A stretch of DNA of 64,000 nucleotides from a virus. The notes below the pieces were generated by a model, which worked only from the letters and a program-made list of their open reading frames with translations, made no database searches and had not been told where the DNA came from. The stretch spans positions 1 through 64,000 of the IMG/VR virus record IMGVR_UViG_3300017917_004503. One strand, written 5' to 3'. The position numbers were made by a program, and so were the translations under genes. Of the stretch, positions 1-64,000 are shown one piece after another; positions within the stretch are counted from its first letter, which is position 1, and each line of letters opens with the position of its first letter.

Positions 1-18
1 AAAAATTAATAGATTATT

Positions 19-609
19 ATGAGAATAGATATAAATTCACATTCTTTAGAAGCTGATAATGGCTGGGGATCGATGTATTACGACGTCATTCCTTCTCTAA
101 TAAACAAATTTGGGTTTACGAGTTTAGTTGAGGTTGGTGTAGCTTTCGGTGGACACCTAGATTCAATATTAGAAAAAACTAAAATAGAGAAAGTATATGG
201 GGTAGATTCATATTTTTTACAGAATACCAGCACCGATAGTTTTTCTTATGATTCAAAAAATTATATTCAATCGGATTATGATAATCTTTACATTTTTACT
301 AAACAGAGATTATCTAAATATGGAAAAAGAGTAGATTTAATTAGAAAATCGAGTATTGATGCAGCTAAAGAATTTGAAAAAGAAAGTCTCGATATTGTTT
401 TTATAGACGCAGAGCACACATATAATGGGGTTAAACAAGATCTTGAAACATGGGAAGAAAAAATAAGAATTTCTGGTGTAATTTCAGGACATGATTACAA
501 TCATCCAAATTTTCCTGGGGTTAAAGAAGCTGTGGACGAATGGTGTAATTTACACAGCTATAAACTGAATGTAGAAAGAGGATATGTTTGGTGGATATGT
601 AAAATTTGA
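19..609 (+). CDS. Class I SAM-dependent methyltransferase (Methyltransf_24-like), probable sugar/glycan methylase
   Basis: VEVGVAFG motif I, VYGVD, DIVFIDAEHTY, GVISGHDY and PGVKEAVDE are typical of this family. Confidence 0.8.
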   Translation: MRIDINSHSLEADNGWGSMYYDVIPSLINKFGFTSLVEVGVAFGGHLDSILEKTKIEKVYGVDSYFLQNTSTDSFSYDSKNYIQSDYDNLYIFTKQRLSKYGKRVDLIRKSSIDAAKEFEKESLDIVFIDAEHTYNGVKQDLETWEEKIRISGVISGHDYNHPNFPGVKEAVDEWCNLHSYKLNVERGYVWWICKI

Positions 610-637
610 AACAAACCCCAAGAAATCCCTATATAAT
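608..637 (+). promoter_or_regulatory. Middle-type promoter
   Basis: GAAAC-N19-TATAAT before ATG 653. Confidence 0.6.
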
Positions 638-652
638 CTAAAAAAATTAAGT

Positions 653-3211
653 ATGAAGATAGTAATAACCGGGGGATTGGGATACATCGGAACGGAAATC
701 TGCAAAATATATTCAGGAGAATCAAGATACAAAGATATTACAGTTATCGACTCTAGATTTATCTCAGAGAGGGTAAAACAATTAAGGGATTGGGGCATTT
801 CTTTTAAACAGTGTAGTCTTTTCGATGAAGATATTTTAAAAGAACTGTTAAAGGATGCCGACATCATAATCCACTTAGCAGGTATAACTGATGTTGCATA
901 CACAAAGACAGAATCAAACACTGAAAAAGATTTAGAAATTACAAAGGTTGGTGTAGATGGAACTAGAAATGTTTTAAGATTCTGTCCTCCTAATTGTAAA
1001 ATAATATTTCCATCAACACATGTCGTCTACGAGGGGTTCGATTCAACAAGATTTGATATAGACGAATCTGTTCCGCCGTGTCCTGTGTTAACCTATGCTA
1101 AAGGTAAAGTTCAATCTGAAAAAGACATTGTCGAATCAGGAAAAAATTATGTTATACTTAGACTTGCTTCTGTGTATGGGTATTCTACAGATACTATGAG
1201 AATTGGAATTATGCCAAATCTCTTTTCAAAGATTGCTTCACAAAACGGAACTATCAAACTGTTTTCAGGAGGAGTTCAGCTTAAAAGCTTGGTCCCACTT
1301 ATCGACGTTGCTAGGTGTTTTAAATTTATGGCGGAGAGTAGTTTGAAAAATGAGATTTTTCATCTTTCGAAAGAAAATCTGACAGTCAAGGATGTTGCTC
1401 TGATTTGTAAAGATATTAATCCTAAACTTGAAATTATAGAGACAGACGATGAAATTCCAAACTTAGGGTATACCATATCCAACAAAAAATTACTCGAAAC
1501 TGGATTTACCTTTAGATATAATTTGAAGGATTGTATAAAGGAAATGATCGAAAATTGGTCCGAGAAAAATATCAATGAAGATCTGGAATATGTCATAAGA
1601 GGAACAAAAGATTTTGTAGATGAAAGAGGAAAAATTAGCAACTATGAACTTACTGAACCAATAAATCTCATTGGATATATCGAATCCAAAGCAGGAAGTG
1701 TTAGAGCTAATCACTATCATCCAATACAAGAACAAAAGTGCTTATTGATAAAAGGAAAATACATTAGCGTAATTAAGGATCTTTCGGATCCCAAATCAGT
1801 TATAGAAACTAGAATAATCAAAGAGGGTGATGTAGCAGTGATCAAACCTAATGTGGCTCACGCGATGGTCTTTCTGGAAGATTCTATATTTTTGAACTTA
1901 GTTAGGGGTGAGAGAGAACACGAAAATTTCGGGATCACACATACTATACCTTCGGTAATCGTTGATGAGGATTTTAGGGTAAAACTTTTAAACGGATATA
2001 AAGAAACATGTAGGGTTTGCGGAGAAAAAAATCTGAGTAAAGTAATATCTCTAGGTAAATCACCTCTAGCAAACAATCTTCTTAATAATTCAAGTGAAAT
2101 ACCTGAAACATATCCGCTTGAATTGGATTATTGTTCAGCATGTCACAATTGTCAATTGAATTATGTTGTTCCTCCAAGTAAAATGTTTGATGATTACTTA
2201 TATAAATCTTCTACCGCAGCTTCTTTTAGAAATCATTTCGAAGTGGCAGCAGAGGATTATATTAAAAGATTTAATTTGGATGAAAAATCAACAGTCCTCG
2301 ATATAGGATCTAACGACGGTATTTTTCTAAAACCAATTAAGGATAAAGGAATTAATGTCATTGGTATAGAACCAGCGAAAAATATATCAGAAATTGCTAA
2401 TTCAAACGGTATCCATACTATAAATTCATATTTTGATGAAAGCGTGGTTAGACTTATAGGCACAAATAAAATAGATCTAATCACAGCATCTAACGTTTTT
2501 GCACACTCGGACGATCTTAAGGGTATAGCTTTAAGATCTTTCGAACTGTTAAAAGAAGATGGAGCATTAATTATAGAAGTCCAATATATTTTAGATACAA
2601 TAAGAGACTTAACGTTTGATAACATTTATCACGAGCACACCAATTATTGGTCTGTGATATCCCTTAAAAAATTCTTCGAAAGACTTGGACTTAAAATAAT
2701 AGATGTCGAACACATTGAAACCCACGGTGGATCTATTAGAGTTTTTATTAAAAGAAGCGGACAAGAAACTGAAAATGTTAGGTCCTTTATAGAAAATGAA
2801 ATTAACTTCGGTTTAAAAGAATATAAAACCTACCAGGATTTCGCAAAAAGAATAATCGAAACAAAAAATAATGTTGTTAAGAATTTCGATATGCTGAAAT
2901 CTGTTAAAGGATACAGATTAGTTGGATACGGATCCCCAGCAAAAGCAACGACAGCTTTAAATTACTATGGGATAGATGGAAATTATTTGGACTACACGAT
3001 AGAAGACAATGATCTAAAGATTGATAAAATAATACCAGGTGTAAATATTCCTATAAAAAATAAGGAATACTGTCTAAAAAATCTACCAGATTTAATAATC
3101 GTATTAGCCTGGAATTTCTTTGATGAAATTAAAAAGAATAACTCAGACTTAATATCAAAAGGGGTTAGATTCATATCAATAAAGGATTTACAAAATCCAG
3201 ATTTCATCTAG
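653..3211 (+). CDS. Three-domain NDP-sugar enzyme: SDR epimerase/reductase + cupin (3,5-epimerase/isomerase-like) + C-methyltransferase
   Basis: Start moved to ATG 653 (MKIVITGGLGYIG, GxxGxxG; YAKGK = YxxxK). Cupin: DERG, RANHYH, PNVAHA. C-methyltransferase: CRVC...CSAC Zn site, LDIGSNDG, FDNIYHEH, HGGSIR, GYGSPAK, LAWNF as in TcaB9/NovU-type enzymes. Confidence 0.85.
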   Translation: MKIVITGGLGYIGTEICKIYSGESRYKDITVIDSRFISERVKQLRDWGISFKQCSLFDEDILKELLKDADIIIHLAGITDVAYTKTESNTEKDLEITKVGVDGTRNVLRFCPPNCKIIFPSTHVVYEGFDSTRFDIDESVPPCPVLTYAKGKVQSEKDIVESGKNYVILRLASVYGYSTDTMRIGIMPNLFSKIASQNGTIKLFSGGVQLKSLVPLIDVARCFKFMAESSLKNEIFHLSKENLTVKDVALICKDINPKLEIIETDDEIPNLGYTISNKKLLETGFTFRYNLKDCIKEMIENWSEKNINEDLEYVIRGTKDFVDERGKISNYELTEPINLIGYIESKAGSVRANHYHPIQEQKCLLIKGKYISVIKDLSDPKSVIETRIIKEGDVAVIKPNVAHAMVFLEDSIFLNLVRGEREHENFGITHTIPSVIVDEDFRVKLLNGYKETCRVCGEKNLSKVISLGKSPLANNLLNNSSEIPETYPLELDYCSACHNCQLNYVVPPSKMFDDYLYKSSTAASFRNHFEVAAEDYIKRFNLDEKSTVLDIGSNDGIFLKPIKDKGINVIGIEPAKNISEIANSNGIHTINSYFDESVVRLIGTNKIDLITASNVFAHSDDLKGIALRSFELLKEDGALIIEVQYILDTIRDLTFDNIYHEHTNYWSVISLKKFFERLGLKIIDVEHIETHGGSIRVFIKRSGQETENVRSFIENEINFGLKEYKTYQDFAKRIIETKNNVVKNFDMLKSVKGYRLVGYGSPAKATTALNYYGIDGNYLDYTIEDNDLKIDKIIPGVNIPIKNKEYCLKNLPDLIIVLAWNFFDEIKKNNSDLISKGVRFISIKDLQNPDFI

Positions 3212-3223
3212 CAAAAATACTTA

Positions 3224-3252
3224 GAAACGAACAACTAGATTTATTTTATAAT
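3224..3252 (+). promoter_or_regulatory. Middle-type promoter
   Basis: GAAAC-N18-TATAAT. Confidence 0.7.
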
Positions 3253-3273
3253 AATTTTACTTGAGTTTTAATT

Positions 3274-4080
3274 ATGGAAAATTTTAAAATATCCTTTGGG
3301 ATAATAACCTCTCAGGGTACCCAACAGCATCTTAACGATTGCATCAACAGTATTATATCACAGGGAATCAACAAGGACTCTTTTGAAATCATTATAGTAG
3401 GTAATTGTAATCTAGAATCAGATTCGAATTTGAAGGTTATACCGTTCGACGAATCACAGAAACCATTGTGGATAACAAGAAAGAAAAACATCATAACACA
3501 AAATTCTTCGTTCGATACGATTTGCTTCATGCATGATTATGTTTCTTTAGAAGAAAACTGGTATAAAGGTATGTCTGAATTTGGTTTTGATTGGGATATT
3601 TGTATGAACCCGATACTAAACACGGACGGAACTAGATGTGTTGACTGGATGGGTCTACCTGACGACCCAGTACACGGAAATGTGATGCTTCCCTATGAGT
3701 ATAAAGGATCTGAAGGCATGTACGTACCTGGATATTATTGGGTTGCAAAAAAATCACTAATGGTAGAATTTCCACTTAATGAAGATTTCATTTGGAATGA
3801 GGGTGAAGATATAGAATGGAGCAAAAGAGTTCTTGGTGGATACCCTCAGAGATGGTTAAAAAATTTATCGGATTTTGAAAACGATAAGATAAAAATTAGA
3901 AAACACAGGTACGTATTGAATCCTCATTCTAGAGTTAGGTTCTTAAAACAGAAACACTTTCCAGATGATTTTTATGAAGAATATGATTTGCACAGTGGAA
4001 ACGAAGCAAGGCCTATGCTATCTACACCTGAAAACTATTATTATCTGAAATTCAATAAAAAATCCTACAGAGGAGTATGA
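3274..4080 (+). CDS. GT-A fold (GT2-like) glycosyltransferase
   Basis: ISFGIIT, CINSI, FEIIIVG, RKKNII, FMHDY, GEDIEWS pattern. Confidence 0.65.
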   Translation: MENFKISFGIITSQGTQQHLNDCINSIISQGINKDSFEIIIVGNCNLESDSNLKVIPFDESQKPLWITRKKNIITQNSSFDTICFMHDYVSLEENWYKGMSEFGFDWDICMNPILNTDGTRCVDWMGLPDDPVHGNVMLPYEYKGSEGMYVPGYYWVAKKSLMVEFPLNEDFIWNEGEDIEWSKRVLGGYPQRWLKNLSDFENDKIKIRKHRYVLNPHSRVRFLKQKHFPDDFYEEYDLHSGNEARPMLSTPENYYYLKFNKKSYRGV

Positions 4081-5432
4081 AATTAATAATTTTCGATTTG
4101 GATGGGGTTTTAATAGAGGCTAAAGACATTCATTTTTTAGCTTTGAATCGTGCTCTAGGTGAATATGCTATAGATTGGGACGAACACATTTCAGTTTACG
4201 ACGGTTTAAAAACCGAACAAAAACTAGAAATGTTAAATAAAAGGAAAGGTTTACCCAAAGAAGAATTTAACCAGATTTGGAAAGATAAACAAAAATTCAC
4301 TTTAGAAGAATTACAAAAGTTACCTTTTAATAAAGATCTATATGAAACTATAAAGCTGCTCAAAGAAGAAGGGTTTAAGTTAGCTGTTTGCAGTAATAGT
4401 ATCAGAAGAACTGTTTATTCTGTTCTTTGTAAACTATCTCTGATGGATCTATTTGATCTGGTGTTATCTAATGAAGATGTTTTGAATAGTAAGCCGCATC
4501 CAGAAATATACTGGAAGGCTATGTCTAAGTTAAAATGCCTACCTGAAGAAACACTCATAGTCGAAGATTCACCATACGGGCTATTGGCAGCTTCTAGAAG
4601 TAATGCAAACATATTAAGAGTCAGATCACCAAAAGACGTTACATACGTTAACATAAAAGATTCCATTAATAAAACCAATCAAGAAAATAATATGAGAACA
4701 CCGGCTTGGAAAGATGAAAAAATGAACATATTAATACCTATGGCGGGAGCTGGTTCTAGATTTGAGCAGGCAGGATATAGCTTTCCTAAACCTCTTATCG
4801 AAGTTAAAGGCAAACCTATGATTCAAGTCGTGGTTGAAAATCTTAACATAGAAGCTAATTTCATATATGTCGTTCAAAAATCACATAGGAAAAAGTATAA
4901 TCTAGATGCTCTTTTGAATCTAATAACTCCAGGATGTAAGATAGTGGAAGTGGATGGTATAACGGAAGGAGCAGCTTGCACAGCTTTAAAAGCCAAGGAG
5001 TTCATAGATAACGAGTATCCTTTATTTTTTGCTAACTCAGATCAATATGTAGAATGGGATTCGAACGAGTTTATGTACAAAATGAACGAATCGAACTCAG
5101 ACGGGGGAATAGTTACTTTTGAAGCAACTCATCCCAAATGGTCTTTTGCTAAAGTGAACGAAAATGGGTTGGTGGTCGAGGTAGCAGAGAAGAATCCGAT
5201 ATCTAATATTGCAACGGTTGGTTACTATTATTGGAAGAAAGGATCAGATTTTGTAAAGTATTCGGAGATGATGATTGAAAGAAATATAAGAGTTAATAAT
5301 GAATTTTATGTTTGTCCTGTATTCAATCTTGCAATAGAAGAAAACAAACAGATTAGGACATATCAAGCAAATAAAATGTGGGGATTAGGAACTCCAGAAG
5401 ATCTTAATTATTTTCTAGAAAAATACAAATGA
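4077..5432 (+). CDS. Fusion: HAD-family phosphatase + sugar-phosphate nucleotidyltransferase-like domain
   Basis: FDLDGVL, CSNS, KPHPE, VEDS (HAD); IPMAGAGSRF...PKPLI, TEGAACT, NSD, AEK, GLGTPEDL (NTP transferase fold). Confidence 0.85.
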   Translation: MKLIIFDLDGVLIEAKDIHFLALNRALGEYAIDWDEHISVYDGLKTEQKLEMLNKRKGLPKEEFNQIWKDKQKFTLEELQKLPFNKDLYETIKLLKEEGFKLAVCSNSIRRTVYSVLCKLSLMDLFDLVLSNEDVLNSKPHPEIYWKAMSKLKCLPEETLIVEDSPYGLLAASRSNANILRVRSPKDVTYVNIKDSINKTNQENNMRTPAWKDEKMNILIPMAGAGSRFEQAGYSFPKPLIEVKGKPMIQVVVENLNIEANFIYVVQKSHRKKYNLDALLNLITPGCKIVEVDGITEGAACTALKAKEFIDNEYPLFFANSDQYVEWDSNEFMYKMNESNSDGGIVTFEATHPKWSFAKVNENGLVVEVAEKNPISNIATVGYYYWKKGSDFVKYSEMMIERNIRVNNEFYVCPVFNLAIEENKQIRTYQANKMWGLGTPEDLNYFLEKYK

Positions 5433-5884
5433 TTTTAATTTCACATAGAGGGAATATAAATGGACGTTTCGAGTCATGTGAAAATGAGCCTACGTATGTC
5501 GATGAAGCCATTAAAGATGGATATGATGTAGAAGTTGACGTTTGGGTTATAGATGGTGTATTATACCTTGGGCACGATAAGCATCAATATGATGTTGATT
5601 TGAGATGGTTTAGAGACAGGTTAGAAAAACTTTGGATCCATTGTAAAAATGTTGATGCCATTAATTTTTTCAGAGATTCTAAATACAGGTTTAATTATTT
5701 TTGGCATGAAACAGACACGATAACATTAACATCTTTAAATTATATTTGGGCTTATCCAGGTAAACAACCAATAGAAAAAAGCATAGCAGTTTTACCAGAG
5801 ATCTTTTCAGACACATTGGATAAATGCTCTGGGGTCTGTAGCGATTATGTTTCGAAATATAAAAAATCCGAAAATATTTTATAA
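5429..5884 (+). CDS. Small GDPD/PLC-like phosphodiesterase
   Basis: ISHRGN, EN, DVEVDV, LGHD, WIHCKN, GVCSD. Confidence 0.7.
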   Translation: MILISHRGNINGRFESCENEPTYVDEAIKDGYDVEVDVWVIDGVLYLGHDKHQYDVDLRWFRDRLEKLWIHCKNVDAINFFRDSKYRFNYFWHETDTITLTSLNYIWAYPGKQPIEKSIAVLPEIFSDTLDKCSGVCSDYVSKYKKSENIL

Positions 5885-5897
5885 TTGTGCAATATAA

Positions 5898-6638
5898 ATG
5901 AAAGTGGTTAAAAAAATATTATTACATATAATTGCAACGGGGAAATATGACAGGTACATCCAAGGAATCTTGGATTCGGCCAAAAATCATTTTCTGAAGG
6001 ATCAAAAAATAGAGTTTGTAATTTATACTGATTCTGATTTTTTTCTAGAATCGGATGATATCACTATACACAAATTGCATATAGAGCATGAACCATGGCC
6101 AGCTCCGACCCTAAAAAGATTCGAATACTTTAGCCTAGCTGAATCACTGATAAGGGAATCTGATTTTTCTTTCTATATTGACGTTGACAGTCTTTTCATA
6201 AGAGATATAGAACTATCGAATCTGGGAATAAATGAGGATTTTAAAGGAATGATAGGTACACTGCACCCCGGTTATTACGGAAGATGTGGTACTCCAGAGA
6301 GAAGACCGATTTCTCTAGCTTATATACCGAAGGAAGCAAATAATAGTTATTACTGTGGAGGATTTTTTGGAGGGTCTTCTGAAAGCTTTCTTGATTTTAT
6401 TTTTCTCATGAAATCAAATATACAGAATGATTTAGAGAAAGGAATTATAGCTATATGGCACGACGAATCTCATCTGAACAAATATTTTTACACGAATCCC
6501 CCAAAATCAGTTCTGGGTGTTGGATTCACGTGTCCCGAAGAAAGAAGATTTAAGGAAGATTATTTCATGGAGCCATATATTATTTTTCTTAACAAAGAAG
6601 ATCACATAAAAATTGAAAAAGGACAAGATGTTAATTAA
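5898..6638 (+). CDS. GT6 family (ABO-type alpha-1,3-Gal/GalNAc) glycosyltransferase
   Basis: IATGKY, WP..TLKRF, DVD, TLHPG, YYCGGFFGG, IWHDESHLNKY. Confidence 0.88.
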   Translation: MKVVKKILLHIIATGKYDRYIQGILDSAKNHFLKDQKIEFVIYTDSDFFLESDDITIHKLHIEHEPWPAPTLKRFEYFSLAESLIRESDFSFYIDVDSLFIRDIELSNLGINEDFKGMIGTLHPGYYGRCGTPERRPISLAYIPKEANNSYYCGGFFGGSSESFLDFIFLMKSNIQNDLEKGIIAIWHDESHLNKYFYTNPPKSVLGVGFTCPEERRFKEDYFMEPYIIFLNKEDHIKIEKGQDVN

Positions 6639-7464
6639 AGATCTAAAAAATACAACATTTATAATACCCCTGATGGTAGAACATTCTGATAGATACAGAA
6701 ACTCCAGGGTGACACTAGGGTTTCTGAATCATCATTTCGAAACCAATGTATTCATCTATGAAATATCAGAATCGGGTGAAACCAAATTAGATTTTTTAGA
6801 TTCTTTAGAAAATCTGAAAATAAAACATTGGGTCGAAAAAGGTGAAACCCCTATTCCCAACTCAGATGCTTTAGTTTTCCACAGAACAAAGTATCTTAAC
6901 ATAATGCTTGATCAGGTACAAACACCAGTTGTTGTCAATTATGATATTGATGTGATATTGTATCCAGAGTTTTATACTCAATGTCAAGACGATATTATTC
7001 AGGGTGGATCAGATGTCATTTATCCATTTAGATTTGGAAGTAGAGGGCAAATTAGGGTTCTCGATGGATTCGACTACGATAGATTCATCAAGGAGGATTA
7101 TAATTTTCACTATATTAATTCATTTGGTCCAATGGATTACTATGATAGCGAATATGGACATTGTATTTTTTTCAACACGGAGCTATATAAAAAATACGGA
7201 GGTGAAAATGAAAATTTTATTTCATACGGTCCAGAGGACAAAGAGAGAGGATTAAGATTCCAAAAAATAGGGTTGAAAGTTTCTTGGGTCAGCGAGTCGA
7301 TTGTTTATCACTTCGAGCATCACAGAGGAGCAGATAGTGGCCACACGAATCCATTTTTCGGACACAATTGGGAGGTTTTCAATAACCTGAACAGAATGAA
7401 CGGTCAAGAACTCATAGACTATTATAATTCTCAGTCTTATCAACACAAATACCAAAATTTTTAA
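6628..7464 (+). CDS. GT7-like (beta-1,4-galactosyltransferase C-terminal motif) glycosyltransferase
   Basis: TFIIPL, FHRTKYLN, YDIDV (DXD), GGENENFISYGPEDKE, YHFEH. ATG 6628 preferred over TTG 6613. Confidence 0.7.
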   Translation: MLIKDLKNTTFIIPLMVEHSDRYRNSRVTLGFLNHHFETNVFIYEISESGETKLDFLDSLENLKIKHWVEKGETPIPNSDALVFHRTKYLNIMLDQVQTPVVVNYDIDVILYPEFYTQCQDDIIQGGSDVIYPFRFGSRGQIRVLDGFDYDRFIKEDYNFHYINSFGPMDYYDSEYGHCIFFNTELYKKYGGENENFISYGPEDKERGLRFQKIGLKVSWVSESIVYHFEHHRGADSGHTNPFFGHNWEVFNNLNRMNGQELIDYYNSQSYQHKYQNF

Positions 7465-7469
7465 AATAA

Positions 7470-8444
7470 ATGAAAAGAGCTCTAATCACAGGAATAAACG
7501 GACAAGATGGAAGTTATTTAGCAGAATTTCTGATCGAAAAGGGATACCAAGTTTTTGGTACAATTAAGAGGAATTCGGTTTCAGAAAACCAAACTTCCCG
7601 ATTAAATTCAGTCTACGATGTCATAAAGGGCAATCTGATTTATGCTGATTTATTAGACGTTCCTTCTTTAATTCATGCTTTAAAAGTTTCAGATCCTCAC
7701 GAGGTCTATAATTTGGCTGCACAGTCTCATGTTAGAATTTCTTTCGATCAACCCATATACACTGCTCAATCGACAGGTTTAGGTACTTTGAATCTATTGG
7801 AGTCTATTAGAATACACAATCCCAAAATTAAAATGTATCAAGCATCATCTTCTGAGATGTTTGGTAATTCTATAGATAAAGATGGATTTCAAAGAGAAAC
7901 TACTCCAATGAATCCAGTGTCTCCTTATGGATGTTCTAAGGTATTCTCATACAATATTTGCAGAAACTACAGAAATTCATACAATATGTTTATTAGTAAC
8001 GGTATTCTGTTCAATCACGAATCACCCCGTAGGGGTGTTAATTTTGTCACTAATAAGGTTGTTAAGGGTGCGGTAGAGATTATGATGGGTAAAAAGAAAA
8101 AACTCGAATTAGGCAATCTAAAAGCGACTAGAGATTGGGGACATGCTAAAGATTACGTTAAAGCAATGTGGATGATTCTCCAATTGGAAACTCCGGACGA
8201 TTTTGTTTGTTCTACTGGAATTTCACATAGTGTAGGTGATCTTGTCGAATACGTTTTTACAAAATTGGGTTTGGATTGGGGTGAACACATCGAAATAGAT
8301 TCTAAGTTTTTTAGACCAGAAGAATTAGAGGATCTCAGAGGGGATTCGAGTAAACTAAGAAAAATGACCGGTTGGGAGCCAAGTTACTCTTTCGAGACGA
8401 TGCTAGACGAAATGATAGATTATTGGGTAGAACATTATAACTAA
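7470..8444 (+). CDS. gmd: GDP-mannose 4,6-dehydratase
   Basis: ALITGINGQDGSYLAE, YNLAAQSHVRISF, YQASSSEMFG, PVSPYG, GILFNHESPRRG, RDWGHAKDYV. Confidence 0.97.
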   Translation: MKRALITGINGQDGSYLAEFLIEKGYQVFGTIKRNSVSENQTSRLNSVYDVIKGNLIYADLLDVPSLIHALKVSDPHEVYNLAAQSHVRISFDQPIYTAQSTGLGTLNLLESIRIHNPKIKMYQASSSEMFGNSIDKDGFQRETTPMNPVSPYGCSKVFSYNICRNYRNSYNMFISNGILFNHESPRRGVNFVTNKVVKGAVEIMMGKKKKLELGNLKATRDWGHAKDYVKAMWMILQLETPDDFVCSTGISHSVGDLVEYVFTKLGLDWGEHIEIDSKFFRPEELEDLRGDSSKLRKMTGWEPSYSFETMLDEMIDYWVEHYN

Positions 8445-8466
8445 TTCGAACAAATCACTATAATTT

Positions 8467-8500
8467 AAAAATCCCGGGCTTATTAAGCTTGGGATTTTTT
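8467..8500 (+). terminator. Intrinsic terminator ending the glycan cluster
   Basis: AAAATCCCGGGCT...AGCTTGGGATTTTTT hairpin with T tail after gmd. Confidence 0.75.
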
Positions 8501-8502
8501 GT

Positions 8503-8510
8503 GATATATA
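8503..8510 (+). promoter_or_regulatory. Late promoter motif RATATATA
   Basis: GATATATA between terminator and ATG 8532. Confidence 0.65.
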
Positions 8511-8531
8511 CTACCAAATAATATACACTTT

Positions 8532-9806
8532 ATGAAAATTGGAAAAGTTGTGGATTTTAGAACATTTCACAAATTAAACGAAGCTGAAGGATCCGGCGTA
8601 ATTAGTGCGGTGGATCAAATTGTTAATATATTCTTTTCTGCATATGGTGCATTAGTTACTAAAATTGGTGGTTATAGCGGATACGAAAATGATTTAATAA
8701 AAGTAGCTGAATCTAAACCAGAAGAAAAGGGTAAAGCCATGTTAGAAGCAATTACAAAAGTTTCAAGCAAAGTAGACCCGAAGTACAAAGAAGCTGCTAA
8801 TGAAATGACTTTGGCTGGAAAGAAGATCCAGCAGGCTTATGAAATATTAATAGGAACAGACGAAGGTAAGAAACAGTTAGAAAACATAAACGACAAAATT
8901 TATAGAAAAATCATAGATCTACAGAAAACACTAAAGTCGGTAGCAGCTGACGTCAAAGACGAGAAAACTGAGATCAAAGATTTCAATAGCATTAATTATA
9001 ATGAGGAATCGGCTTTATTTGAAAAGTTTTTCGATAAAACTTTCACAAAGGAGAGGAATCAGCTAGTTTCTAATATAGCTCCTATGTTAGCACAGGCTAC
9101 AGAATTAGCCAAAAATTCTCCAACTGAAAACATGAAAACTGAATGTAAAAAGAAGGCAGAAGAATTAAACGGGTTTGTTAAAAAATTATCTAAGGATAAT
9201 GAAAAAGAGTGGGAAGAAATGAAGAGGAGAGAAAGAGTGGACGAGCTCAAGAGAATTAGCGATAGGGTTAATCTAATACCCAACGAGATTCAAGAAATTC
9301 AAACCAAAACTTTAATCCAATTAGGAATTGACAGAAAAATACAATCTGCTATAACATCAGCTTCGGAGGCTTTCACTAATGCTATGGTCATCTTAAATAA
9401 AGAGGTCGAAGAAACTATTGACGCTTCTGCTGAGAAAAAAGAGGAAGAAACTAAAAAAGATGCTGGGGGTGATGATCAGAAAAAAGAAGCTAAAGGAGAA
9501 TCTAAAGAAGAAATAGTTTCAGGAACAATCGATGTAACAAATTTAAAAAAGGCTGGAAAAAATAGGGAGGCTATTAGAGATTCTCAAAAGAAAATGAATA
9601 TTCTTCTTCCAGAAGACTCTAAAATTAAAGACGATGGTCTTTATGGCAAGAACACAGAAAAAGCTGTTAGAGATATAGCATCTCAGTATTCTTCAATAGC
9701 ACCTGAAATTAAAGGATTAGATGGTAAAAAGATGACTCCTGAATTTAGAAAATTTCTCGATAACTTCGAAAAAAATAAAGAAAAAATAGCAGAGCTATTC
9801 AAATAA
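8532..9806 (+). CDS. Putative head-internal protein with C-terminal peptidoglycan-binding-like domain
   Basis: Late motif at 8503; N-terminus VDFRTFHKLNE resembles T4-like internal-protein leaders; C-terminal AIRDSQKKMN...DDGLYGKNTEKAVR resembles PG_binding_1. Confidence 0.5.
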   Translation: MKIGKVVDFRTFHKLNEAEGSGVISAVDQIVNIFFSAYGALVTKIGGYSGYENDLIKVAESKPEEKGKAMLEAITKVSSKVDPKYKEAANEMTLAGKKIQQAYEILIGTDEGKKQLENINDKIYRKIIDLQKTLKSVAADVKDEKTEIKDFNSINYNEESALFEKFFDKTFTKERNQLVSNIAPMLAQATELAKNSPTENMKTECKKKAEELNGFVKKLSKDNEKEWEEMKRRERVDELKRISDRVNLIPNEIQEIQTKTLIQLGIDRKIQSAITSASEAFTNAMVILNKEVEETIDASAEKKEEETKKDAGGDDQKKEAKGESKEEIVSGTIDVTNLKKAGKNREAIRDSQKKMNILLPEDSKIKDDGLYGKNTEKAVRDIASQYSSIAPEIKGLDGKKMTPEFRKFLDNFEKNKEKIAELFK

Positions 9807-9808
9807 TC

Positions 9809-11512
9809 ATGATTCAAACTAGACTTCACACATATCTTACATGTAAGCTTCACAACATTTCAGAAGCAGAAGAATCTTCTAAGAAAGATAAGAATAAGGG
9901 GGAACCTACAGTTAAATATAAGGAAAATCTTTCTATAAGAGAGATACCTGGAGGGGAATCTGCTTTTAAATCTTATATGGGCATGTTTACTCAAGCAATG
10001 AATTGTTTAGATTCGATTCACGCTTTAGCCAAAGCAGCAGATCCGAAATCGAGCTCTTTGGAGAATTTCGATTCAGAAAGAAGAGATATTGGAGTCAAGG
10101 CTGGGAAAACAGAAGAAGCCGTTAACAATGCATGGAAAAAACTTGCACAGGTAGCTTCAGATTTGTTGAATGTCATACCTGAATCGATAAAGAAAAATGA
10201 TGTGATTAAAAAGTATAGGGACGAGCAAGCTAAACTAGATGCAGAATACCAGGATCAAAGTGGAAAGAAAATGAAACGTGATTACTATCTTTCCAAATCA
10301 GAGGAGATCAAAGAGAAGTATTCAGATATGATCGATCCAACTCAAGTCATGTCTTTGACTAAAATGAGTGAGGCTGCCAAACTTTACTTTTTAGCACTTA
10401 AAAACTTTTACAGGGGATCGCAAGTTGAAATTGAATTCATAAAGAATAAATCAAAGGAAAATGAAGAGGTCATCCAAGAATTTTTCGAGAGAGCGGGATC
10501 AGCAATGGAATCTTTAATTCTCAGTGAAAAATTTGCATCAAAAAATATACAAACTTACGAATCGGTAGTATTCGAAGGTATAGCACAAGGTTTAAAAAAA
10601 GTTGTAGGCAAATTAAAAGACGAACCTGTAGGAGATACCGATACCGTAACTTTAAAATATGCGGCTGATAATTTATTAGGTTCACTAATTTCTCTTGCTA
10701 ATGAAATTGATAACGTAATAGCTTATAAATCAGTTGTACAGGGTAGAGAAACGGAAGCTGGAAAAAGAGCAGCTGAGGAGGCAAAGAACTCAGCAGAGGA
10801 AATGATAAAATTCGTAAGGGATTCAGTCGAATACATAAACGGGAATCCTGATAAAGGTATACAAAGCGTTGAAGACGTCTTATCTGACTCTAAGGCTAAC
10901 GTTACACACTCCGAGATAAAGGAAAAGCTGAACGAAATAGCAAACGGTGTAACCAGAATAACTAGAAATGACGGTTTACTTCAAAAATGGAAAACACAGG
11001 TACTTGGGGAAAAAAGGGAAAAAACAGCATCAGGTTCATATCTAGAAAAAGGTAAAGAACTAATGTTTCAGGCAAATGAGATTATGAGAGAAATCTCAAA
11101 AAGAGCAAAGCTTGAGCAGGATGTGAAAAAGCTCGAGCCAGATCAGCTTATTAAAAGAGCAATTAACGCATACAAGGGGAAAGACTCTGATTCGAAAGAA
11201 TCCAAAAAACCTTCAAGAATTAAGAAAAGAAGCGACTATAAATCTTTTAGTTCTAAACCGAAGCAAGAGGACAAAGAAGCAATAAAGGATTTCCAGGAGA
11301 GATTGGTAAAGATTGGTGCTCTACCATCAGGATATAAAGAAGGAGAGTATGACGAAATTACCCAACAAGCAGCGAAAAAGGCAATGTCACACATAGGATT
11401 AGTTACGGGAAAGGTCTACGATACTACAGATGACGCATTTAAAGATTTCACCGTCGATGTTCAGTTCTACGGAGATAATTTAGATAAGATTAAGGACATT
11501 ATCAAAAAATAG
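9809..11512 (+). CDS. Putative head-internal helical protein with C-terminal peptidoglycan-binding-like domain
   Basis: Lys/Glu-rich; C-terminal AIKDFQERLVKIG...GEYDEITQQA resembles PG_binding_1 and the end of the upstream gene. Confidence 0.45.
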   Translation: MIQTRLHTYLTCKLHNISEAEESSKKDKNKGEPTVKYKENLSIREIPGGESAFKSYMGMFTQAMNCLDSIHALAKAADPKSSSLENFDSERRDIGVKAGKTEEAVNNAWKKLAQVASDLLNVIPESIKKNDVIKKYRDEQAKLDAEYQDQSGKKMKRDYYLSKSEEIKEKYSDMIDPTQVMSLTKMSEAAKLYFLALKNFYRGSQVEIEFIKNKSKENEEVIQEFFERAGSAMESLILSEKFASKNIQTYESVVFEGIAQGLKKVVGKLKDEPVGDTDTVTLKYAADNLLGSLISLANEIDNVIAYKSVVQGRETEAGKRAAEEAKNSAEEMIKFVRDSVEYINGNPDKGIQSVEDVLSDSKANVTHSEIKEKLNEIANGVTRITRNDGLLQKWKTQVLGEKREKTASGSYLEKGKELMFQANEIMREISKRAKLEQDVKKLEPDQLIKRAINAYKGKDSDSKESKKPSRIKKRSDYKSFSSKPKQEDKEAIKDFQERLVKIGALPSGYKEGEYDEITQQAAKKAMSHIGLVTGKVYDTTDDAFKDFTVDVQFYGDNLDKIKDIIKK

Positions 11513-11533
11513 AAAATTTTTACGGATTCAGCC

Positions 11534-11562
11534 GAAACTTTTTCCCAATTCTTAGCTAAAAT
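11534..11562 (+). promoter_or_regulatory. Middle-type promoter with no ORF directly downstream
   Basis: GAAAC-N18-TAAAAT. Confidence 0.6.
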
Positions 11563-11662
11563 CAATATCTATTGAGCCCCGGTTTGATATCCTATACTAT
11601 CTAAGAGGCCCTAAGGCCCAAACTTTAGTTTAACTTATACCCAAACCCAAAGCTTAAATACA

Positions 11663-11691
11663 GAAACTTCTTCACCTTTTTACAGTATGAT
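11663..11691 (+). promoter_or_regulatory. Middle-type promoter for uvsX operon
   Basis: GAAAC-N18-TATGAT. Confidence 0.7.
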
Positions 11692-11714
11692 TTATAAATA
11701 ATTTGACATAAATC

Positions 11715-12905
11715 ATGGCTAAAACTTCAGGATCATCTTTTTCATTCGCAGCTCTAGATAAAGAGCTTTCTAAAATAGCAGGATTTGAAACTGGTTCGAT
11801 TTTATCAACAAATACTTTCAGTGAGGTTGATGAATGGATTCCAACTGGTAACTATCTTCTAAATGCACAAATTTCAGGAACGCTTTTCGGAGGTGTCCCT
11901 AATAGCAGATCATTTGGTGTTATGGGAGATCCCGGCACAGGTAAATCTTTCTTTTGTTTAAATGTTGTAAGAGAAGCACAAAAAATTGGATACGACGTCA
12001 TCTATTGTGACACTGAAGGTGCTATCGATAAATCTGGGGCTTTAAAATTTGGGATAGATGCTGATAGAATACGTTATCAACCAATTCAGACAGTATCTCA
12101 ATTTCAAACATTCGTTGCGAATGTATTAGATATGGTGAAAAAAGCTAGAGCAGCTGGTGAGAAACCTAAGATTTTATTGGTATTGGATTCCTTAGGCATG
12201 CTAAGTACTGATAAAGAGTTGGCAGATGCTATGAAAGGACATAATGCTGCAGACATGGGTGCTAAAGCAAAGGAACTGAGAAAACTATTTAGAGTTATAA
12301 CACTGGATTTAACCGCTGCTAAAATACCTTTAATCTGTACAAATCACGTTTATGCTGGCGGAGGCTATGTTCCAACCAAAGAATCTTCAGGTGGTGATGG
12401 ACCAATTTTCGCAATGTCTGTTGTTTCTTTCTTGTCAAAAGCACAATTAAAAGATGGTGCTGGAACTAAAACTGGTATAGTTGTTACCTCTACACTTAAG
12501 AAAAGTAGATTCACCATACCAGAACAAGTTAAATTTCACATTTCGTTTGCTCATGGTATGAATCCTTATGTTGGGTTACAAGACTATGTTTCTTGGGATT
12601 CTTGTGGAATTGAAAGAGGAAAGTTCGAAGAGGTAAAAAATCCAGAAACCGGTAAGAAAGAATTAGTGTTTAAGCCAAGTGCATCTTCAACCCGTTGGGG
12701 TGTTAAACATTTGGGCAAAACTGTTGCATCAACCGAATTATTTACAGATAAGGTTTTCACACCTGAGGTTTTAAAGATGTTGGATGAGAATGTGATTAGA
12801 GACAAGTTCAAATTACCAGATTTAGCAGATCATACTGATATTTTAGGTGATCTTGATGAACAAGAACAGGATGATACAAACTATTCTCAAAATGAACAAG
12901 AATAA
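11715..12905 (+). CDS. uvsX: UvsX/RecA-like recombinase
   Basis: IPTGNYLLNAQISG, Walker A GDPGTGKS, YCDTEGA, LVLDSLGML, CTNHVY, SGGDG, KSRFT. Confidence 0.93.
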   Translation: MAKTSGSSFSFAALDKELSKIAGFETGSILSTNTFSEVDEWIPTGNYLLNAQISGTLFGGVPNSRSFGVMGDPGTGKSFFCLNVVREAQKIGYDVIYCDTEGAIDKSGALKFGIDADRIRYQPIQTVSQFQTFVANVLDMVKKARAAGEKPKILLVLDSLGMLSTDKELADAMKGHNAADMGAKAKELRKLFRVITLDLTAAKIPLICTNHVYAGGGYVPTKESSGGDGPIFAMSVVSFLSKAQLKDGAGTKTGIVVTSTLKKSRFTIPEQVKFHISFAHGMNPYVGLQDYVSWDSCGIERGKFEEVKNPETGKKELVFKPSASSTRWGVKHLGKTVASTELFTDKVFTPEVLKMLDENVIRDKFKLPDLADHTDILGDLDEQEQDDTNYSQNEQE

Positions 12906-13188
12906 AATTAAATTCAAATACTTGTTAAATGTCTGGAAATTTTTACCAGAGTATCCGACGAAAGAAGACTTGATCTACGAAATCTCAGTTTATCTTATTA
13001 AAGACGGTAGATCAAACGGTGAATTCTCAATTCAGACATTTAACTCGATATTTGGCTCTAGCTGGGAAAAAAACAAGCAAGGAGAAATTATCAAATGTAT
13101 GATTGAAGATGGTGATTTGATAGAATCTTCTAAATCTACTGCTGCCAAGAAATGGTACAAAATAAACCCAAAATATAATTTAAACTAA
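12892..13188 (+). CDS. Small hypothetical protein (possibly winged-helix)
   Basis: ATG 12892 overlaps uvsX end; C-terminal MIEDGDLI...KKWYKI resembles a wHTH wing (weak). Confidence 0.5.
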   Translation: MNKNKIKFKYLLNVWKFLPEYPTKEDLIYEISVYLIKDGRSNGEFSIQTFNSIFGSSWEKNKQGEIIKCMIEDGDLIESSKSTAAKKWYKINPKYNLN

Positions 13189-13817
13189 TGATTTTAGGAC
13201 TCTCTGATTATAAAGATAAGTATGACTTTTCTGGTGTAACCGGTGTAATCCACGTCGGAGGACATCACGGTCAAGAATATGAAGACTATAACAATTTTTT
13301 CCGTAAGGATCTAAATATTCATTGGTTTGAACCTATTAGCGAATCGTTTGCTACGATGATTCAAAATATAGGATTGAAGCAAAACAACATTTTCTATAAT
13401 TTTGCATTGGGATCTGAAAAAACTTGGAAAAAAATGTGGAGAGATCTTCAGAATAATGGACAGAGCTCATCTTTTCTTAAACCCTCTAGACATCTTGAAA
13501 TATTCCCACATATAACTTTCAGTGAAACCCCCGATGAAATAGAAATTTACAGACTTGATGATCTCTGCATAAGAGATTCAAATGTTCTAGTAATGGACAC
13601 ACAGGGCTATGAACTTGAAATTCTTAAAGGTGCTAGTGAAACATTGCCCTTTATTGATCATATATTTTGTGAGGTGAACATCAATAACGTTTACGAAAAC
13701 TGTCCCGATTTGCAGTCTATTAATTCTTTTCTTGAAAATTACGGATTTCATTTAAAGGAAAATTGGTGGACATCTAATGATTGGGGTGATTGCTATTGGA
13801 ATAGAAATACAAATTAA
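13188..13817 (+). CDS. FkbM-family methyltransferase
   Basis: IHVGGHHGQE, WFEP, NFALG, SSSFLKP, RLDD, MDTQGYELEILKGA, CEVN. Confidence 0.88.
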   Translation: MILGLSDYKDKYDFSGVTGVIHVGGHHGQEYEDYNNFFRKDLNIHWFEPISESFATMIQNIGLKQNNIFYNFALGSEKTWKKMWRDLQNNGQSSSFLKPSRHLEIFPHITFSETPDEIEIYRLDDLCIRDSNVLVMDTQGYELEILKGASETLPFIDHIFCEVNINNVYENCPDLQSINSFLENYGFHLKENWWTSNDWGDCYWNRNTN

Positions 13818-13827
13818 TAAAAAAATA

Positions 13828-15129
13828 ATGGATTTAAGTCATTCGGAGAACATAATTCTTAGGTATATCCTAAATAGTCCAAATTATCTAGAAACTTGTA
13901 AGGATCATTTTTTCAAAAATGATTCTTTAGGTTTAATTTTCAAATCAGCTAAAGAATTTTGGGATAAGTATCACGAGATGCCAACCTCTGATCAATTGAT
14001 TGAATCTTTTAAAATAAATGGAAAATCGGAGGAAGTAAAGGAAGCTGAAATTAGAACTATCTATGAAATTGATCTTAATAAATATGAGGATGATTGGCTA
14101 AGAGAAACGACCGAATTTTTCATCGAGTATAAAAACTTGACTAAATCTGCAATAGATGCTGTAAAATATATTCAATCAACACCGGTTACTTCAGAAAACA
14201 TTAAAACCGTTATAGATACTTTCAAGAATATTGTAATCGAAAGAAACAACATAGATTTTTCTTTCGATGAGGGATTAGATTTTTTCAACCCAAGCTCGCA
14301 TAAACAACTTACGTCTAATACTTTTTCGAGTGGTTACCCTTTTATAGATACTGTTTTAGGAGGCGGATTTTCAGCCAAAGCTTTGTATGTTTTTATGGGT
14401 ATGCCTAAGGTTGGAAAATCTCTTTGGCTGGGAAACCTCGGAGCACAAGCCGTGAAAAATGGTCATCATGTGGCTATGATTTCTTTAGAAATGGGTGATA
14501 GAAAATATGTTAAGAGGATAGGTTCGAATATTCTGGGAATTCCTATATCTGAATATGGCGATAGTGCTAATGATGATCAATTAATTAAAAAGAAATTGAA
14601 TTCTGTAACTTATGACAATTTGAAAATTCCAGGTCAGCTATACATCAAGGAGTTTCCAACTTCACAGGCATCAGTAAATGATGTTGAAAGGTACCTGAGA
14701 AAAGTTGAAGAAATAAGAGGAATAAAGTTCAAGATAGTAATCGTAGACTATATAAACATTATGAAAAATTGGAGAAATGCTAACTCCGAAAACACATACA
14801 TGAAGATTAAACAAATAGCAGAGGATTTAAGAGGTATGGCTATGACCAATAATTGGTCCATATTAACTGCAACACAAACTAAACAAGGAGATTTTGATGC
14901 TTCGGATTTGAGCATTAATTCGGCAGCGGAGTCCTCTGGTTTAGTTGCAACAGTTGACGGTATGTTTGGTATCATTCAGGATCCGATCATGTATGCAAAC
15001 AAAGAATATAAACTCAAAATTCTAGCAAACCGAGATGACGGCTATAAAAACGCATACAAGGTTTTTAATGTTGACTACCGTTTTATGAGAATAAGCGAGG
15101 ACATAAATGCGCAGATGCACGTTGAGTAA
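13828..15129 (+). CDS. gp41: DnaB-family replicative helicase (T4 gp41-like)
   Basis: Walker A GMPKVGKS, ISLEM, IKEFPT, IVDYINIM, IKQIAEDLRG, TATQT, AESSGL. Start moved to ATG 13828. Confidence 0.93.
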   Translation: MDLSHSENIILRYILNSPNYLETCKDHFFKNDSLGLIFKSAKEFWDKYHEMPTSDQLIESFKINGKSEEVKEAEIRTIYEIDLNKYEDDWLRETTEFFIEYKNLTKSAIDAVKYIQSTPVTSENIKTVIDTFKNIVIERNNIDFSFDEGLDFFNPSSHKQLTSNTFSSGYPFIDTVLGGGFSAKALYVFMGMPKVGKSLWLGNLGAQAVKNGHHVAMISLEMGDRKYVKRIGSNILGIPISEYGDSANDDQLIKKKLNSVTYDNLKIPGQLYIKEFPTSQASVNDVERYLRKVEEIRGIKFKIVIVDYINIMKNWRNANSENTYMKIKQIAEDLRGMAMTNNWSILTATQTKQGDFDASDLSINSAAESSGLVATVDGMFGIIQDPIMYANKEYKLKILANRDDGYKNAYKVFNVDYRFMRISEDINAQMHVE

Positions 15130-15144
15130 AAAAAATGACATGAA

Positions 15145-15612
15145 ATGGAGTCAGAAAATTTAGATCAAGAACAAAACAAAAAAAAATTAGGTGATAAGAT
15201 ATTTGGAGCACATAACAACCCCACTAGGGATACAGATTTCGATGAAACCTTTGAGATAGACCAGGGCCACAAATTTCTAGAAACCCATTATGACGAGGAA
15301 GACTATCTATATCAGAAAAAGTTAGAAGAAGCTGTCTATGAAGCTTTTCAAACTTCTAGATGGTTTCCTTTGAGTTATAAGAAGAAAATACCTAAGGATT
15401 TAATACCACATCTTTTTCAGGAAGTATTAGATAAGCTGGATGGCACTGAATTTACATTTTCTGAAAAATTTGTCTGTATTTGTGACTATGTACAAATACC
15501 CTATGCTAAAGCTTATGAGATCACTCCAATTAAATATAGAGAAATTATAATTAACGAGCTCGAGGTTAAGTATAAAATCCTATCTAAAAAGAAAATTAGA
15601 AGACTTTTCTAA
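15145..15612 (+). CDS. Hypothetical protein, possibly gp33-like late transcription co-activator
   Basis: C-terminal FVCICDYVQIPY...ITPIKYREIIINEL has a gp33-like hydrophobic pattern; function tentative. Confidence 0.35.
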   Translation: MESENLDQEQNKKKLGDKIFGAHNNPTRDTDFDETFEIDQGHKFLETHYDEEDYLYQKKLEEAVYEAFQTSRWFPLSYKKKIPKDLIPHLFQEVLDKLDGTEFTFSEKFVCICDYVQIPYAKAYEITPIKYREIIINELEVKYKILSKKKIRRLF

Positions 15613-15623
15613 ATAAAAAACAA

Positions 15624-16721
15624 TTGAAAAACGAAAACATTAAAAGAATATGGTTTATCACTGATACTCACTTGGGTGTCAGAAATAACTCTAACGATTG
15701 GATAGAAATTGTAAGGGATTACTTTTATAATTGGTTTTTTCCTTTAGTTAGAGAAAATTATAAACCAGGAGATGTTTTATTTCATCTTGGTGATTTCTTC
15801 GATTCTAGACAAAGTATTAATCTTAAAGTTTTAGATTTGGGAGTCAGCATAGCTGAAGAAATGTCTAAGATATTTAAGGATGGTGTTCACATAATTGTTG
15901 GTAACCATGACATATGGGGGAAAAACTCTAATGAAATAAATTCATTAAAGTCTTTGAAATGGATACCAGGGATAAACATTTATGAAGAACCCTTATCGAC
16001 AACACTTGGAAATAGAAGCATTTTTCTTATGCCTTGGAGAAAGGATTATGAAGAGGATTCTTTAACATTGGAACAGTGTGATCCACATGATATTTTGTGT
16101 TGTCACACTGATATAAGAGGACTTCAATTTAACAAGTATGTATTAAACGAAGAAGGATCTGATATTTCTAAATTTTCTAAATTTGGTAAGGTTTTTTCTG
16201 GTCATATTCATTATGCTCAGATCGTTGGTAATATAAACATGCTCGGATCCCCGTATCAACTAACCAGATCCGATGCGGATAATAAAAAGTCTATATGGTT
16301 ATTGGATTTGGAGACGATGTGTGAAGAAAGATTTATTAATGATTACTCACCAAAGTATAAACGCTTTTACTTTGATGAGATATTAAATTCTAGTCCTGAA
16401 CAATTGGAATCAGAATTTAAAAATAATTTCGTTGACATCTTTATAGATCCTGTAATGTCTCTTAGAGCTCCTTTAAGTGTAATTACCGATATTTTAAATT
16501 CACAGAAAAGTTTGAAATTTCATCCCTATGATCCAAATCAAGCTAATTCCCTTTCACAGCAAATTATAGACACAGACGGAAGGCAGTTTAACGTTTTAGA
16601 TTTTATCAAGGAATATGTTAACCATTTAAGCGAAGAACAAGAAATTAAAGACAAATTATACAATAGCCTAGTCAAACTTCACACCATAGTCATAACACAA
16701 GAGCAAGAGACAAAGAAATGA
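15624..16721 (+). CDS. gp47: Mre11/SbcD-like recombination nuclease (gp47)
   Basis: ITDTHLG, HLGDFFD, VGNHD, FSGHIH metallophosphoesterase motifs. Confidence 0.92.
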   Translation: MKNENIKRIWFITDTHLGVRNNSNDWIEIVRDYFYNWFFPLVRENYKPGDVLFHLGDFFDSRQSINLKVLDLGVSIAEEMSKIFKDGVHIIVGNHDIWGKNSNEINSLKSLKWIPGINIYEEPLSTTLGNRSIFLMPWRKDYEEDSLTLEQCDPHDILCCHTDIRGLQFNKYVLNEEGSDISKFSKFGKVFSGHIHYAQIVGNINMLGSPYQLTRSDADNKKSIWLLDLETMCEERFINDYSPKYKRFYFDEILNSSPEQLESEFKNNFVDIFIDPVMSLRAPLSVITDILNSQKSLKFHPYDPNQANSLSQQIIDTDGRQFNVLDFIKEYVNHLSEEQEIKDKLYNSLVKLHTIVITQEQETKK

Positions 16722-18382
16722 AAATTAGAAAGATAGAATGGAAGAATTTTTCTTCGTATGGTAATAAAAAACAATCTTTAGAGTTCCCTGAAACCCCGTC
16801 TTTGTTTCAGATTATTGGCGAGAATGGGGCTGGTAAAACGACAATATCTCAGGTTATAGCTTTTTGTCTTTATGGTAAAGTTGAAGGTAAAAAATTAGGA
16901 GATATCCCAAACAGAATAAACGGTAATACGTGGACTAAGATAGAATTCGAAAGTAATCAAAAATATATTTCAGTTGAAAGAGGATTAGAACCTTCTTTTT
17001 TCTCCCTGCATATAGATGGTATCAAATATGACCAAGCAGGTAATAAAAACATTCAGGATTATTTAACAGATGATCTTATAGGAATACCCTACTATGTTTT
17101 CAACAACACCATATCACTGTCCATAAACGATTTCAAGTCTTTTGTTAAAATGAGTCCTCAGGACAAAAGAGCTATCGTTGACAAGATCTTTGGATTTCAT
17201 ATTTTAAATCAAATGAGGGAAACACTTAAAAAGGAATTTAAAAGAATTACCGATGCTTTAAGTGTTTCTGTAGCCAAGGTTGAAACTATTCAATCCAGTA
17301 TAGAGAAATCTACCAACGAGATGAATTTACTTTTAGATTCGATTCAAGAAGAATCTGACGGTAAGATAGAAAAACTAAATGAGTCTTTACAGAAATTCTT
17401 AGAGATTCATTCATTGCATTCAGAAAGAGTAAAAGAATTCAAAATAGAAGAAGCATCTGTATTGAAGCTTCTAACTGATGCAAACCGAAATTTGATAGAC
17501 TCTCGCACAGAATATCAAAGTTTGGAAAGAAGGCTTAAATTATATGAAAATAAGAAGTGTCCAACTTGCGAAAGTCCATTAGATAACGAGTTTCATTCTC
17601 AGATTAAAGATAATCTAATTAAAGAGAAGGATACGGCTTTCATCAAAAAAAGTGACATTGAGACTGAACTTGAAAAGATCAGACAAGCTGAATCTGAAAT
17701 CCGAAAAAAGAAAACAAACCTTTATGAAAAGGGCTTGAAAATAGAAACAAGAGTGAAAGAAATCAAGACCGAAATAGAAAGAGAAAAGTCTTCGGATAAG
17801 AATAAACAAATCGAATCCCTGAAAAAAATAGTTCAGGATCTAGAAAAGGACAGAGATGTCATATTAAGTCAGAAATTTCAAACTGAAGAAAAAAATCTCT
17901 GGATCAAGAAACTGGATGACATTTTAAGCGAAAGGGGTGTTAAACAAATGGCAATTAAAACCATTTTACCTTCTCTTAATTCTGAGATATTTGATCTTTT
18001 AAGAGAGATGAATCTAGAATATCAAGTTATTTTTGATGAAGAATTTAAAGCTTCAATATTTCACATGGGCATAGAAATTCCAGTTCAGACTTTGAGCACT
18101 GGTGAAATGAAAAAGGTTGATTTCGTTGTACTTGTGGCAATAATGAAGCTTATGAAGCTAAAATTCAGTACAATTAATTTACTCTTTTTGGATGAGTTAT
18201 TCTCTTCAGTTGATCCAGAGGGCGTTTATGGGATACTTAAGATTCTAAAAAAGAATACCAGAGAGATGGGTCTTAATATTTTCGTAATCAATCATGCACC
18301 TATGCCACATGAAATTTTTGATTGGAAGCTAGAAGTATCTAAGTCAAATAACTTTTCGTCTGTTACAGTAAATAGATTTTAA
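16718..18382 (+). CDS. gp46: Rad50/SbcC-like ATPase (gp46)
   Basis: NFSSYGN, GENGAGKT, coiled coil with CPTC zinc hook, LSTGE signature, FLDE, INH. Confidence 0.93.
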   Translation: MKIRKIEWKNFSSYGNKKQSLEFPETPSLFQIIGENGAGKTTISQVIAFCLYGKVEGKKLGDIPNRINGNTWTKIEFESNQKYISVERGLEPSFFSLHIDGIKYDQAGNKNIQDYLTDDLIGIPYYVFNNTISLSINDFKSFVKMSPQDKRAIVDKIFGFHILNQMRETLKKEFKRITDALSVSVAKVETIQSSIEKSTNEMNLLLDSIQEESDGKIEKLNESLQKFLEIHSLHSERVKEFKIEEASVLKLLTDANRNLIDSRTEYQSLERRLKLYENKKCPTCESPLDNEFHSQIKDNLIKEKDTAFIKKSDIETELEKIRQAESEIRKKKTNLYEKGLKIETRVKEIKTEIEREKSSDKNKQIESLKKIVQDLEKDRDVILSQKFQTEEKNLWIKKLDDILSERGVKQMAIKTILPSLNSEIFDLLREMNLEYQVIFDEEFKASIFHMGIEIPVQTLSTGEMKKVDFVVLVAIMKLMKLKFSTINLLFLDELFSSVDPEGVYGILKILKKNTREMGLNIFVINHAPMPHEIFDWKLEVSKSNNFSSVTVNRF

Positions 18383-18403
18383 AATCATAGAAGATTTTTT
18401 TTG

Positions 18404-18411
18404 AATATATA
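18404..18411 (+). promoter_or_regulatory. Late promoter motif inside a 12-bp inverted repeat
   Basis: AATATATA at the replication-to-tail boundary. Confidence 0.65.
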
Positions 18412-18429
18412 GACTAAAAAAATCTTCCT

Positions 18430-19329
18430 TTGAGACAGAGACAATCCCAGAAAAGCCAAGTTAATCTGAGTCCAAATCAGAGAACTAATCAAATAAACAA
18501 ACTAAAGGCTCAGTCTAATGGTATGCAAAACATACCAGCAAACTATTTTGTCAGTGGGACTAGTGAATTAGGACTGAGCGGGGTTGGATTACTTAAACCC
18601 GTTCCAGTATTTGCCCAATCATACACCTCACAAAAAAATAATCTGGGTAAATTTGTCTATTCCACATCGGATATTCAAACCTGGATTTATTTTTTTATCG
18701 AATTTAACAATAAAAACGTTAATGTTCTAGAAGGCCTTATAAAATCATTTGCCATAGTTAAAACTTTAAGTGCTACTACGGTAAGAGAAGTCTCGTTTAT
18801 GCTTGGTTCTTCCTATAAGAATATCAAAGGAATATCACTAACTGAATATGAAACTGGATATTTTAGTCATCCGTCATACATAAGTGATGATAATCTTCCA
18901 CTTCAAATAAGATATGCAGAAATTCCTATCTACATACAAAGAACCCCTGGAAGATTAGATAATGTGCCACTTGGTTCACCTAGTTTTGACACTACACCGG
19001 ATGGTGTAACTACGAGACAAGGACCAATACCAACCCCACCTTACACAAATTTTTCGACCGCAACCGGTGCAACGATGCCTATTGGTGTTTCTGCAGGTGC
19101 AACTGTTGGATTTAAAGATATTAGTGTTAGAAATCCTTGGCAATTCGCACCAACCGGATGGTATTGGGAGTTCGGAGCAAGTGCAAGTCCAACTGGAAGC
19201 ACTTCACAATTTCCTTTGGTGACTTATGGTGTGACTGGAATTTATAGCGTAAAATTAACAGCGTCAAACTCTGCTGGATCTACAATTTTAATTAGAAATC
19301 CCTTTGTTTACGTTTCAACCCCAATTTAA
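18430..19329 (+). CDS. Virion protein with C-terminal PKD/Ig-like domain
   Basis: VGFKDIS...WYWEFG...TYGVTGIYSVKLTASNSAGS PKD pattern; late motif upstream. Confidence 0.65.
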   Translation: MRQRQSQKSQVNLSPNQRTNQINKLKAQSNGMQNIPANYFVSGTSELGLSGVGLLKPVPVFAQSYTSQKNNLGKFVYSTSDIQTWIYFFIEFNNKNVNVLEGLIKSFAIVKTLSATTVREVSFMLGSSYKNIKGISLTEYETGYFSHPSYISDDNLPLQIRYAEIPIYIQRTPGRLDNVPLGSPSFDTTPDGVTTRQGPIPTPPYTNFSTATGATMPIGVSAGATVGFKDISVRNPWQFAPTGWYWEFGASASPTGSTSQFPLVTYGVTGIYSVKLTASNSAGSTILIRNPFVYVSTPI

Positions 19330-19341
19330 AACAATAGATAT

Positions 19342-20091
19342 ATGTCAGGTTTTTTAGAAAAATATAATACAGACGATGTATTTCTTAGGAGCTTAATTAC
19401 AGCTTTTTTAAAATCGCTTAATGATAAGATTACTTACAATCAAATAAACGATCAGCAACAACTTTTACAGGTTTATATCCCATTTTTTTATTCGATGACA
19501 GGAGACGAACCATTTTTACAGGACTTTTTCATCCGATATAAAAATTGTGATACTGATCAATTGATAGCTGAAGGTAACTATGATATTATTCCTAGAGGAG
19601 TCCTTACTTTTACTGGAGCCCAGATAGACACCCAGTCTTTGACCAATAAATTTACCAGAATGTCTTATGCTACTGAGAATTTGCAAGGTGAGATGAAAAC
19701 ATTTTCATCTTATACTAATTCAATCCCTCTTGCTCTGACCTTCAACTGCACAATTAAGGTTGACACTGTTCTGGATTCTTTTAAGATTTTCCAATCTGTT
19801 ATTACAACTTTCTATAAAACGTACCAATTCAGTTTTGAGTATTCTGGATTTAGAATTCCTGTGCAGGTTGGATTCCCTGAAAATTATGAAATTAACAAAC
19901 AGTTTGAGTTTACCTACCAGAATAATCCTCAATTCATAGATTTTTCTTTTATACTTGCAATTGAAACGTATTTCCCAGAAAAAGATCTGTCTACAGAAAG
20001 ATTTAGAGGTAACCTTATGCAAGCAGGTATTATCATGCAACAGGAGTTTGCAGAAGGGATATCACAAAAGATTAACAACGAGATTCTATAA
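19342..20091 (+). CDS. Tail terminator/sheath stabiliser (T4 gp15-like)
   Basis: IPRG..F....D, IPLAL.F...I....D.FKI...F pattern as in gp15-like proteins; position in tail module. Confidence 0.55.
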   Translation: MSGFLEKYNTDDVFLRSLITAFLKSLNDKITYNQINDQQQLLQVYIPFFYSMTGDEPFLQDFFIRYKNCDTDQLIAEGNYDIIPRGVLTFTGAQIDTQSLTNKFTRMSYATENLQGEMKTFSSYTNSIPLALTFNCTIKVDTVLDSFKIFQSVITTFYKTYQFSFEYSGFRIPVQVGFPENYEINKQFEFTYQNNPQFIDFSFILAIETYFPEKDLSTERFRGNLMQAGIIMQQEFAEGISQKINNEIL

Positions 20092-20129
20092 GAGAAGTAT
20101 TTTTCTTGATTTTATCTTTTTATTGCTTG

Positions 20130-20137
20130 AATATATA
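20130..20137 (+). promoter_or_regulatory. Late promoter motif inside a 12-bp inverted repeat
   Basis: AATATATA before GTG 20157. Confidence 0.65.
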
Positions 20138-20156
20138 CAATAAAAAGATCACAAAA

Positions 20157-20453
20157 GTGGCAAATGATGTTAGTCTAAATCTTAATTTACTTAATTCTAG
20201 AATCATTGACGGTAGTAATAGCCAGACCCAAGACCAATTGTATTTCGTAGGGACTGGAAACAACTATGTTAAAAAGGTGGATTCTAGTACCTCTATCCAG
20301 GTGAAGCAGTCTGGTAATTTTTACCAAAATACAAACCCGGTTGGTAGTAAATTTTCTGATATTCTCGACGGTGGGGATTCAAGCAGAAGTGAACAACAAT
20401 TTTTGGCTCCGATTGTGGGTGGGGTTGACCCGGTAAATAAAAACGGAATTTAA
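20157..20453 (+). CDS. Small hypothetical late (virion) protein
   Basis: GTG 20157 lies just downstream of late motif 20130; ILDGGDS resembles fibre-associated motifs. Confidence 0.5.
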   Translation: MANDVSLNLNLLNSRIIDGSNSQTQDQLYFVGTGNNYVKKVDSSTSIQVKQSGNFYQNTNPVGSKFSDILDGGDSSRSEQQFLAPIVGGVDPVNKNGI

Positions 20454-20467
20454 AATAAACTGAAAAA

Positions 20468-21265
20468 ATGGCATTTAGAATTCAAATCAGAAGAGACGAA
20501 TCTGCAAAATGGGCAGTCAATAATCCAATTTTGCTAGAAGGCGAGATAGGTTATGAAACCAACACTACCTATATGAAAATAGGAGACGGTGTGACACCTT
20601 GGAATAATTTAGGATATTGGCAAGGTGGATTAACTGGTGCCGGATTAGTCGTTAAGAAAAATAACATTACTGTTCAATCCCCAACATCAAATCTTAATTT
20701 TTCTAATGATTTTGTTGTTGTTAGCGGAACTAATTACACTGCAACGGTAGGTTTAGCATCTTCACCTAGTGGTACATCTTTGAGCATATTTGAGGATGGA
20801 GTAGAAGGGTTAACCGGAGCAACTGGATTAAATTTCACAGGTAGAGCCGGAGCAGTAACTACAAACGGAAAAATTGCTAATATTAATCTTTTAGATCCTT
20901 ACAGCTCATACTTCTCAGTGACAGTTCTTCTGAGTGGTGGAAACTTTTCATCTTTTACTTCATCAAGAGGACCTGATGGTAACGCCTTAACCGGATCTCC
21001 GTGGAACTTTACATTAACAAATAGTGGTAATAATATAACGGTAACCCATAACACTGGGGGCAAACCTTTAAATCTTGTGACCTGTGCTACTAATAGTACG
21101 AATGTTTTCATTAAAAATCCTAATGGAACATCAACTGGAGCTTTCTCTTTAGCTTCGAATTTAGCATCTAGCTCTTTCACTGTTTACGGTGTAAATCAAT
21201 CTAATACGGGCGCAGATGCTGCAGGAACTGTTGAAATTGCTTGGACTTTTGGAGCCACTGCTTAA
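20468..21265 (+). CDS. Fibre/receptor-binding protein with Mtd-N (major tropism determinant N-terminal) domain
   Basis: RIQIRRD...W...NPILLEGEIGYET....KIGDGVTPWNNL. Confidence 0.8.
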   Translation: MAFRIQIRRDESAKWAVNNPILLEGEIGYETNTTYMKIGDGVTPWNNLGYWQGGLTGAGLVVKKNNITVQSPTSNLNFSNDFVVVSGTNYTATVGLASSPSGTSLSIFEDGVEGLTGATGLNFTGRAGAVTTNGKIANINLLDPYSSYFSVTVLLSGGNFSSFTSSRGPDGNALTGSPWNFTLTNSGNNITVTHNTGGKPLNLVTCATNSTNVFIKNPNGTSTGAFSLASNLASSSFTVYGVNQSNTGADAAGTVEIAWTFGATA

Positions 21266-21287
21266 TATATTTTATTGCTAAAAAATA

Positions 21288-23864
21288 ATGGATTTTGATA
21301 GATCGTTAATATTTCCTCCTAAACTTTTATACGGGTACACTGTATTCGGCACTATATCTGTTGATCAAACTTACAATGATCCTGGAAATCCTTATAACGG
21401 ATTCCCCTATAGATGGCAACTGAACATAAACGTTTCACCTCAACAACATTCGAATCCCGACACTCCTACCCCTTATATCTATGATGCAAATGACATCACT
21501 GAAGGTATGTGGATTGGCCAAATCAACGGTTACACTTACAAAATAGTTGATATAATTTCTGTAGCAGGGAATGAGAATTTAGTTGTTATAGTAGAAGATA
21601 CTGATTTTTTAAATTTAATAGCTTCTCCTGAACAAACTGGAAACAATGCTCCGTATGAGGATTTGCCTTTATTAATATTTAATTTGGATGACAACGGAAA
21701 TCCAATATTGAATCCGATCCAATCTCAAAGCAGTCAGCTTCCTGATTATTCCTACTGGATAAATGACATTGAATCTAGATTTAGATTTAGAAACTATTAT
21801 CAAAAATTTTTTTATATTCCACCTGGAGAAAATCCAACTGGATTGACAGGTGGAGACCCTGTTTACTTATCTGTGAACTCAACCTTCATTAAGGTTGATT
21901 CTACAAATCAGGACCAGGTCGATAAACTTTTTGGTTTTGTTAGTGGTGGAAATTTACCCCTACCTGGACATCTTACAGTAACTCCTTCTGGTAAATACTC
22001 AACAGATTTACCAAATCTTCCTGGTGTAACTGGTGACGTTTTATATCTAGACACTGTTTCTGGGAGCAATAATCTTACTAACGTAAAACCTGCTACAGGA
22101 CCGGTTAAACCGGTTTATATTAAAATTACGGACACTACAGGATTACTATTAACATCTGGAGGCGGAGGTGGAGGCGGAGGAAACGATATAGCGGTCTATG
22201 ACTCTTCTAATGTTGAAGTGACTCCCGGTGTAACTGGTTTCAAGTTTGATGGTGATGCAGTTGTTACAGCATCTGGTGATTTCGTAACAGTTACTGTAAA
22301 CTCTGGATCTAGTGGTTCATCAGGATCTAGTGGTTCGTCAGGATCTAGCGGTTCATCAGGAACTAGTGGTTCGTCAGGATCTAGCGGTTCATCAGGAACT
22401 AGTGGTTCGTCTGGATCGTCCGGATCTAGTGGCTCGTCCGGATCTAGTGGCTCGTCCGGGTCATCAGGATCCTCTGGAAACACTGGTCCGACCGGATCTG
22501 TTGGAGCTACCGGAGCGGGGGTTCCTACTGGAGGTGCAACTGGACAGTTTTTAGTAAAGTCATCAGGTGCAGATTATGCAACCGAATGGCAGGATTTAGT
22601 TCCTTCTGGAGCTATCTATCAGTTTGGTGCAACATCTGGATTCCCTGCAACCGGTTCAACCGCTGCTCTTTATATTTCAACAGGAACTAATGAAGGTTGG
22701 TACTGGACAGGGACAGCATATAAGGCACTTAGTCAATATGATAGCGACATAACAGTTTCTTTATCAGGAGGAAAAACTTTAGGAAGATATAGCACCGGAC
22801 AAACCATACCAGCAACGGGAAAAACCCCAAAAGACGTCATTCAATTATTGGCTGTTGAACCTATCAATCCTACAGTTTCATTAACTTCTTCGACTACCAT
22901 TGCTTTTAATCAAACCGCAATTAACAATGTACTGAATTTGAGTTATACCATTAATAGTTTGGGTGCAACGATATCAACATGTTCACTTGAGTGGAGAAGA
23001 GGTGGAGTTGGATCTTGGACTGTTTTATCAACATCAACGACAACTCCAACTACATATACCCATAGTTTAACAGATACTAATTATAACACACTAGCTTTTA
23101 ATTATAGATATATTGTCACTGACACTGTCGGTGGAACCACAACTGCAACACTTAACATTACTCCAGCTTCTTACGTTGCACCTAGTATTTCATTAACAGT
23201 TGCTGGAGTTACACTCACCTCCCCAGAGACGAATTCGACGAGAGAAAAAGGTAACGTTGATACGAATCTAAGCGGAACCGTCACTAGAAATAGTGCGAAT
23301 GTAGCCCTTACTAGTTATACCCTACAATTTCAGGTAAATGGTGGAGCTTTCAGTGATATAGGTAGTCCTGTTTCAATTGGACCTGGTACTAGCTCTATTC
23401 CTCTAACCAATCACAATCCTGTAGCTAATAACACTGCTAATACTATAGGATATAGAGTAAAAGTTATTGACGATTATCAGACCTATTTAGGATCACAGGT
23501 TTATTCTTCTACTTCAACAGTTACGTTTCTTAATCTTATTTTCTATGGTCCAAGCTCAACAGTTCCGACAACATCAGCTAACGTTAGAGCTTTAGGTAGT
23601 AGAATATTCACGACCGGAAGCAATCCTTTTAATTTAAATACAGGAAATACACTTGTTAATTTCACAGCTGCTATGCCAAATACTTTATCAATTACACAGG
23701 TGATAGATTTAGACGCTTTAAATGCTAATATTACGTCTAGTTATATTAACAATCCATTTAACGTTAATGACGCTGCAGGCAATGCTACAGCTTATAAGGT
23801 ATATACAATGACAATTGCTTCACCTTATTCAACAGACCATAGACATCAAATAACTAGAGCTTAA
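21288..23864 (+). CDS. Virion fibre protein with central (GSS/GTS)n repeat and Thr-rich beta domains
   Basis: Gly-X-Y Ser repeat at 22305-22478; Ig/FN3-like Thr-rich C-terminal half; in tail module. Confidence 0.65.
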   Translation: MDFDRSLIFPPKLLYGYTVFGTISVDQTYNDPGNPYNGFPYRWQLNINVSPQQHSNPDTPTPYIYDANDITEGMWIGQINGYTYKIVDIISVAGNENLVVIVEDTDFLNLIASPEQTGNNAPYEDLPLLIFNLDDNGNPILNPIQSQSSQLPDYSYWINDIESRFRFRNYYQKFFYIPPGENPTGLTGGDPVYLSVNSTFIKVDSTNQDQVDKLFGFVSGGNLPLPGHLTVTPSGKYSTDLPNLPGVTGDVLYLDTVSGSNNLTNVKPATGPVKPVYIKITDTTGLLLTSGGGGGGGGNDIAVYDSSNVEVTPGVTGFKFDGDAVVTASGDFVTVTVNSGSSGSSGSSGSSGSSGSSGTSGSSGSSGSSGTSGSSGSSGSSGSSGSSGSSGSSGSSGNTGPTGSVGATGAGVPTGGATGQFLVKSSGADYATEWQDLVPSGAIYQFGATSGFPATGSTAALYISTGTNEGWYWTGTAYKALSQYDSDITVSLSGGKTLGRYSTGQTIPATGKTPKDVIQLLAVEPINPTVSLTSSTTIAFNQTAINNVLNLSYTINSLGATISTCSLEWRRGGVGSWTVLSTSTTTPTTYTHSLTDTNYNTLAFNYRYIVTDTVGGTTTATLNITPASYVAPSISLTVAGVTLTSPETNSTREKGNVDTNLSGTVTRNSANVALTSYTLQFQVNGGAFSDIGSPVSIGPGTSSIPLTNHNPVANNTANTIGYRVKVIDDYQTYLGSQVYSSTSTVTFLNLIFYGPSSTVPTTSANVRALGSRIFTTGSNPFNLNTGNTLVNFTAAMPNTLSITQVIDLDALNANITSSYINNPFNVNDAAGNATAYKVYTMTIASPYSTDHRHQITRA
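22305..22478 (+). repeat. Coding tandem repeat (GSS/GTS triplets)
   Basis: 9/18/27-bp degenerate units such as GGATCTAGTGGTTCATCA. Confidence 0.9.
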
Positions 23865-23865
23865 G

Positions 23866-26800
23866 ATGCCATTAACACCAGGATTACAATTACCCTTTGG
23901 AGTACAACCAGTCAACCCTGTACCGGTTGACACATACTCTGGCCCTTATTCGGGAGTAACTGAATCAGCTGCTCTGAGCTCTGCAAATTCTTCTATACCT
24001 GGAGCTTTAAGATTTCAGTCTTTAGAAGTTAGATTAATATACGGTCCAACCGGATCTGCAGTACCCTATAAATATTGGTATTATGGTGGAACCGGGGATA
24101 GTGATTTAGTTCTTTTTTCAGCTGGTGGATCTGGTGTAACAGGACCAACTGGAGCATCTGGTAGCTCTGGATCATCTGGTAGCTCTGGATCATCTGGTAG
24201 CTCTGGATCATCTGGTAGCTCTGGATCATCTGGAACATCAGGAAGCTCCGGAACATCAGGAAGCTCTGGAACATCAGGAAGCTCTGGAACATCAGGAAGC
24301 TCTGGAACATCAGGATCTAGTGGCTCGTCCGGAACATCTGGTTCGTCAGGTTCTAGTGGTTCAGCAGGAACATCTGGTTCGTCAGGTTCTAGTGGTTCAG
24401 CAGGAACATCTGGATTGTCCGGAGCAACTGGAACCTCTGGATCTAGTGGATCTACCGGAACATCAGGATCATCAGGAACTTCTGGATCTAGTGGATCATC
24501 AGGAACCTCTGGATCATCAGGAACCTCTGGATCTAATGGATCATCAGGATCATCAGGATCATCAGGAACCTCTGGATCATCAGGATCATCAGGAACCTCT
24601 GGATCATCAGGATCATCAGGAACCTCTGGATCTTCAGGATCATCAGGAACCTCTGGATCTTCAGGAACCTCTGGATCTAATGGATCTTCAGGATCATCAG
24701 GATCATCAGGTACTTCTGGATCTTCAGGATCATCAGGTACTTCTGGATCATCAGGATCCTCTGGAACTAGCGGTGTTACTGGTCCAACCGGAGCTAATGG
24801 TATATCTGCTGGACAAGTTTATTATTTCAATGAAAGCCAAAATTCTGATGTATCTGGATATAAGGTTTTATCTATAACCCCGAGTGGGGCAGCTGAACAA
24901 ACAGTAACTACGAATTTAACAGGTCTTCAGCAGAATGTTTTGATTTCTGATTATATTACACCTCAGCTTGGATTTAACGTTATACCTGCAGGAAATCAAA
25001 GATTTCATATTCATCTTTTAAAACCAGCTTCTAACGATAATATTTCTTTGTATGTAGAGATCCAGTTGGCGAATTCGTCTGGAACCCCAATAGGTCCAAC
25101 GATAACATCTAGCGTTGCATCTGTTGGTTGGGTTAGTTCAATAGTTCCAGATACTGTTGAGACTGACATCACTTTATCTACAACTACCATAGATCCAACT
25201 AATAGAATGATAGTTAGACTCTATCTTAATAATAACGACGCAACATCTCACAGCGTTGTATATTATACGGAAGGATCATCATACTATTCTTTCGTTCAAA
25301 CGTCGGTTGGAGCTATAGCAGGAACTAGCGGAACTTCTGGCTCGTCCGGATCATCAGGAAGTTCTGGCTCGTCCGGATCATCAGGAAGTTCTGGCTCATC
25401 AGGAAGTTCTGGATCTAGTGGTCAAGATGGTATTTCTGGAGGTAGACCTTACTTTTTCAATCAGTCTGTTACGCAGACCCCGTTATCATATAAACAACTT
25501 GGACAAAATACTACTGGAGGTATTCAGCAAACAGTAGTCACTAATTTAACATCAAACCAACAAAATGTTTTAGTTGAAAGTTTCATAACTGATGTCGATG
25601 ACCCGTATCTTCTTTTAATCCCACAGGGATTATGGCATTCTTATGTTTATTGGACAAAACCAGCACAAAATGATAATATAACTTATTATTTTACTGTAAC
25701 TAAAAGAACATCAGGAGGGACAGAAACTCTATTGTTTACATCCGATAATAAACAAATTGGATGGGATACTAATAACACTACTCCGGTTGAGGTTGTTGCG
25801 AATGGTGTTGTTCCAACTAACACGTTAAACCTTACCGATAGAATTATAGTAAGTCTATATCTGAATAATAATGAAAATTCCAGTAAAACAGTTACCTTTT
25901 ATACTGAAAATGCAACTTATTCATACATTATAACAACTTTAACAACTCCTTCTGGTACTTCGGGGTCGTCCGGTACTTCAGGGTCTAGTGGCTCTTCAGG
26001 AAGCTCTGGTACTTCTGGATCTAGTGGCTCTTCTGGCACTAGAGGTTCATCTGGTTCATCAGGCACATCTGGTTCATCAGGCACATCTGGTTCATCAGGC
26101 ACATCTGGTTCATCAGGTACTTCTGGACTTGCTGGTATATCAGGGATCAATGGATCTGATGGATCCTCAGGATCCTCAGGTTCTAGTGGAGTGACCGGTG
26201 CATCAGGGTCTTCTGGAAGCAGCGGATCTAGCGGAACGTCTGGATCTTCTGGAAGCAGCGGAACGTCTGGATCTTCTGGAAGCAGCGGAACGTCTGGATC
26301 TAGTGGAACATCCGGGTCTAACGGGTCTTCTGGAAGCAGCGGATCTAGTGGAACTTCAGGATCTAGTGGAACATCTGGATCTTCTGGAAGCAGTGGAACC
26401 TCAGGCTCTTCTGGTTCTAGTGGAACCTCAGGATCTTCTGGAATTAGTGGTTCACAGGGACCAACCGGTTCTACTGGATCTGTTAGCGGACTTGTTCAAT
26501 ATGCAGGTTTAACTTTTACCAGTGGACCTGGATCAGATCTACAAACAATATATAATACCTCTTTGGATCCATCAATAACAGTAGGTACTACCGTAGGCGG
26601 TATAGCAGCTGGTACTACCGCAGGATTTTTATTTGGAAAAAATTTAGTCCAACTTTTTGATGACATATTATTTCCAACTTTATTGCCAACTTACACAATA
26701 CCAACTATAACTTTAACTTCTTCTGTTACTGGAATTTATGAAATCGGAGCTACACTATCTCCAAACCTAACAGCTTCTGGAACTAAAAATGATGCTGGAG

Positions 26801-27513
26801 CTTTTAGTTATCTTGGTATTTCTAGATTACCTAATGGAACTAGTGCGGTCCAAATTGGATCTACTGGATCACCAACGATAGCCTCTGCTACAGCAATACC
26901 GTCACAATTTGGATATGCTAGTCCTAATAACCCGAATTATTCTTATAGCTTCATAAAGGGTGATTCACTCACTGGTCCAGCTCCACTTTCAGGAAATAAT
27001 AGTACATTAGTTTATTCTGCAACTGGTAGCTATAGTGCAGGTTTAGCTAAGCAGAATAATAAAGGTGCAACAGATACACGCACTCCTTTAGTCAGAAGTA
27101 CCAGCGCTCCTCAAGATTCTTCAACGAATTTTGCTGCTTCAAATGTAACTTTGACCGGATATTATCCATATTATTACGGTAAAAGTTCAACACAGCAAAC
27201 AGCTTCTAACATCGTGTCTATCATTCAAAGCGGAACTGGATTTACTAAAGTCGTTGCATCTGGATCTGGATCTTTATCTATGGCTTTCAACGCTTCTAGT
27301 GAATGGCCTTGGTTTGCAATTTTCAGCGGATATTCAACTAAAACAGCTTGGTATGAAACACCTTTAAATAACGGAAGTATTGGATCTCCGACAGATTTGT
27401 TTGCTTCGCCAACGACACTTTCGATTATTTCGCCTGATGGTTATTGGGTTGTTACTTATAAAGTTTACCCTTCAAATAAAATAACCACATTGGGTACAGC
27501 CTCAATTTCTTAA
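23866..27513 (+). CDS. Long fibre protein with three (GSS/GTS)n blocks and an internally duplicated globular domain
   Basis: Repeat blocks at about 24151-24773, 25321-25422, 25954-26460; duplicated domain YYFNES..YKVL..EQTVTTNLT..QQNVL / YFFNQS..YKQL..QQTVVTNLT..QQNVL. Confidence 0.7.
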   Translation: MPLTPGLQLPFGVQPVNPVPVDTYSGPYSGVTESAALSSANSSIPGALRFQSLEVRLIYGPTGSAVPYKYWYYGGTGDSDLVLFSAGGSGVTGPTGASGSSGSSGSSGSSGSSGSSGSSGSSGTSGSSGTSGSSGTSGSSGTSGSSGTSGSSGSSGTSGSSGSSGSAGTSGSSGSSGSAGTSGLSGATGTSGSSGSTGTSGSSGTSGSSGSSGTSGSSGTSGSNGSSGSSGSSGTSGSSGSSGTSGSSGSSGTSGSSGSSGTSGSSGTSGSNGSSGSSGSSGTSGSSGSSGTSGSSGSSGTSGVTGPTGANGISAGQVYYFNESQNSDVSGYKVLSITPSGAAEQTVTTNLTGLQQNVLISDYITPQLGFNVIPAGNQRFHIHLLKPASNDNISLYVEIQLANSSGTPIGPTITSSVASVGWVSSIVPDTVETDITLSTTTIDPTNRMIVRLYLNNNDATSHSVVYYTEGSSYYSFVQTSVGAIAGTSGTSGSSGSSGSSGSSGSSGSSGSSGSSGSSGQDGISGGRPYFFNQSVTQTPLSYKQLGQNTTGGIQQTVVTNLTSNQQNVLVESFITDVDDPYLLLIPQGLWHSYVYWTKPAQNDNITYYFTVTKRTSGGTETLLFTSDNKQIGWDTNNTTPVEVVANGVVPTNTLNLTDRIIVSLYLNNNENSSKTVTFYTENATYSYIITTLTTPSGTSGSSGTSGSSGSSGSSGTSGSSGSSGTRGSSGSSGTSGSSGTSGSSGTSGSSGTSGLAGISGINGSDGSSGSSGSSGVTGASGSSGSSGSSGTSGSSGSSGTSGSSGSSGTSGSSGTSGSNGSSGSSGSSGTSGSSGTSGSSGSSGTSGSSGSSGTSGSSGISGSQGPTGSTGSVSGLVQYAGLTFTSGPGSDLQTIYNTSLDPSITVGTTVGGIAAGTTAGFLFGKNLVQLFDDILFPTLLPTYTIPTITLTSSVTGIYEIGATLSPNLTASGTKNDAGAFSYLGISRLPNGTSAVQIGSTGSPTIASATAIPSQFGYASPNNPNYSYSFIKGDSLTGPAPLSGNNSTLVYSATGSYSAGLAKQNNKGATDTRTPLVRSTSAPQDSSTNFAASNVTLTGYYPYYYGKSSTQQTASNIVSIIQSGTGFTKVVASGSGSLSMAFNASSEWPWFAIFSGYSTKTAWYETPLNNGSIGSPTDLFASPTTLSIISPDGYWVVTYKVYPSNKITTLGTASIS
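24151..24773 (+). repeat. Coding tandem repeat (GSS/GTS), includes 4 perfect 18-bp units
   Basis: GGTAGCTCTGGATCATCT x4 at 24160-24231, then GGAACATCAGGAAGCTCT units. Confidence 0.92.
25954..26460 (+). repeat. Coding tandem repeat (GSS/GTS)
   Basis: GGCACATCTGGTTCATCA and GGAAGCAGCGGAACGTCTGGATCTTCT units. Confidence 0.9.
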
Positions 27514-27557
27514 TTTTCTTGTTAATCTGATTATTCTATGGAAGAGTTGGAAACCTG

Positions 27558-27565
27558 AATATATA
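27558..27565 (+). promoter_or_regulatory. Late promoter motif
   Basis: AATATATA before S74 fibre gene. Confidence 0.6.
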
Positions 27566-27613
27566 GTATTGAATAAATCAACAAAACAAATAAGACCGAA
27601 CTCCCTGTAATAT

Positions 27614-29851
27614 ATGGCAATAAATTTAAGTGATAATATTTTAGCAAAAACCACTGCACCCGCAGATGCTAAATATGGACCTTACTCTGGGGGTAGTACT
27701 GCTGCTGCAATAAATGCAGCGACCGGTTATCTTATCTCATCATATAGATACGAAGGTCTGACTATAGGTTTACAAGTAGGTGCTAACCCGATTGTAGAAT
27801 ATTGGTTTTACGGAGGAATTTTAGATGCAAATTTAACTCAAAAGGTTGTTTCTGGCTCGAATGGTACCTCTGGTTCTTCAGGATCTAGCGGAACATCGGG
27901 TTCTTCAGGATCTAGTGGTACCTCTGGTTCTTCAGGTTCTAGTGGAACATCAGGTTCTTCAGGATCTAGCGGAACATCAGGATCCTCTGGTTTGGGTGGA
28001 TCCTCAGGAACTTCTGGACTTGCCGGTATATCTGGTGTTAATGGATCCGATGGAACATCAGGTTCTTCAGGATCTAGCGGGACTTCAGGTTCTTCAGGGT
28101 CTAGTGGGACTTCAGGTTCTTCAGGATCTAGTGGGACTTCAGGTTCTTCAGGATCTAGTGGGACTTCAGGTTCTTCAGGATCTAGTGGGACTTCAGGTTC
28201 TTCGGGATCTAGCGGAACATCAGGATCTAATGGTTCTTCAGGATCTAGCGGAACATCTGGTTCTAATGGTTCTTCAGGATCTAGCGGAACATCAGGTTCT
28301 TCCGGGTCTAGTGGATCTAGTGGATCGGCTGGAACAGCTGGAGCCCCTGGAGTAGATGGCGCATCTGGAACATCTGGAACAGCGGGTTCAAGCGGTTCCA
28401 CCGGTACATCTGGATCTAGTGGTTCTTCTGGTACATCTGGATCTAGTGGTTCTTCTGGTACATCTGGATCTAGTGGTTCTTCTGGAACTAGAGGATCTTC
28501 AGGCTCTTCTGGAACTAGTGGTTCTAGTGGATCCAGTGGTTCTAGTGGTTCTAGTGGAACATCGCCAACGGTATCTGGATCTAATAATCAGATATTAACA
28601 TCTGATGGTTCAGGTGGAATTGTTTCTGAAACTAATTTAGAGTTTGATGGAAATAAACTATCGGTATTATATCAATCTGGTGATGAAGGTGGTGAAATAT
28701 TTTTAAATAAAGCAGTTACAAATACAACATTAAATGGTGGTATAACAATAGATTCATATCAAAATAAATTAAGATTTTTCGAACAAGGAGGCACTGCAAG
28801 AGGAGCTTATATAGATCTAACAGCATGTGCTGCTGGAGTTGGAACCGATTTATTAAGCGGTGGTGGTGGAGGCGGATCTAATGGATCTTCCGGATCAAGC
28901 GGATCGTCTGGCACTTCCGGATCAAGCGGATCGTCTGGCACTTCCGGATCAAGTGGATCTTCTGGAACCAGAGGTTCATCAGGTTCATCAGGTTCATCAG
29001 GTTCATCAGGAACCAGTGGATTGACTTGTACCTCTTATACAGTAACAGAAACCGCTAACTCCGGTGCAAGTTTCGATTATGAACCCTGTGGATCTCCCGG
29101 AACGGTTATTGGTTATATTCTAACTGCTTTGCAATCTGTTACTTTGTGTGCGGTTAACGGAACAGTAGTTCAGACTAGCGGAACTATATCAATTACAGAT
29201 AACGGTTTATGTTCTGGATCCTCGGGATCATCTGGCTCTTCTGGATCCTCGGGATCATCTGGCTCTTCGGGGACCTCAGGATCATCTGGATCTTCTGGTA
29301 CCAGAGGATCATCAGGATCATCAGGTACATCTGGTCAGGCAGGCGCAAGCGGAACTGTTAATACTATATCTAAATTTACATCATCTACAACAGTAGGTAA
29401 TTCTAACGCCACTGACGATGGCACTACATTCGAGATATCTACATCTAATTTGAAAGTTACATCTAGCGTAGCTGTAGGATCTATTACAGCTTCGGGTGTT
29501 TCTGGTCGAATTGATGCTTCGAATGACGTCGTTGCTTTTTCTACATCTGATATTAGATTTAAAGAAAATATTAAACCGATAGAAAATGCTCTAGATAAAA
29601 TTCAAAAAATTGGAGGATACACTTTCGATTGGAAAGACGATCAAAACCTTAAGGTACTCCATGGATTTTCTGGACCTGATGTTGGTGTAATAGCTCAAGA
29701 GATTGAATCGATATTACCAGAAACTGTAAAAACTAAACCTAATGGATTTAAAGGTGTAAAATACGAAAAAATCGTACCTTTATTAATTCAAGCAATAAAA
29801 GAACTTTCTCAAGAAGTTGAAGATTTGAAAAAAATCAAAAATATACAATAA
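27614..29851 (+). CDS. Trimeric fibre with (GSS/GTS)n blocks and C-terminal peptidase S74 intramolecular chaperone
   Basis: SDIRFKENIKPIENALDKI, GVIAQEIE..LPE.V, VKYEKIVPLLIQAIKEL. Confidence 0.85.
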   Translation: MAINLSDNILAKTTAPADAKYGPYSGGSTAAAINAATGYLISSYRYEGLTIGLQVGANPIVEYWFYGGILDANLTQKVVSGSNGTSGSSGSSGTSGSSGSSGTSGSSGSSGTSGSSGSSGTSGSSGLGGSSGTSGLAGISGVNGSDGTSGSSGSSGTSGSSGSSGTSGSSGSSGTSGSSGSSGTSGSSGSSGTSGSSGSSGTSGSNGSSGSSGTSGSNGSSGSSGTSGSSGSSGSSGSAGTAGAPGVDGASGTSGTAGSSGSTGTSGSSGSSGTSGSSGSSGTSGSSGSSGTRGSSGSSGTSGSSGSSGSSGSSGTSPTVSGSNNQILTSDGSGGIVSETNLEFDGNKLSVLYQSGDEGGEIFLNKAVTNTTLNGGITIDSYQNKLRFFEQGGTARGAYIDLTACAAGVGTDLLSGGGGGGSNGSSGSSGSSGTSGSSGSSGTSGSSGSSGTRGSSGSSGSSGSSGTSGLTCTSYTVTETANSGASFDYEPCGSPGTVIGYILTALQSVTLCAVNGTVVQTSGTISITDNGLCSGSSGSSGSSGSSGSSGSSGTSGSSGSSGTRGSSGSSGTSGQAGASGTVNTISKFTSSTTVGNSNATDDGTTFEISTSNLKVTSSVAVGSITASGVSGRIDASNDVVAFSTSDIRFKENIKPIENALDKIQKIGGYTFDWKDDQNLKVLHGFSGPDVGVIAQEIESILPETVKTKPNGFKGVKYEKIVPLLIQAIKELSQEVEDLKKIKNIQ
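27853..28563 (+). repeat. Coding tandem repeat (GSS/GTS), includes near-perfect 27-bp units
   Basis: GGTTCTTCAGGATCTAGTGGGACTTCA units from 28061 to about 28200. Confidence 0.92.
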
Positions 29852-29853
29852 TT

Positions 29854-30987
29854 ATGGCAGATCCAGTTGCATATAAATATCAAGTTTCTTCGGGACAAAA
29901 TCTAATTACTACCTATTGGAGTTCAGTCTTTATAGGACTAACTGGTCCTTCTGTTCAGAATTTTTCAGAACCATATATAGATGGCAAGTTGAATTTTAGA
30001 AATGGAATTCAGGCAACAGGTGGTTTTAATTATGTTCTTTATTCTGATGAATATAATCAAGGTTTAGGTATCGAAGAAGCTGATTCGTTAGCAGTTGGCT
30101 GGACTTGTTCATCGGATCAGGGAAGTCTTTTATCACTAATCAATAAAATACCGGAAAGATTTAGACAGGCCGAATTTGGATCATATCAGGAAGCTATAGA
30201 ATGGCTAATCTCTCAAAATAAATATTTTTTGGTTAATAAAAGTTACCCGTCTATTGCTTATAACAACAAGACGATGGTTGCTGCATACGATCCAACATAT
30301 CTTGGATGCTATCCTGATGTTGGTAATTTTTTTTATGATTTATCTGGTATATCAACATCACCAGCACAACTTGAAAATGGCGCTGAAATATCGGGATTGT
30401 CTTATTTTAATTTTGATGAGGGTCTTAGTCAATATGCAAATATTCCTAGTGGGGTTTTATCCACATTAGTATCAACGAATAATTTCGAGTGTAGTATTTC
30501 TATTTGGTTTAAATCTGGAAGTATTCCTTCAGGTGGTTCTAATTATACGATATTTCAGCTATCCGCAAGTTCAGGATCTCCTAACCCTGACTGGTTTAGA
30601 CTTTTTATTAATGATGCAGGTGAACTTTATTCTACGTATACTATAAATCAAAAGGATAATTTTACAGATGATATATTAAATGTTACAGTAGGAGCTTGGT
30701 ATCATTTTGTTGTAACTATAAGTCTTAATAAAACTAGTGGTAAAACCGGCGTTACCTATTATATAAATGGCAGCTTTCTCTCTGGATCAGTTCATAATTT
30801 AGTTACTCCTCCTTTTACTTTCGATGGAGTTGAAGATTATAATCATCTTTTTGCAGCAGCCTCATCATCGGGTGCTATAGACAGCAGTAGTTATTTAAGA
30901 GGAAGTATCGGCTCTTTTTACATTTACTCAGGAATATTAGATTCTTCAGAAGTTTCAAAGTTGTATTATGAAACCAATTTTTATTAG
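29854..30987 (+). CDS. LamG/concanavalin A-like lectin domain virion protein
   Basis: YPDVG..FYDLSG, FNFD, SISIWFK, WYHFVVT, YYING, GSIGSFYIYSGIL...EV..LY. Confidence 0.75.
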   Translation: MADPVAYKYQVSSGQNLITTYWSSVFIGLTGPSVQNFSEPYIDGKLNFRNGIQATGGFNYVLYSDEYNQGLGIEEADSLAVGWTCSSDQGSLLSLINKIPERFRQAEFGSYQEAIEWLISQNKYFLVNKSYPSIAYNNKTMVAAYDPTYLGCYPDVGNFFYDLSGISTSPAQLENGAEISGLSYFNFDEGLSQYANIPSGVLSTLVSTNNFECSISIWFKSGSIPSGGSNYTIFQLSASSGSPNPDWFRLFINDAGELYSTYTINQKDNFTDDILNVTVGAWYHFVVTISLNKTSGKTGVTYYINGSFLSGSVHNLVTPPFTFDGVEDYNHLFAAASSSGAIDSSSYLRGSIGSFYIYSGILDSSEVSKLYYETNFY

Positions 30988-31015
30988 AAACACATTCCAC
31001 CTTATCTACTATAAT
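30987..31015 (+). promoter_or_regulatory. Middle-type promoter for the GT4/Aah-like operon
   Basis: GAAAC-N18-TATAAT. Confidence 0.7.
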
Positions 31016-31062
31016 GTATAATTCACTGTATTTTAATCGGTGAAATTTTTAATATTATAATT

Positions 31063-31335
31063 ATGGCAGAACAAATTAAATTACCAGAAGATCTTATTCT
31101 AGAGATCCAAAAACTAAGAGATGAGCTAACCCAAAATGTTGTTAGAATTGGAAGGCTTAATGTTCAGGCTTCTTTCTATAAAAAGGATCTACAGATTATA
31201 GAGAAAGATCTCGAATTACATTACGAAACCGCTGAAAGAATTTCAATTGATGAAGAAAGACTCCAAGCTAAGGTCATCGAAAAATATGGAACTGGAAAAT
31301 TAGATTTCGAAACTGGAATTTTCTATAAAGATTAA
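31063..31335 (+). CDS. Small coiled-coil protein
   Basis: Heptad pattern, C-terminal EKYGTGKLDFETGIF; first gene after middle promoter 30987. Confidence 0.6.
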   Translation: MAEQIKLPEDLILEIQKLRDELTQNVVRIGRLNVQASFYKKDLQIIEKDLELHYETAERISIDEERLQAKVIEKYGTGKLDFETGIFYKD

Positions 31336-31336
31336 T

Positions 31337-32344
31337 TTGAGTACATCGGACAAAATAAAAATTGTTTATGTAACACCCCATCTTTCTACCGGGGGGTTGC
31401 CGCAGTATCTCACGAAGAAAATAGAACTTTTTTCTAAAAGCTCTGACGTTTACTGTGTAGAATATAGCTTTTTAGGATCTGATTTCGTGGTTCAAAGAAA
31501 TAGAATAATAGAAATTCTTGGCGAAAGATTTTTTTCTTTAGATAACGATAAATCTCGTCTAGTTGAGATAATATCAAAGTTAGATCCACATGTAGTACAC
31601 TTTGAGGAATTACCTGAAACTTTTGTAGATTTAAATATTCTCAAAAAAATCTATCATCCTGACAGAAAATATTTCATCTGCGAAACCTGTCACAGCTCGA
31701 CATATGAGCCTTCGATTAAGACGTTCAAACCTGATAAATTCATCATGGTTAACAGGTGGATAGAAGAAAAATTCAAAATACTAGATATACCTTCTGAAAT
31801 ATTGGAATATCCAATAGAACATAAAAAGATAGATAAAAGGGCAAGTTTAGAAAAGATCGGGCTCAACCCGGAGATAAAGCACGTTGTTAATATTGGCTTA
31901 TTTACACCTGGTAAAAATCAAGGTGAACTGTTTGAATATGCTAGATCACTAGAGAAACTTCCAATAGAATTTCACTTTGTTGGTAACCAAGCTCCTAACT
32001 TTGAATCTTATTGGTCCGAATTGATGAAAGAAATTCCTACTAACTGTAGGATTTGGGGAGAAAGAAGCGATGTAGAATTATTTTATCAGGCAGCAGATCT
32101 ATTTGTTTTCACCTCTAAACTCGAATTAAATCCACTGGTAATAAAGGAATCACTATCGTTTAAATTGCCATGTATGATTTACGATCTTCACACTTACAAG
32201 GATGAGTATAAAAATAATCCACTCGTTTCTTTTTTAACACCCGATATGGAAAAAAATACCTTTAAAATTCTAGAAATTTTAGGGTTCGTGAAAAAAATTA
32301 AGAAGAATTATGATAATCCACGAATCGTCAATTTCAATTTATAA
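31337..32344 (+). CDS. GT4-family (GT-B) glycosyltransferase
   Basis: PHLSTGGLPQY, NIGLFTPGKNQ, FYQAADLFVFTSKLELNPLVIKES. Confidence 0.85.
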   Translation: MSTSDKIKIVYVTPHLSTGGLPQYLTKKIELFSKSSDVYCVEYSFLGSDFVVQRNRIIEILGERFFSLDNDKSRLVEIISKLDPHVVHFEELPETFVDLNILKKIYHPDRKYFICETCHSSTYEPSIKTFKPDKFIMVNRWIEEKFKILDIPSEILEYPIEHKKIDKRASLEKIGLNPEIKHVVNIGLFTPGKNQGELFEYARSLEKLPIEFHFVGNQAPNFESYWSELMKEIPTNCRIWGERSDVELFYQAADLFVFTSKLELNPLVIKESLSFKLPCMIYDLHTYKDEYKNNPLVSFLTPDMEKNTFKILEILGFVKKIKKNYDNPRIVNFNL

Positions 32345-33488
32345 TGACATTGAAAAGTCTGATAATCACATTTTCAGTAATAAAATAAAAATCAAAATTT
32401 GTTTTGATTATCTACCAAAAGTAACTATTGAATTTGGTGACTTTATGAGAGAACCTTATAAGGTCTATATGATCGAAAAATCTGGTCGAATTTTACACAC
32501 TGATCAAATTTCAACCGGAATTTATACTTTAGCATTTAGAAGATGGATTGAAGACCTTGATATTTTAGTTTATGATAATAAAGATGCGTTAGTAAAAAAA
32601 TTTAACCTCTTTGATAAAATAAAATCAGGAAAGGTTTTAATTGCGATTGAAAGTTCTTCATTAGGTGACACCTTAGCTTGGATCCCCTATGTCAATCAAT
32701 TTATTGAGACTCATAATTGTTCTAATGCAACTGTTACTACTTTTTGGAATGATCTTTTTGAAGATCAGTATCCTGGATTTAATTTAAAATATCCAGGATA
32801 CAGAGAAAATGACATTGATGTTCTTATCGGTGTTGGCTGGTATGATGAAGCAGATCCAAATAAGCATAAGATAGATCCTAGAACAGTCCCGCTTCAAAAG
32901 GTTGCTTCTGATATTTTAGGTGTTGAATATTTGGGTGAAATCAAGCCTAGAATAAAATCAACAGGTAAAAGACCCACAGAGAAAACTAAAAATGTTTGTA
33001 TAGCTACCGAATCAACTGCTGCAGCTAAGCATTGGAATAATCCGAATGGATGGCAGGAGCTAATTAATCTTTTGACCCAATCCGGGTATGTTGTTAATGT
33101 GATACAAAAACAACCAACTCATCTATTGGATGTTGTTGATAAAACTGGTGATATTGACATAAGCGAAAGAATAAATGATTTGATTAATTGTGATTTTTTC
33201 ATTGGAATCGGATCTGGACTTTCTTGGTTAGCATGGAGTTTAGATGTTCCTGTTGTTTTAATCTCTGGTTTTAGTAAACCTTTTTGTGAGTTTAGCGATA
33301 AAACTCTCAGAATCATAGATGAGTCTGTGTGCAATGGCTGTTTCAACAATCCCCAGTATTTTTTCGACCGTGGAGATTGGATGTGGTGTCCCGTACATAA
33401 AGATACTGATAGACACTTTGAGTGTACCAAGGTAATCACTCCTTATCAGGTGTTTCGCCAAATAAATTTCTGGAAAAATACTTTATAA
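32310..33488 (+). CDS. Aah/TibC-family (autotransporter O-heptosyltransferase-like) protein glycosyltransferase
   Basis: SLGDTLAW, ST..AKHWNNPNGW, FFIGIGSGLSWLAW...PVVLISGF, and the 4-Cys metal motif CNGC..FD..DW.WCP.HK.T.RHFECT. Confidence 0.85.
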   Translation: MIIHESSISIYNDIEKSDNHIFSNKIKIKICFDYLPKVTIEFGDFMREPYKVYMIEKSGRILHTDQISTGIYTLAFRRWIEDLDILVYDNKDALVKKFNLFDKIKSGKVLIAIESSSLGDTLAWIPYVNQFIETHNCSNATVTTFWNDLFEDQYPGFNLKYPGYRENDIDVLIGVGWYDEADPNKHKIDPRTVPLQKVASDILGVEYLGEIKPRIKSTGKRPTEKTKNVCIATESTAAAKHWNNPNGWQELINLLTQSGYVVNVIQKQPTHLLDVVDKTGDIDISERINDLINCDFFIGIGSGLSWLAWSLDVPVVLISGFSKPFCEFSDKTLRIIDESVCNGCFNNPQYFFDRGDWMWCPVHKDTDRHFECTKVITPYQVFRQINFWKNTL

Positions 33489-33508
33489 GACCTGATAAAT
33501 CGTTCAGG

Positions 33509-33520
33509 GATATATAAATA
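33509..33520 (+). promoter_or_regulatory. Late promoter motif
   Basis: GATATATA overlapping T4-type TATAAATA, before neck gene. Confidence 0.7.
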
Positions 33521-33533
33521 AAAGAAAACACTG

Positions 33534-36023
33534 ATGAGTTTTTACCCTGAAGATAAATTTCCTAAAGAAGGTAATCCTGTTTATAACGGGAATGGTGAGC
33601 AGTACAACTTGACTGATCAAAGATATGAATACCACGATGGACTGCAGAACACTGAAAAGATAAAAGAATCATCGGTTGATAATCTGTTTTCGACCATCGA
33701 TGCCGCTAAGGCTAGATCTCTTCAGATAGGTTGCGGTGGATATCACACTGTAGTTATAAAGGGAGTTACCTATTATAAACCATGTGAAACCCCCGAATAT
33801 TACGCTATAAGATTAGAACAGTTAGAAAGCGCTCTGAATTTCACATATATTGGAAATTATAGAGTTCTGAGCTGGGATTCTCCATTTGAGTATGTTACTA
33901 AATTTAATGGCTGGATAATAGATACAGGATCTAGTTTAGATTATGGATCTATTACAGATGCAAATGATATTGCAATTGATTTTAGATACAGCATTGACGG
34001 AATCACTTGGTCTTTGTGGACAAATGTTGGTACTGCTAAGGGTGGATTGACTAATGAATTTTCGGAGCTTTTTGAAATATCACTAGATCCAGAGAATAAA
34101 TTTTATCCAGAGTTTAGATTTACCTCGGTTCTTGTAAATAATGATGGAACTATAATATATCAAACTGATGAACCAATAGATCCTAATGTAACTATATTAA
34201 ATTTTGATCTAGATCTCGAGTATGCACCAACCCCCGAAAAGATTATAAAAAAACCAGTTGCTATTTGCTCTAATGAGGTTTCAAATAGACCAGTTATATT
34301 TTCAGATTGTAATTTTACTTTTAATCCATATGCTGTAAATAGAGCACTAAATTTATATCAAGATCTGAGTAAAATGGTTAACAGGGTTTTTGGATTGGAT
34401 GTAAATTATTATTCAATACAGCCTCAAGCAAGGGGCAAAGATGTAATACTCAAAGAGTATACATTATTCAATGTAGTTTCTGAAAAGTGTATTAAGGTAA
34501 TGGTACCACAGAACCAATTTCCTGATAATAAAATAAACTTTGATCCCTTTGGACTTAATTTCGATTCTCCGTTCGAAGTTCAGATTGATAAGAGATACTT
34601 TGAAACTATTTTCGGTAGGGGATCACAGCCTAGAAAACGTGATATTATTTACTTTCCACTCACTAACAGAATTTATGAAATAAACTCGACATATTTATTT
34701 AGAGATTTCATGAACTCTCCTGTTTATTTTAAAATGGAACTCCAAAAATATAATCCTAGAAGTAACACATTCTTTCAGGATCCTGCTTATAAAGAGGAAT
34801 TGGATGGTATTGCTTTAACAACTTCTGAATTGTTTGGCGAAGAAACAAGATCTGAAGAAATCCAAGTTTCTAAACCCCAACAATATGCTACGACAATAAC
34901 TCAAATGTCACAGGATCCTATTAGATCTTATATTTATGAGGATCTTCCGATAATCGAATATGATCTAAATAATAACTGGACCATAGTATTAAATAACTAT
35001 TACGATTTATCTGAAGCGTTCTATGATGTTTCGGAGTTTCAATATGATCCTAGAAGATATAAAACTGGTGTAAAATATAAATCTTTACCAAAGTTAACAT
35101 CGAGTGAGGAATTAGCTTTTACTTGTTGGTTTAGCTTAAGAGATTTTTATGACAATACTAAAATGGTAAAAAGACCATATCCCATCTTAAATGCAACGTT
35201 AGAAAGTTCAGATTCAGATTATCTTTATTTTAGCACATATCCACAAAGACACAGACTGGAAAAATGGGAGTCTTACGCTTCTAATCCTGAAGGCTACGTA
35301 GCAGTAAAAGGTGATAAATTGCATTCTGGCGGATATGAAGTCCTTGATGTTATTGATGAATATAGATTTAAGGTAAAGAATAATTCTACAAATTTCTCTC
35401 AGGGAACTATAGTATGGAAAGTTCAAAAAGCCCAAAGTAGAAATTTAATTAGTGGTTTATATGAAGACTCCGATGGTAATATTAAGGGTATTCGCGTCGA
35501 TCTTATACATTCTGGTGTAATGGACGAAAGCACAAATCCTTTCTTGGGACAAGGTTCTTTAGTGATTCGATTGAATGATACCATTATAAATTCTGGACTC
35601 CAATTTACACCAGAATTTGGAGATTGGTATGGCGTTGTTGTGAATGTTTCAAACATTTATAAACAAATAGCTGCCACTGTATGGGGCTTAACATATGATC
35701 CTGTTGATCCTAATGAGCAATCTAGTAAACTTAAAAAACTCCATGATGAGGTAAGAATGTTTACTGACCCTATTATTTTTGATGCACCTAGTGACAAAAT
35801 CACAGATAAATATAGTCCACTTTACGGAACTGAGCTGAATTCTTATAAAGTTTTCACCGGACCCATTTGGCTAAGTAATATTAGATTGTTCAAAAAAATG
35901 ATTGATGTTGATACTCAATCAACAGTTTTAAATCAAAATGTTGTTAGAGATGCTCAGCTTGCCCATATTATAGATAACGCCAAACCACTTTTAAATATTC
36001 CAAAGTTTGCTAGAAATAGATAA
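33534..36023 (+). CDS. Neck/head-closure protein (T4 gp14-like core) with large N- and C-terminal additions
   Basis: FGLDVNYY, DVILKEY, PFGL...FEVQI...F, PRKRDIIYFPLTNRIYEI; just upstream of terminase. Confidence 0.6.
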   Translation: MSFYPEDKFPKEGNPVYNGNGEQYNLTDQRYEYHDGLQNTEKIKESSVDNLFSTIDAAKARSLQIGCGGYHTVVIKGVTYYKPCETPEYYAIRLEQLESALNFTYIGNYRVLSWDSPFEYVTKFNGWIIDTGSSLDYGSITDANDIAIDFRYSIDGITWSLWTNVGTAKGGLTNEFSELFEISLDPENKFYPEFRFTSVLVNNDGTIIYQTDEPIDPNVTILNFDLDLEYAPTPEKIIKKPVAICSNEVSNRPVIFSDCNFTFNPYAVNRALNLYQDLSKMVNRVFGLDVNYYSIQPQARGKDVILKEYTLFNVVSEKCIKVMVPQNQFPDNKINFDPFGLNFDSPFEVQIDKRYFETIFGRGSQPRKRDIIYFPLTNRIYEINSTYLFRDFMNSPVYFKMELQKYNPRSNTFFQDPAYKEELDGIALTTSELFGEETRSEEIQVSKPQQYATTITQMSQDPIRSYIYEDLPIIEYDLNNNWTIVLNNYYDLSEAFYDVSEFQYDPRRYKTGVKYKSLPKLTSSEELAFTCWFSLRDFYDNTKMVKRPYPILNATLESSDSDYLYFSTYPQRHRLEKWESYASNPEGYVAVKGDKLHSGGYEVLDVIDEYRFKVKNNSTNFSQGTIVWKVQKAQSRNLISGLYEDSDGNIKGIRVDLIHSGVMDESTNPFLGQGSLVIRLNDTIINSGLQFTPEFGDWYGVVVNVSNIYKQIAATVWGLTYDPVDPNEQSSKLKKLHDEVRMFTDPIIFDAPSDKITDKYSPLYGTELNSYKVFTGPIWLSNIRLFKKMIDVDTQSTVLNQNVVRDAQLAHIIDNAKPLLNIPKFARNR

Positions 36024-36026
36024 TTT

Positions 36027-36812
36027 ATGCCAAGAAGAAAACCTAAACCGGAAAAAATAATCCAAGAAAAGATCAAGGAGAATCTAGATTCCATTATTAT
36101 GGAAGAAGCTTTAGATTCTTTGACTGTAGATGTCCAAGATTTACCTAGATTGAAAACCTCAGAATTAATGAATTTCGCTGAGGAAAAACTAACAGCTTTA
36201 ACTGATGCTAGATCTTTATTAGATAAAGTTGCTGAATTTTATGTAGATCCAGGATCACATGGAAACCCAGAAATATTAGAGCTAAAAAAGAAAGTTGATG
36301 CTACAAACATTTCTGCAATGATGTTCCAGATGAAATCTGCACAGCATGCCATCACTAAACTCTTAGAGGAAATAGAGCTGGGTAATATGCACCCTCGACT
36401 TTTTGAAGTCCTAGCTCAACTACAATCACAGATAATGCAAATGCCTAAGGATTATCAACAGTATCTGGAAAAGATGGAAGCAAACTATAAAAAAGTAAAC
36501 ACTGAACTTGAAGAAAAGAAACATCAAGGTGGGGTACTAATGCAACCTTCTCAATCAGAAGACAACTCTTATATAGCTGGAAGTCAGAATCAATCTGGAG
36601 AAGGCATAAAATCGAGAGGAACTAGAGGAATTATGGAAGGAATTCGAAGTATACTCGGAACAGAGGTCGTTGATATTAAACCAATAGAAGTTTCCGAAAA
36701 TGCCGTTGTTAACGCCAAACAAAAAAGAATCCTAGATCAGAGAAACGGAGAAGTTGAACCCGATGATCATAACGATACGAGTTTTTTTGTTGAGGATGAA
36801 ATAATAGAATAA
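36027..36812 (+). CDS. Terminase small subunit (gp16-like)
   Basis: HPRLFEVLAQL motif of T4-like gp16; directly upstream of large terminase. Confidence 0.65.
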   Translation: MPRRKPKPEKIIQEKIKENLDSIIMEEALDSLTVDVQDLPRLKTSELMNFAEEKLTALTDARSLLDKVAEFYVDPGSHGNPEILELKKKVDATNISAMMFQMKSAQHAITKLLEEIELGNMHPRLFEVLAQLQSQIMQMPKDYQQYLEKMEANYKKVNTELEEKKHQGGVLMQPSQSEDNSYIAGSQNQSGEGIKSRGTRGIMEGIRSILGTEVVDIKPIEVSENAVVNAKQKRILDQRNGEVEPDDHNDTSFFVEDEIIE

Positions 36813-36813
36813 T

Positions 36814-38658
36814 ATGTTTTCTGATAATATAAAAGACGGAAAAAAAGATGTTCTTCAGGATGAAAGTAACGTTTGGAGTACTTTAAGAGTAAATGATCTT
36901 TTAAGAAGAATTGATGAGGAGGGTCTGGATTATAAAGAAGTTGATAATCCTTTTCATGATCAGAATCCTGAATTAAAGAGAGCAAATATCTTATGGGAAT
37001 ATACTCCCGAAGAGATAATGGAGATTAAAAAATGTGCTGAGGATGTAACGTACTTTTCTAAGTATTGTCAGGTAATGACTGACGAGGGACTTTCTTATAT
37101 TAGATTGAGAGACTACCAAGTTTCTGTCCTTAGAGAATATCAAGCAAACAGGTTTAATGTTTTTTTAGCCCCACGACAGGTTGGTAAATCGATTACATCT
37201 TCAATTATCTTAGTGTGGTATTTGTTATTCAATCATGATAAAAACGCCATGATTTTAGCAAACGTCGGTGACACTGCAGAAGAATTAATGGATAAGATCA
37301 AGTCGATTATAAAGGGCTTGCCTTTCTTCCTTAAACCTGGAATGGTTGTGAATAATGTTATGTCGATGAGATTCGATAACGGATGTAGAATTTTAGCAAA
37401 AACTACTACCAAAACTTCAGGTATTGGTTTTACTATTCACTTTTTGTATATGGACGAATTTGCCCATATCAATCCAAATTTCATCGAAGCTTTTTTCAGA
37501 TCAACTTATCCAACAGTATCATCTTCTAAAGTCTCTAGAATTATTATCACATCAACACCTAACGGCCTGAATAAATTTCATGAGATTTATCAAGGTGCAC
37601 TAACAGGAGAAAATAGTTTTAATCCCATCCGGGTTGATTGGTGGCAGGTTCCGGGCAGGGATGAGGCTTGGAAACAAAAAGAAATTGGTAACTTAGGTAG
37701 CGAAGAGCTGTTCAACCAGGAGTATGGTAATCAATTTCTGAGCTCGTCTTCCCTCCTTTTAGGATCTAATGAGCTTTTGAAAATTAAAGCTAATCAGACT
37801 GATTATATTTGGAAGGAGATTGACGTCTTACACAATAATGATATAAAATATGAAAATTTATTGTGGCATCCGAAATTTAATCTCGATTTAGCAGATTCTC
37901 CTGGTAAAAAATTTGTTTTAACGATCGATATAAGTGGTGGAGTTAAGGGTGATTTTACAGTTGTTAATATTTTTAAAGTTACACCTTTACCTAAAAATAA
38001 AATTATATCTTTGACTGAATATGAAGATGAATCTGATTTTTTCGGATTGGTTCAGATTGGTATTTTTAGAGATAATGAGATTAAATTAGAAGACCTTGTT
38101 AAACTTGTAAAAGGCTTAGTCAAATCTTTGGGTATAGATAGAGTCAAAATGGCTATTGAAATGAATTTCAAGGGTGAGCTTCTTTATGATAAACTAATTT
38201 CCGATGATGACTATTACGACGAGATGTTTTTATTTACTAAACACTCAGAAGGATCTAAAGTAATGAAGCCAGGAATTAAGTATAATGAAAAGAATAAATT
38301 AAAGTATTGTGAATTGCTGAGAAGTCTGGTTAGAGAAGGAAAAATATTAATAAATGATAAAAAATGGACAATTCCTGAGCTTTTTACATTTGGACTCAAT
38401 AATAGAGGAACATATTCTAGTCAAACTGGACACGACGATGTTGCTATGACTTTGGTTAACCTCCCTGCCCTTTTTGATGGTTATGATTTCAATCAATTGG
38501 TTGGTGATGTGTTCGATGAGCTAGAAAACGAATACAAAGAATTGATTATCCAAAAATTAGAGATGAATTTAAATGGTGATCCCGAAGACCCGTATTCTTC
38601 AAGAGGACCCGTTACCAAGGATGGCAAAAATTATAGCGGATTCAGCAATTTGATGTAA
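36814..38658 (+). CDS. gp17: Terminase large subunit
   Basis: LRDYQ, APRQVGKS, LYMDEFAH, ITSTPNG, FNQEY, nuclease TIDISGG..GDF, HDDVAM. Confidence 0.96.
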   Translation: MFSDNIKDGKKDVLQDESNVWSTLRVNDLLRRIDEEGLDYKEVDNPFHDQNPELKRANILWEYTPEEIMEIKKCAEDVTYFSKYCQVMTDEGLSYIRLRDYQVSVLREYQANRFNVFLAPRQVGKSITSSIILVWYLLFNHDKNAMILANVGDTAEELMDKIKSIIKGLPFFLKPGMVVNNVMSMRFDNGCRILAKTTTKTSGIGFTIHFLYMDEFAHINPNFIEAFFRSTYPTVSSSKVSRIIITSTPNGLNKFHEIYQGALTGENSFNPIRVDWWQVPGRDEAWKQKEIGNLGSEELFNQEYGNQFLSSSSLLLGSNELLKIKANQTDYIWKEIDVLHNNDIKYENLLWHPKFNLDLADSPGKKFVLTIDISGGVKGDFTVVNIFKVTPLPKNKIISLTEYEDESDFFGLVQIGIFRDNEIKLEDLVKLVKGLVKSLGIDRVKMAIEMNFKGELLYDKLISDDDYYDEMFLFTKHSEGSKVMKPGIKYNEKNKLKYCELLRSLVREGKILINDKKWTIPELFTFGLNNRGTYSSQTGHDDVAMTLVNLPALFDGYDFNQLVGDVFDELENEYKELIIQKLEMNLNGDPEDPYSSRGPVTKDGKNYSGFSNLM

Positions 38659-38695
38659 CTACATCTTACGGATCAAATATTCAAATTTTTTTTTC

Positions 38696-38703
38696 GATAT
38701 ATA
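38696..38703 (+). promoter_or_regulatory. Late promoter motif
   Basis: GATATATA before sheath gene. Confidence 0.7.
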
Positions 38704-38733
38704 GCTATGAGCATAAAAATATCTTAAACAATA

Positions 38734-41700
38734 ATGGCAAATAAGGTTAAAATAGACTACTCACAGTTTAGAGCATCAGGGGTTTACACCCTCGAATTTG
38801 ACGCGTCACAAAACGTCATTTTAACTTCTCAAACTATCAGATTAGTTGTTGGGTTCTCTAATAAAGGACCTTTTAATACACCGGTTTATATCCCAGATCC
38901 AACTACAATGGTATCAATTTTTGGTGACATTGACCGATCTCTAGAAAACAGAGGATCTTTTTTCCAAAGATCTATTCTTACCTGTCTAAATGCTGGTCCT
39001 GTTTTCGCTTTAAATCTTTTAAAATTAAATGACGATCTAGAGTCTGCTAGTCCGGATGAAGTTGATTACAGATCATTCTCTGTTGATACTGAAGAATACA
39101 ACGGTGTGTTAACCAATGAATTATACTCTTCTTACTATAACAAAGAAAGATTTTGGTATGCCGATCCTGCATACTTCTTAGCTACTCTTAGCGTTGCTGA
39201 TACCGGAAAAATTCTTAGCTTAACCAATCTTGGTAAATCGCCATGTAGTGTTATTATTAGAAAGTCTACAGATTCATCGAAGCCCCTCAAAGGATATGAT
39301 ATTTTTGCAATAGACTGGTACGGAGCTAACAACGTTCCTACTTTCATGCACCCATATGATTATATGTCTGATTATTTCATTGACATAATCGCTGTATCTG
39401 GTAATTGGACAAATTATTCTGCTTTGTCTGTTGATCCCGAGTGGGCTCAATATTTCACACCGAATGGATTTATAAAGAGTCAAATTGATAACTTCTTATC
39501 TAACCAGAACGTAAATATTGTAATTTCAGTCACTGGATGTATTATCCCTGATTTTGTTGATCTTAATGGGGTGAATCAATACATACAGACATTAGTTAAT
39601 AATGATACACCTTCTACCGGTTTATTCTGTGCTATTGACGAACAAGCTTTTGATGATATTTGTCAAAATCCTTCTAAAATCGATTTAGTTGGTAATCACT
39701 TAATTGATGAACTTACAGGTAATAGGGATTTATCTACTCCTAGAATTAATTTCTTAAGTTATGATCAAGTTCTTGTAGCTGATTATCTCTACACCCAAAA
39801 CGTAATAGGTGTAACCGGTTCTACTGGTTTTATTGGCCCTACTGGAGTTACTGGATATAGCTCAGGGGTTAAAATCGGAACTCTATTCGCTATAGGTGCT
39901 GGACAAACAGCTGGTGTTGCATATCAATCATTTGAACCCTATGACTCTAGTGCTTATGACGCAGGATCACACTATTTGCAAACATCAGGAACTGGTGGAA
40001 CTGCAGGATATTTTGTTACCTCTACTCAGAAAAATGAGCTCAAGACTTTCTTAACTGTTAACTCATCAGATGATCAAAAATTTGTTTTAGGTATCGTTAA
40101 TGGAATGTCTGGAGCAACAGGATCTTTAGTAAGCCAATTTTCTAATTTTGATCTTGTTAAATTGAAAGTAACAGGAACTAAAGATGTGAGCGGAGAACTT
40201 AGAATTTTCTGGTCTCATCCTTTAGATACTTCTTTCTATAGATCACAAGGAATTACGGTTACCCCTGTTTATCAAGTTACTTCTTATAACACTGGTGCTT
40301 CAGGATCAAATAAACCATTCTATACAGATTCATATCAATTTGGTGATTCTGATTACATTGATATTGTGAGTGCAACAACCCCTGACGGTGTTACTGGACC
40401 TAACGCTCCACTTGGTGTTTCTAATGTTCTTCAAGGATATAATTCTTCAGATTTATTCCAAGATTCTAAATATGATGAGATTGCAGATGGCGATTTAGTT
40501 TGGTTAAACTCTTCAGGATCTAGTGTTAATTACCTAAGTTTTGAGGCAGGAGTTGATAGAGATCAGTTTGATTTCGTGAATGTTAGATCTCATACCAATG
40601 TTTCTTTATCCGAAACAACTATAAATAATATAGCAAACTTTGCTACGATGTATGCTTCTGATAATATAGGTTCACCTGTATCTTCTCAGAAATTCGACAT
40701 CATATCACAAGAAGGATCTATAAATTCTTTCATAGAATGTACTAGAATTGATACAACTTCATTTTATGTAAATGAAGATTCAAATGGAAATGTGCCTTTC
40801 TCTGTTGGAGATTTGGTAGTTTCCACTGATCTTGATATCTGCGTTCCAGCTTCAGGAAATCAGCAAAACAGATTGTCTAAAATTACTGTAGTAGCCCAAA
40901 CCACAACAGCAGGACAATATAGAGTGGTTTCTTCAAGACCTGTATTATTCTATTCAAGCGCAGGAACTGGATTCAGAGTTCAAAAATTCCAATCGATAGC
41001 TCAGTTTACTAGATCTTTTGATTTTACATATCTTTCAGGATTTACAATGAAAGAAAGTCACAGACCAAATGGAAGTGACGCTAGAATATCTGAGATATTA
41101 AATGTCATGTATGACACCAATATAGCTAAAACACTTGCTTCTAAGGATGTTATTTCATTTAGATATATTGTTGACACTTTCTCTGGACAGATTCTTCCTA
41201 ATTCGAAGTATCAGCTTTCAAGACTGGCTAAATTGAGACAACAGGCTTTGGCATTAATCAATGCTCCTTCAATGGCTCAGTTCCAGGCAAGTACAGATCC
41301 TAGATTTACTAATGCTCCTACCGCAGCTAATCCGTACCCTAGTTTGAATACTTCTTATATCGTAGACGGAGGTAATCTCTCATTAAATCCAAGCTATACA
41401 TTTAGCTTACCTTCTGAAGAAGAAGGATCTAAATTTGCAGCTTTCTATTCTCCTTATATTACGATCAGAGAAACTAACAGAAATATAAACGTTCCACCAT
41501 CAGCGATGGTTTCTAATAATTTCGTTAGAAAGTTCGCAAACGGAGAACCTTATGCTATTATAGCAGGTCAGAAAAGAGGTATATTAAGTGGAGGCGGAAA
41601 TATAGTAGGTGTAGAATATGACTTCACTGACGAAGATAGAGGAAATCTTGAACCTTTTGGTATTAATCCAATTATCAAGAGAAGAGGAGTTGGAGTGGTT

Positions 41701-42081
41701 ATTTTCGGTAATCAAACAGCTTACCAACAAGTGAATTCAGCCTTCAATCTTGTACACGTTAGAGATTTGCTTATTAGTGTAGAAACCGATGTTCAAACAA
41801 TTTTATCTAACTATCTCTTTGATTTCAACGAGGATAGTATTAGACTCGAGATCAAGACTTTGGTTGATAATTATCTTGACGGTGTAAGAGCAGGAGGAGG
41901 TATTTATCAATACCAAACAATCATGGATGCTTCTAATAACACACCAGCAATTATCGATATGAATATGGGTGTAATAGATGTTATTATTGAACCTGCAAGA
42001 GGAATACAGAAATTCATCAATAGAATTACAGTTACAAGAACTGGAGGAATCTCTTCTGGAGGATTTATCCAATTCGTGTAA
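38734..42081 (+). CDS. gp18: Contractile tail sheath protein with large insertion
   Basis: SGVYTLEFD, VGFSNKGPFNTP, PPSA, AGQKRG, INPI, FGNQT, VHVRDLL, CDA-like MDASNNTP..ID. Confidence 0.92.
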   Translation: MANKVKIDYSQFRASGVYTLEFDASQNVILTSQTIRLVVGFSNKGPFNTPVYIPDPTTMVSIFGDIDRSLENRGSFFQRSILTCLNAGPVFALNLLKLNDDLESASPDEVDYRSFSVDTEEYNGVLTNELYSSYYNKERFWYADPAYFLATLSVADTGKILSLTNLGKSPCSVIIRKSTDSSKPLKGYDIFAIDWYGANNVPTFMHPYDYMSDYFIDIIAVSGNWTNYSALSVDPEWAQYFTPNGFIKSQIDNFLSNQNVNIVISVTGCIIPDFVDLNGVNQYIQTLVNNDTPSTGLFCAIDEQAFDDICQNPSKIDLVGNHLIDELTGNRDLSTPRINFLSYDQVLVADYLYTQNVIGVTGSTGFIGPTGVTGYSSGVKIGTLFAIGAGQTAGVAYQSFEPYDSSAYDAGSHYLQTSGTGGTAGYFVTSTQKNELKTFLTVNSSDDQKFVLGIVNGMSGATGSLVSQFSNFDLVKLKVTGTKDVSGELRIFWSHPLDTSFYRSQGITVTPVYQVTSYNTGASGSNKPFYTDSYQFGDSDYIDIVSATTPDGVTGPNAPLGVSNVLQGYNSSDLFQDSKYDEIADGDLVWLNSSGSSVNYLSFEAGVDRDQFDFVNVRSHTNVSLSETTINNIANFATMYASDNIGSPVSSQKFDIISQEGSINSFIECTRIDTTSFYVNEDSNGNVPFSVGDLVVSTDLDICVPASGNQQNRLSKITVVAQTTTAGQYRVVSSRPVLFYSSAGTGFRVQKFQSIAQFTRSFDFTYLSGFTMKESHRPNGSDARISEILNVMYDTNIAKTLASKDVISFRYIVDTFSGQILPNSKYQLSRLAKLRQQALALINAPSMAQFQASTDPRFTNAPTAANPYPSLNTSYIVDGGNLSLNPSYTFSLPSEEEGSKFAAFYSPYITIRETNRNINVPPSAMVSNNFVRKFANGEPYAIIAGQKRGILSGGGNIVGVEYDFTDEDRGNLEPFGINPIIKRRGVGVVIFGNQTAYQQVNSAFNLVHVRDLLISVETDVQTILSNYLFDFNEDSIRLEIKTLVDNYLDGVRAGGGIYQYQTIMDASNNTPAIIDMNMGVIDVIIEPARGIQKFINRITVTRTGGISSGGFIQFV

Positions 42082-42122
42082 ATTTTGATCAATTTCTAGA
42101 TAAAAGATAAATATAAAAGAAT

Positions 42123-42677
42123 ATGGCAGGATTACCACATTATCAGAACTCACTCTCTGCAACCAATAGGTTTGAACCTGTTTACCTCAACCAGTTTGAG
42201 GTAACAGTTATACCACCAGCGGCTGTTTTGGGAGGAGAGATACTTTTACAGCATGTTACCAAAGTAAGTGGCTTATCTTTGGATAAGAATCCTGGATTAG
42301 TTACTCAGAAGTATAAATTCGCTAAAAGAAACTATGCAGGATCTAAACCGGATAATACTTATATGGATCTAAGCTTAAGTTTTACAGTTAACTTGAACGA
42401 TGACAATTCAATGTATGTTTTTAAGACTTTAAGACAATGGAGTGATTTGATCTATAACCCTTTAACCGGTGCAATGGGATTAAAGAACGATTATGTAGGG
42501 ACTTTAGTTGTTTCTATTTATAATAAACAGGGAGATGTTTTCAGAAGGATAACTTGCAGAGATTGTTACCCAACAAAGCCTGTTAATCCTATGAATCTAA
42601 ATTACACCTCGACTGACATTTATAAAATAGATGACATGACTTGGGCGGTTGATTACTGGGAAGATCTATTCTTATAA
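42123..42677 (+). CDS. gp19: Tail tube protein, paralog 1
   Basis: Follows sheath; NQFEV, RNYAG, LRQWSD, YP, DYW gp19-like pattern. Confidence 0.8.
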   Translation: MAGLPHYQNSLSATNRFEPVYLNQFEVTVIPPAAVLGGEILLQHVTKVSGLSLDKNPGLVTQKYKFAKRNYAGSKPDNTYMDLSLSFTVNLNDDNSMYVFKTLRQWSDLIYNPLTGAMGLKNDYVGTLVVSIYNKQGDVFRRITCRDCYPTKPVNPMNLNYTSTDIYKIDDMTWAVDYWEDLFL

Positions 42678-42694
42678 AAAAAGATTGAAACTAA

Positions 42695-43270
42695 ATGGCA
42701 GGTTTACCACATTTTACAAATTCGAGAGCTGCGATAAACAACTTTGAACCTGTTTATCTAAACCAATTTGAGGTCATTATAAACACACCACCTGGAATTC
42801 CAGATTCCAGCACAACATTTAAAGGTGAGACTATTTTAACCCAACAGGTGAAATCTATTACAGGTTTAGCCGTTGATATTCTTCCGGCTTCTAATGTTGA
42901 GCAAAACTATAAGTTTGCCACAAGGAGATATGCTGGAGGAGAACCTTCAACATCCGATATGACACTCACTATGGAATTTGAAGTTAACTTGAACGATGCA
43001 AATTCGATGACGACATACAAGATATTAAGACAATGGAGTGACTTAATATACAATCCATTAACTGGTGCAATGGGACTTAAGACAGATTATGTTGGATCTA
43101 TGGTTATATCTATTTTTAATAAAAGGGGAGACGTTTTCAGAAGAATCAGAATTCCTTCTTGTTTTTTAAGTGAGGCTATAAATCCAATGGAACTAGATTA
43201 CGAAAACCCTGCTATATACACAGTCAGTACGTCTTGGATATGTGATTACTGGGAGGATCTTTTCCTATAA
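42695..43270 (+). CDS. gp19: Tail tube protein, paralog 2
   Basis: Shares MAGLPH, FEPVYLNQFEV, LRQWSDLIYNPLTGAMGLK, DYWEDLFL with upstream gene. Confidence 0.8.
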   Translation: MAGLPHFTNSRAAINNFEPVYLNQFEVIINTPPGIPDSSTTFKGETILTQQVKSITGLAVDILPASNVEQNYKFATRRYAGGEPSTSDMTLTMEFEVNLNDANSMTTYKILRQWSDLIYNPLTGAMGLKTDYVGSMVISIFNKRGDVFRRIRIPSCFLSEAINPMELDYENPAIYTVSTSWICDYWEDLFL

Positions 43271-43291
43271 GATAGTATCTATAAAAATTAT

Positions 43292-43323
43292 AAAAAAGAG
43301 ACAAATTAATTTGTCTCTTTTTT
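43292..43323. terminator. Perfect 32-bp palindrome, bidirectional-type terminator
   Basis: AAAAAAGAGACAAATTAATTTGTCTCTTTTTT after tail tube genes. Confidence 0.75.
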
Positions 43324-43364
43324 TGTTTTCTGTTATATAATATAAAATAACAGAATTCTGTATT

Positions 43365-44507
43365 ATGGACTTTATGCAAAACTTTTCTCCTGAAGAAATA
43401 CTGAGAAAAAAAGAACTCGAGGGAGGGATTGAATATGATCCAATCCCAAATGATCAGGTATCTGATCCAATTAATAATATACCTCAAACCGAAGATCCAC
43501 CTCAATCTATAATTAAATCACTGGAGAGTAAATCAACAGGAGCTTACGTACCCAACGATCAGATTCCTTCTGAATCTGATCTAATACAACCCGAAACTGA
43601 GCCTGTACAGCAAAATTATCCAAACTCCTTTGGTAAGTCTCAGAAAGTTGCTATGAACGCGCCAGCATCAAATTTAGGATGGAAAAACATACCTATTTCT
43701 TTTTTACCTTCCATGGGAATGTTTTATCCGAATGGAACCAAAATAGCAATAAGAGCTGCGGAGGTAAAGGAAATTAGACATTACTCTACTATCGACGATG
43801 CTGACAATTTGGACATAGAGGAAAAATTATCATATGTCCTCGAAAGATGTTTCAAGATGGAATTTTTAGGAGAAGGTGTTGTTTCTTACAAAGATTTGAA
43901 ACAAGAAGATAGATTTTTTATTATTCTGGCTATTAGAGACCTAACTTTTACCAAGGGCGAGAATATGATAATTCTTAAGCCATATAAAAAATGTAAGGAA
44001 CTTCCAGATTGTCCTTTCTCTGCCGGAATAGAATTAAGAACTGGGGTACTTAACTCTTATGAGATTGACCCTAAAATCCTTCAGTATTATGACGAACAGG
44101 CAAGATGCTTTACTTTCAGTCCTAAAAAATTAGGTAAAAGCATCAACGTTTACATTCCTTCTATTGGTGTAAATCAGGAGATAACATCTTTTATCTCCGA
44201 ATGTTCTAAAAGAAAGATAGAAGTTGATGATGGGTTTATTTCTATAGCTCCTTTTTTATTTAGTGATTGGAGAGATCTTGATTTCAATAGGATATTAGGC
44301 AAGATGAGAGAAATTGATAATTTTTGGAGCAAAGAAGAATATAGTTTATATTTTGAATTGTCCGAAAGAATTAAACTAGGAACGAAATCAGAGGTTAAGT
44401 TAGAATGTCCAACTTGCGGTGAGAAGGAGGTCACCGCTAGCATTACCTTTCCCAGAGGGCTCAGATCTCTTTTCGTTATTACAGATATCTTTGGAGAACT
44501 TTTTTGA
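43365..44507 (+). CDS. gp26-like baseplate hub/tail assembly chaperone
   Basis: LPSMG.FYP, IR...VKE, DRFFIILAIR..T, C..C pairs, CPTCG...GLRSLF. Confidence 0.65.
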   Translation: MDFMQNFSPEEILRKKELEGGIEYDPIPNDQVSDPINNIPQTEDPPQSIIKSLESKSTGAYVPNDQIPSESDLIQPETEPVQQNYPNSFGKSQKVAMNAPASNLGWKNIPISFLPSMGMFYPNGTKIAIRAAEVKEIRHYSTIDDADNLDIEEKLSYVLERCFKMEFLGEGVVSYKDLKQEDRFFIILAIRDLTFTKGENMIILKPYKKCKELPDCPFSAGIELRTGVLNSYEIDPKILQYYDEQARCFTFSPKKLGKSINVYIPSIGVNQEITSFISECSKRKIEVDDGFISIAPFLFSDWRDLDFNRILGKMREIDNFWSKEEYSLYFELSERIKLGTKSEVKLECPTCGEKEVTASITFPRGLRSLFVITDIFGELF

Positions 44508-44685
44508 TGTAAAATTTAGGCTTTGGAATGAACATGGACTGGATCCAGAATGGGTTGAAAATATACCTTTCTATGAATACCAAATATGGATAGATAAACT
44601 AAATAAAGTTATCGAACAGGAAAATGCCGAGACCCAAGCAAAAAGTGGACTGAAGCAGCTTTTCAGCTTTAGTAAGGGTAATTAA
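44419..44685 (+). CDS. gp51-like protein in +1 frame overlapping the gp26-like gene; start uncertain
   Basis: SLENFF..F.L..EH......VENIPFYEYQIW...L...IEQEN resembles T4-like gp51; no ATG in frame. Confidence 0.6.
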   Translation: MRRRSPLALPFPEGSDLFSLLQISLENFFDVKFRLWNEHGLDPEWVENIPFYEYQIWIDKLNKVIEQENAETQAKSGLKQLFSFSKGN

Positions 44686-44691
44686 TTCCTG

Positions 44692-44699
44692 AATATATA
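44692..44699 (+). promoter_or_regulatory. Late promoter motif
   Basis: AATATATA before tape-measure-like gene. Confidence 0.6.
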
Positions 44700-44719
44700 A
44701 AGTAAATTTGTTTTTACAA

Positions 44720-46228
44720 ATGGACAACAACCAGAAATTAATATCACAAATAGCTGACCTTAGCAGAAATCTTAATATTGTTAATGATTCTCTGAAAGCA
44801 AATAACAAGGGTATCGAATCACTTTTAGAAACACAAAAAAAATCGGAAAAGAATAGACAAATAGGTTCCGATAAAAATGCACAATTGGATTCAATATCTA
44901 ATGATTTTTCCACGTTTTCCAAAGATATTAAAGAGATGTCTAAATCTCTTTCTAAAATGACAGAAGCCTTAGAAAATCAGAATCTTAAAAATTTTGATTT
45001 CAAAAGTCAACAAGTTAAAGGATCTTTCCAAAACGGAGGCGTGGCCAAAGAAAGTGGAAACTATATAGTAGGAGAGAACGGTAAAGAAATCGTAACACTC
45101 CCTAAAGGTGCTGGAGTTATCCCAATCAACACTAAAGATTTAATAGAAGGCTTAAAAAAAGTTCCCGAACTATCAGGATTACTTAAGGATGGAGATTCAA
45201 TAAATGTCACTGGTTCAATATCAAGTAGAGATAGGGGAATTTTATCTAACGATGGTAAAAAAATAAGCTTATATAGACTGATTGATAATTACGAAGAGGA
45301 TCTGGCTCTAGCAGATGACAAAGATCCTGAAATTAGCAAAACACTAGAAAAAATTAGTGGATATTTACAATCACTGGAAGCTTTAGATGCAGAAGCTGGA
45401 AAAAGGATTGATGCTGAATTTAATATGATTAGGGAGGAGAGAAGTAAGCTTAAGGAAAAAAGAGGTGGGGAAGAAACTTTTGAAGATTTTAAAGAAAAAC
45501 AAAGAATTTCAGAGGAGATAAAGAAAAAACTCCCTCCCCAAGAATATAATGAACTGGGAATTGCTAAGGCTGAACTTGAAGCTGAGAAAATGATCCTCTT
45601 AAAAAAGACGGAATCTGGTGAGATTAAGAAACCTCAGACTGAAGAAAAAGCTGAATTCACTTCAGCTAAAACCGATTTGAAAAAATCTGTTAAAGAACCT
45701 GAAGTAGAGAAAAAAGAATCTTCTCTATTCTCTAAGATCTCTTCTAGTGCTGGCAGGATAACAGAAGGAGTTGCCGAAAAAACTGGTTTAGGTGGGGTTT
45801 TATCTTTAGCAAAAAAAGGAATTGGTAAACTTTCAGAAAAATCTGTTGCTAAAAGCGAAGCTGAAGTACAAGGATCATCTCAAAATGCTCCTAAAGCAAA
45901 TATGGAAAAGAATATTAGTAAGCTTTCTCCTATACCATCTAAACCTGAAATTAAACCAGAATCTAGTATTTCTGAGAAAAATACACCTACTCAGACTGCA
46001 CCAAAAAGTACACCACCCCAGGCAGCACCATCTAAACAACAGGAGTCTAATCAATCTTCTAAAAAATCAGAAAAGACCTCTTCTACCCCAACAGATAATA
46101 AGGGTATAAGTTCAGATGATCTAAATGATATTAAAGGTGCTCTTATTAGAATTGCATCTTTGTTAGAAGGTCCACTTACTGTTTCTCCGTTGGATTCCCC
46201 ATTTAGACCCGACTCTAGAAGAATATAA
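44720..46228 (+). CDS. Tape-measure/gp29-like protein
   Basis: Helical, FQNGGV...IVGENGKEIV.LP...VIP motif common in tape-measure proteins; follows chaperone pair; late motif 44692. Confidence 0.5.
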   Translation: MDNNQKLISQIADLSRNLNIVNDSLKANNKGIESLLETQKKSEKNRQIGSDKNAQLDSISNDFSTFSKDIKEMSKSLSKMTEALENQNLKNFDFKSQQVKGSFQNGGVAKESGNYIVGENGKEIVTLPKGAGVIPINTKDLIEGLKKVPELSGLLKDGDSINVTGSISSRDRGILSNDGKKISLYRLIDNYEEDLALADDKDPEISKTLEKISGYLQSLEALDAEAGKRIDAEFNMIREERSKLKEKRGGEETFEDFKEKQRISEEIKKKLPPQEYNELGIAKAELEAEKMILLKKTESGEIKKPQTEEKAEFTSAKTDLKKSVKEPEVEKKESSLFSKISSSAGRITEGVAEKTGLGGVLSLAKKGIGKLSEKSVAKSEAEVQGSSQNAPKANMEKNISKLSPIPSKPEIKPESSISEKNTPTQTAPKSTPPQAAPSKQQESNQSSKKSEKTSSTPTDNKGISSDDLNDIKGALIRIASLLEGPLTVSPLDSPFRPDSRRI

Positions 46229-46291
46229 CATTGATTATCAACCCGTTTAAAAATTGTTAATGTTTGATTTTTTCTTCCCGTTTATTTTTAC

Positions 46292-46299
46292 TAGATTTG
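46292..46299 (+). promoter_or_regulatory. Bacteroidota housekeeping -7 element (TAnnTTTG), early promoter for cd/ECF sigma
   Basis: TAGATTTG 16 nt before ATG 46316; TTTG upstream at 46263 (spacing longer than canonical). Confidence 0.6.
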
Positions 46300-46315
46300 T
46301 AAAAATTCTCACAGT

Positions 46316-46921
46316 ATGGAAATCTCACTATCAACCGGAAGCTTTAGTACCTTTCTAGATTTTAACATTTTAGAATCCGGACTCATTGATGTAAACAACT
46401 GGAAGATCTCCCACAACAAAAATGATGGATTCAAAACTATCAAATGGGATAATTCTGAATATCTCAATCCTGAACTATTAACTCTACACGAAAACCAGAA
46501 ATTACTTAGGAATGATTTGATCTATTTAAAAATGGCTTCAATCTGGGGAAAAAATTCACATTGCAAAAGAATGCAAGTCGGGTGTCTTATGGTAAAAGAT
46601 AAATCTATTATATCTGACGGTTATAACGGATCACCCACAGGATTTCCTAATATTTGTGAAGATCAAGATATGACGACTTTACCGTATGTTTTACATGCAG
46701 AGGCCAATGCAATTACTAAATTAGCCAAAAGCACCCAAAGTTCAGATGGATCTACAATATATGTAACACTATCACCCTGTTACGAATGCTCTAAGTTAAT
46801 TATTCAATCAGGAATTAAAAGAGTAGTTTTTAATGAATTATATAGAAAACCTGAGTCTCTTCAATTTCTTTTTGAAGCAGGTATCGAAATTGTAAAAATA
46901 TCTAACCTTAACCAAATTTAA
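46316..46921 (+). CDS. cd: dCMP deaminase with N-terminal extension
   Basis: SHCKRMQVG, GYNGSP, HAEANAI, TLSPCYEC. Confidence 0.93.
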   Translation: MEISLSTGSFSTFLDFNILESGLIDVNNWKISHNKNDGFKTIKWDNSEYLNPELLTLHENQKLLRNDLIYLKMASIWGKNSHCKRMQVGCLMVKDKSIISDGYNGSPTGFPNICEDQDMTTLPYVLHAEANAITKLAKSTQSSDGSTIYVTLSPCYECSKLIIQSGIKRVVFNELYRKPESLQFLFEAGIEIVKISNLNQI

Positions 46922-46927
46922 GTTCAC

Positions 46928-47539
46928 ATGCAGCAATCTAAGGAAACCAACATTCAAAAATTAGCTGAAGATTTTATCAGCAAAAAAACCGACAAATCCT
47001 TTGCGGATCTTTTTAATCGTCTCAAACCCGGGGTTTCCAATCATTGTTTTCTCATTCTCAAGGACACTGAGCTTGCAGAGGATGCCTTTTTAAACACCAT
47101 GTCTAAAGTTTGGCAGAAGATAGATCAGTATAAATTAGAGAGAGGTAATTTTTCTACCTGGTGTTACAATATTGCCCGAAATGAATCTCTTTTACTAATG
47201 AAATCCAGAAAAAAACTGGTTAACCATGAAGAAATAGATTTAGAGTTTCTATCATCTAAAAACACCCTTGGGGAAATAGGCGGAGTTTACACAATAGAGG
47301 ATGATCCAGCATACGCATTCTTCAGTGAGGAGAACACCATCGACTCTGTCTATGAGTCTGTTTTGGACGAGATCAGATCATTACCCGAAACCTATAGAGA
47401 TATTATGATAGACCGTGAGATCCACGGTATGAAATATAAAGATATAGCTGATAAATATGGCATAAAGAAAAGATCGATTGCTACCAGAATCAGAAGAGCT
47501 AGAGGTAGAATAAGAAAGAAGATTGACGAGAAACAATAG
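46928..47539 (+). CDS. ECF-type RNA polymerase sigma factor
   Basis: AEDAF...KVW..I..Y, FSTWCYNIARN (region 2); LPETYR..M..R...GMKYKDIA......SIATRIRRAR (region 4). Confidence 0.92.
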   Translation: MQQSKETNIQKLAEDFISKKTDKSFADLFNRLKPGVSNHCFLILKDTELAEDAFLNTMSKVWQKIDQYKLERGNFSTWCYNIARNESLLLMKSRKKLVNHEEIDLEFLSSKNTLGEIGGVYTIEDDPAYAFFSEENTIDSVYESVLDEIRSLPETYRDIMIDREIHGMKYKDIADKYGIKKRSIATRIRRARGRIRKKIDEKQ

Positions 47540-47557
47540 CACAAAAAATCATATAAT
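47530..47557 (+). promoter_or_regulatory. Middle-type promoter in 3' end of ECF sigma gene
   Basis: GAAAC-N17-TATAAT. Confidence 0.6.
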
Positions 47558-47562
47558 CTAAT

Positions 47563-48006
47563 ATGTTAGCGATATTCAAATTTATAAAGGTCTGGAAAGA
47601 TGTAGCTATTTATAGGGATTATTTAAAGATAATAAAGAAAGAATCTCTAAATTCCCCTGTTTGGTCTAGAAAAAATCTGAGAAAGGATTGGTTCGGAAGA
47701 ATCTATACCGTCGTGAACTTACCCCCTGAAGTAATTTTTTCGGCTGATTTACCTAAAGAATCCAGACCATCGTTTGTTATGAATGAGATCAAGCCAATTA
47801 ACGACTATATGAAGTCTCTTAATCTCCAGGAGATATTAACTTTAAGTATAGAGGAGGTTGAGAGCACAAACGCTGAGTCTTATTTGGTTGTTTATCAATA
47901 TCTTTTTAGAGAGTTAAACTGGATTTGGATTTTTAGATTTGTGATCGAGTTGATTTTTATAACGACATTAATTATTAAATGGGATTGGATAATAAGCCTC
48001 TTTTAG
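47563..48006 (+). CDS. Hypothetical protein with C-terminal membrane anchor
   Basis: Hydrophobic C-terminus; follows middle promoter 47530. Confidence 0.55.
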   Translation: MLAIFKFIKVWKDVAIYRDYLKIIKKESLNSPVWSRKNLRKDWFGRIYTVVNLPPEVIFSADLPKESRPSFVMNEIKPINDYMKSLNLQEILTLSIEEVESTNAESYLVVYQYLFRELNWIWIFRFVIELIFITTLIIKWDWIISLF

Positions 48007-48818
48007 TACCTGGCCATGATCATCTCATGCAAGCTAAATCTGAAATTGAAAAAAAGCTTTTAGTCTTTAAAGATAAAAACTTTACTTTCGATGAAGATTC
48101 TCATACGTATAGGTTTAACGATATTAAATACGACTCTGTTACGACATTTCTTAAGACATTTAAAGTTCCCTTTGATCGTGAATATTGGTCGAGAAAAAAG
48201 GCTGAAGAGAGAGGCGTAGACGTTTCCGTTGTTTTGAATGAATGGCAAGAAAAAGCTAATAATGCGACTAGTTTAGGTACAAGAGTACATAAATACATTG
48301 AAGATTTTTGGAGCGGTGAAAATCCTGAATTTCCCAGTGATGAGAAATTGCTAGAGAGAATTCAGAGCTTTGTTGATATCTATAATAGAAAACTTCATGT
48401 TTTGCTTCCTCTTAAATCAGAGTTGAAAATTTTTTCAAGGAGATGGAGATTGGCTGGAACTATTGATCAGCCTTTTCTTTTTTGGTCTTTTCATCATGAA
48501 AGACCTTTTTTGATTATAGGAGATTGGAAGACTAATGGCGAATTTAGAGACGATTCCCACCCAAAGGGTAGATATAAAAAATTACTCCGACCTTTTTCAC
48601 ACCTTTACGAAAATCACCATAATGAATATTCTATACAGATTAGTCTCTATAGGTTAATTTTAGAAGAAGAAGCAAACATAGAAACTCAGGATGGATTTTT
48701 GTGTCACATAGGCCCAGAAGGACCTGCCAAAATCTATAGAACTAAAGATTTGAGAGAACCACTTAAAGTGTTTCTAGATCACAATAGAACTGAATTTGAT
48801 ATTTTTAATATTGATTAG
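47979..48818 (+). CDS. PD-(D/E)XK exonuclease
   Basis: HTY, SVTT, GTRVH..IE, SE...LAGTID, IGDWKT, YSIQISLY. Confidence 0.85.
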   Translation: MGLDNKPLLVPGHDHLMQAKSEIEKKLLVFKDKNFTFDEDSHTYRFNDIKYDSVTTFLKTFKVPFDREYWSRKKAEERGVDVSVVLNEWQEKANNATSLGTRVHKYIEDFWSGENPEFPSDEKLLERIQSFVDIYNRKLHVLLPLKSELKIFSRRWRLAGTIDQPFLFWSFHHERPFLIIGDWKTNGEFRDDSHPKGRYKKLLRPFSHLYENHHNEYSIQISLYRLILEEEANIETQDGFLCHIGPEGPAKIYRTKDLREPLKVFLDHNRTEFDIFNID

Positions 48819-48846
48819 AAACAAAAGTGGATAATTGATCTAAAAA
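48818..48846 (+). promoter_or_regulatory. Middle-type promoter
   Basis: GAAAC-N18-TAAAAA. Confidence 0.55.
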
Positions 48847-48862
48847 AAAGAAAAAGAAAAAT

Positions 48863-49387
48863 ATGGCAAATAATAAAGCATCCAAGAAAATGACAGAAAC
48901 CGGTCCTGGAGCATCATCAGAGGTAGATTTCCAAACCATGAATCCTGAATCTGATATTATGATAGATCAGGAATTAGTTAAATCACTTGAAAACAAAATC
49001 AAGGATAAAAAAGAGGAAATTAAAAACAAGGTTTATGCTATTACCTTCTCTGAAGATCTTCTACAGAAGTATGAAAAATTCATAAACGAAGAAGCTGAAT
49101 GGAATTCGACCGAGGCTATTGGAGTTAAAGAGATAGCTAAAAATATACAGAAAATAAAGAAGGATGGTGTAAAAAACGGTGTTATTTATCTAGGAGCACT
49201 GGCTTTAGAAGCTACCCATTATTTTATTTCTAAGAGTAAGGGCAAGGGCTTAAAACAAGCCGAAGCTTTCATTGATCTCTATAAACCTTTTGACCAGGCA
49301 CTATCTGATGCTAAGATGGATGCAGCAGAGGTAAAAGACCTAGATAAACAACTTGCTGCAGCAATGCAAGGCATTTCTTTAGGATAA
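48863..49387 (+). CDS. Hypothetical protein
   Basis: Clean ORF between middle promoter and terminator. Confidence 0.6.
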   Translation: MANNKASKKMTETGPGASSEVDFQTMNPESDIMIDQELVKSLENKIKDKKEEIKNKVYAITFSEDLLQKYEKFINEEAEWNSTEAIGVKEIAKNIQKIKKDGVKNGVIYLGALALEATHYFISKSKGKGLKQAEAFIDLYKPFDQALSDAKMDAAEVKDLDKQLAAAMQGISLG

Positions 49388-49406
49388 ATTACACACTAAA
49401 TAAAAC

Positions 49407-49436
49407 AAAACCAGTCATTTTTGATTGGTTTTTTTT
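49407..49436 (+). terminator. Intrinsic terminator
   Basis: AAAACCAGTCA-TTTT-TGATTGGTTTT plus T run. Confidence 0.75.
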
Positions 49437-49451
49437 GTGACTTTTAAATTT

Positions 49452-49459
49452 GATATATA
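49452..49459 (+). promoter_or_regulatory. Late promoter motif
   Basis: GATATATA after terminator. Confidence 0.65.
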
Positions 49460-49476
49460 AATGAAGTAAATTAATT

Positions 49477-49785
49477 ATGAAACAGCTACAAAAAATCAAA
49501 GAAAATTCTTGGGCAATAACTTTAGTTTTAAGTGTTTTGCTTTTCTTTAAACAATGCGGAGTTAGTAGGGATATTGATAGAATACAGAAGGATCTGAAAG
49601 TAATCTCTAAAAATGTTGATTCAACACAAAATCAACAGATGACTAAAGATGAGGTAAAACAAACTATGAATGAAGTTATGTTTGATTTCCTTATTTATGA
49701 AGACGATTTCGATAAAGGTAAATCTTCTCTATCAGATATTAAATCAAAAATTAAATCGTCGGTTGATGGAAAAGGCCAAGAATAA
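49477..49785 (+). CDS. Single-TM coiled-coil membrane protein
   Basis: WAITLVLSVLLFF segment then coiled coil; late motif 49452. Confidence 0.6.
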   Translation: MKQLQKIKENSWAITLVLSVLLFFKQCGVSRDIDRIQKDLKVISKNVDSTQNQQMTKDEVKQTMNEVMFDFLIYEDDFDKGKSSLSDIKSKIKSSVDGKGQE

Positions 49786-50449
49786 GTTAGTAAACGGTTT
49801 TATAATTAGCACCTTTGTTGGACTTTATTTAATCGTTTCAGTTATCTCTACTATCCACGTTATAGAGTTCTTCGAACTCTCTAATCCTAAGTGGCTCGCA
49901 ATCTCTTTGGCATTAGCTTTCGAAGTTGGTGCAGCAGCATCATTGTCATCACTTATAGTTCTTGATAAGATGAATAAATTTTTGGTTTGGATCTTGTTTA
50001 TAGTTTTAACATGTATGCAAGCTATGGGTAACACATATTATGCTTATACCCACATACACGATTTCCAATCATGGAGTGAGCTATTTGGTCTTGTCGATGA
50101 TGATTTAATATATCAGAAAAGATTGTTATCTATTATAAGTGGTGCAATTTTACCTTTAGTTTCATTGGGATTCATAAAATCTTTGGTTGATTACATTAGA
50201 CCAGAAGACAAAAAAGATGAAGTGCCAGAATCTGATTTAATAGAACCTTCTTTAGAGCCAGATTCTAAAGAAGATCCTTCAGAAATCTCAGATATTCTAA
50301 ATACTGAACAAATAGAAGAAGCTCAAGAAGCTCCTGTAGAAAATCCTATAATAGAACAGATAGAGCAACCGGTTGAAGTAGTGCAATCTATTAATAGAGG
50401 TAAAACTGGATACATTCCTCAGGATCTGAATCCAACAAAAATAAAATAA
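49766..50449 (+). CDS. Four-TM membrane protein with acidic tail
   Basis: ATG 49766; four hydrophobic segments then Glu/Pro-rich tail. Confidence 0.6.
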   Translation: MEKAKNKLVNGFIISTFVGLYLIVSVISTIHVIEFFELSNPKWLAISLALAFEVGAAASLSSLIVLDKMNKFLVWILFIVLTCMQAMGNTYYAYTHIHDFQSWSELFGLVDDDLIYQKRLLSIISGAILPLVSLGFIKSLVDYIRPEDKKDEVPESDLIEPSLEPDSKEDPSEISDILNTEQIEEAQEAPVENPIIEQIEQPVEVVQSINRGKTGYIPQDLNPTKIK

Positions 50450-50455
50450 GAAAAA

Positions 50456-51127
50456 GTGTCGAATAACAATCTTGATTTTGATGGGGGTTCAGCTCTATCC
50501 GTTGGAACCAATAATTTTCCTGGTGGATCTGCCGGATTTGCTCTGGATCCTATGGAAGGAACAACAGGGCCACAAACTTTCGTTACCACATATACTAACA
50601 TAGCCCAGAAAAAAGCTGATTTAACAAGAGTTAATGCAACTTTTAGGGATTTTAACGATCAGCCAGAAATTAAATTTATCAAGGAATCTTTTGATGTCAT
50701 TCAGCAAGCGGATACGCTCGATTATCTTGATGTTGCTTCTTTTTTTCATCCTCTCCAATCTTTTTCTGATTTCCAGAAGCAAACCTTTATAATTGGACCT
50801 AGAAATTCTGTTAATTTAGACCCTTCTGGATTCGAAGGAACATCTGGTGAAGCTTCAATGCTTATGGCAAGAGCTTATTACTTGCCAGAAACTGAAGAAG
50901 ATGAGAAAATATTGTTCTGGGATTATAAAGGAATGGGTAGGAATGTGATGGGTCAATTCATGGTTTTAACCGGAGCAATAAAAGAAGATTCTCATTGGAA
51001 GGGATGGGATTTAGATCCCTTTTCGACGTATGGACACACAGGACCTGCCGATTCTGCACAGGGTGGATTTATTTTCACTAATCCCACAGAACGAAATGTT
51101 AAATTAACAATAATAACAGCTAACTAA
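50456..51127 (+). CDS. Putative virion protein, paralog of downstream gene
   Basis: W.YKG...MGQFMVLTG...GW.L...GGFIFTN...VKL. Confidence 0.5.
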   Translation: MSNNNLDFDGGSALSVGTNNFPGGSAGFALDPMEGTTGPQTFVTTYTNIAQKKADLTRVNATFRDFNDQPEIKFIKESFDVIQQADTLDYLDVASFFHPLQSFSDFQKQTFIIGPRNSVNLDPSGFEGTSGEASMLMARAYYLPETEEDEKILFWDYKGMGRNVMGQFMVLTGAIKEDSHWKGWDLDPFSTYGHTGPADSAQGGFIFTNPTERNVKLTIITAN

Positions 51128-51130
51128 AAA

Positions 51131-51613
51131 ATGGCAACTCAACCGATAATTTGTCCTTATGAAGAGGGTACAGGATTTAGATTCCATAGAGGAAATCTCG
51201 TTTTAGATGAAGGTGGCATGAAACTCCCAGTTTATCTAGAATTAGGTGACATGTTCCAGGAAACACCAGCTTTTAGCAAAAGTAGGGTTTTTCTAAAAGC
51301 GGGTAAATGTTTTTTACTCAGCCAAACTAATATAGGCGATAATGACGGATATGTGTCATTCATAGCAGTTAAAGTTACATATCCTTCTTCTGTAGTTGAG
51401 TCTAAAAAATATTTGGAGTGGACATATTTAGGAAATACCTATTACATGGGTGAATTAATGGTTTTATCTGGTAAAAAGCTATCAACAACAGATTCTATAC
51501 AGGAGGGATGGTTTTTATCGAAACCTGGTGTTGAATCTCAATTAGGTGGTATAGTTTTTTGTAATACACATACTGATATAGACGTTAAAGTAGAAATACT
51601 TGTGTGTAAGTAA
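51131..51613 (+). CDS. Putative virion protein, paralog of upstream gene
   Basis: W.YLG...MGELMVLSG...GW.L...GGIVFCN...VKV. Confidence 0.5.
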   Translation: MATQPIICPYEEGTGFRFHRGNLVLDEGGMKLPVYLELGDMFQETPAFSKSRVFLKAGKCFLLSQTNIGDNDGYVSFIAVKVTYPSSVVESKKYLEWTYLGNTYYMGELMVLSGKKLSTTDSIQEGWFLSKPGVESQLGGIVFCNTHTDIDVKVEILVCK

Positions 51614-51635
51614 ACAAAAAATAAGATTTAGGTTA

Positions 51636-51676
51636 AATATATAGTAGAAAGTTTTCGTTCCCTATTGGGATATATA
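51636..51676 (+). promoter_or_regulatory. Tandem late promoter motifs
   Basis: AATATATA 51636 and GATATATA 51669. Confidence 0.65.
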
Positions 51677-51699
51677 ATAAGAATAAAAAAAACAAGACC

Positions 51700-54255
51700 A
51701 TGGATTTTATAAACCAAGTGAAAAAATTAAAAGAGCTAACTAAATCACCTGAAGTTAGACAAATCTGCGAGAAATATCTTAGCGGATCAAATGAGGTCTC
51801 AAAGGAACAGGTAGAGGCCGTTATTAATGAACAAGCTACTCCTGATGTTAAGAATCATTGGGATTCGATTGCTCAAGAGCAATTACAGGCTTCTAAAAAA
51901 GCCGCTCAAGCTCTTATGGAATCTTGGGGAGGTTTCGGAAGAGGATCTTCGAATTCTGGTTCTTATAAACCTTCGGTTAAGCAAGAAGAAAACACTTCAG
52001 CTCTTTTAGAGAATCTTAATACTATATCGATTGAAGATAACAACGCTAAATCTTTTGTTGAAGCTCAGAACTTAAAAAATCTTGGGATCTTAGAATCTAT
52101 TAACAAGATTAAAGGACTTTCTATTTCTGAATATCCTAAAGTTAAAATAGTTTGTGAGCAATACTCTAACTTAATCGTTAACAAAAACATTCCTGAGTTT
52201 TCTTTAATCAATGGATTTATCTCTGAAATGGAGTCTTTTAAATGGGACGTATCTATATTACCAGTCATAGAAAATCTAAAAGAAAAATCTTCTAGATTTT
52301 CAAGAGAAATCGAAGTTGCTAAAGTTATCGAATCTATAAAAACTAGTGGATCAGCTTCTTTTTATTCTGACTTGTCAGAATCGCTAAATTCTTGGTTAAT
52401 CTCTGAAAATAAATCCTCTGGATTATTAGCAAAAGAAATTAGTAAATGGTCTTTCAATCCTGTCGTTAGAAATCTAATCAATTTCTTAAATGCTAATGAA
52501 GCAAGTAACACATCTAAGCTGGAGTTACCTGTGAATGCTCAAAACGAGTCAAGGGTTTCTAGAATTTTTTCACCTATTTTAATCGAAGGTGAGACTACAT
52601 ATTTCACCGCAGGAAAGAGTATCTTCCAAATTAAAGATAGCTCGATAAAAAGATTAAATGAAAAAGAGATCGCTTCAGTTCCAGGAGAGTATATTTCTTT
52701 GGTTAACGCTTGTTTAAAACCTTATGTTCAAATTTCAGAAAGCGGAGTTAAAATATCTCTAGGTAAGAAATCTGTTAGCATTATCGAAGAGAAAGAAGAT
52801 GTTTCAGTTTATCTTGGTAAATCTAGATTAAACTTTAGATCAGTTGCAGAACTTGCTAAAATACTTGGTCTTGAATCTAGCAGCCATTTCGGAGTAAATG
52901 AGTCACAAGTAGTTGGAGATATTCTTAACATCTATACTAACTTCAGAAATATAGTAGAGCTTGATTTCGCTAAAAACATTTCGTCTAATATCTACGAAGG
53001 TGTTTCGGTTAATCTTATTAAATGGGATAATAATATCTTCTTACAGAGAATAAACGATGCAATGAGAGAAAATTCTGTTTATAAAGTTAATGGATCTCAA
53101 GCCGTGAAAATGGTTAAAGATTTCTTAAGATATGACATATCAGAGGGCTTAACTGAATTCTTGGATGGAGAACAGAAGATCAAGTCTATTATGGTAAATG
53201 ATAGAACTAAGGTCCTTGAAAACATCTCTCGTGTTGAATCAGAAGTTAACAAACTAGAGACATTGATGGAAAGCAATCCTCTTTATGCTGCTTCAAAGGA
53301 AATAAAATCAGCTCATGGATTATTAACCAGTGAACTTTCAGTTCTTAGAGAAAAATGGAATCAGATTAATCTTGAGATCTCTAAGATAGAATCAGAACCT
53401 AATATAGTATCAGATCTTTTTGAAGATCAAAAATTCAATATTGGCGATCTAGTTAAAATTAAAGAATCAGGTGAAACCGGAAAGATTATTTCTGTTGATG
53501 GAAGTTCTGGCAGATATACAATCCTTTTAGACAATGGAAGAACTTCGGATTACATGGTTAATGATATAGTTGATCTTGAAGAAGCATTAGCTCAAGCAGC
53601 AGAAAGAAACGAAGAAAAAGCTGGTGAAGATAGATCAGAGGAAGAAGGATCAGAAGAAATGAAGGAGTCAAACAACCTCAATAAATCTAATCTTTCAATC
53701 GAAGAACAGAAAAAACTTTTAAAAACTTTTTCAACAGGTCATTCTTTTTCTAAAGCTCCAGAAGACGAGAACGAAGAAATAGAAATGGAACTTGATAGCT
53801 TACATGGATACAATGTAACTATGAATGAAAAGAATCAAACAACAGCTAAAGCACCAGGCGATAGTAAATTAGAATCAGGTAAAGATGCTAATAAAAAGAA
53901 TCTAGCAACTGCACCAGGATCTCATAAAAAAGAAAAGGCAAAGGCTGAAGGTGAAGATTTATTAAGCGATAATGCACCTGAAACTAAAAAGAAAACCGAA
54001 TTTGATGGTAAAGATGCTGAAGGATCTAAATATGAAATCGGATATAACATCAGAGAAGGTAAAGCCGAAGACGAGGGTAATATGGTAGAAGCTCCTGAAA
54101 AGGGGAAAAATGCTAAAGAAACAACTGCTAAGGGTAACTTAGAAAAGATGATGAATTTGGCCGAGGCTCCAGGTAAAGAAGGTAATATTGATTTCGAAGT
54201 AAACGATGAAATGGGATATAACATTCAAGAATCCGACGAAGTAAAAAAAAACTAA
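51700..54255 (+). CDS. Large prohead core/scaffold-like protein with KOW/SH3-like domain and acidic repeat tail
   Basis: Coiled coils, FNIGDLVKIK..GETGKIISVD, repeated xAP and GYN[IV]xxE motifs; two late motifs upstream. Confidence 0.5.
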   Translation: MDFINQVKKLKELTKSPEVRQICEKYLSGSNEVSKEQVEAVINEQATPDVKNHWDSIAQEQLQASKKAAQALMESWGGFGRGSSNSGSYKPSVKQEENTSALLENLNTISIEDNNAKSFVEAQNLKNLGILESINKIKGLSISEYPKVKIVCEQYSNLIVNKNIPEFSLINGFISEMESFKWDVSILPVIENLKEKSSRFSREIEVAKVIESIKTSGSASFYSDLSESLNSWLISENKSSGLLAKEISKWSFNPVVRNLINFLNANEASNTSKLELPVNAQNESRVSRIFSPILIEGETTYFTAGKSIFQIKDSSIKRLNEKEIASVPGEYISLVNACLKPYVQISESGVKISLGKKSVSIIEEKEDVSVYLGKSRLNFRSVAELAKILGLESSSHFGVNESQVVGDILNIYTNFRNIVELDFAKNISSNIYEGVSVNLIKWDNNIFLQRINDAMRENSVYKVNGSQAVKMVKDFLRYDISEGLTEFLDGEQKIKSIMVNDRTKVLENISRVESEVNKLETLMESNPLYAASKEIKSAHGLLTSELSVLREKWNQINLEISKIESEPNIVSDLFEDQKFNIGDLVKIKESGETGKIISVDGSSGRYTILLDNGRTSDYMVNDIVDLEEALAQAAERNEEKAGEDRSEEEGSEEMKESNNLNKSNLSIEEQKKLLKTFSTGHSFSKAPEDENEEIEMELDSLHGYNVTMNEKNQTTAKAPGDSKLESGKDANKKNLATAPGSHKKEKAKAEGEDLLSDNAPETKKKTEFDGKDAEGSKYEIGYNIREGKAEDEGNMVEAPEKGKNAKETTAKGNLEKMMNLAEAPGKEGNIDFEVNDEMGYNIQESDEVKKN

Positions 54256-54410
54256 GTCGTAATTTTTACTTCGCACCGAAAGATAAGAATCAAAATTCAC
54301 CGGGACAAAAATTTGTAGATCCTATAGAAGGTAGAATGAGTAAAGCTCCAACAGGAAAGGAATCTGAAGAAATAGAGACTGATTCTGATTCACAGGAAGA
54401 TTCTAAATAA
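54252..54410 (+). other. -1 frame 52-codon extension of the 51700 gene behind A9C slippery run
   Basis: GTA AAA AAA AAC TAA; -1 frame reads LSRNFYFAPKDK...MSKAPTGKESEEIETDSDSQEDSK*. Confidence 0.7.
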
Positions 54411-54419
54411 TTTTAACAT

Positions 54420-54448
54420 GAAAAGAACGTAAAACCTACGTTCTTTTC
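54420..54448 (+). terminator. Intrinsic terminator
   Basis: GAAAAGAACGTA-AAACC-TACGTTCTTTTC followed by TTTT. Confidence 0.75.
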
Positions 54449-54452
54449 TTTT

Positions 54453-54481
54453 GAAATAAAATCCACCTTTAGTAGTATAAT
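54453..54481 (+). promoter_or_regulatory. Middle-type promoter for gp55
   Basis: GAAAT-N18-TATAAT right after terminator. Confidence 0.7.
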
Positions 54482-54503
54482 TATTTAAAATTATTGAATT
54501 TTA

Positions 54504-54863
54504 ATGGCTAAGGATTACGTAAAAAATAGCGATCTAATGGTTGCTATAATAGAATCAAAAAAAGCAGGCAAGCTAACACCCGATGCCATTGCTATGTTTG
54601 GACTTATGATACAGGGAATATCAAAGAAAATGGCATATAAGGATCCAGAAGATAAAGAGGACTGTATGGCTTTTGCTATGGAGGATCTTTGCAAATATTG
54701 GGATAGATTTAATCCTGAAAAATCAAATAACCCTTTTGCTTATTTCACACAAATTGCAAAAAATGGATTTGCAAAGGGATGGAAAAAAATACATCCACCA
54801 AAAAGTCCAAAAACTATACCGTTTAGTCATATTACAGGAGAAGATAACACATATAACATCTAA
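54504..54863 (+). CDS. gp55: Late transcription sigma factor (gp55-like, very short)
   Basis: YVKN..L, Y....KED, RFNPEKSNNPFAYFTQIAKNGF. Confidence 0.85.
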   Translation: MAKDYVKNSDLMVAIIESKKAGKLTPDAIAMFGLMIQGISKKMAYKDPEDKEDCMAFAMEDLCKYWDRFNPEKSNNPFAYFTQIAKNGFAKGWKKIHPPKSPKTIPFSHITGEDNTYNI

Positions 54864-54865
54864 AG

Positions 54866-55351
54866 ATGACCGATATTAAAAAGGTAAAACCTAATGGAGA
54901 GTATAAGTCTGGTTTATATGAACCACAAAATCCAGAAAAGTACATAGGAGATATTCACAATATCATATTTAGATCGTCTTGGGAATATAGATTTTGTGTA
55001 TACTGTGATACTAATGAATCAATATTAAAATGGAGTTCAGAACCTCTTAAAATACCGTATTACAATCCTCTGGATAAAAAGGAACATGAATATAATGTTG
55101 ACTTTTATGTCAGAGTTTTAAAAGAATCTGGTGAAGAACAAGAGTGGATCTTAGAGATTAAGCCCGAAAGACAAACAAAAAAACCGGTATTTGAAGGAAT
55201 AACTACTTTACAGAAACTGAAATCGTATAATCATAATATGCAGATCTGGATTACGAACCAATCTAAGTTTAAAGCTGCAAAACACTGGGCTGAGAAAAGA
55301 GGTTTTAGATTTGGTGTCGTTGATGAAAATTTCTTATTTAAGAGTAAATGA
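54866..55351 (+). CDS. gp4: Head completion nuclease (gp4, TnsA-like fold)
   Basis: PQNPEKYIGD, FRSSWE, CD.N..I.KWSSE..IPY, EIKP, NQSKFKAA. Confidence 0.88.
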   Translation: MTDIKKVKPNGEYKSGLYEPQNPEKYIGDIHNIIFRSSWEYRFCVYCDTNESILKWSSEPLKIPYYNPLDKKEHEYNVDFYVRVLKESGEEQEWILEIKPERQTKKPVFEGITTLQKLKSYNHNMQIWITNQSKFKAAKHWAEKRGFRFGVVDENFLFKSK

Positions 55352-55947
55352 TTCCATATTCACAGGAGGTGCTTCAGTATAAGAATTCGTATAAAAATTT
55401 ATCTGAGGTTGTTAGTAAAACTAACTCTAAATTTTCAGAAAAGTATTATAGAGATGCTAAACCCGAGAAACCCTTCTCTCTACCGTTTATACCTGGTCAA
55501 ATTTATAGCTTTTTCTATAAGACAACAAGCAAAATAACTCCGGAAAGAACTTTTATAAACAGAAATCCTGTTGTTCTTTGTACTGAATCTTTTCAAAACA
55601 AAGAAGGTGAGCTTATACTCAAGGGTATAGATTTAATAACAGTTCCTCCTGATTTGAGAATGATTATTCTTGAAAGAATTTATAACAGTTTCTATTATAA
55701 TATAAACCCAGGTTCCTACGAGAACCCAAAACCTATATTGCTTAATCACGAAACATTAAAGAAAATACTTACAGACACTGGATACTCGAGTTCATTATTT
55801 GGTTTTAGAACCAAATTTTTTGGTGAAATCTTTACCGTCGATGTTAAAGATTGGATCATGTTACCCTATCTAACAGAATCACTCATAGAAGGCACGAATT
55901 TACAAGGGATATATACGACATATAAATCGAAATTAATCCGAGAATAA
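55348..55947 (+). CDS. DNA end-protector-like protein (gp2-like)
   Basis: PGQIYSFFY...P.V...GIDL..VPP..R pattern; adjacent to gp4. Confidence 0.5.
   Translation: MIPYSQEVLQYKNSYKNLSEVVSKTNSKFSEKYYRDAKPEKPFSLPFIPGQIYSFFYKTTSKITPERTFINRNPVVLCTESFQNKEGELILKGIDLITVPPDLRMIILERIYNSFYYNINPGSYENPKPILLNHETLKKILTDTGYSSSLFGFRTKFFGEIFTVDVKDWIMLPYLTESLIEGTNLQGIYTTYKSKLIRE
55908..55915 (+). promoter_or_regulatory. Late promoter motif for portals (within gp2-like gene)
   Basis: GATATATA about 50 nt before portal 1 start. Confidence 0.55.
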
Positions 55948-55962
55948 ACACTAAAAAGAAGA

Positions 55963-57561
55963 ATGGCCGGTTTTGTAAATAATAACGATCCCCAACAGTC
56001 ACCAGTAATTACCAGAATTAGAGATTCTGTGAGAAAGCTGAGCACTTTCGGGATGAAGTATGATGATATGGTCATACGAAACTCTCAGGCAGTTGGTGTT
56101 ACTGAAGCAGCATTCTTAAACAAGAATAAATCCAATGTTGAGGATGAAAGTATGCTATGGACTCTTGCGAAGCAAGATATTACATCAAAGCAGTATGTTT
56201 CATATTTCGATAAAGATTATAAGGGTAAAAGAGATTACCTAAGAAAATTCTCTCTTAATCCTGAAATAGAATGGGTTTTAGACACTGTGTGTGATGAGAC
56301 TATTTCTTACGATCCTGCCAATTTTTTTGCTTATCCTGATTTTTTAGACCTGTCAGACATCAACGAAAAACTAAAGGATTCTCTTTATGAGACGTATCGA
56401 AAACTATATGATGTTTGGGGATTCTCTGATGATATAACTGCATGGCAGTATTTTAGACAATTCCTCGTTGATGGATTTCTTTGTTTCGAAATTATCTATG
56501 ATAATGAGGGAAAGAATATAATAGGATTTAAAGAATTAGATCCTGTTACTATAGTACCTAGCGTAGAAAAGCAAGTAGACGGAAGTTTTTTAAATACCTG
56601 GACCCAATTTCCACAGGATCCAAGAAGAAGACGTGTTCTATATGATCCCCAGATTATTTATATCTCGTATGCTAAGGGCAATTCAATTTCCAGAATAAGT
56701 TATATCGAAAGATTAATTCGTCCTTATAATATCCTTAGAATCATCGAATACACCAGAATTATCTGGTCTGTTATGAATGCTTCTTTTAAATTGAAGATGA
56801 CTGTTCCTATTGGTACTAAATCCCAACAAAAAGGAATGCAAACTCTAGGAGAATTAATGAGCATCTATAAGGAAGACGTTCAATTGAATGATGAAAGTGG
56901 TGAATTGTTTATAGACGGAAGACCTAAAATTCAGTTTTACAAGAATTACCTAATGCCTTCTGGAGTAAACGGAACGCCAACAATTGAACCTTTAACAACA
57001 GAGGGTCCAAACTTAAATGACCCTGCTCCTTTATCATATTTCTTTGATAAGTTTGTACAAGAATCTAAGGTACCTCCATCAAGATTCACTGGTCCAGATG
57101 GAACTAATGCTTCGACCTACACAAATGCTGCTGAGGGATTGGATAAAGAGGAGATTAGATTTGCTAAATTTGTAGAAAGACTTAGATCTATATTCCAGGA
57201 GATATTAACTAAACCTCTGTGGATACAAATGGCTAAAAAATATCCTGAGTTAGAGAAGGACTTTATGTTTAAGAGCCAGCTAGGTCTCGATTATTTTTCA
57301 GATAACCCGTTTAAAATAAACCAAGAAATTGAAGTAATTAATAAAAGAAAAGAATCAGTAACAGCTATGTCAGGTTTACTTGATGATGAGGATAAACCCT
57401 TTTTCTCAGTTCCTTTCCTAATTGAAAATTTCTTAGGAATTTCTAGACAGGATATTGTAGCAAATAAAGAAGCCAAAGAAAGGAAAGAGAAGGAGAAAAA
57501 GAAAGATAGTAAAAAAGATGAAGGCGAAAAAGAGGGTGGAGAGGAAAGCATAACTTTATAA
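55963..57561 (+). CDS. gp20: Portal protein, paralog 1
   Basis: FRQFLVDG, GFKELDP, SYIERL, YF..K..VPPSRF, EEIRFAKFVERLRSIF. Confidence 0.88.
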   Translation: MAGFVNNNDPQQSPVITRIRDSVRKLSTFGMKYDDMVIRNSQAVGVTEAAFLNKNKSNVEDESMLWTLAKQDITSKQYVSYFDKDYKGKRDYLRKFSLNPEIEWVLDTVCDETISYDPANFFAYPDFLDLSDINEKLKDSLYETYRKLYDVWGFSDDITAWQYFRQFLVDGFLCFEIIYDNEGKNIIGFKELDPVTIVPSVEKQVDGSFLNTWTQFPQDPRRRRVLYDPQIIYISYAKGNSISRISYIERLIRPYNILRIIEYTRIIWSVMNASFKLKMTVPIGTKSQQKGMQTLGELMSIYKEDVQLNDESGELFIDGRPKIQFYKNYLMPSGVNGTPTIEPLTTEGPNLNDPAPLSYFFDKFVQESKVPPSRFTGPDGTNASTYTNAAEGLDKEEIRFAKFVERLRSIFQEILTKPLWIQMAKKYPELEKDFMFKSQLGLDYFSDNPFKINQEIEVINKRKESVTAMSGLLDDEDKPFFSVPFLIENFLGISRQDIVANKEAKERKEKEKKKDSKKDEGEKEGGEESITL

Positions 57562-57562
57562 G

Positions 57563-59215
57563 ATGGCAGGATTTTTAGATCTATTTAAACCAAACGAATC
57601 TGCTTTAGGTAACATTCTTAGAAACCTAGGCAAAGTCTCCAAATTTGGGATGGAGTACGATGATATGGTTGTTCGTAATTCTCAAGCAATAGGTAAAAGC
57701 GAAGGATCCTTTTTTAATCAGCAGGGGACTGGGTTTACTCAGGATGATGCTTTTTATTGGACTCTTTCTTATCAGGATACGAAGGTAAGAAAATACATAG
57801 CTTATTTTGATAAGGATTATATTGAAAAAAGAAACTTTCTGAGAAAATTTTCACTCAATGGTGAGATAGAATTTATTTTAGATACTATCACTGACGAATG
57901 TATAACCTATGACGATAGAAATTTTTTCGCAAATCCTTCTTTCATAAATCTTGATTTGAAAGAGAAAATTCTAAATAAAATAACTTCACATTACAATCGC
58001 CTTTATAACATTTTTGGATTTCAGAATTCTATTTTGGCTTGGCAATTATTTAGACAGTTTCTTATTGATGGATTTTTAGCTTTTGAAATAATATACGACA
58101 ACAAAGGAAAAGAAATTATTGGATTTAAAGAATTGGATGCAACCTCTTTGCAGCCAGCAGTAGAAAGAGTTGGTGAAAATGAGTACAAACAATTTTGGAT
58201 TCAATACCCAAAGAATCCTCAGATGACTAGAAAACTCACTAATGAACAGGTTATCTATATTTCTTATGCCAAGGGTAATAGTATTTCCAGAGTTAGCTAT
58301 ATAGAAAGATTAGTAAGATCATATAATATTTTGAGAATCATGGAGAATTCCAGGGTAATCTGGAATGTTATGAATGCTTCTTATAGATTAAAGTTTGTAA
58401 TACCAACTGGAAGCCAGTCTCCTCAAAAAGCTATGCAAACATTAGGACAGTTAATGTCAAATTATAAAGAGGAGATAAGCATAAATGATGCTTCTGGTGA
58501 ATTGACTGTAAACGGAAGACCTAAAGTCCAATTTTACAAAAATTATTTATTTCCTGAAATGAATGGACAATCTCCACAAATTTCATCACTAAATCCTTCC
58601 GGTCCTGATTTTAACGTTATGGAAAATGTTGTTTACTTCTATAATAAGTTAAAAATGGACTCTAAACTTCCTTATGCTAGATTTGCAGCTAGAAGTGCAG
58701 GTCCTTCTAATTATAAGGTAAGTATTGATGCTCTTGAAAGAGATGAGATACGTTTTGAAAAGTTTCTCCGTAGATTGAGATCTATATTTCAAGAAATTTT
58801 GGTTAAACCTCTTTATATACAAATGTGTTTAGATTTTCCTGAATTATCTAGAGATAGAAGCTTTAAGGTTAATCTTGGATTAGATTTTCACAGAGAAAGT
58901 GAATTTGAAGAAATGGTTCAGCTTTCGAATTACACTAAAAGAAGTGAATTTATCAAAGGACTCTATGAATTTAAAATTAAGGCTGGTGATGAGGAAAAGC
59001 CATATTTTGATAATGACTTTCTAATTCAGAGATTTCTAGGTCTGACTCCAGATCAGATTAAAATGAATGAAGAATATAAGAAGAAAGAGGAAAAACAAGC
59101 ACCACAAGCTAAACCTGCCAGTGGAGAAGGCGAATCACCAGAAGGAGAAACGTCAACCCCTCCAGAGGGAGAAGCTCCAGAGGGAGAAGCTCCGGAACCA
59201 GAAGTAACACTTTAA
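57563..59215 (+). CDS. gp20: Portal protein, paralog 2
   Basis: FRQFLIDG, GFKELDA, SYIERL, YFYNKL...LPYARF, RDEIRFEKFLRRLRSIF. Confidence 0.88.
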   Translation: MAGFLDLFKPNESALGNILRNLGKVSKFGMEYDDMVVRNSQAIGKSEGSFFNQQGTGFTQDDAFYWTLSYQDTKVRKYIAYFDKDYIEKRNFLRKFSLNGEIEFILDTITDECITYDDRNFFANPSFINLDLKEKILNKITSHYNRLYNIFGFQNSILAWQLFRQFLIDGFLAFEIIYDNKGKEIIGFKELDATSLQPAVERVGENEYKQFWIQYPKNPQMTRKLTNEQVIYISYAKGNSISRVSYIERLVRSYNILRIMENSRVIWNVMNASYRLKFVIPTGSQSPQKAMQTLGQLMSNYKEEISINDASGELTVNGRPKVQFYKNYLFPEMNGQSPQISSLNPSGPDFNVMENVVYFYNKLKMDSKLPYARFAARSAGPSNYKVSIDALERDEIRFEKFLRRLRSIFQEILVKPLYIQMCLDFPELSRDRSFKVNLGLDFHRESEFEEMVQLSNYTKRSEFIKGLYEFKIKAGDEEKPYFDNDFLIQRFLGLTPDQIKMNEEYKKKEEKQAPQAKPASGEGESPEGETSTPPEGEAPEGEAPEPEVTL

Positions 59216-59261
59216 TTTTTTATGTCCATTTAATCAATTTTTTTTTCGCGAAAAATTCATT

Positions 59262-59269
59262 TACTTTTG
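59262..59269 (+). promoter_or_regulatory. Bacteroidota housekeeping -7 element, early promoter for DNA ligase
   Basis: TACTTTTG 19 nt before ATG 59289. Confidence 0.6.
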
Positions 59270-59288
59270 CTTAAAATAAATTGAAAAA

Positions 59289-60638
59289 ATGATAAACGAA
59301 ATTAAAACTCTCACTCTTTTAGAAGGTCTAACTGGTGAAGGCTCACAGAAAGCCAAACAGGAACTAATAAAAACCAGAATCAATCCCAGACTTTCTTTCA
59401 TCTTGGATGTCTGTTTCAATCCTTTCGTAACAACAAAACTTCACAAATTAAAATTTATTGATTCACCCATCGATTCTCCTTACAGAGAATTTTCTGACGA
59501 TGAACTTTGGAATGAGTTTAAATCGTTAATTGATGATTTGAAAAAAGCACCAGCAGCAAACGATAATCTTCGATCAAGAGCACAGCAACTGATATCTTAT
59601 CGTTTATCTGATGTTGAACAAGAAGATTCAGAGGTAAGAAAAAACCTCATGAAGATTCTAACCAAGAGAATGAATATTGGTATTGGAGCTAAACTTATCA
59701 ATAAAGCTGTTGGTAAGGAATTGATTCCTGATCCTTCATTAATGCTTGCGACCGATGATCATGAGACTATAGAAAAATGGAATTCAATTTATTGTGAAGA
59801 AAAATATGATGGTGTTAGAGTAATAGCTATCTATAAAAATGGTGAATTCTCTTATTTTACTAGAGCTTTTAATGAACTAGATTCGTCTTGTTTCCCTAAG
59901 ATTACTTTCGATCTTAAATTATGTATGATAAATTCTGGCCTTTCTGGCAATTGGTTTTTTGATGGTGAATTAACAGATTTAAATCGTAAATCTGTAAGTG
60001 GAAAGGTAACACAGATTCTTAAAGGAACGGTAGATCATAAAATAGAAGAAGGAATGCTTTTTAATGTTTTTGATTTTGAAGAGCTTTCGACACTAGATAA
60101 AGGTCACGGTGTTATAAACTATGAAACCAGACGTCACACTCTGGAAAAAGTACTTCAAAGTTTAGATTCTTCTTCACCTGTAAAGTTAGCCCAGATGTGG
60201 AAATTAAATGATGCTTCTGAGGTATCTTCCATTTATAAAAAAATAGTAGAACTTGGCGGCGAAGGAGTTATTTGTAAAGATAACGGTATCTATGAATGCA
60301 AGAGATCTAAATCTTGGGTGAAATTTAAAGAAGTTAATGATTGTGATCTTGAAATAGTTGGTTGGTATCCGGGTGAGGGAAAAAGAGAAGGTTTTATCGG
60401 TGGATTCTTTATGACAGATAGTTCTAAAACTCTTCAAGTAAAAGTTGGATCTGGCTTTACTGAAAGCGATCTTAAAAATCTAAGTACAGATCCGGATTCT
60501 TATATTGGTAAAATCGCAGCCGTTCAGTATAATGTTACGATTACTGATAAACATAACAATAGATCTCTTTTCTTACCTCGTTTTATTGAAATTAGAAGTG
60601 ATAAATCAATAGCCGACGATCTTTCAACGAAATTCTAA
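59289..60638 (+). CDS. lig: ATP-dependent DNA ligase
   Basis: EEKYDGVR, FDGEL, FNVFD, EGVICK, KRSKSWVKFK, VGSGF, LFLPRF..IRSDK. Confidence 0.95.
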   Translation: MINEIKTLTLLEGLTGEGSQKAKQELIKTRINPRLSFILDVCFNPFVTTKLHKLKFIDSPIDSPYREFSDDELWNEFKSLIDDLKKAPAANDNLRSRAQQLISYRLSDVEQEDSEVRKNLMKILTKRMNIGIGAKLINKAVGKELIPDPSLMLATDDHETIEKWNSIYCEEKYDGVRVIAIYKNGEFSYFTRAFNELDSSCFPKITFDLKLCMINSGLSGNWFFDGELTDLNRKSVSGKVTQILKGTVDHKIEEGMLFNVFDFEELSTLDKGHGVINYETRRHTLEKVLQSLDSSSPVKLAQMWKLNDASEVSSIYKKIVELGGEGVICKDNGIYECKRSKSWVKFKEVNDCDLEIVGWYPGEGKREGFIGGFFMTDSSKTLQVKVGSGFTESDLKNLSTDPDSYIGKIAAVQYNVTITDKHNNRSLFLPRFIEIRSDKSIADDLSTKF

Positions 60639-60667
60639 GAAACAAGAATTAAAAATTCTACTAAAAA
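60639..60667 (+). promoter_or_regulatory. Middle-type promoter for gp44
   Basis: GAAAC-N18-TAAAAA. Confidence 0.6.
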
Positions 60668-60673
60668 TCCAAT

Positions 60674-61618
60674 ATGATACAAGATTTATTAACAGAAAAA
60701 CTAAGACCCAAGGAGCTAAAACATATGATTTTACCTCCTAGAATTTATAAACAATTTGAATCGGGACTTAATCAAAACGTGCTTTTAAGCGGTCCTCCAG
60801 GATGCGGTAAAACAACTCTAGCCAAGATACTTGCTTCACAACTTCCTTATCTTTTTATTAACGTTTCTGATGAAAGCTCTGTGGAAACGATTAGAGTTAA
60901 AATTAATGATTTTTGCTCAACTATATCTGTACTTGATGGCAAATCTTCTAAAAAAATTGTAATCCTCGATGAGTTTGATGGTGCATCGGATCAGTTTTAT
61001 AAAGCTCTAAGAGGAACTATTGAAAAATTTGCTTCTAATGCCAGATTTGTAGCAACTTGTAACTATATAAACAAAGTTCCTGATGCGATTCAAAGCCGAT
61101 TTGAAGTTATCGATTTTAATCCTGTAAGTTCAGAAGAAGAAGATTTGTTAAAAATGGAGTGGAATAAAAGAGTTAAACTGATCCTGTCTAAACTTGGTAT
61201 TTCCATTGAAGATGTATCCCTTGAAGAATTTAGAAGAAATTATTATCCAGATTTCAGATCTGCACTTAATAAAATTCAATCCTGGATGATAGAAGGAGTG
61301 AAAGTTGTAGATTCTGCTAAAATCAACGAACTTGGTTGGTCCTACGAAGATCTTTACATGATGATAGCCACGTCTAAAGATCCCGTTCAAAATTATCAAA
61401 GTATCGTAGGAGAATATCAAGGCAAAGTTGATGAGGTTATGTCAGCTTTGGGCGGCGAGTTTATAGATTGGATAATCAAAAATCATCCAGATTTAAAGAA
61501 GATCATTCCTGGAGTAATTGTTTTAGTTGCAGACCATCAGGCTCAAAGAACCCAGGTTATCGATCCTATGGTTTCTCTTCTTTCTTTAGTTTTTCAAATC
61601 CAAAAACTTATTTCTTAA
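60674..61618 (+). CDS. gp44: Clamp loader AAA+ subunit (gp44/RFC-like)
   Basis: EKLRP, GPPGCGKTT, ILDEFD, LRG.IE, TCNY, IQSR. Confidence 0.92.
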   Translation: MIQDLLTEKLRPKELKHMILPPRIYKQFESGLNQNVLLSGPPGCGKTTLAKILASQLPYLFINVSDESSVETIRVKINDFCSTISVLDGKSSKKIVILDEFDGASDQFYKALRGTIEKFASNARFVATCNYINKVPDAIQSRFEVIDFNPVSSEEEDLLKMEWNKRVKLILSKLGISIEDVSLEEFRRNYYPDFRSALNKIQSWMIEGVKVVDSAKINELGWSYEDLYMMIATSKDPVQNYQSIVGEYQGKVDEVMSALGGEFIDWIIKNHPDLKKIIPGVIVLVADHQAQRTQVIDPMVSLLSLVFQIQKLIS

Positions 61619-62152
61619 ATGATTCCTCTTTATAAAAGATTGATAGTTGTTGGTAAAGGTGGTTCTGGAAAGGATTATCTTGTAAAACTTCTTAAGGATA
61701 ATGGATATACTTATTCTGTTTCTCATACCTCTAGACCTCCAAGAGAAAATGAAATTGATGGGGTTGATTATTACTTCATAGAAAAAAACATTGCTTTAGA
61801 AATGGCTAAAAAATCTCTTTTCTACGAGTGTGTTGAATTTAACGATTGGTTCTATGGTACATCTCTTGAAGAATTCAATAGAGCGAATCTTTTTATTATG
61901 ACACCATCAGGAATATCCAAATTAAAAGAGGAGGATAGAAAAGAATCTTTTATTATTTTTTTAGACATTGATGAAAAAATACTAACCTCTAGACTGATGA
62001 ACAGAAGAGATGCTGATAGTACAAATAGAAGGATACAAGCCGATAAAATAGATTTTGCTAGCTTTAATGATTTTGATTTGAGAATAACTAACCCAAATTT
62101 CACCATTAAAGATGTTTTAGAAGGCATAGATTCAGTTCATTTTGGAGTTTAA
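61619..62152 (+). CDS. gmk: Guanylate kinase
   Basis: GKGGSGKD, SHTSRPPRENEIDGVDYYF, WFYGT. Confidence 0.88.
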   Translation: MIPLYKRLIVVGKGGSGKDYLVKLLKDNGYTYSVSHTSRPPRENEIDGVDYYFIEKNIALEMAKKSLFYECVEFNDWFYGTSLEEFNRANLFIMTPSGISKLKEEDRKESFIIFLDIDEKILTSRLMNRRDADSTNRRIQADKIDFASFNDFDLRITNPNFTIKDVLEGIDSVHFGV

Positions 62153-62170
62153 TGATAAGTATTGAATTTA

Positions 62171-62199
62171 GAAATTTTTTTCAATAGAAGCACTATAAA
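62171..62199 (+). promoter_or_regulatory. Middle-type promoter for rnh
   Basis: GAAAT-N18-TATAAA. Confidence 0.6.
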
Positions 62200-62213
62200 A
62201 TTGAAATACGATT

Positions 62214-63362
62214 ATGATTAATATTTTGGTTGATGGAAATTATATTTTCCATAAAACTTTCGGGGTTTTTGCAGGATATGGAAGTGTAGATCCAGGAAAG
62301 GTGTTAAAAAATAAATCAGATCAAGCAATGTTTATTAGAAAAGTTGCAACTGATCTTACATCTTCACTTCGTCTTTTACCTGGAGGCGGACGTTTAGTTT
62401 TTACATCTGACAGTAAAAGCTGGAGAAAGGATATAGAAATTGAGGACGGAGGATATAAATCAGGAAGAGTTAAAGATGAGAATGTAGACTGGAGCATTTT
62501 CTTCGATCTTATGCAATCATTCGGAACACATTTAGAAAAGATGGGATTTATTTTTTCTAAAGTTGAAGGTGCGGAAGGTGATGATTTGTTACTTTTTTGG
62601 TCTAATAAATTTGTAAGCATGGGTGAAAGCTGTATTATTATCAGCGGTGACAAAGACCTACATCAACTAGTTAAGATGTCTGGACCTGATGCTTGGACTT
62701 GTGTTTGGAATAACAATTCTAAGAAAAACACGCTCTCTGTACCTATGGGGTGGAAGGACAATTGGCTTAATGAAGCGAATCATTCTGAAGTTACTATTTT
62801 CAATATGGGATCTACTATATCCCCGGAGAAAGAGAGATTAAAGGATTTCATTAAAAAGGTTGAAGTTGAGGAGTTAGATTGTTTCCCTTTTGTCTTCAAT
62901 AAAATTTTGATAGGAGACAAAGGAGATTCAGTTCCAAGTGTTTGGGAGTATGAACAATCAGATAAGACTTACAGGTTTACACAATCTAAAGCAGATAAGA
63001 TTTTCGAACTTTTTAAAGAATCTGAGTTTAAATCTCTTGGGATCACTGAACTCTATGAAGATGATGATTTTCTTAATTGGATTTCTCCTTTGATATTAAA
63101 ACTTTCTAAAGGCGTAGATAGTACAGACAATCGCATCAAAGTGAAAAACAACTGGATCCGAAACCTTAAGCTGATGTGGTTAGATTCATCTATAATACCC
63201 GAAAGAGTATCTCTTTCTACAGAAATCGACATTGAAAGAGGCCTGAAGATGCCCAAAAAATCAGTAACCCTTGATAGAATTAAAATTCTGGAGGGGACAG
63301 ATTGGGTTAATAGTAATTATCAACCTAAAGGATTTGATCCTTTTGAAAATTTTTTAAAGTAA
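62214..63362 (+). CDS. rnh: T4-type RNase H / 5'-3' flap exonuclease
   Basis: LVDGN, SWRK..YKSGR, AEGDD, ISGDKDLHQL, GDKGDSVP, RNLKL. Confidence 0.88.
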   Translation: MINILVDGNYIFHKTFGVFAGYGSVDPGKVLKNKSDQAMFIRKVATDLTSSLRLLPGGGRLVFTSDSKSWRKDIEIEDGGYKSGRVKDENVDWSIFFDLMQSFGTHLEKMGFIFSKVEGAEGDDLLLFWSNKFVSMGESCIIISGDKDLHQLVKMSGPDAWTCVWNNNSKKNTLSVPMGWKDNWLNEANHSEVTIFNMGSTISPEKERLKDFIKKVEVEELDCFPFVFNKILIGDKGDSVPSVWEYEQSDKTYRFTQSKADKIFELFKESEFKSLGITELYEDDDFLNWISPLILKLSKGVDSTDNRIKVKNNWIRNLKLMWLDSSIIPERVSLSTEIDIERGLKMPKKSVTLDRIKILEGTDWVNSNYQPKGFDPFENFLK

Positions 63363-63368
63363 AAGAAA

Positions 63369-63800
63369 ATGCAACTTTTTGATATAGTCAAGCTTATTTT
63401 CACTAACAAAGAATCCGAATGGAAAACTGTTGGAAAAAACGATAAAACCCGAAATTTCTTTATGATTAATCGGATTATGTCAATAAACTTTCCAGTTCAG
63501 GCAAACCAATTTAATAAACTGAAAGTAATACCCTTTCCTGTAGTTGATTGGTGGCACGATACACTCCACACCAGATACACGAGATCACCTCAGTGGATTT
63601 ATACGCAAACTAAAAAATCTAATGATTCTTCAAAATCTGACGATAAGAAAAATTTCGAAGCAACAGAAGATTTTATTAGATCTAAGTACAATATCTCAAA
63701 AAAAGATTTACAGCAAATAAAGAAATTCTATCCAAAGAAGTATGAAAAATGGTTAAACGATGTTTCTGAACAGGTTGGACTACAAACAAAGAATATATAA
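63369..63800 (+). CDS. Clamp loader small subunit (gp62-like)
   Basis: FFMINRIMS....ANQFN resembles gp62; near gp44. Confidence 0.5.
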   Translation: MQLFDIVKLIFTNKESEWKTVGKNDKTRNFFMINRIMSINFPVQANQFNKLKVIPFPVVDWWHDTLHTRYTRSPQWIYTQTKKSNDSSKSDDKKNFEATEDFIRSKYNISKKDLQQIKKFYPKKYEKWLNDVSEQVGLQTKNI

Positions 63801-63803
63801 AAC

Positions 63804-64000
63804 ATGAAAAAGAATTCAACAGAGAATAAGTTAGTAGATAAGATTATATCCAGCTTGGATTGGGACTCTATACTCGAAGTTAATAAGTGCTTCAAGTTAG
63901 GTGTTGGTGAGGGTAGCTCTGTGATACCTGGTATTAAAAGAAAGGTTTTTAGTCCTTCATTGAATAAAAATGACATTAAATCTGAGCTTAAAACGCTTCT
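63804..64000 (+). CDS. Partial hypothetical protein running off the window
   Basis: ATG 63804 after late motif 63792; open to the end (MKKNSTENKLVDKIISSLDWDS...). Confidence 0.55.
   Translation, partial: MKKNSTENKLVDKIISSLDWDSILEVNKCFKLGVGEGSSVIPGIKRKVFSPSLNKNDIKSELKTL

What the first reader, a model, noticed from the sequence alone, without database searches (positions are those of the whole stretch)
21288..33488. Candidate virion protein O-glycosylation system: Gly-Ser-Ser collagen-like fibres next to an Aah/TibC-family transferase
Seen: three adjacent fibre genes hold hundreds of Ser/Thr in strict Gly-X-Y register (GSS, GTS, almost no Pro); one ends in an S74 trimer chaperone. Directly downstream, under their own middle promoter (30987), are a coiled-coil protein, a GT4 and an enzyme with the full Aah/TibC signature including the 4-Cys metal motif. 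Known: Aah/TibC hyper-glycosylate Ser on repeat autotransporter adhesins; glycosylated Thr occurs in BclA and stabilises Riftia cuticle collagen. Inference: the phage repurposes this family to glycosylate its own fibres, with GT4/GT2/GT6/GT7 and methylases extending the glycan, giving a mucin-like coat for helix stability, shielding or adhesion. No autotransporter and no clear ADP-heptose pathway is in the window, so the donor may be new. Enzymes made in middle phase would be ready before late substrates.
Basis: partly seen in the sequence, partly recalled or inferred. Interest (0 to 1): 0.9.

Follow-up and report, generated by a model that had tools for sequence, protein, structure and literature searches.

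The report
Phage TibC-like enzyme beside serine-collagen fibres
A large uncultured T4-like phage carries three proline-free Gly-Ser/Thr-Ser "collagen-like" fibre genes together with a true relative of TibC, the enzyme E. coli uses to sugar-coat an adhesin; the pairing recurs across phages and bacteria, so the phage probably sugar-coats its own fibres, though no sugar has been measured.

Summary
Three adjacent genes (21288-29851) hold 858 residues in strict Gly-X-Y register: 502 Ser/Thr and 5 Pro. The third ends in a Peptidase_S74 chaperone. Downstream lie a GT4 and a 392-aa protein that passes TIGR04414 (259 bits, cut-off 200). It keeps TibC's catalytic Asp, sugar-binding residues and four iron-finger Cys, and its model matches TibC (TM 0.85-0.88).

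On a 121-sequence tree the enzyme falls in a sister clade of the autotransporter heptosyltransferases. With at least 8 kb of flank, 31 of 38 sister-clade loci have a proline-poor Ser/Thr-rich Gly-X-Y gene nearby, against 0 of 20 classical loci. Within this phage's own clade, fibres and GT4+TibC are present or absent together.

Corrections: the coiled-coil gene and the promoter at 30987 are core, also found in relatives without the enzymes. GT6 does not co-vary with the enzyme. Heptose remains plausible, because some relatives encode GmhA and HldE.

Nothing is shown biochemically. This scan has already reported the same pairing on other DNA (127 notes in at least 99 genomes). I found no published report of it.

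The parts
20468..21265 (+). 265-aa protein with an Mtd_N (major tropism determinant N-terminal) domain. It is the first gene of the accessory fibre insertion.
   Evidence: Pfam PF18454 at 1.6e-12. PHROGs tail fibre/spike N-termini. Absent from the enzyme-less relatives L030-L032 and L036. Present with the fibres in G006.
21288..23864 (+). Fibre F1, 858 aa. It has one 72-residue Gly-X-Y tract (17 GSS triplets) at residues 340-411.
23866..27513 (+). Fibre F2, 1215 aa. It has 447 Gly-X-Y residues in three tracts (216 Ser, 48 Thr, 3 Pro) separated by globular domains.
   Evidence: Pfam Collagen at 7.8e-59.
27614..29851 (+). Fibre F3, 745 aa. It has 339 Gly-X-Y residues (162 Ser, 34 Thr, 1 Pro) and a C-terminal Peptidase_S74 intramolecular trimer chaperone (residues 645-706).
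29854..30987 (+). 377-aa Laminin_G_3 / concanavalin-A-like lectin-fold protein, the last gene of the fibre insertion. It may be a fibre-tip or glycan-binding part (inference).
   Evidence: Pfam PF13385 at 3.2e-11. Homologs follow the last fibre in L003, L016 and L017. Absent from enzyme-less relatives.
30987..31015 (+). Promoter-like motif GAAAC-N18-TATAAT upstream of the coiled-coil gene. It is a core element, not specific to the transferases.
   Evidence: 17 matches against 6.8 expected. The same motif lies at -42 of the coiled-coil gene in enzyme-less relatives.
31063..31335 (+). 90-aa coiled-coil protein. It is a core gene of the neck module that lies between the two insertions and is not part of the glycosylation module.
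   Evidence: Present at 56-67% identity in all relatives, including L030-L032 and L036, which lack both fibres and transferases.
31337..32344 (+). GT4-family glycosyltransferase, 335 aa. It is a candidate second transferase of the pathway.
   Evidence: Pfam Glycos_transf_1 at 6.3e-11. A homolog lies next to the TibC-like gene in 38 of 49 viral sister-clade representatives. It is fused to the TibC-like domain in L025.
32310..33488 (+). TibC/Aah-family (GT9, BAHT) protein O-glycosyltransferase, 392 aa, of the sister clade. It has an N-terminal beta-barrel, a GT-B catalytic domain and a 4-Cys iron finger, with a shortened thumb region.
   Evidence: TIGR04414 at 259.4 bits against a cut-off of 200. 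PDB 4RAP at 4e-54. AF2 pLDDT 94.4 and Foldseek TM 0.85-0.88 to TibC. Residue table.
13188..13817 (+). FkbM-family methyltransferase, 209 aa. It is a candidate sugar O-methyltransferase of the pathway, and the link is weak in this genome.
   Evidence: Pfam PF05050 at 3.7e-15 and TIGR01444. FkbM domains are fused to GT4 and/or the TibC-like domain in L025, L005 and Mel-JY01. Here the gene stands alone 17 kb upstream.

Best explanation
The region is an accessory virion-fibre cassette with its own protein-glycosylation enzymes.

What is shown:
- Five genes (Mtd_N protein, fibres F1-F3, a lectin-fold protein) and two genes (GT4, TibC-like GT9) are inserted on either side of a core coiled-coil gene. 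The site is the neck/tail module of a T4-like huge phage, between the gp15-like and neck-protein genes.
- The fibres carry about 500 Ser/Thr in proline-free Gly-X-Y register.
- At least F3 has a C-terminal S74 trimer chaperone.

What is inferred:
- In the infected cytoplasm the TibC-like enzyme uses its conserved catalytic Asp (D120) to transfer a sugar from a nucleotide donor onto Ser/Thr hydroxyls of the Gly-Ser/Thr-Ser repeats. The donor is most probably ADP-heptose, because R287 keeps TibC's adenine contact.
- GT4, and possibly an FkbM methyltransferase, then extend or decorate that first sugar.
- The result would be a densely O-glycosylated, mucin-like trimeric fibre on the virion.
- The sugar may replace proline/hydroxyproline in stiffening the triple helix, but this is speculation.

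The family membership, the gene architecture and the comparative association are shown. The acceptor, the sugar and the effect on the fibre are inferred.
For: Family membership:
- TIGR04414 scores 259 bits against a cut-off of 200, and PDB TibC scores 4e-54.
- D110, T226, K230, R286, W305 and Cys339/342/358/370 of TibC (PMC4358343) are all conserved in the window enzyme.
- The AF2 model has pLDDT 94.4 and matches TibC over its full length at TM 0.85-0.88. LPS heptosyltransferases reach only about 0.5.

Association seen from the enzyme:
- The tree of 121 representatives has a classical clade of 31 rows, including an E. coli plasmid enzyme next to an autotransporter. None of these has a Ser/Thr-rich Gly-X-Y neighbour.
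- The sister clade of 90 rows, which holds the window, has 54 with such a neighbour.
- With at least 8 kb of flank on both sides the counts are 31 of 38 against 0 of 20. In 19 loci the gene lies within 200 bp.
- The sister clade includes bacteria whose adjacent genes are small signal-peptide or lipobox proteins made of (G-S/T-S/T)n.

Within the phage's own clade:
- L030, L031, L032 and L036 have PKD-gp15-o20106-coiled coil-neck, without the fibre block and without GT4+TibC.
- G003, the complete 430 kb genome that holds L032, has no TIGR04414 match and only short, proline-containing collagen tracts.
- The apparent Ala/Gln-fibre exception was resolved. G006 has fibres of 789 aa and more than 2,600 aa with S52-62 T18-29 at its other contig end.

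Fusions: L025 has GT4+GT9+FkbM in one 959-aa polypeptide, and L005 has an X+TibC fusion directly before a 953-aa GSS protein.

Association seen from the fibres: 19 of 77 viral records chosen only for a GSS-coding pattern carry the family, and 7 of 8 among records of at least 100 kb with at least 150 such residues.

Donor: GmhA and the HldE kinase domain are present in enzyme-bearing complete relatives G005 and G007, and G005 also has the adenylyltransferase domain. The enzyme-less G003 has none.
Against: - No glycan has been observed on any of these fibres. The whole case rests on gene neighbourhood.
- The joint presence or absence within the T4-like clade may be a single evolutionary event.
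- Both gene sets lie in a hypervariable fibre region, where accessory genes tend to collect.
- Ser/Thr-rich Gly-X-Y fibres exist without the enzyme. Examples are the complete 34.6 kb phage G042, the 88%-complete 270 kb G054, and 2 of 9 positives among 50-100 kb records. The enzyme is therefore not required for such fibres.
- Seven sister-clade loci with full flanks show no Gly-X-Y gene (L004, L088, L091, L171, L199, L211, and L018 where the contig is cut).
- The window's 151 kb record has no GmhA, HldE or GmhB.
- In a broader sample only 1 of 14 enzyme-bearing records has GmhA, and neither of the two near-complete ones does.
- The adenine-contact Arg is kept in only 38 of 90 sister-clade members. 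The sugar, and for many members even the nucleotide, is uncertain.
- The host is unknown, so host supply of ADP-heptose could not be checked.
- The thumb region needed for TibC's dodecamer is shortened (18 against 27 residues), so the mode of substrate engagement must differ from TibC-TibA.
Confidence: 0.6

Rival explanations
1. The adjacency has no functional meaning. Fibre genes and glycosyltransferases are both accessory cargo that collects in the same hypervariable island. The TibC-like enzyme would then modify something else, such as another virion protein (capsid decoration, neck, baseplate) or a host envelope protein, lipoprotein or LPS, for example to block superinfection.
For: - The module lies in a variable slot of the neck/tail region.
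- The same genome has a second candidate glycosylation module and many other sugar genes.
- Ser/Thr-rich Gly-X-Y fibres occur without the enzyme.
- Some sister-clade loci have no Gly-X-Y neighbour.
- Bacteria encode GSS-repeat lipoproteins, so a host protein of that kind could in principle be the target.
Against: - The association holds in unrelated phage types and in bacterial chromosomes of several phyla, where no phage fibre island exists. There the partner is always the same repeat type.
- 19 loci have the two genes within 200 bp.
- 0 of 31 classical-clade loci show the trait.
- In this family the characterised enzymes are encoded next to their substrates (PMC4358343).
Confidence: 0.2
2. 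The enzyme does glycosylate the fibres, but with a sugar other than heptose and possibly from a different nucleotide. The sister clade would have changed donor specificity, and the window's own NDP-hexose/6-deoxyhexose genes (Gmd, bPGM-like nucleotidyltransferase fusion) or host UDP/GDP sugars would feed it.
For: - No heptose-pathway gene is present in the 151 kb record.
- GmhA is in only 1 of 14 enzyme-bearing records in the broad sample.
- The adenine-contact Arg is replaced by V, I, T or L in 52 of 90 sister-clade members.
- The stereoselectivity position (Pro300 in TibC, Ser294 in AAH) is Gly in the window and in 68 of 90 sister-clade members.
- The window encodes a full GDP-mannose to 6-deoxyhexose route.
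Against: - The window enzyme itself keeps R287 and W306, which are the adenine N1 and heptose O4 contacts in TibC.
- Whenever a phage GmhA was found, it was in an enzyme-bearing genome (G005, G007, G008, G016). It was never found in an enzyme-less one.
- G005 has V at the Arg position and still encodes the ADP-heptose enzymes.
- Most Gram-negative hosts make ADP-heptose (established knowledge, not checked for this host).
Confidence: 0.15
3. The Gly-Ser-Ser tracts are unmodified flexible linkers or spacers, not collagen helices and not acceptors. The transferases would serve host-surface or capsule remodelling.
For: - Proline-free, uncharged Gly-X-Y tracts are expected to form weak triple helices on their own (established collagen biophysics, from memory).
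- Only F3 has a recognisable trimerisation chaperone.
Against: - The strict triplet register is kept over as many as 237 residues here and more than 2,000 in relatives. That is not needed for a mere linker.
- The repeat type is tied to one enzyme clade.
Confidence: 0.05

Closest known systems
TibC-TibA and Aah-AIDA-I of E. coli (bacterial autotransporter heptosyltransferases, BAHT; TIGR04414; PDB 4RAP/4RB4; PMC4358343)
   Same: - Same protein family and fold: N-terminal beta-barrel, GT-B catalytic domain and 4-Cys iron finger.
- The catalytic Asp and the ADP-heptose contact residues are conserved.
- It is a cytoplasmic enzyme encoded next to a highly repetitive Ser-rich protein, which it would hyper-glycosylate on many Ser/Thr.
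   Different: - It falls in a sister clade, not the autotransporter-linked clade.
- The presumed acceptor is a Gly-X-Y collagen-like repeat of a phage fibre, not a beta-helical autotransporter passenger.
- The thumb region that builds TibC's dodecamer ring is 9 residues shorter.
- The stereoselectivity position is Gly.
- It is partnered with a GT4, and elsewhere with an FkbM methyltransferase.
- The donor is unverified.
Mycobacteriophage virion O-glycosylation (Che8, Corndog, Myrna; Freeman et al. 2023, cited from earlier scan notes and from memory, not read here)
   Same: Phage-encoded glycosyltransferases that modify the phage's own virion proteins in the host cytoplasm.
   Different: - The enzyme families differ (not GT9/BAHT).
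- The acceptors there are C-terminal extensions of capsid and tail-tube proteins, not collagen-like fibres.
- That system is demonstrated experimentally, whereas this one is only predicted.
Glycosylated collagen-like proteins: BclA of Bacillus anthracis (Gly-Pro-Thr repeats with rhamnose-anthrose glycans) and Riftia cuticle collagen (galactosyl-Thr at the Y position). From memory, not tested here.
   Same: Gly-X-Y repeats with Thr or Ser as O-glycan acceptors. In Riftia the sugar replaces hydroxyproline in stabilising the helix.
   Different: - Those repeats contain proline, whereas these are essentially proline-free and Ser-dominated.
- The transferases are unrelated.
- No stability data exist for Gly-Ser-Ser helices.
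SdgA/SdgB (GT4) glycosylation of Ser-Asp repeat adhesins in Staphylococcus
   Same: A GT4 enzyme decorates Ser in a long dipeptide-like repeat of a surface protein. The window's GT4 has weak hits to SdgA and SdgB (24.7 and 18.3 bits).
   Different: The scores are far below the cut-off of 800 bits and reflect only generic GT4 similarity. The repeat chemistry also differs.

Membership tests
BAHT (Aah/TibC autotransporter O-heptosyltransferase, TIGR04414) | Sequence score above the curated equivalog cut-off | tested here: met
   259.4 bits against a cut-off of 200, covering 12-372 of 374 profile positions.
BAHT (Aah/TibC autotransporter O-heptosyltransferase, TIGR04414) | Catalytic base Asp110 and ligand residues Thr226, Lys230, Arg286 and Trp305 | tested here: met
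   D120, T236, K240, R287 and W306 in P0007. Arg286 is kept in only 38 of 90 members of the sister clade.
BAHT (Aah/TibC autotransporter O-heptosyltransferase, TIGR04414) | Four-Cys iron-finger motif (Cys339, 342, 358, 370) | tested here: met
   C341, C344, C360 and C372 align. Iron binding itself cannot be tested here.
BAHT (Aah/TibC autotransporter O-heptosyltransferase, TIGR04414) | Overall protomer fold: N-terminal beta-barrel plus an atypical GT-B domain | tested here: met
   AF2 model with pLDDT 94.4. Foldseek to 4RAP gives TM 0.85-0.88 over 392 columns.
   The thumb region is 27 residues in all 31 classical members but 18 in the window enzyme. There is an 8+1 residue gap at Phe265/Val266 of TibC. 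The oligomeric state cannot be tested here.
BAHT (Aah/TibC autotransporter O-heptosyltransferase, TIGR04414) | Encoded next to, and acting on, an autotransporter adhesin | tested here: not met
   No autotransporter is present; the neighbours are Gly-X-Y fibres. On the tree the enzyme lies in the sister clade of the autotransporter-linked enzymes. It is therefore a member of the protein family but not of the 'autotransporter' functional subgroup.
BAHT (Aah/TibC autotransporter O-heptosyltransferase, TIGR04414) | Uses ADP-heptose as donor | tested here: inconclusive
   The contact residues are kept. GmhA and HldE are present in the enzyme-bearing relatives G005 and G007 but not in the window's 151 kb record or the near-complete G014 and G018.
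Collagen-like triple-helix protein (Pfam PF01391) | Uninterrupted Gly at every third residue over long tracts | tested here: met
   Tracts of 42-237 residues. Pfam Collagen E-values run from 2.9e-10 to 7.8e-59.
Collagen-like triple-helix protein (Pfam PF01391) | Trimerisation domain that registers the three chains | tested here: met
   F3 has a Peptidase_S74 intramolecular chaperone (1.1e-17). No recognised trimerisation domain was found in F1 or F2.
Collagen-like triple-helix protein (Pfam PF01391) | Helix-stabilising residues (Pro/Hyp or charged pairs), and an actual triple helix | tested here: not met
   Only 5 Pro and 9 charged residues occur among 858 tract residues. Whether a helix forms, with or without glycans, cannot be tested with these tools.
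GT4 glycosyltransferase | Glycos_transf_1 C-terminal domain above the gathering score | tested here: met
   42.5 bits against a cut-off of 26.4. Its specificity is unknown.

The most novel reading that the evidence does not exclude
A previously unrecognised sister clade of the autotransporter heptosyltransferases is specialised for (Gly-Ser/Thr-Ser/Thr)n repeats. It would build heptose-coated 'glyco-collagen' in two settings: virion fibres hundreds of nanometres long on many large phages, and small secreted lipoproteins in diverse bacteria. Dense O-heptosylation, further extended by a GT4 and methylated, would take the place of proline/hydroxyproline in stiffening the triple helix. It would also give phages a sugar coat for adhesion or shielding.
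Probability: 0.3. Interest if true: 0.85.

Novelty: new variant of a known kind. Interest (0 to 1): 0.68.

Why it matters
- **Rarity of the phenomenon:** virion glycosylation by phage-encoded enzymes has been shown experimentally only in a few mycobacteriophages. This system would be a second, mechanistically different and far more widespread one, with at least 572 viral contigs carrying the enzyme.
- **The enzyme family:** it would widen the BAHT family from a virulence-adhesin speciality to a general Ser/Thr-repeat glycosylation system with a new acceptor fold.
- **Collagen biology:** it would offer a natural test of whether sugars can replace hydroxyproline in stabilising a collagen helix.
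- **Phage biology:** glycan-coated fibres would affect host recognition, adherence to mucus or particles, and immune or defence recognition.
- **Testability:** the question can be tested directly. A cultured phage (Microcystis phage Mel-JY01) carries the system, and E. coli already makes ADP-heptose for co-expression assays.
- **A practical by-product:** the repeats break metagenome assemblies and are mis-annotated, as in Mel-JY01.

Tried and rejected
- **Coiled-coil protein as part of the module:** rejected. It is core in relatives that lack the fibres and enzymes.
- **'Own middle promoter' for the transferases:** rejected as stated. The same motif precedes the coiled-coil gene in enzyme-less relatives.
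- **Upstream GT6/GT7/Gmd cluster as glycan extenders of this system:** GT6 does not co-vary with the enzyme. The others were not tested and are left open.
- **HAD+NTP_transferase fusion (4077-5432) as a GmhB/HddC-type heptose enzyme:** rejected. It is beta-phosphoglucomutase-like (TIGR02009/TIGR01990), with no GmhB match.
- **Ala/Gln-rich fibres in the L003/L011/L034 group as counter-examples:** rejected. Those contigs break inside the repeats, and the complete relative G006 has more than 2,500 Ser/Thr-rich Gly-X-Y residues at its other end.
- **G004/L039 (Gly-Ser-Ser fibres, no enzyme) as a counter-example:** inconclusive. The record is only 26% complete.
- **megablast of the region against cultured phages:** no match. 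Only 4 of 50,697 phage records encode a relative.
- **PHROGs:** no family for the enzyme.
- **Literature searches linking TibC or heptosyltransferase with collagen-like proteins or phage fibres:** nothing found.
- **Phage-encoded GmhA as a general marker:** not general, 1 of 14 in the broad sample.
- **G007's opposite contig end:** it gave no fibre genes, so its fibres remain unseen.

Full report
**1. Setting.**
The window is the first 64 kb of a 151 kb IMG/VR virus record that CheckV rates about 52% complete. Gene content marks a distant T4-like myovirus:
- UvsX/RecA-like, DnaB-like and gp46/47-like (SbcCD) genes;
- a gp15-like tail completion protein and a neck-protein-like gene of 829 aa;
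- large terminase, sheath and tube genes.

Earlier scan notes call it a huge phage of Bacteroidota. I did not test the host.

**2. Observation.**
Three adjacent + strand genes hold long Gly-X-Y tracts:

| Gene | Coordinates | Length | Gly-X-Y tracts (residues) |
|---|---|---|---|
| F1 | 21288-23864 | 858 aa | 72 |
| F2 | 23866-27513 | 1215 aa | 228, 42, 177 |
| F3 | 27614-29851 | 745 aa | 237, 54, 48 |

Together they hold 858 residues in register: 415 Ser, 87 Thr, 5 Pro and 9 charged. The main triplets are GSS (160) and GTS (66). F3 ends in a Peptidase_S74 intramolecular chaperone (1.1e-17).

Downstream come a Laminin_G_3 lectin-fold protein (29854-30987), a 90-aa coiled-coil protein (31063-31335), a GT4 (31337-32344) and a 392-aa GT9 protein (32310-33488).

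**3. The enzyme is a true TibC/Aah relative.**
- It scores 259.4 bits on TIGR04414 against a cut-off of 200, and 4e-54 against TibC, PDB 4RAP.
- The TibC paper (PMC4358343) names the defining residues. These are the catalytic base Asp110; Thr226 and Lys230 (beta-phosphate); Arg286 (adenine N1, the basis of ADP specificity); Trp305 (heptose O4); and the iron finger Cys339/342/358/370.
- All of these are conserved here, as D120, T236, K240, R287, W306 and C341/344/360/372.
- An AlphaFold2 model built on 85 homologs has pLDDT 94.4. It superposes on TibC over its full length, including the N-terminal beta-barrel, at TM 0.85-0.88. The LPS heptosyltransferases WaaF and WaaC reach only about 0.5.

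Two differences stand out. The position that sets D,D- against L,D-heptose selectivity (Pro300 in TibC, Ser294 in AAH) is Gly. The beta-hairpin thumb region, which builds TibC's dodecamer, is 18 residues against 27 in every classical member.

**4. A clean insertion/deletion comparison within the phage's own clade.**
Thirty relatives were fetched through the neck gene. Most have the order coiled coil, GT4, TibC-like, neck, with Gly-X-Y fibres upstream.
- Four loci (L030, L031, L032, L036) instead read PKD, gp15, o20106, coiled coil, neck.
- The window reads PKD, gp15, o20106, [Mtd_N, F1, F2, F3, LamG], coiled coil, [GT4, TibC-like], neck.

The fibre block and the transferase pair are therefore two insertions on either side of a core coiled-coil gene, and they are present or absent together.

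G003, the genome that holds L032, is a complete 430 kb record with terminal repeats. It has no TIGR04414 match anywhere. Its collagen-like tracts are short (63 residues or fewer) and contain proline, of the GPT/GAT/GPQ type.

One group of relatives (L003, L011, L022, L034, L013) seemed to pair the enzyme with Ala/Gln-rich fibres. Those contigs break inside the repeats. In the complete relative G006 the other contig end carries a 789-aa fibre (S62 T18) and a fibre of more than 2,600 aa with 2,169 Gly-X-Y residues (S52 T29).

**5. The association is general, and it defines a clade.**

I scored every locus for an ORF with at least 36 Gly-X-Y residues, at least 55% Ser+Thr at the X/Y positions and at most 5% Pro. 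A maximum-likelihood tree of 121 non-redundant catalytic domains splits with 100% SH-aLRT support on both sides.

| Clade | Rows | With the neighbour | With at least 8 kb of flank on both sides |
|---|---|---|---|
| Classical (E. coli plasmid enzyme next to an autotransporter; Caballeronia, Pandoraea, Acetobacter, Selenomonadaceae) | 31 | 0 | 0 of 20 |
| Sister clade (holds the window) | 90 | 54 | 31 of 38 |

In 19 of the 54 positive loci the partner gene lies within 200 bp. The Fisher p-value is about 5e-10, but it overstates independence because the split is a single branch.

More telling is the spread of the sister clade across very different phages and across bacterial MAGs and genomes. 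These include Gammaproteobacteria, Arenicellales, Acidiferrobacterales, Methylococcales including a complete Methylobacter chromosome, Polaromonas and Schekmanbacteria. In the bacteria the neighbours are small signal-peptide or lipobox proteins made of (G-S/T-S/T)n, often with acidic tails. There is no phage fibre island in those genomes to explain the adjacency.

**6. Partner enzymes.**
- A GT4 homolog lies beside the enzyme in 38 of 49 viral sister-clade representatives, 5 of 29 bacterial ones and 0 of 30 classical ones.
- In L025/G005, GT4, the TibC-like domain and an FkbM methyltransferase form one 959-aa polypeptide.
- In L005, a GT4+FkbM fusion and a further methyltransferase precede a 711-aa X+TibC fusion and a 953-aa GSS protein.
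- The cultured Microcystis phage Mel-JY01 has a 1226-aa fusion annotated 'methyltransferase FkbM' whose C-terminus is the TibC-like domain.

GT4 and O-methylation therefore belong to the phage version of the pathway. The window's FkbM gene (13188-13817) is a candidate only.

**7. The reverse test.**
Eighty viral loci were picked only by a DNA pattern that encodes Gly-Ser-Ser repeats. Of the 77 whole records that could be searched, 19 carry the family, although their median completeness is below 20%.
- Among records of at least 100 kb with at least 150 Ser/Thr-rich Gly-X-Y residues, 7 of 8 carry it.
- Among 50-100 kb records only 2 of 9 do.
- A complete 34.6 kb phage with such a fibre has none.

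So the enzyme nearly always comes with such fibres, but the fibres do not require the enzyme.

**8. The donor.**
The window's 151 kb record has no GmhA, HldE or GmhB. Its upstream sugar cluster (19-8444) makes NDP-hexose and 6-deoxyhexose. The cluster holds a beta-phosphoglucomutase-like domain fused to a nucleotidyltransferase, a Gmd at 386 bits, an SDR fused to a C-methyltransferase, a GT6 and a GT7.

Among the complete relatives:
- G005 and G007, which carry the enzyme, encode GmhA (NF001628 at 239 bits in G005) and the HldE kinase domain (301-315 bits).
- G005 also has the adenylyltransferase domain (107 bits).
- G006, which carries the enzyme, has no GmhA and no kinase domain, only a weak adenylyltransferase-domain match (54 bits).
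- G003, which lacks the enzyme, has none of these.

In a broader sample GmhA occurred in 1 of 14 enzyme-bearing records and 0 of 16 enzyme-less ones. Every phage GmhA seen lies in an enzyme-bearing genome, but most such phages would have to draw on host ADP-heptose. Heptose is the best guess and is not established.

**9.
- The coiled-coil protein is core.
- The GAAAC-N18-TATAAT motif at 30987 is real and enriched, with 17 matches against 6.8 +/- 2.8. It also lies 42 nt upstream of the coiled-coil gene in the enzyme-less relatives, so it is the core promoter of the coiled-coil/neck unit. Its temporal class was not tested.
- GT6 occurs in G003 and is missing from G005 and G007.

**10. Mechanism proposed.**
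- Shown: the family, fold, residues, architecture and comparative association.
- Inferred: cytoplasmic transfer of a sugar (probably heptose from ADP-heptose) to Ser/Thr of the Gly-X-Y tracts by the D120 base; extension or decoration by GT4 and a methyltransferase; assembly of trimeric glycan-coated fibres, with F3 folded by its S74 chaperone.
- Also inferred: the insertion site between the gp15-like and neck genes hints at neck or whisker fibres, by analogy with the position of T4 wac. PHROGs matches are to tail-fibre families.
- Speculative: helix stabilisation by the sugars, by analogy with glycosylated Thr in Riftia collagen (from memory).

**11. Novelty.**
I found no paper linking this enzyme family to collagen-like proteins or phage fibres. 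PHROGs v4 has no family for the enzyme, and only 4 of 50,697 deposited phage records encode it.

Within this scan the same pairing has been reported repeatedly on other DNA: 127 notes in at least 99 genomes. This window is therefore another instance, not a first sighting.

What this window adds:
- the clean joint presence/absence comparison against a complete enzyme-less relative;
- the demotion of the coiled-coil gene and the promoter to core status;
- the resolved Ala/Gln exception;
- the thumb deletion;
- the partial GmhA/HldE co-occurrence.

Noticed in passing
window 19-8444: A nucleotide-sugar cluster. It holds a Methyltransf_24 O-methyltransferase, an 875-aa SDR epimerase/dehydratase fused to a sugar C-methyltransferase, and a 451-aa beta-phosphoglucomutase-like HAD fused to a sugar-1-P nucleotidyltransferase. 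It also holds a GT6, a GT7-C and a GDP-mannose 4,6-dehydratase (386 bits). This implies a C-methylated 6-deoxyhexose glycan whose target is unknown. GT6 does not co-vary with the TibC-like gene.
   Followed up: partly
L064-L070, L075, L078, L082, L083, L087, L089, L106 (bacterial genome contigs): In several bacterial phyla the sister-clade enzyme lies next to small signal-peptide or lipobox proteins. These consist of (Gly-Ser/Thr-Ser/Thr)n repeats, often ending in poly-Asp/Glu. This looks like an undescribed class of probable glycolipoproteins.
   Followed up: partly
L224 (Microcystis phage Mel-JY01, PP395634) 2-3049 +: A 1016-aa open frame with 606 Gly-X-Y residues (Ser/Thr-rich) runs off the start of the record and is not annotated as one gene. 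The record annotates opposite-strand hypothetical CDSs there instead. This is the only cultured phage found with the system.
   Followed up: partly
L003, L011, L013-L017, L021, L144-L169 and others: Many IMG/VR contigs start or end inside the Gly-X-Y repeats. The repeats evidently break metagenome assemblies, which hides fibres and biases co-occurrence counts downward.
   Followed up: partly
L025:6636-9515 (G005); L005:5341-10879: Multi-enzyme fusions. L025 has GT4+GT9(TibC-like)+FkbM in one 959-aa protein. L005 has a 918-aa GT4+FkbM protein, a 218-aa methyltransferase and a 711-aa protein of unknown N-terminal domain fused to the TibC-like domain.
   Followed up: partly
L007-L009 (viral contigs), about 9941-10975: A more distant TibC-like subfamily (34% identity) lacks the whole iron-finger segment and has no Gly-X-Y neighbour.
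   Followed up: no
G005:C1:119364-119834, 39709-40644, 317823-318215; G007:C1:209835-210305, 288795-289718: Phage-encoded ADP-heptose pathway genes (GmhA, HldE kinase domain, HldE adenylyltransferase domain) are scattered through the complete huge-phage genomes, not clustered. No GmhB was found.
   Followed up: partly
window 23866-29851: F2 and F3 share a roughly 80-residue N-terminal domain that ends in a (Y/F)W(Y/F)YGG motif. F2 contains two copies of a roughly 170-residue globular domain between its collagen tracts. Neither domain matches any family.
   Followed up: no
window 38734-42081: The sheath-like gene encodes 1115 aa, with only its last 100 residues or so matching Phage_sheath_1C. 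That is unusually long for a tail sheath.
   Followed up: no
window 46316-47539: A dCMP deaminase is followed by an ECF-type sigma factor (Sigma70 regions 2 and 4). This fits earlier notes on a sigma cascade in this phage.
   Followed up: no

Follow-up and report, generated by a model that had tools for sequence, protein, structure and literature searches.

Three conserved promoter classes suggest a sigma-factor relay in an uncultured huge T4-related phage of Bacteroidota

The cascade of the Bacillus phage SPO1 runs from host sigma-A to gp28 and then to gp33/gp34. The T4 programme uses sigma-70 for early genes, MotA/AsiA for middle genes, and gp55, gp33 and the gp45 clamp for late genes (PMC2988020), and a three-class scheme was proposed in silico by Buttimer et al. 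(2017) for the Rak2-like jumbo phages vB_PcaM_CBB and GAP32 (PMC5259590). In promoters of ECF sigma factors the AAC of the -35 box is retained and the -10 box differs from group to group; the -35 box of SigW is TGAAAC (PMC5758882). Huge phages of Bacteroidota (Lak-related, "Mahaphage"-type) abound both in guts and in environmental habitats, and because none of them has been cultured, their regulation is known from gene lists alone.

We analysed a stretch of 64,000 nucleotides (the window; positions 1 to 64,000 of the IMG/VR record IMGVR_UViG_3300017917_004503) from a contig that represents about half the genome (completeness ~52%) of a huge Bacteroidota phage, T4-related and uncultured, complete relatives of which have genomes of 319-430 kb. 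The contig carries T4-type core genes (UvsX, gp41-like helicase, gp46/47, clamp loader, portal, prohead protease, major head protein and sheath), nearly all of its genes lie on one strand, and homologues of the phage sigma in Lak, Chryseobacterium and Tenacibaculum phages hint at the host phylum. Motif enrichment was assessed in the 70 nt upstream of each of 127 plus-strand genes against 300 dinucleotide shuffles, and motif conservation was surveyed at orthologous gene boundaries of 160 related phage contigs or loci. Three promoter classes exist, each conserved at its own orthologous boundaries: an early type 5' of the operon of dCMP deaminase (cd) and sigma, a two-box type 5' of replication and glycan genes and of gp55, and a late box 5' of virion genes. 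Among the 160 contigs, the early class was kept at cd in 33/38 cases, the two-box class at gp55 in 44/49, and the late class at the sheath gene in 29/29 and at the 851-aa gene in 50/50. The E. coli-type TTGACA/TATAAT consensus was not enriched in the upstream windows of the contig.

From these patterns we infer that the motifs are promoters, that the classes follow one another in time, and which sigma is paired with which motif. The host RNA polymerase core would be handed from sigma to sigma to time the phage genes: host sigma-A would read the early promoters (tier 0; here a phage-specific element lies upstream of a host-type -7 box), which in complete relatives would also drive a phage copy of sigma-A; an ECF-type sigma with sigma-2 and sigma-4 domains would read GAAAY-N18-cTAnAA promoters (tier 1); and a gp55-like protein with sigma-2 only would read the single late box before virion genes (tier 2). 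Judged from sequence, this relay from host sigma-A through the phage ECF-like sigma to the gp55-like sigma appears reasonably probable. Among its parts, the pairing of the two-box class with the ECF-like sigma is probable, the late box is very likely read by the gp55-like protein, and it is equally likely that host sigma-A, possibly jointly with the phage sigma-A copy, reads the early class. The domain make-up agrees: two sigma domains suit a two-box motif of fixed spacing, and the single domain of the gp55-like protein suits a lone box. As in an SPO1-type cascade, each phage sigma gene follows a promoter of the class assigned to the tier before it, the ECF-like gene behind an early box in 38/38 sequences and gp55 behind a two-box promoter in 44/49.

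The ECF-type sigma (Table 1) matches PF04542 at residues 28-94 and PF08281 at residues 143-194 and has no region 3 match, i.e., it consists of sigma-2 and sigma-4 only. It scores 70.3 bits against the ECF superfamily model TIGR02937 (cut-off 42.9) and stays below the cut-offs of the subfamily models TIGR02985 and SigW; its domain set, its length of ~200 aa, the absence of regions 1.1 and 3 and the curated score are those of the ECF (group 4) family. The closest solved structure is SigW (5wuq; E 3.5e-10, full length), all PDB sequence matches are ECF sigmas, and among five genomes of the clade regions 2 and 4 hardly vary. Two usual ECF traits are missing, which counts against the relay. One is autoregulation, common in the family though not universal: of 38 lineages, 33-38 have the early class upstream of the sigma's own operon and none has the two-box class. 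The other is a recognisable anti-sigma: the membrane-anchored 147-aa protein encoded downstream of the sigma gene, a candidate for this role, matched no anti-sigma domain and had no family, atlas or motif support. The sole significant PDB match of the gp55-like protein is T4 gp55 (7d7c, chain 7d7c_F; E 4e-4), with residues 4-109 aligned to residues 9-126 of 185, so that it ends at the equivalent of T4 residue 126 and has no C-terminal clamp-binding tail; it is 84-92% identical across the clade. The hairpin before its promoter is conserved at the same position in relatives.

Table 1. Genes, terminators and putative promoters of the window, in order of position
Feature	Position	Strand	Evidence
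Two tandem two-box promoters (11534, 11663), UvsX-helicase-SbcCD operon	11534..11691	+	motif and PWM
Late box, tail-sheath gene	38696..38703	+	conserved 29/29
Early-class promoter, cd-sigma operon	46268..46299	+	T-run, CG at 46279-46280, 11 nt, TAGATTTG at 46292-46299; ATG 16 nt on
dCMP deaminase (cd), first gene of early operon	46316..46921	+	phrog_174 E 3.9e-52; PF00383
ECF-type sigma, 203 aa	46928..47539	+	PF04542 (Sigma70_r2) and PF08281 (r4_2); TIGR02937
Two-box promoter GAAAC-N17-TATAAT over stop codon of sigma gene	47530..47557	+	conserved 48/62 lineages
147-aa protein, conserved, C-terminal hydrophobic anchor	47563..48006	+	no Pfam, PHROG or NCBIfam match
Exonuclease	47979..48818	+	phrog_298 E 3.9e-33
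Two-box promoter GAAAC-N18-TAAAAA, 174-aa gene	48818..48846	+	PWM score 23.4; 48/50 distinct orthologous sequences
Intrinsic terminator, hairpin then T-run	49407..49432	+	
Late box GATATATA, 49477 gene block	49452..49459	+	conserved 42/46
Tandem late boxes, 851-aa gene	51636..51676	+	AATATATA at 51636, GATATATA at 51669
Terminator hairpin (12-bp stem) and U-run, directly upstream of gp55 promoter	54420..54448	+	fold -15.2 kcal/mol, z = -6.4
Two-box promoter GAAAT-N18-TATAAT, gp55 and head-completion gene	54453..54481	+	44/49 lineages, variable spacer
gp55-like late sigma, 119 aa, sigma-2 domain only	54504..54863	+	phrog_234 E 4e-16; PF04542 26.1 bits
Late box, first portal gene	55908..55915	+	late box 47/47 lineages
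Early-class promoter, DNA ligase gene	59238..59269	+	T9-CGCG-N11-TACTTTTG; conserved 33/39
Two-box promoter, clamp-loader gene	60639..60667	+	conserved 25/39

The bare TAnnTTTG box, named as the early motif in the initial annotation, is statistically indistinguishable from chance: it occurs genome-wide 80 times on the plus and 81 times on the minus strand and falls in 6 of the 127 upstream windows, where 4.7 were expected. The extended form, T-run..CG-N11-TAnnTTTG, is enriched on the contig (3 vs 0.06 expected), with three intergenic sites (46279, 59249 and 65798) that would serve cd and the ECF-type sigma, DNA ligase and a 3'-5' exonuclease; in one complete relative it was found 25 times on the plus and twice on the minus strand. 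Its consensus is a-T7-atcy-CG-N11-TAnATTTG-c, and upstream of the cd-sigma operon 33 of 38 distinct orthologous sequences show the full architecture and all 38 the TAnnTTTG box. TAnnTTTG is the -7 box of the Bacteroidota sigma-A promoter (-33/-7 type), and TAnnTTTG-C is common to the phage early promoters and to promoters upstream of cellular rpoD genes, a further pointer to the host phylum. At the position of the -33 TTTG the phage early sites carry a T7 run and CG instead, features that are rare in the sampled host sites (T-run 5/41, CG 3/41). When the complete relative G004 was searched for promoter classes beyond these three, nothing emerged but a subclass of the early type (T7-ATCTGG-N11-TACATTTA-CACC) and a repeated hairpin ahead of start codons.

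The two-box motif GAAAY-N18(+/-1)-TAnAA is present in 12 of the 127 upstream windows vs 1.1 +/- 1.0 expected, a count reached by 0/300 shuffles. Relaxed regular expressions gave chance matches in AT-rich DNA and were replaced by a position weight matrix (PWM) trained solely on sites of other phages, which found 12 matches on the plus and one on the minus strand, vs 1.8 in simulated sequence. With the consensus GAAAY-N18-cTAnAA, about 12-15 sites on the contig stand before recombination, replication, nucleotide and glycan genes and the gp55-like gene; the spacing of the boxes is fixed while the spacer sequence varies. The ten gene boundaries at which GAAAY-N18(+/-1)-TAWAAW had been described all carry the motif, with a spacer of N19 at 608 (a true gene boundary, the epimerase starting at ATG 654), N17 at 47530 and TATGAT as the -10 box at 11663. 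At 47530 both boxes vanish together in lineages without the intergenic gap. In Lak-B5, LR756500 and MA9V-1 the region before gp55 shows no two-box motif, so the wiring cannot be extended to these phages. A GAAAC pair upstream of the RpoD-like gene (see below) of G004 was discarded, not being conserved in the other three genomes.

RATATATA was found in 25 of the 127 upstream windows (1.9 +/- 1.3 expected; 0/300 shuffles reach the observed number) and genome-wide 37 times on the plus and 3 times on the minus strand; GATATATA, with 24 plus-strand and no minus-strand occurrences, is enriched in non-coding DNA (p ~2e-23). The late consensus tG(G/A)ATATATA(A/G) lies ~20 nt before virion genes at about 21-27 sites, and no column is conserved further upstream, i.e., it is a lone -10-type A/T-rich box without a -35 element. 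Both boxes of the tandem pair at the 851-aa gene are kept in 48/49 distinct sequences, down to ~38% protein identity. Six AATATATA sites sit 2-6 nt from the start codon; the site at 20130 has an in-frame GTG 19 nt downstream, and the one at 63792 is just 4 nt from an ATG, yet it is conserved in 19/24 lineages. A two-box match at 55929 overlaps the portal late box and is present in 31/47 lineages. Another RATATATA, at 26547, which the initial annotation does not list, lies inside a coding sequence and is probably due to chance. All positions listed by the initial annotation (12 RATATATA and 10 two-box sites, and TAnnTTTG at 46292 and 59262) were recovered; enrichment upstream of genes held for the late (25 vs 1.9) and two-box (12 vs 1.1) motifs and failed for bare TAnnTTTG (6 vs 4.7), for which the extended form (3 vs 0.06) has to be substituted.

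Complete relatives encode a third phage sigma, RpoD-like and derived from Bacteroidota sigma-A, whose gene follows an early-type promoter. With it the system comprises four or more sigmas, and there is a second candidate for the role of reader. This protein is just 43-50% identical among relatives, and its region 4.2 recognition helix varies among four genomes; regions 2.3-2.4 are invariant, with a region 2.3 signature common to >600 Bacteroidota genomes. Because Lak and LR756500 hold all three sigma types, the candidate readers are inseparable by sigma presence or absence in distant phages. The wiring agrees with the cascade from host sigma through ECF sigma to gp55 that had been proposed, but the third sigma of the complete relatives and the incompleteness of the contig weaken it. 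In line with the accompanying proposal that the cascade replaces MotA/AsiA, these two proteins are absent: PF09114 and PF09010, which find the T4 genes (E 3e-63 and 2e-43), gave no match in the contig and three complete relatives (G000, G001, G003, G004). In the same four genomes phrog_254 returned nothing credible for gp33 (T4 gp33 control E 1.6e-33), and in four clade genomes PF02916 (T4 gp45 control E 2.9e-35) and PF09116 returned nothing for gp45. Iyer et al. reportedly found gp33 orthologues in group 2 jumbo phages in 2021, so a divergent gp33 may have escaped detection. The gp55 homologue and the lone A/T box agree with the gp55 mode of late transcription put forward earlier, but with gp33 and gp45 undetected, the late mechanism may differ from that of T4. 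A more far-reaching scheme, which we consider doubtful, is a four-sigma relay without the T4 accessories, in which the phage sigma-A copy, with its relaxed -35-reading helix, would take the early promoters marked by T7..CG, the ECF-type sigma without anti-sigma or autoregulation would be a dedicated middle sigma, and the truncated gp55 would drive late genes without gp33 or clamp, uncoupling transcription from replication.

The assignment of the two-box class to the ECF-like sigma is favoured by the -35 GAAAC, which matches the TGAAAC of SigW, the closest solved homologue. It is unlikely that the class is read instead by an RpoD-like (sigma-A-derived) phage sigma on the missing half of the genome, with a narrower regulon or host genes left to the ECF-type sigma. 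In CBB and GAP32, middle promoters of the TGAAAC type precede gp55 and genes of DNA synthesis, yet no ECF-type sigma is detectable, CBB having only an RpoD-like one (PMC5259590); by parsimony, the reader of the two-box class may therefore be RpoD-like. The CBB protein is a distant homologue of the RpoD-like sigma of the clade (28% identity, E 2e-10), which stands behind an early-type promoter in all complete relatives, and several two-box sites of the contig carry a perfect TATAAT as -10 box, as would suit an RpoD-like reader. However, the region 4.2 helix of the clade's RpoD-like sigma varies freely in four genomes with an invariant GAAAC box, whereas regions 2 and 4 of the ECF-like sigma are almost invariant alongside the motif; region 2.3 of the RpoD-like sigma, being of the type known from Bacteroidota sigma-A, points to a TAnnTTTG-like box as its target; and the -10 box of the clade (of 94 sites, 4 have TGn and 3 an exact TATAAT, and most end in A) is without the TGn and final T that are seen at CBB sites and would be usable by a region-3 sigma. 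Both the invariance and the -10 box would favour the ECF-like reader. Much less probable is a host alternative (ECF) sigma as reader, with the phage ECF-like sigma uninvolved. ECF sigmas are indeed numerous in Bacteroidota and an AAC-type -35 box is generic for the ECF group (PMC5758882), and the best NCBIfam match of the phage sigma, below cut-off, is the Bacteroides expansion family TIGR02985; but host ECF sigmas are normally kept inactive by anti-sigmas, the motif stays the same, as does the phage ECF-like sigma that accompanies it, throughout a clade of phages that must have different hosts, and the similar -35 box in Enterobacteria phages (PMC5259590) means that it tracks the phage and not the host.

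For the late box, the RpoD-like sigma has an invariant region 2.3-2.4 and a variable region 4.2, which could suit a -10-only promoter, and the gp55 partners gp33 and gp45 are undetectable; a sigma-A-derived late reader (region 2 conserved, region 4 relaxed), with another role for the gp55-like protein, is nevertheless very improbable, because the latter is a direct homologue of T4 gp55, the reader of a lone TATAAATA box (PMC2988020), GATATATA equals TATAAATA at 6/8 positions, the protein is conserved in step with an invariant late box, and its gene stands behind a two-box promoter, as a later tier would predict. Least probable of all is that the motifs are other conserved signals (RNA processing, translation-initiation context, packaging or replication), although the six AATATATA sites mentioned above are too near the start codon for a classical leader and A/T-rich start contexts are used by Bacteroidota (PMC6847099). 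Against this, the motifs are strictly strand-biased and lie 10-60 nt before the genes that open operons, often right after terminators, a constant distance between two boxes with a changing sequence in between is characteristic of sigma binding, each class matches the functional gene set expected of it, and Rfam gave no match within the window.

What is gained for these phages is an explicit consensus for three promoter classes, a wiring conserved over >100 contigs and a reasoned assignment of readers, which turns sigma-gene lists into a model that in vitro transcription can test. For work in Bacteroidota, the ECF-type sigma and the three kinds of promoter could also be of use as orthogonal expression parts. 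As in SPO1, successive phage sigmas, each encoded behind the class of the preceding tier, would redirect the host core from early to middle to late genes; the proteins are unrelated, however, the last tier here is a T4-type sigma-2-only protein, and complete relatives have an extra sigma-A-derived phage sigma. With T4 the phage shares core genes, a sigma-2-only gp55 homologue and a single 8-nt A/T late box without -35 element (6/8 match to TATAAATA), whereas it has no MotA/AsiA and no detectable gp33/gp45, its genes lie nearly all on one strand, its gp55-like protein of 119 aa is without the C-terminal third (the clamp-binding end) of T4 gp55, and its middle tier would use a sigma factor in place of sigma appropriation.

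The sigma gp36 of phiEco32 (PMC12276001) is likewise compact, a linker connecting its sigma-2-like domain to a sigma-4-like one; early transcripts that depend on sigma-70 give rise to it, and the phage promoters that it reads are middle and late. It differs in using one motif (AATGTA, centred at -11.5) for both, in needing gp79 and in its host, E. coli, and it is not known to be followed by a gp55-type third tier. SigW of B. subtilis (ECF01) reads TGAAAC-N16-CGTA promoters with an identical -35 GAAAC and similar spacing (PMC5758882; PDB 5wuq), but its -10 box is CGTA where the phage has cTAnAA, and the phage sigma has no recognisable anti-sigma and is not autoregulated from its own class. CBB and GAP32 come closest: they are T4-superfamily jumbo phages in which host-type early promoters also drive an RpoD-like phage sigma, promoters with TGAAAC(G) as the -35 box form a second class before DNA-synthesis genes and a gp55-like gene, an A/T-rich single-box late motif precedes structural genes, and homologues of gp33 and gp45 were not found (PMC5259590); the RpoD-like sigma of our clade is distantly homologous to CBB_513. 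They differ in that no ECF-type sigma was detected in CBB, in that its second class is TGAAAC-N14-TGnTATAAT with an extended -10 at 9/9 clear sites, as opposed to GAAAY-N18-cTAnAA without TGn and final T, and in having TTGACA/TATAAT early promoters and ATAAATA late boxes, whereas those described here are of the Bacteroidota -7 type and GATATATA, respectively. An analogous scheme has thus already been published for Rak2-like phages (2017), and the variant features of the present phage are its ECF-type middle sigma and its Bacteroidota-type early promoters.

The viral contig whose first 64 kb form the window is 151,373 bp long (G+C 34.5%; completeness ~52% by CheckV), with 128 of 134 called genes on the + strand and a coding share of 97%. 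It carries T4-superfamily genes for UvsX, a DnaB/gp41-like helicase, SbcCD (gp46/47), clamp loader, ligase, large terminase, sheath, tube, head-completion protein, two portals, prohead protease and major head protein; its IMG/VR relatives reach sizes of up to 319-430 kb, some with terminal repeats. Among phages, its sigma genes have their nearest homologues in the Lak megaphages of Prevotella, in other huge-phage assemblies, and in Chryseobacterium and Tenacibaculum phages; the host is therefore a member of the Bacteroidota.

The three motif classes described in the initial annotation were confirmed, the early one in an extended form, and comparative data from 160 loci of related phages strengthen them. 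We regard the conservation of class at individual gene boundaries as the strongest result: every boundary retains its own class despite the divergence around it (identities 65-92% for the ECF-like sigma, 78-94% for gp55, down to ~40% for other proteins), and operon-internal genes show essentially none of the three. Upstream of gp55 the order is terminator hairpin, GAAAY, a fixed-length spacer of free sequence, and TA(A/G)AA; where no intergenic gap follows the sigma gene, both two-box elements are missing together.

Sigma genes, selected boundaries and conservation of predicted promoter classes in related phages
Feature	Positions	Properties	Class upstream (conserved/compared)
dCMP deaminase gene	46316-46921		early 33/38 (box alone 38/38)
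Ligase gene			early 33/39
ECF-like sigma gene	46928-47539	203 aa; regions 2 and 4 only; passes ECF superfamily model
Gene directly 3' of ECF-like sigma gene	47563-48006	147-aa conserved protein; C-terminal hydrophobic anchor	two-box 48/62
174-aa gene			two-box 48/50
gp55-like gene	54504-54863	119 aa; sigma-2 domain only; PHROG late-sigma family match	two-box 44/49
Clamp loader gene			two-box 25/39
Intergenic region before UvsX	11513-11714	202 nt; two tandem predicted two-box promoters, ~130 nt apart
Sheath gene			late 29/29
506-aa gene			late 18/18
102-aa gene			late 42/46
851-aa gene			late 50/50 (both tandem boxes 48/49)
First portal gene, predicted promoter region	55908-55957	overlapping two-box match at 55929	late 47/47; two-box 31/47 (lineages)
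380-aa gene	43365	preceded by TTATATAATATAAAAT after weak hairpin (43330-43364)	not conserved: late 1/48; two-box 3/48

There are 37 copies of the late box, RATATATA, on the + strand against 3 on the - strand; for GATATATA the counts are 24 and 0. More than half of the RATATATA sites lie in non-coding DNA, itself 2.7% of the genome, of which GATATATA is the most enriched 8-mer (p ~2e-23). ATATATA cores fall within 70 nt 5' of a + strand start in 27 of 38 cases, and the box is present in 25 of 127 upstream windows vs 1.9 +/- 1.3 when these windows are shuffled with their dinucleotide content preserved, which together with the strand bias shows that it is real. Its consensus is t-G-G/A-ATATATA-A/G, with no conserved position further upstream, and the genes that follow include those for sheath, tail fibres, portal, prohead protease and major head protein and the head-closure and terminase operon. 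Six AATATATA sites lie only 2-6 nt from an ATG and are harder to see as classical promoters; the single testable one, at 63792, is kept in 19 of 24 lineages. The first portal gene, with its overlapping late and two-box matches, may be active in the middle as well as the late phase. The element before the 380-aa gene falls just short of the late box.

The two-box motif, GAAAY-N17-19-TAWAAW, was found 23 times on the + strand (13 sites touching non-coding DNA) and 9 times on the - strand (11.4 expected per strand), and in 12 upstream windows vs 1.1 +/- 1.0 in dinucleotide-preserving shuffles. A PWM trained solely on orthologous sites of other phages gave 12 matches on the + strand and 1 on the - strand (1.8 in simulated sequence), nearly all <50 nt from a start codon. 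The motif is thus real, and all ten sites first listed for it hold, with small deviations (N19 at 608, N17 at 47530, TATGAT at 11663). It precedes epimerase, glycan and glycosyltransferase operons, UvsX-helicase-SbcCD, two exonucleases, the clamp loader, a dTMP-kinase-like gene and gp55. Between the tandem sites before UvsX lies G+C-rich sequence, and Rfam gave no family match in this intergenic region.

For the early class, the bare TAnnTTTG box originally proposed shows no enrichment 5' of genes (found in 6 windows, with 4.7 expected) and is equally common on both strands (80 vs 81). What stood is the extended form conserved by footprinting (T-run, ..CG, 11 nt, TAnnTTTG), with exactly three intergenic sites on the contig vs 0.06 expected, preceding the dCMP deaminase-sigma genes, ligase and a 3'-5' exonuclease. 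One complete relative, G004, has 25 copies of it on the coding strand vs 2 on the other (20 sites non-coding), mostly in the genome part missing from the contig. In the promoters of 80 cellular Bacteroidota rpoD genes the TAnnTTTG-C box is shared with the phage, but the T-run (5/41) and CG (3/41) are rare there. The early class therefore joins a -7 box of host type to an upstream element specific to the phage. On the G004 reverse complement, a tightly conserved early subclass (T7-ATCTGG-N11-TACATTTA-CACC, the box ending in A, not G) lies at 293-306 kb, near one genome end, and may represent immediate-early promoters; the hairpin CTTCCCACTTGTAGTAAGTGG, absent from the contig, recurs seven times at 218603-227650, each time 10-15 nt ahead of a start codon in one gene block, and may be a translational operator.

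The proposed cascade, from host sigma through phage ECF sigma to gp55, is supported in part: its wiring is real, but one or more further phage sigmas belong to it, and the pairings of sigmas with motifs are inferred. Three sigma-like genes are present in each of four complete relatives, and all three types also occur in Lak phages and LR756500; minimal and RpoD-like sigmas were already noted in this jumbo-phage group by Iyer et al. 2021 (PMC7824862). The third, RpoD-like sigma (298-305 aa; regions 1.2, 2, 3 and 4), whose gene escaped the initial annotation because it is absent from the contig, is encoded far from the other two, behind a predicted early-class promoter in 4/4 genomes. The signature of its region 2.3 is shared by 287-aa proteins (38-42% identity) from >600 genomes, nearly all of Bacteroidota; these proteins are evidently the phylum's primary sigma-A. 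The closest solved relative of the ECF-like sigma is B. subtilis SigW. The gene 3' of it has its own predicted two-box promoter, overlapping the sigma stop codon, and sits where an anti-sigma usually is; its product has no family match. The 851-aa gene ends in an A9 run (region 54241-54431), where a frame shift would add ~58 residues, stopping just before the terminator, and the 248-nt gap 5' of gp55 is therefore probably mostly coding, via sequencing error or slippage.

The two-box class is probably read by the ECF-like sigma, since its two DNA-reading domains suit a two-box motif and SigW, its closest characterised homologue, reads TGAAAC at -35; ECF promoters generally retain AAC at -35, with -10 boxes that differ by group (PMC5758882). 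Its regions 2 and 4 are, like the motif, almost invariant across five genomes, whereas identity in the RpoD-like sigma is only 43-50% and its region 4.2 helix, invariant in cellular sigma-A, varies freely among the phage copies. The -10 box, cTAnAA (last position mostly A), also favours the ECF-like sigma, because the features on which a region-3 sigma would draw are missing from it (TGn is seen at 4/94 sites, exact TATAAT at 3/94).

That the RpoD-like sigma reads this class instead seems unlikely, even though phage CBB, with a TGAAAC-type class before gp55 (PMC5259590), has an RpoD-like sigma only. Buttimer et al. 2017 (PMC5259590) had deduced three classes for the Rak2-like phages CBB and GAP32: an early RpoD-like one, one with TGAAACG/TATA preceding gp55 and genes of DNA synthesis, and a late one with ATAAATA. 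The CBB sigma is a distant homologue of the RpoD-like sigma described here, and no ECF-like sigma was found in CBB, even with a profile of the clade's proteins. However, the CBB sites read TGAAAC-N14-TGnTATAAT in 9/9 clear cases, an extended -10 promoter suiting a sigma with region 3; the -35 box is common to both two-box classes, whereas the -10 module differs.

In line with the initial annotation, in which the cascade replaces MotA/AsiA, profiles for these two proteins, like those for gp33 and the gp45 clamp, matched nothing in the contig or three complete relatives (T4 as positive control). The clade is T4-like in its late sigma and single-box promoter, because the gp55-like protein consists of sigma-2 only and the late box agrees with T4 TATAAATA at 6/8 positions. 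T4 gp55 is the sole significant PDB match of this protein (aligned to residues 9-126 of 185), which is without the C-terminal third of its T4 counterpart; the remaining hallmarks of T4 late transcription (PMC2988020) were not found in the clade, and divergent partners are possible. A very similar scheme has already been published for other jumbo phages (PMC5259590); new here are the Bacteroidota-type early promoters and, probably, an ECF-type sigma as the middle tier.

Follow-up and report, generated by a model that had tools for sequence, protein, structure and literature searches.

Does the gene at positions 51700–54255 of the window analyzed here (64,000 nucleotides, positions 1 to 64,000 of the IMG/VR record IMGVR_UViG_3300017917_004503) encode one protein or two? 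The window belongs to the 151-kb genome of an uncultured huge phage with a GC content of 34.5%, and the parts of this locus described below are located on the plus strand. By standard decoding the ORF specifies 851 amino acids, referred to here as the short isoform; its 3′ end reads GTA AAA AAA AAC TAA, and the predicted protein ends with ...VKKN. The run of nine A's (A9) in this ending extends from 54243 to 54251, comprises the overlapping heptamers A_AAA_AAA and A_AAA_AAC, and is immediately followed on its 3′ side by the frame-0 stop codon TAA at 54253–54255. An earlier note on this sequence had described the same ending and had claimed that the −1 frame remains open to 54410, carries on the protein's own motif, and fills the gap up to a terminator. 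Our analysis confirmed these observations. Translation from 54249 yields a lysine and 52 further residues (LSRNFYFAPK...QEDSK) before a stop codon at 54408–54410, and joining this extension (54249–54410) to the frame-0 product would result in a long isoform of ~903 amino acids. The extension contributes an acidic end and two copies of an xAP motif, in addition to the five copies in the frame-0 tail, and this motif is nearly absent elsewhere in the 151-kb genome. The xAP and GYN motifs characterize no other protein of the genome, save for a low-complexity stretch that ends the second portal paralog. The extension stop is followed by an intrinsic-terminator-like element (54420–54452), which according to direct folding consists of a 12-bp hairpin (54420–54448, about −14.6 kcal/mol) and a T-tract; a strict consensus terminator scan did not call this hairpin.

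On its own, this single sequence would be suggestive only, because an open frame of 53 codons has a chance of ~1–2% at the base composition of the genome (an estimate from base frequencies) and the number of A9 runs is close to that expected by chance. The 151-kb genome contains five A9 runs and none that is longer, a number too small for a depletion test. Three of these runs lie within ORFs, and the two other in-ORF runs (at 15178 and G000:66652), like the A9 runs elsewhere in the genome, leave the ORFs unbroken. A search of 50,697 deposited phage genomes with the extension peptide returned no match. Relatives of the 851-aa protein, with 50–81% identity, are encoded at 44 viral loci, and our further assessment relies on a comparison of 160 related metagenomic phage loci (43 metagenome and about 117 viral loci), which represent 69 distinct sequences.

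The length of the run was A9 in 61 and A10 in eight of the 69 distinct homologues, and it was never shorter. A net −1 shift is needed to reach the conserved tail in 65 of the distinct sequences, and this shift-requiring arrangement spans deep branches of the tree. As all 69 homologues possess A9 or A10 and 65 of them have the shifted open frame, the comparative data settle the site, and we consider it highly probable that the A9 at 54243–54251 is a conserved programmed recoding site that gives rise to two isoforms of 851 and ~903 amino acids. The earlier note had proposed two isoforms produced by ribosomal or transcriptional slippage, and the retention of the −1 ORF in 65 of 69 homologues supports this proposal. 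The contrary outcome that the note had named, homologues always fused in frame, is the opposite of what was found, with an in-frame tail in only three sequences (L098, L102, and L161). These three form a lineage that is nested inside shift-requiring lineages with 100/100 support and has kept A9; one extra A in its run would lead to a stop four codons on, and thus to a short form. In a further lineage (L094–L096) the tail is a separate ORF of 73 amino acids with its own ATG, and the upstream gene ends earlier. The run is retained in the fused and the split lineage alike, in all four distinct sequences. The nearest deposited relative (LR756500.1) encodes a homologue that ends right after the KOW-like domain and has no acidic tail, A-run, or extension. 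Therefore, the acidic tail and the recoding site are a clade-specific addition.

Of 25 representative relatives, 23 have a hairpin with a T-run ~20–65 nt past the extension stop; the stem sequences differ between them. The exceptions are L018, with a weak hairpin inside a longer extension, and L104, which has no hairpin. No terminator-like element was noted between the frame-0 stop and the extension stop.

The conserved tail reads SRNFYFAPK ... KAPxGK and has an acidic end, and 14 columns of the extension alignment (A2) are invariant. Pairwise divergence at codon positions 1, 2, and 3 of the −1 frame amounts to 0.21, 0.13, and 0.51, respectively. Within the extension, none of the 26 compared sequences contains a −1-frame stop codon, and the other two frames contain one to eight stops. 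This pattern of divergence indicates purifying selection on the extension as read in the −1 frame.

The surroundings of the run vary to a much larger extent than its length. By class, the run and its flanks read T-A9-NTAA, G-A10-TTAA, C-A10-GCT-TAA, or G-A9-CCC; the run begins at codon position 3 or 2, is preceded by T, G, or C and followed by C, G, A, or T, and always totals 9–10 A's. Its lysine codons are invariably AAA, whereas AAG occurs in two or more sequences in 14 of 17 other invariant lysine columns of the same protein, and the valine or leucine codon before the run always has A as its synonymous third base. The heptamer A_AAA_AAA is in phase for a −1 shift in every shift-requiring class, and in most of them A_AAA_AAC/G/A/T is in phase as well. 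Each of positions 1, 8, and 9 could vary and still leave one of these two heptamers intact, yet none of them does. Hence, the A_AAA_AAC heptamer highlighted by the earlier note is indeed present in phase, but the emphasis on it was probably misplaced, as the conserved feature is a stretch of nine or more A's whose phase varies. In 63 of the 65 shift-requiring distinct sequences, the codon next to the last sense codon of the run is a stop, either TAA or TAG. This stop has been retained even where it alters the −1-frame residue from S to G or D, and TAG is present where TAA was lost.

Conserved RNA structure was sought on both sides of the site. With RNAalifold, neither the 110 nt downstream nor the 80 nt upstream showed conserved pairing, and a Shine-Dalgarno-like element is not conserved upstream either. 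An 11-bp hairpin at 54237–54273 takes in part of the A-run (z = −2.1). It was rejected as a candidate stimulator, being present only in the sequence of this window and not in the relatives; the relatives encode NFYF with different synonymous codons, which explains its restriction to the window.

Three explanations would make recoding unnecessary or secondary. The earlier note had named a homopolymer sequencing error as its main alternative; with such an error, in sequencing or assembly, the true gene would be one continuous A10 ORF. Errors are common in homopolymers, and the databases hold two A10 versions, but this explanation is effectively refuted: A9 was found again and again, in 61 distinct sequences that come from many independent samples and assemblies with up to about 50% synonymous divergence, the other A9 runs of the genome do not break ORFs, and the frame-0 stop right after the run is itself conserved. 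The two A10 versions also count against the recoding account. The database proteins P0001 and P0002 read ...KKKLSRNFYF and stem from contigs with an in-frame A10, so there is some variation in run length at the DNA level or some error of assembly; one of the two shares a 90% cluster with A9 versions ending in ...KKN. Replication slippage might thus create mixed A9/A10 phage genomes, with the long isoform derived mainly from an A10 subpopulation. We regard this scenario as improbable, as all 43 metagenome and about 117 viral loci were shift-requiring or lineage-typical without a single T-A10-CTAA variant, a mutational switch would not require survival of the run in the fused lineage, and the contigs of P0001 and P0002 may be assembly errors or transcript-derived. 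Even less probable, and to be given very little weight, is an extension that is not joined to the 851-aa protein at all, be it a decaying relic or a separately translated peptide. The independent 73-aa ORF of L094–L096 with its ATG could be taken as a precedent for separate translation, but in all 65 shift-requiring sequences the −1 frame contains no ATG, GTG, or TTG before or in the run, that is, between the upstream stop and the conserved residues, and a relic is at odds with the third-position-biased divergence and with the lack of stops in any of the 26 sequences.

If the site is indeed used for recoding, standard decoding would yield the 851-aa protein ending in ...VKKN, and a fraction of the products would be extended through the −1 frame by 52 residues to ~903 amino acids, thereby gaining the two additional xAP copies and the acidic end. 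We infer the production of both isoforms, their ratio, and the underlying mechanism from sequence comparison. With modest confidence, we regard slippage of RNA polymerase as the most likely mechanism, ahead of ribosomal −1 slippage. During late transcription, the host core polymerase, together with a phage gp55-type sigma factor, would slip on the nine-A template and produce some mRNAs with ten A's, which ordinary ribosomes would read straight through as ...VKKKLSRNFYF. This mechanism is favored because no conserved RNA structure was found and because the run remains at nine or more A's despite its shifting codon phase. Bacterial polymerases slip at a length of nine, and in insertion sequences, genes that depend on slippage are recognizable by a conserved 9A run combined with conserved overlapping ORFs (PMC1088944, PMC5009743). 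By comparison, E. coli ribosomes are far less shift-prone on A_AAA_AAC and A_AAA_AAA than on A_AAA_AAG (PMC5009743), and ribosome sliding on poly(A) gives little product at A9 or A10 and is robust only at A11 (PMC4363877). Baranov et al. also cautioned that slippage on 9A may be kept suppressed in AT-rich organisms (PMC1088944). The AT-rich genome studied here tolerates two other in-ORF A9 runs, an observation that counts against the polymerase route.

Ribosomal −1 slippage on A_AAA_AAA or A_AAA_AAC beside the stop may contribute or even dominate. As the main mechanism, programmed ribosomal frameshifting would involve tandem tRNA slippage on one or both of these heptamers, helped by the slowly decoded adjacent stop, on mRNA with the templated nine A's; we consider this account possible, though somewhat doubtful. 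That a stop beside a slippery run promotes shifting is a long-established principle, and certain −1 sites of phages, lambda G/GT among them, work without downstream structure. In line with such a mechanism, no shift-requiring class lacks an in-phase A_AAA_AAA, and the frame-0 stop adjoins the run in 63 of 65 sequences and survives as TAG where TAA was lost despite the residue change in the −1 frame. Furthermore, IS1 shifts on A_AAA_AAC without a known stimulator (PMC4066793). However, the site showed neither a conserved stem-loop or pseudoknot nor a Shine-Dalgarno-like element upstream, which lowers the probability of the ribosomal reading even though not every bacterial or phage site has such a stimulator. 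Seven A's would be enough for ribosomes, yet none of the 69 sequences has fewer than nine, although flanks and codon phase change. The commonest last codon is AAC and not the far more shift-prone AAG (PMC5009743), and the in-frame and split lineages retain the run without needing a ribosomal shift.

A broader, tentative proposal is plausible, although we lean slightly against it. The A-run may act as a two-way isoform switch that the clade cannot lose because short and long forms are both required: in most lineages the short form would be the default and slippage would give the long one, in the fused lineage the reverse would apply, and in the split lineage the tail would be supplied as a separate small protein. 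If so, the site would be the first clade-wide conserved transcriptional slippage, as far as we have found, that sets the stoichiometry of a late phage protein, and the 52-residue tail would represent a detachable short-motif module whose dose matters.

The proposed recoding is of an already known type. It resembles T7 gene 10A/10B, where a −1 shift near the end of a late gene gives a minor, C-terminally extended product; the T7 site is ribosomal and has no nine-base homopolymer, and its product is a capsid protein that the 851-aa protein does not match. The likeness to lambda G/GT (PMC5009743) is of the same kind, as it is a late phage gene with a −1-type event near the ORF end and a minor product whose C-terminal extension comprises some tens of residues, but this site too is ribosomal without a nine-base homopolymer and belongs to a tail chaperone, which the 851-aa protein does not match. 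Closer counterparts are the 9A slippage genes of IS elements and S. aureus mapW (PMC1088944) and of Shigella spa13/mxiE (PMC5009743). They share with the site described here nine A's in a two-ORF overlap, the conservation of run and ORF arrangement among non-identical homologues, a C-terminally extended product, and no requirement for RNA structure. The present case, in contrast, concerns neither a transposase nor a secretion gene but a late gene of a huge phage related to T4, for which slippage is predicted. In dnaX, the tau and gamma isoforms arise through ribosomal −1 frameshifting on A_AAA_AAG in E. coli and through transcriptional slippage on A9 in Thermus thermophilus (PMC5009743). Here as there, an A-run would provide two C-terminally differing isoforms from one gene with a default that varies by lineage, since in the fused L098 the long form would be the default and slippage would give the short one, with the reverse in the majority. 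The shifted product of dnaX is the shorter one, whereas it is the longer one here, and the Shine-Dalgarno-like element and stem-loop of E. coli dnaX were both not found at our site. IS1 insA-insB (PMC4066793) likewise has A_AAA_AAC near the end of the upstream ORF and no established stimulator, but the motif is A6C instead of at least nine A's, the efficiency is low, and the product is a transposase. For Citrobacter rodentium tssM, transcriptional frameshifting is reported to give two length variants from an interrupted gene (PMC4256274); it is a chromosomal secretion-system gene, and the case is described as the rescue of an interrupted gene, whereas the arrangement described here is conserved clade-wide.

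Gene callers terminate the protein at residue 851, so that the 155 nt downstream appear as a gap without explanation. Consequently, the long isoform is missing from nearly all database entries of this clade of uncultured environmental-metagenome phages. With 69 sequences, several codon phases, and one fused and one split lineage, the site also offers a clean natural comparative case for polymerase versus ribosomal slippage.

The identity of the protein was addressed by sequence and structure comparisons. A PHROGs search with the 851-aa protein retrieved nothing, and Pfam gave only a sub-threshold MutS2/Smr-associated SH3 match at residues 581–611. The AlphaFold model, which has modest confidence (mean pLDDT 63), contains a helical N-terminal part, beta domains at 285–460, a coiled coil at 491–564, a KOW/SH3-like domain at 584–625, and a disordered acidic tail from residue 681. 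Foldseek against the PDB yielded nothing at E ≤ 0.001 and only local, KOW/PWWP-like matches to a small beta domain; against a viral library it found only uncharacterised myovirus proteins, including those of the Tenacibaculum phages PTm1 and pT24, and the ESM Atlas contained no named cluster. The label "scaffold-like" of the earlier note thus receives no support from Pfam, PHROGs, or fold searches. No sequence or fold similarity to known scaffolds was found, and the gene does not lie beside prohead protease and major capsid genes, so that a role as phage scaffolding protein is not supported. The neighboring genes encode gp55, gp4-like and gp2-like proteins, portals, a ligase, and a clamp loader, and the contig contains no tRNA genes. 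Late-promoter-like motifs, a coiled coil, and an acidic disordered tail are features that a scaffold may have, but they are not diagnostic of one. The 851-aa protein is probably late-expressed and belongs to no known family; that it acts in virion assembly is our weak guess. The disordered tail, whose conserved array of motifs would be delivered in two doses, could offer a handle on the function of this late protein.

Two late-promoter-like motifs are located upstream of the gene, AAATATATAG at 51635–51644 and GGATATATAA at 51668–51677. Their position is conserved in 18 relatives, and they may serve as promoters. The leader further contains an A8 run at 51685–51692, 8 nt before the ATG, which corresponds to A7–A9 in the relatives and may represent an A-rich translation leader.

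All elements of the site described in the earlier note, which had proposed a −1 frameshift yielding two isoforms through ribosomal or transcriptional slippage, are present in the window. The frame-0 ORF (51700-54255) encodes 851 aa and ends with the codons GTA AAA AAA AAC TAA, which include a run of nine A (A9, 54243-54251). A −1-frame extension of K plus 52 residues can be read from position 54249 to a stop at 54408-54410, and a 12-bp hairpin with a T-tract (54420-54452) is located 3' of this stop. The 151-kb viral contig contains five A9 runs, approximately the number expected by chance, and the chance of a 53-codon open frame at the given composition was estimated from base frequencies at ~1–2%. 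Taken on its own, without relatives, the window sequence is only suggestive evidence for recoding.

Using the 851-aa protein as query, we retrieved 44 viral loci with 50–81% identity, and an alignment of extension peptides as query retrieved 79 viral and 43 metagenome loci. Of the loci retrieved, 160 extend as far as the site; each of them has the feature, and together they represent 69 distinct sequences. Consistent with the earlier note, which had suggested looking for homologues with a conserved −1 ORF, a −1 shift is required to reach the tail in 65 distinct sequences. Named by the bases before the run, the run, and the bases after it, these belong to the classes T-A9-C-TAA (43 distinct sequences), T-A9-G-TAA (8), G-A10-T-TAA (6), T-A9-G-TAG (4), and T-A9-C-TAG, T-A10-TAA, C-A10-GCT-TAA and G-A9-CCC (one each; the last has its frame-0 stop 35 nt downstream). 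The tail is fused in frame in the three sequences of class C-A9-CCCC. In the remaining lineage (IMGVR_UViG_3300010885_086412, 3300012017_001125 and 3300013372_004496, about 1440-1660, sharing one distinct sequence), the homologous gene is shorter and ends with ...HGYNSTMNNEE and two stops, and the tail forms a separate 73-aa ORF with its own ATG, in frame through the A9 run. This ORF starts with MSSNKILDFFSY, resembling an (I/L)xx(F/Y)xx(F/W/Y) leader.

Several features indicate that the −1 frame is coding. Over the first 37 codons past the run, pairs of sequences differed on average by 0.21, 0.13 and 0.51 at the first, second and third codon positions of the −1 frame, respectively, and the 26 sequences compared had no stop in this frame and 1–8 in the other two. 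The aligned extension peptides share 14 invariant columns, including S, NFYF, G, F, G, KAP and GK, and are more conserved than the frame-0 tail just before them. Separate initiation is excluded for the 65 shift-requiring sequences, because in none of them does the −1 frame contain ATG, GTG or TTG from its upstream stop up to the last A of the run. A hairpin with a T-run lies ~20–65 nt past the extension stop in 23 of 25 representatives; as the stem sequences differ, only its position is conserved. The extension of IMGVR_UViG_3300024239_000013 (about 5376-5610) lacks the usual stop, probably through a recent stop loss, and spans 78–79 codons across the terminator region, which has a weak hairpin. 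In IMGVR_UViG_3300008113_006113 (about 4330-4450), codon 463 of the gene is an interrupting TAG, after which homology resumes in a different frame with part of the sequence missing; this reflects either a broken gene copy or an assembly error. The A9 site and extension are intact.

Judged from these alignments, the A-run itself is under selection. All nine A's are invariant, although neighboring synonymous sites are ~50% diverged, and the third base of the preceding Val/Leu codon is always A despite being free at the protein level. In the same alignment, AAG is used in at least two sequences at 14 of the 17 other invariant Lys columns; the remaining three, all AAA, fall within the first 15 codons. 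In a tree built from the conserved part of the protein, the T-A9-NTAA form occurs in every deep branch, and the nested position of the fused form, next to two shift-requiring forms that were remodeled in different ways, has 100/100 support. Fusion is therefore a derived state and the need for a shift the ancestral one, and the run was retained through each remodeling. If an mRNA of the fused lineage gained one A, a stop would come four codons later, amounting to the short isoform, which could be the reason for retention of the run in this lineage. We consider it very likely that this is a genuine recoding site, conserved throughout the clade. Recoding of this kind is already known, but it is new to the gene family and to the phage group; our literature search turned up no report of the present case.

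Both polymerase and ribosomal slippage are possible routes. Conserved RNA structure was absent from the 110 nt after and the 80 nt before the site, and a hairpin overlapping the run is private to the window's sequence, so the signal consists of the run, either alone or together with the adjacent stop. A ribosomal −1 slip agrees with the presence of A_AAA_AAA in phase in every shift-requiring class and with the stop usually following directly. Yet seven A's would be enough for it, whereas the 69 distinct sequences carry A9 (61) or A10 (8) and never a shorter run, with the extra A's on different sides by class. Moreover, C is the most frequent last base of the heptamer, and on E. coli ribosomes such a heptamer is far less shift-prone than one ending in G (PMC5009743). 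When ribosomes slide on poly(A), product is scarce with A9 or A10, and only A11 gives robust sliding (PMC4363877). Bacterial polymerases slip at a run length of nine, and genes that depend on such slippage are marked by conserved 9A overlaps (PMC1088944; PMC5009743). On these grounds we lean towards RNA polymerase slippage. Against it count the conserved adjacent stop and IS1, which shifts on A_AAA_AAC with no known stimulator (PMC4066793). The AT-rich genome (34.5% GC) also tolerates two other A9 runs within apparently intact ORFs, at window positions 15178-15186 (...QNKKKLG...) and, beyond the window, at 66652-66660 (...IFEKKISS...), which bear on how slippery A9 generally is in this system. 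Furthermore, two database proteins read ...KKKLSRNFYF, and their contigs therefore carried A10 in frame; these may be rare DNA variants, assembly errors or transcript-derived data.

Upstream of the gene, the region 51635-51692 holds two late-promoter-like motifs, AAATATATAG and GGATATATAA, and then an A-run. These motifs and the A-rich leader are conserved in relatives, suggesting that the gene is probably expressed late. Within the 70 nt that precede the gene in the related loci, the leader A7–A9 run is conserved 8–10 nt before the ATG, and in several relatives it is likewise exactly A9; it may serve translation as an A-rich leader, or the polymerase may stutter here as well. The predicted model comprises a helical N-terminal region, two beta-rich domains, a long coiled coil, a small KOW/SH3-like domain and, from approximately residue 681, a disordered acidic tail with repeated xAP and GYN motifs. 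Family and structure searches gave no family or solved-fold match, and the sole structural relatives were uncharacterized proteins from other myoviruses, Tenacibaculum jumbo phages among them. We can only say that the product would be a late protein bearing a disordered motif array in two lengths.

The contig, whose first 64 kb make up the window, is T4-related and ~52% complete. Closely 3' of the A9 site are genes for a gp55-type late sigma factor, gp4-like head-completion and gp2-like proteins and two tandem gp20-type portal proteins, surrounded by ligase, clamp-loader and nucleotide-metabolism genes. The homologue in a more distant, 462-kb uncultured huge phage (LR756500.1, 231334-237203, reverse complement) also lies directly upstream of a gp55-like gene, and gene order is thus conserved. 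This homologue ends past the KOW-like domain and lacks the acidic tail, A-run and extension; the motif-bearing tail and recoded end are therefore a clade-specific addition. Both portal paralogs (55963-57561 and 57563-59215) are full-length and match PHROG 213 (E = 3e-54 and 2e-63, respectively), and the second has a low-complexity C-terminal end, EAPEGEAPE, similar to the xAP motif in the tail of the 851-aa protein.
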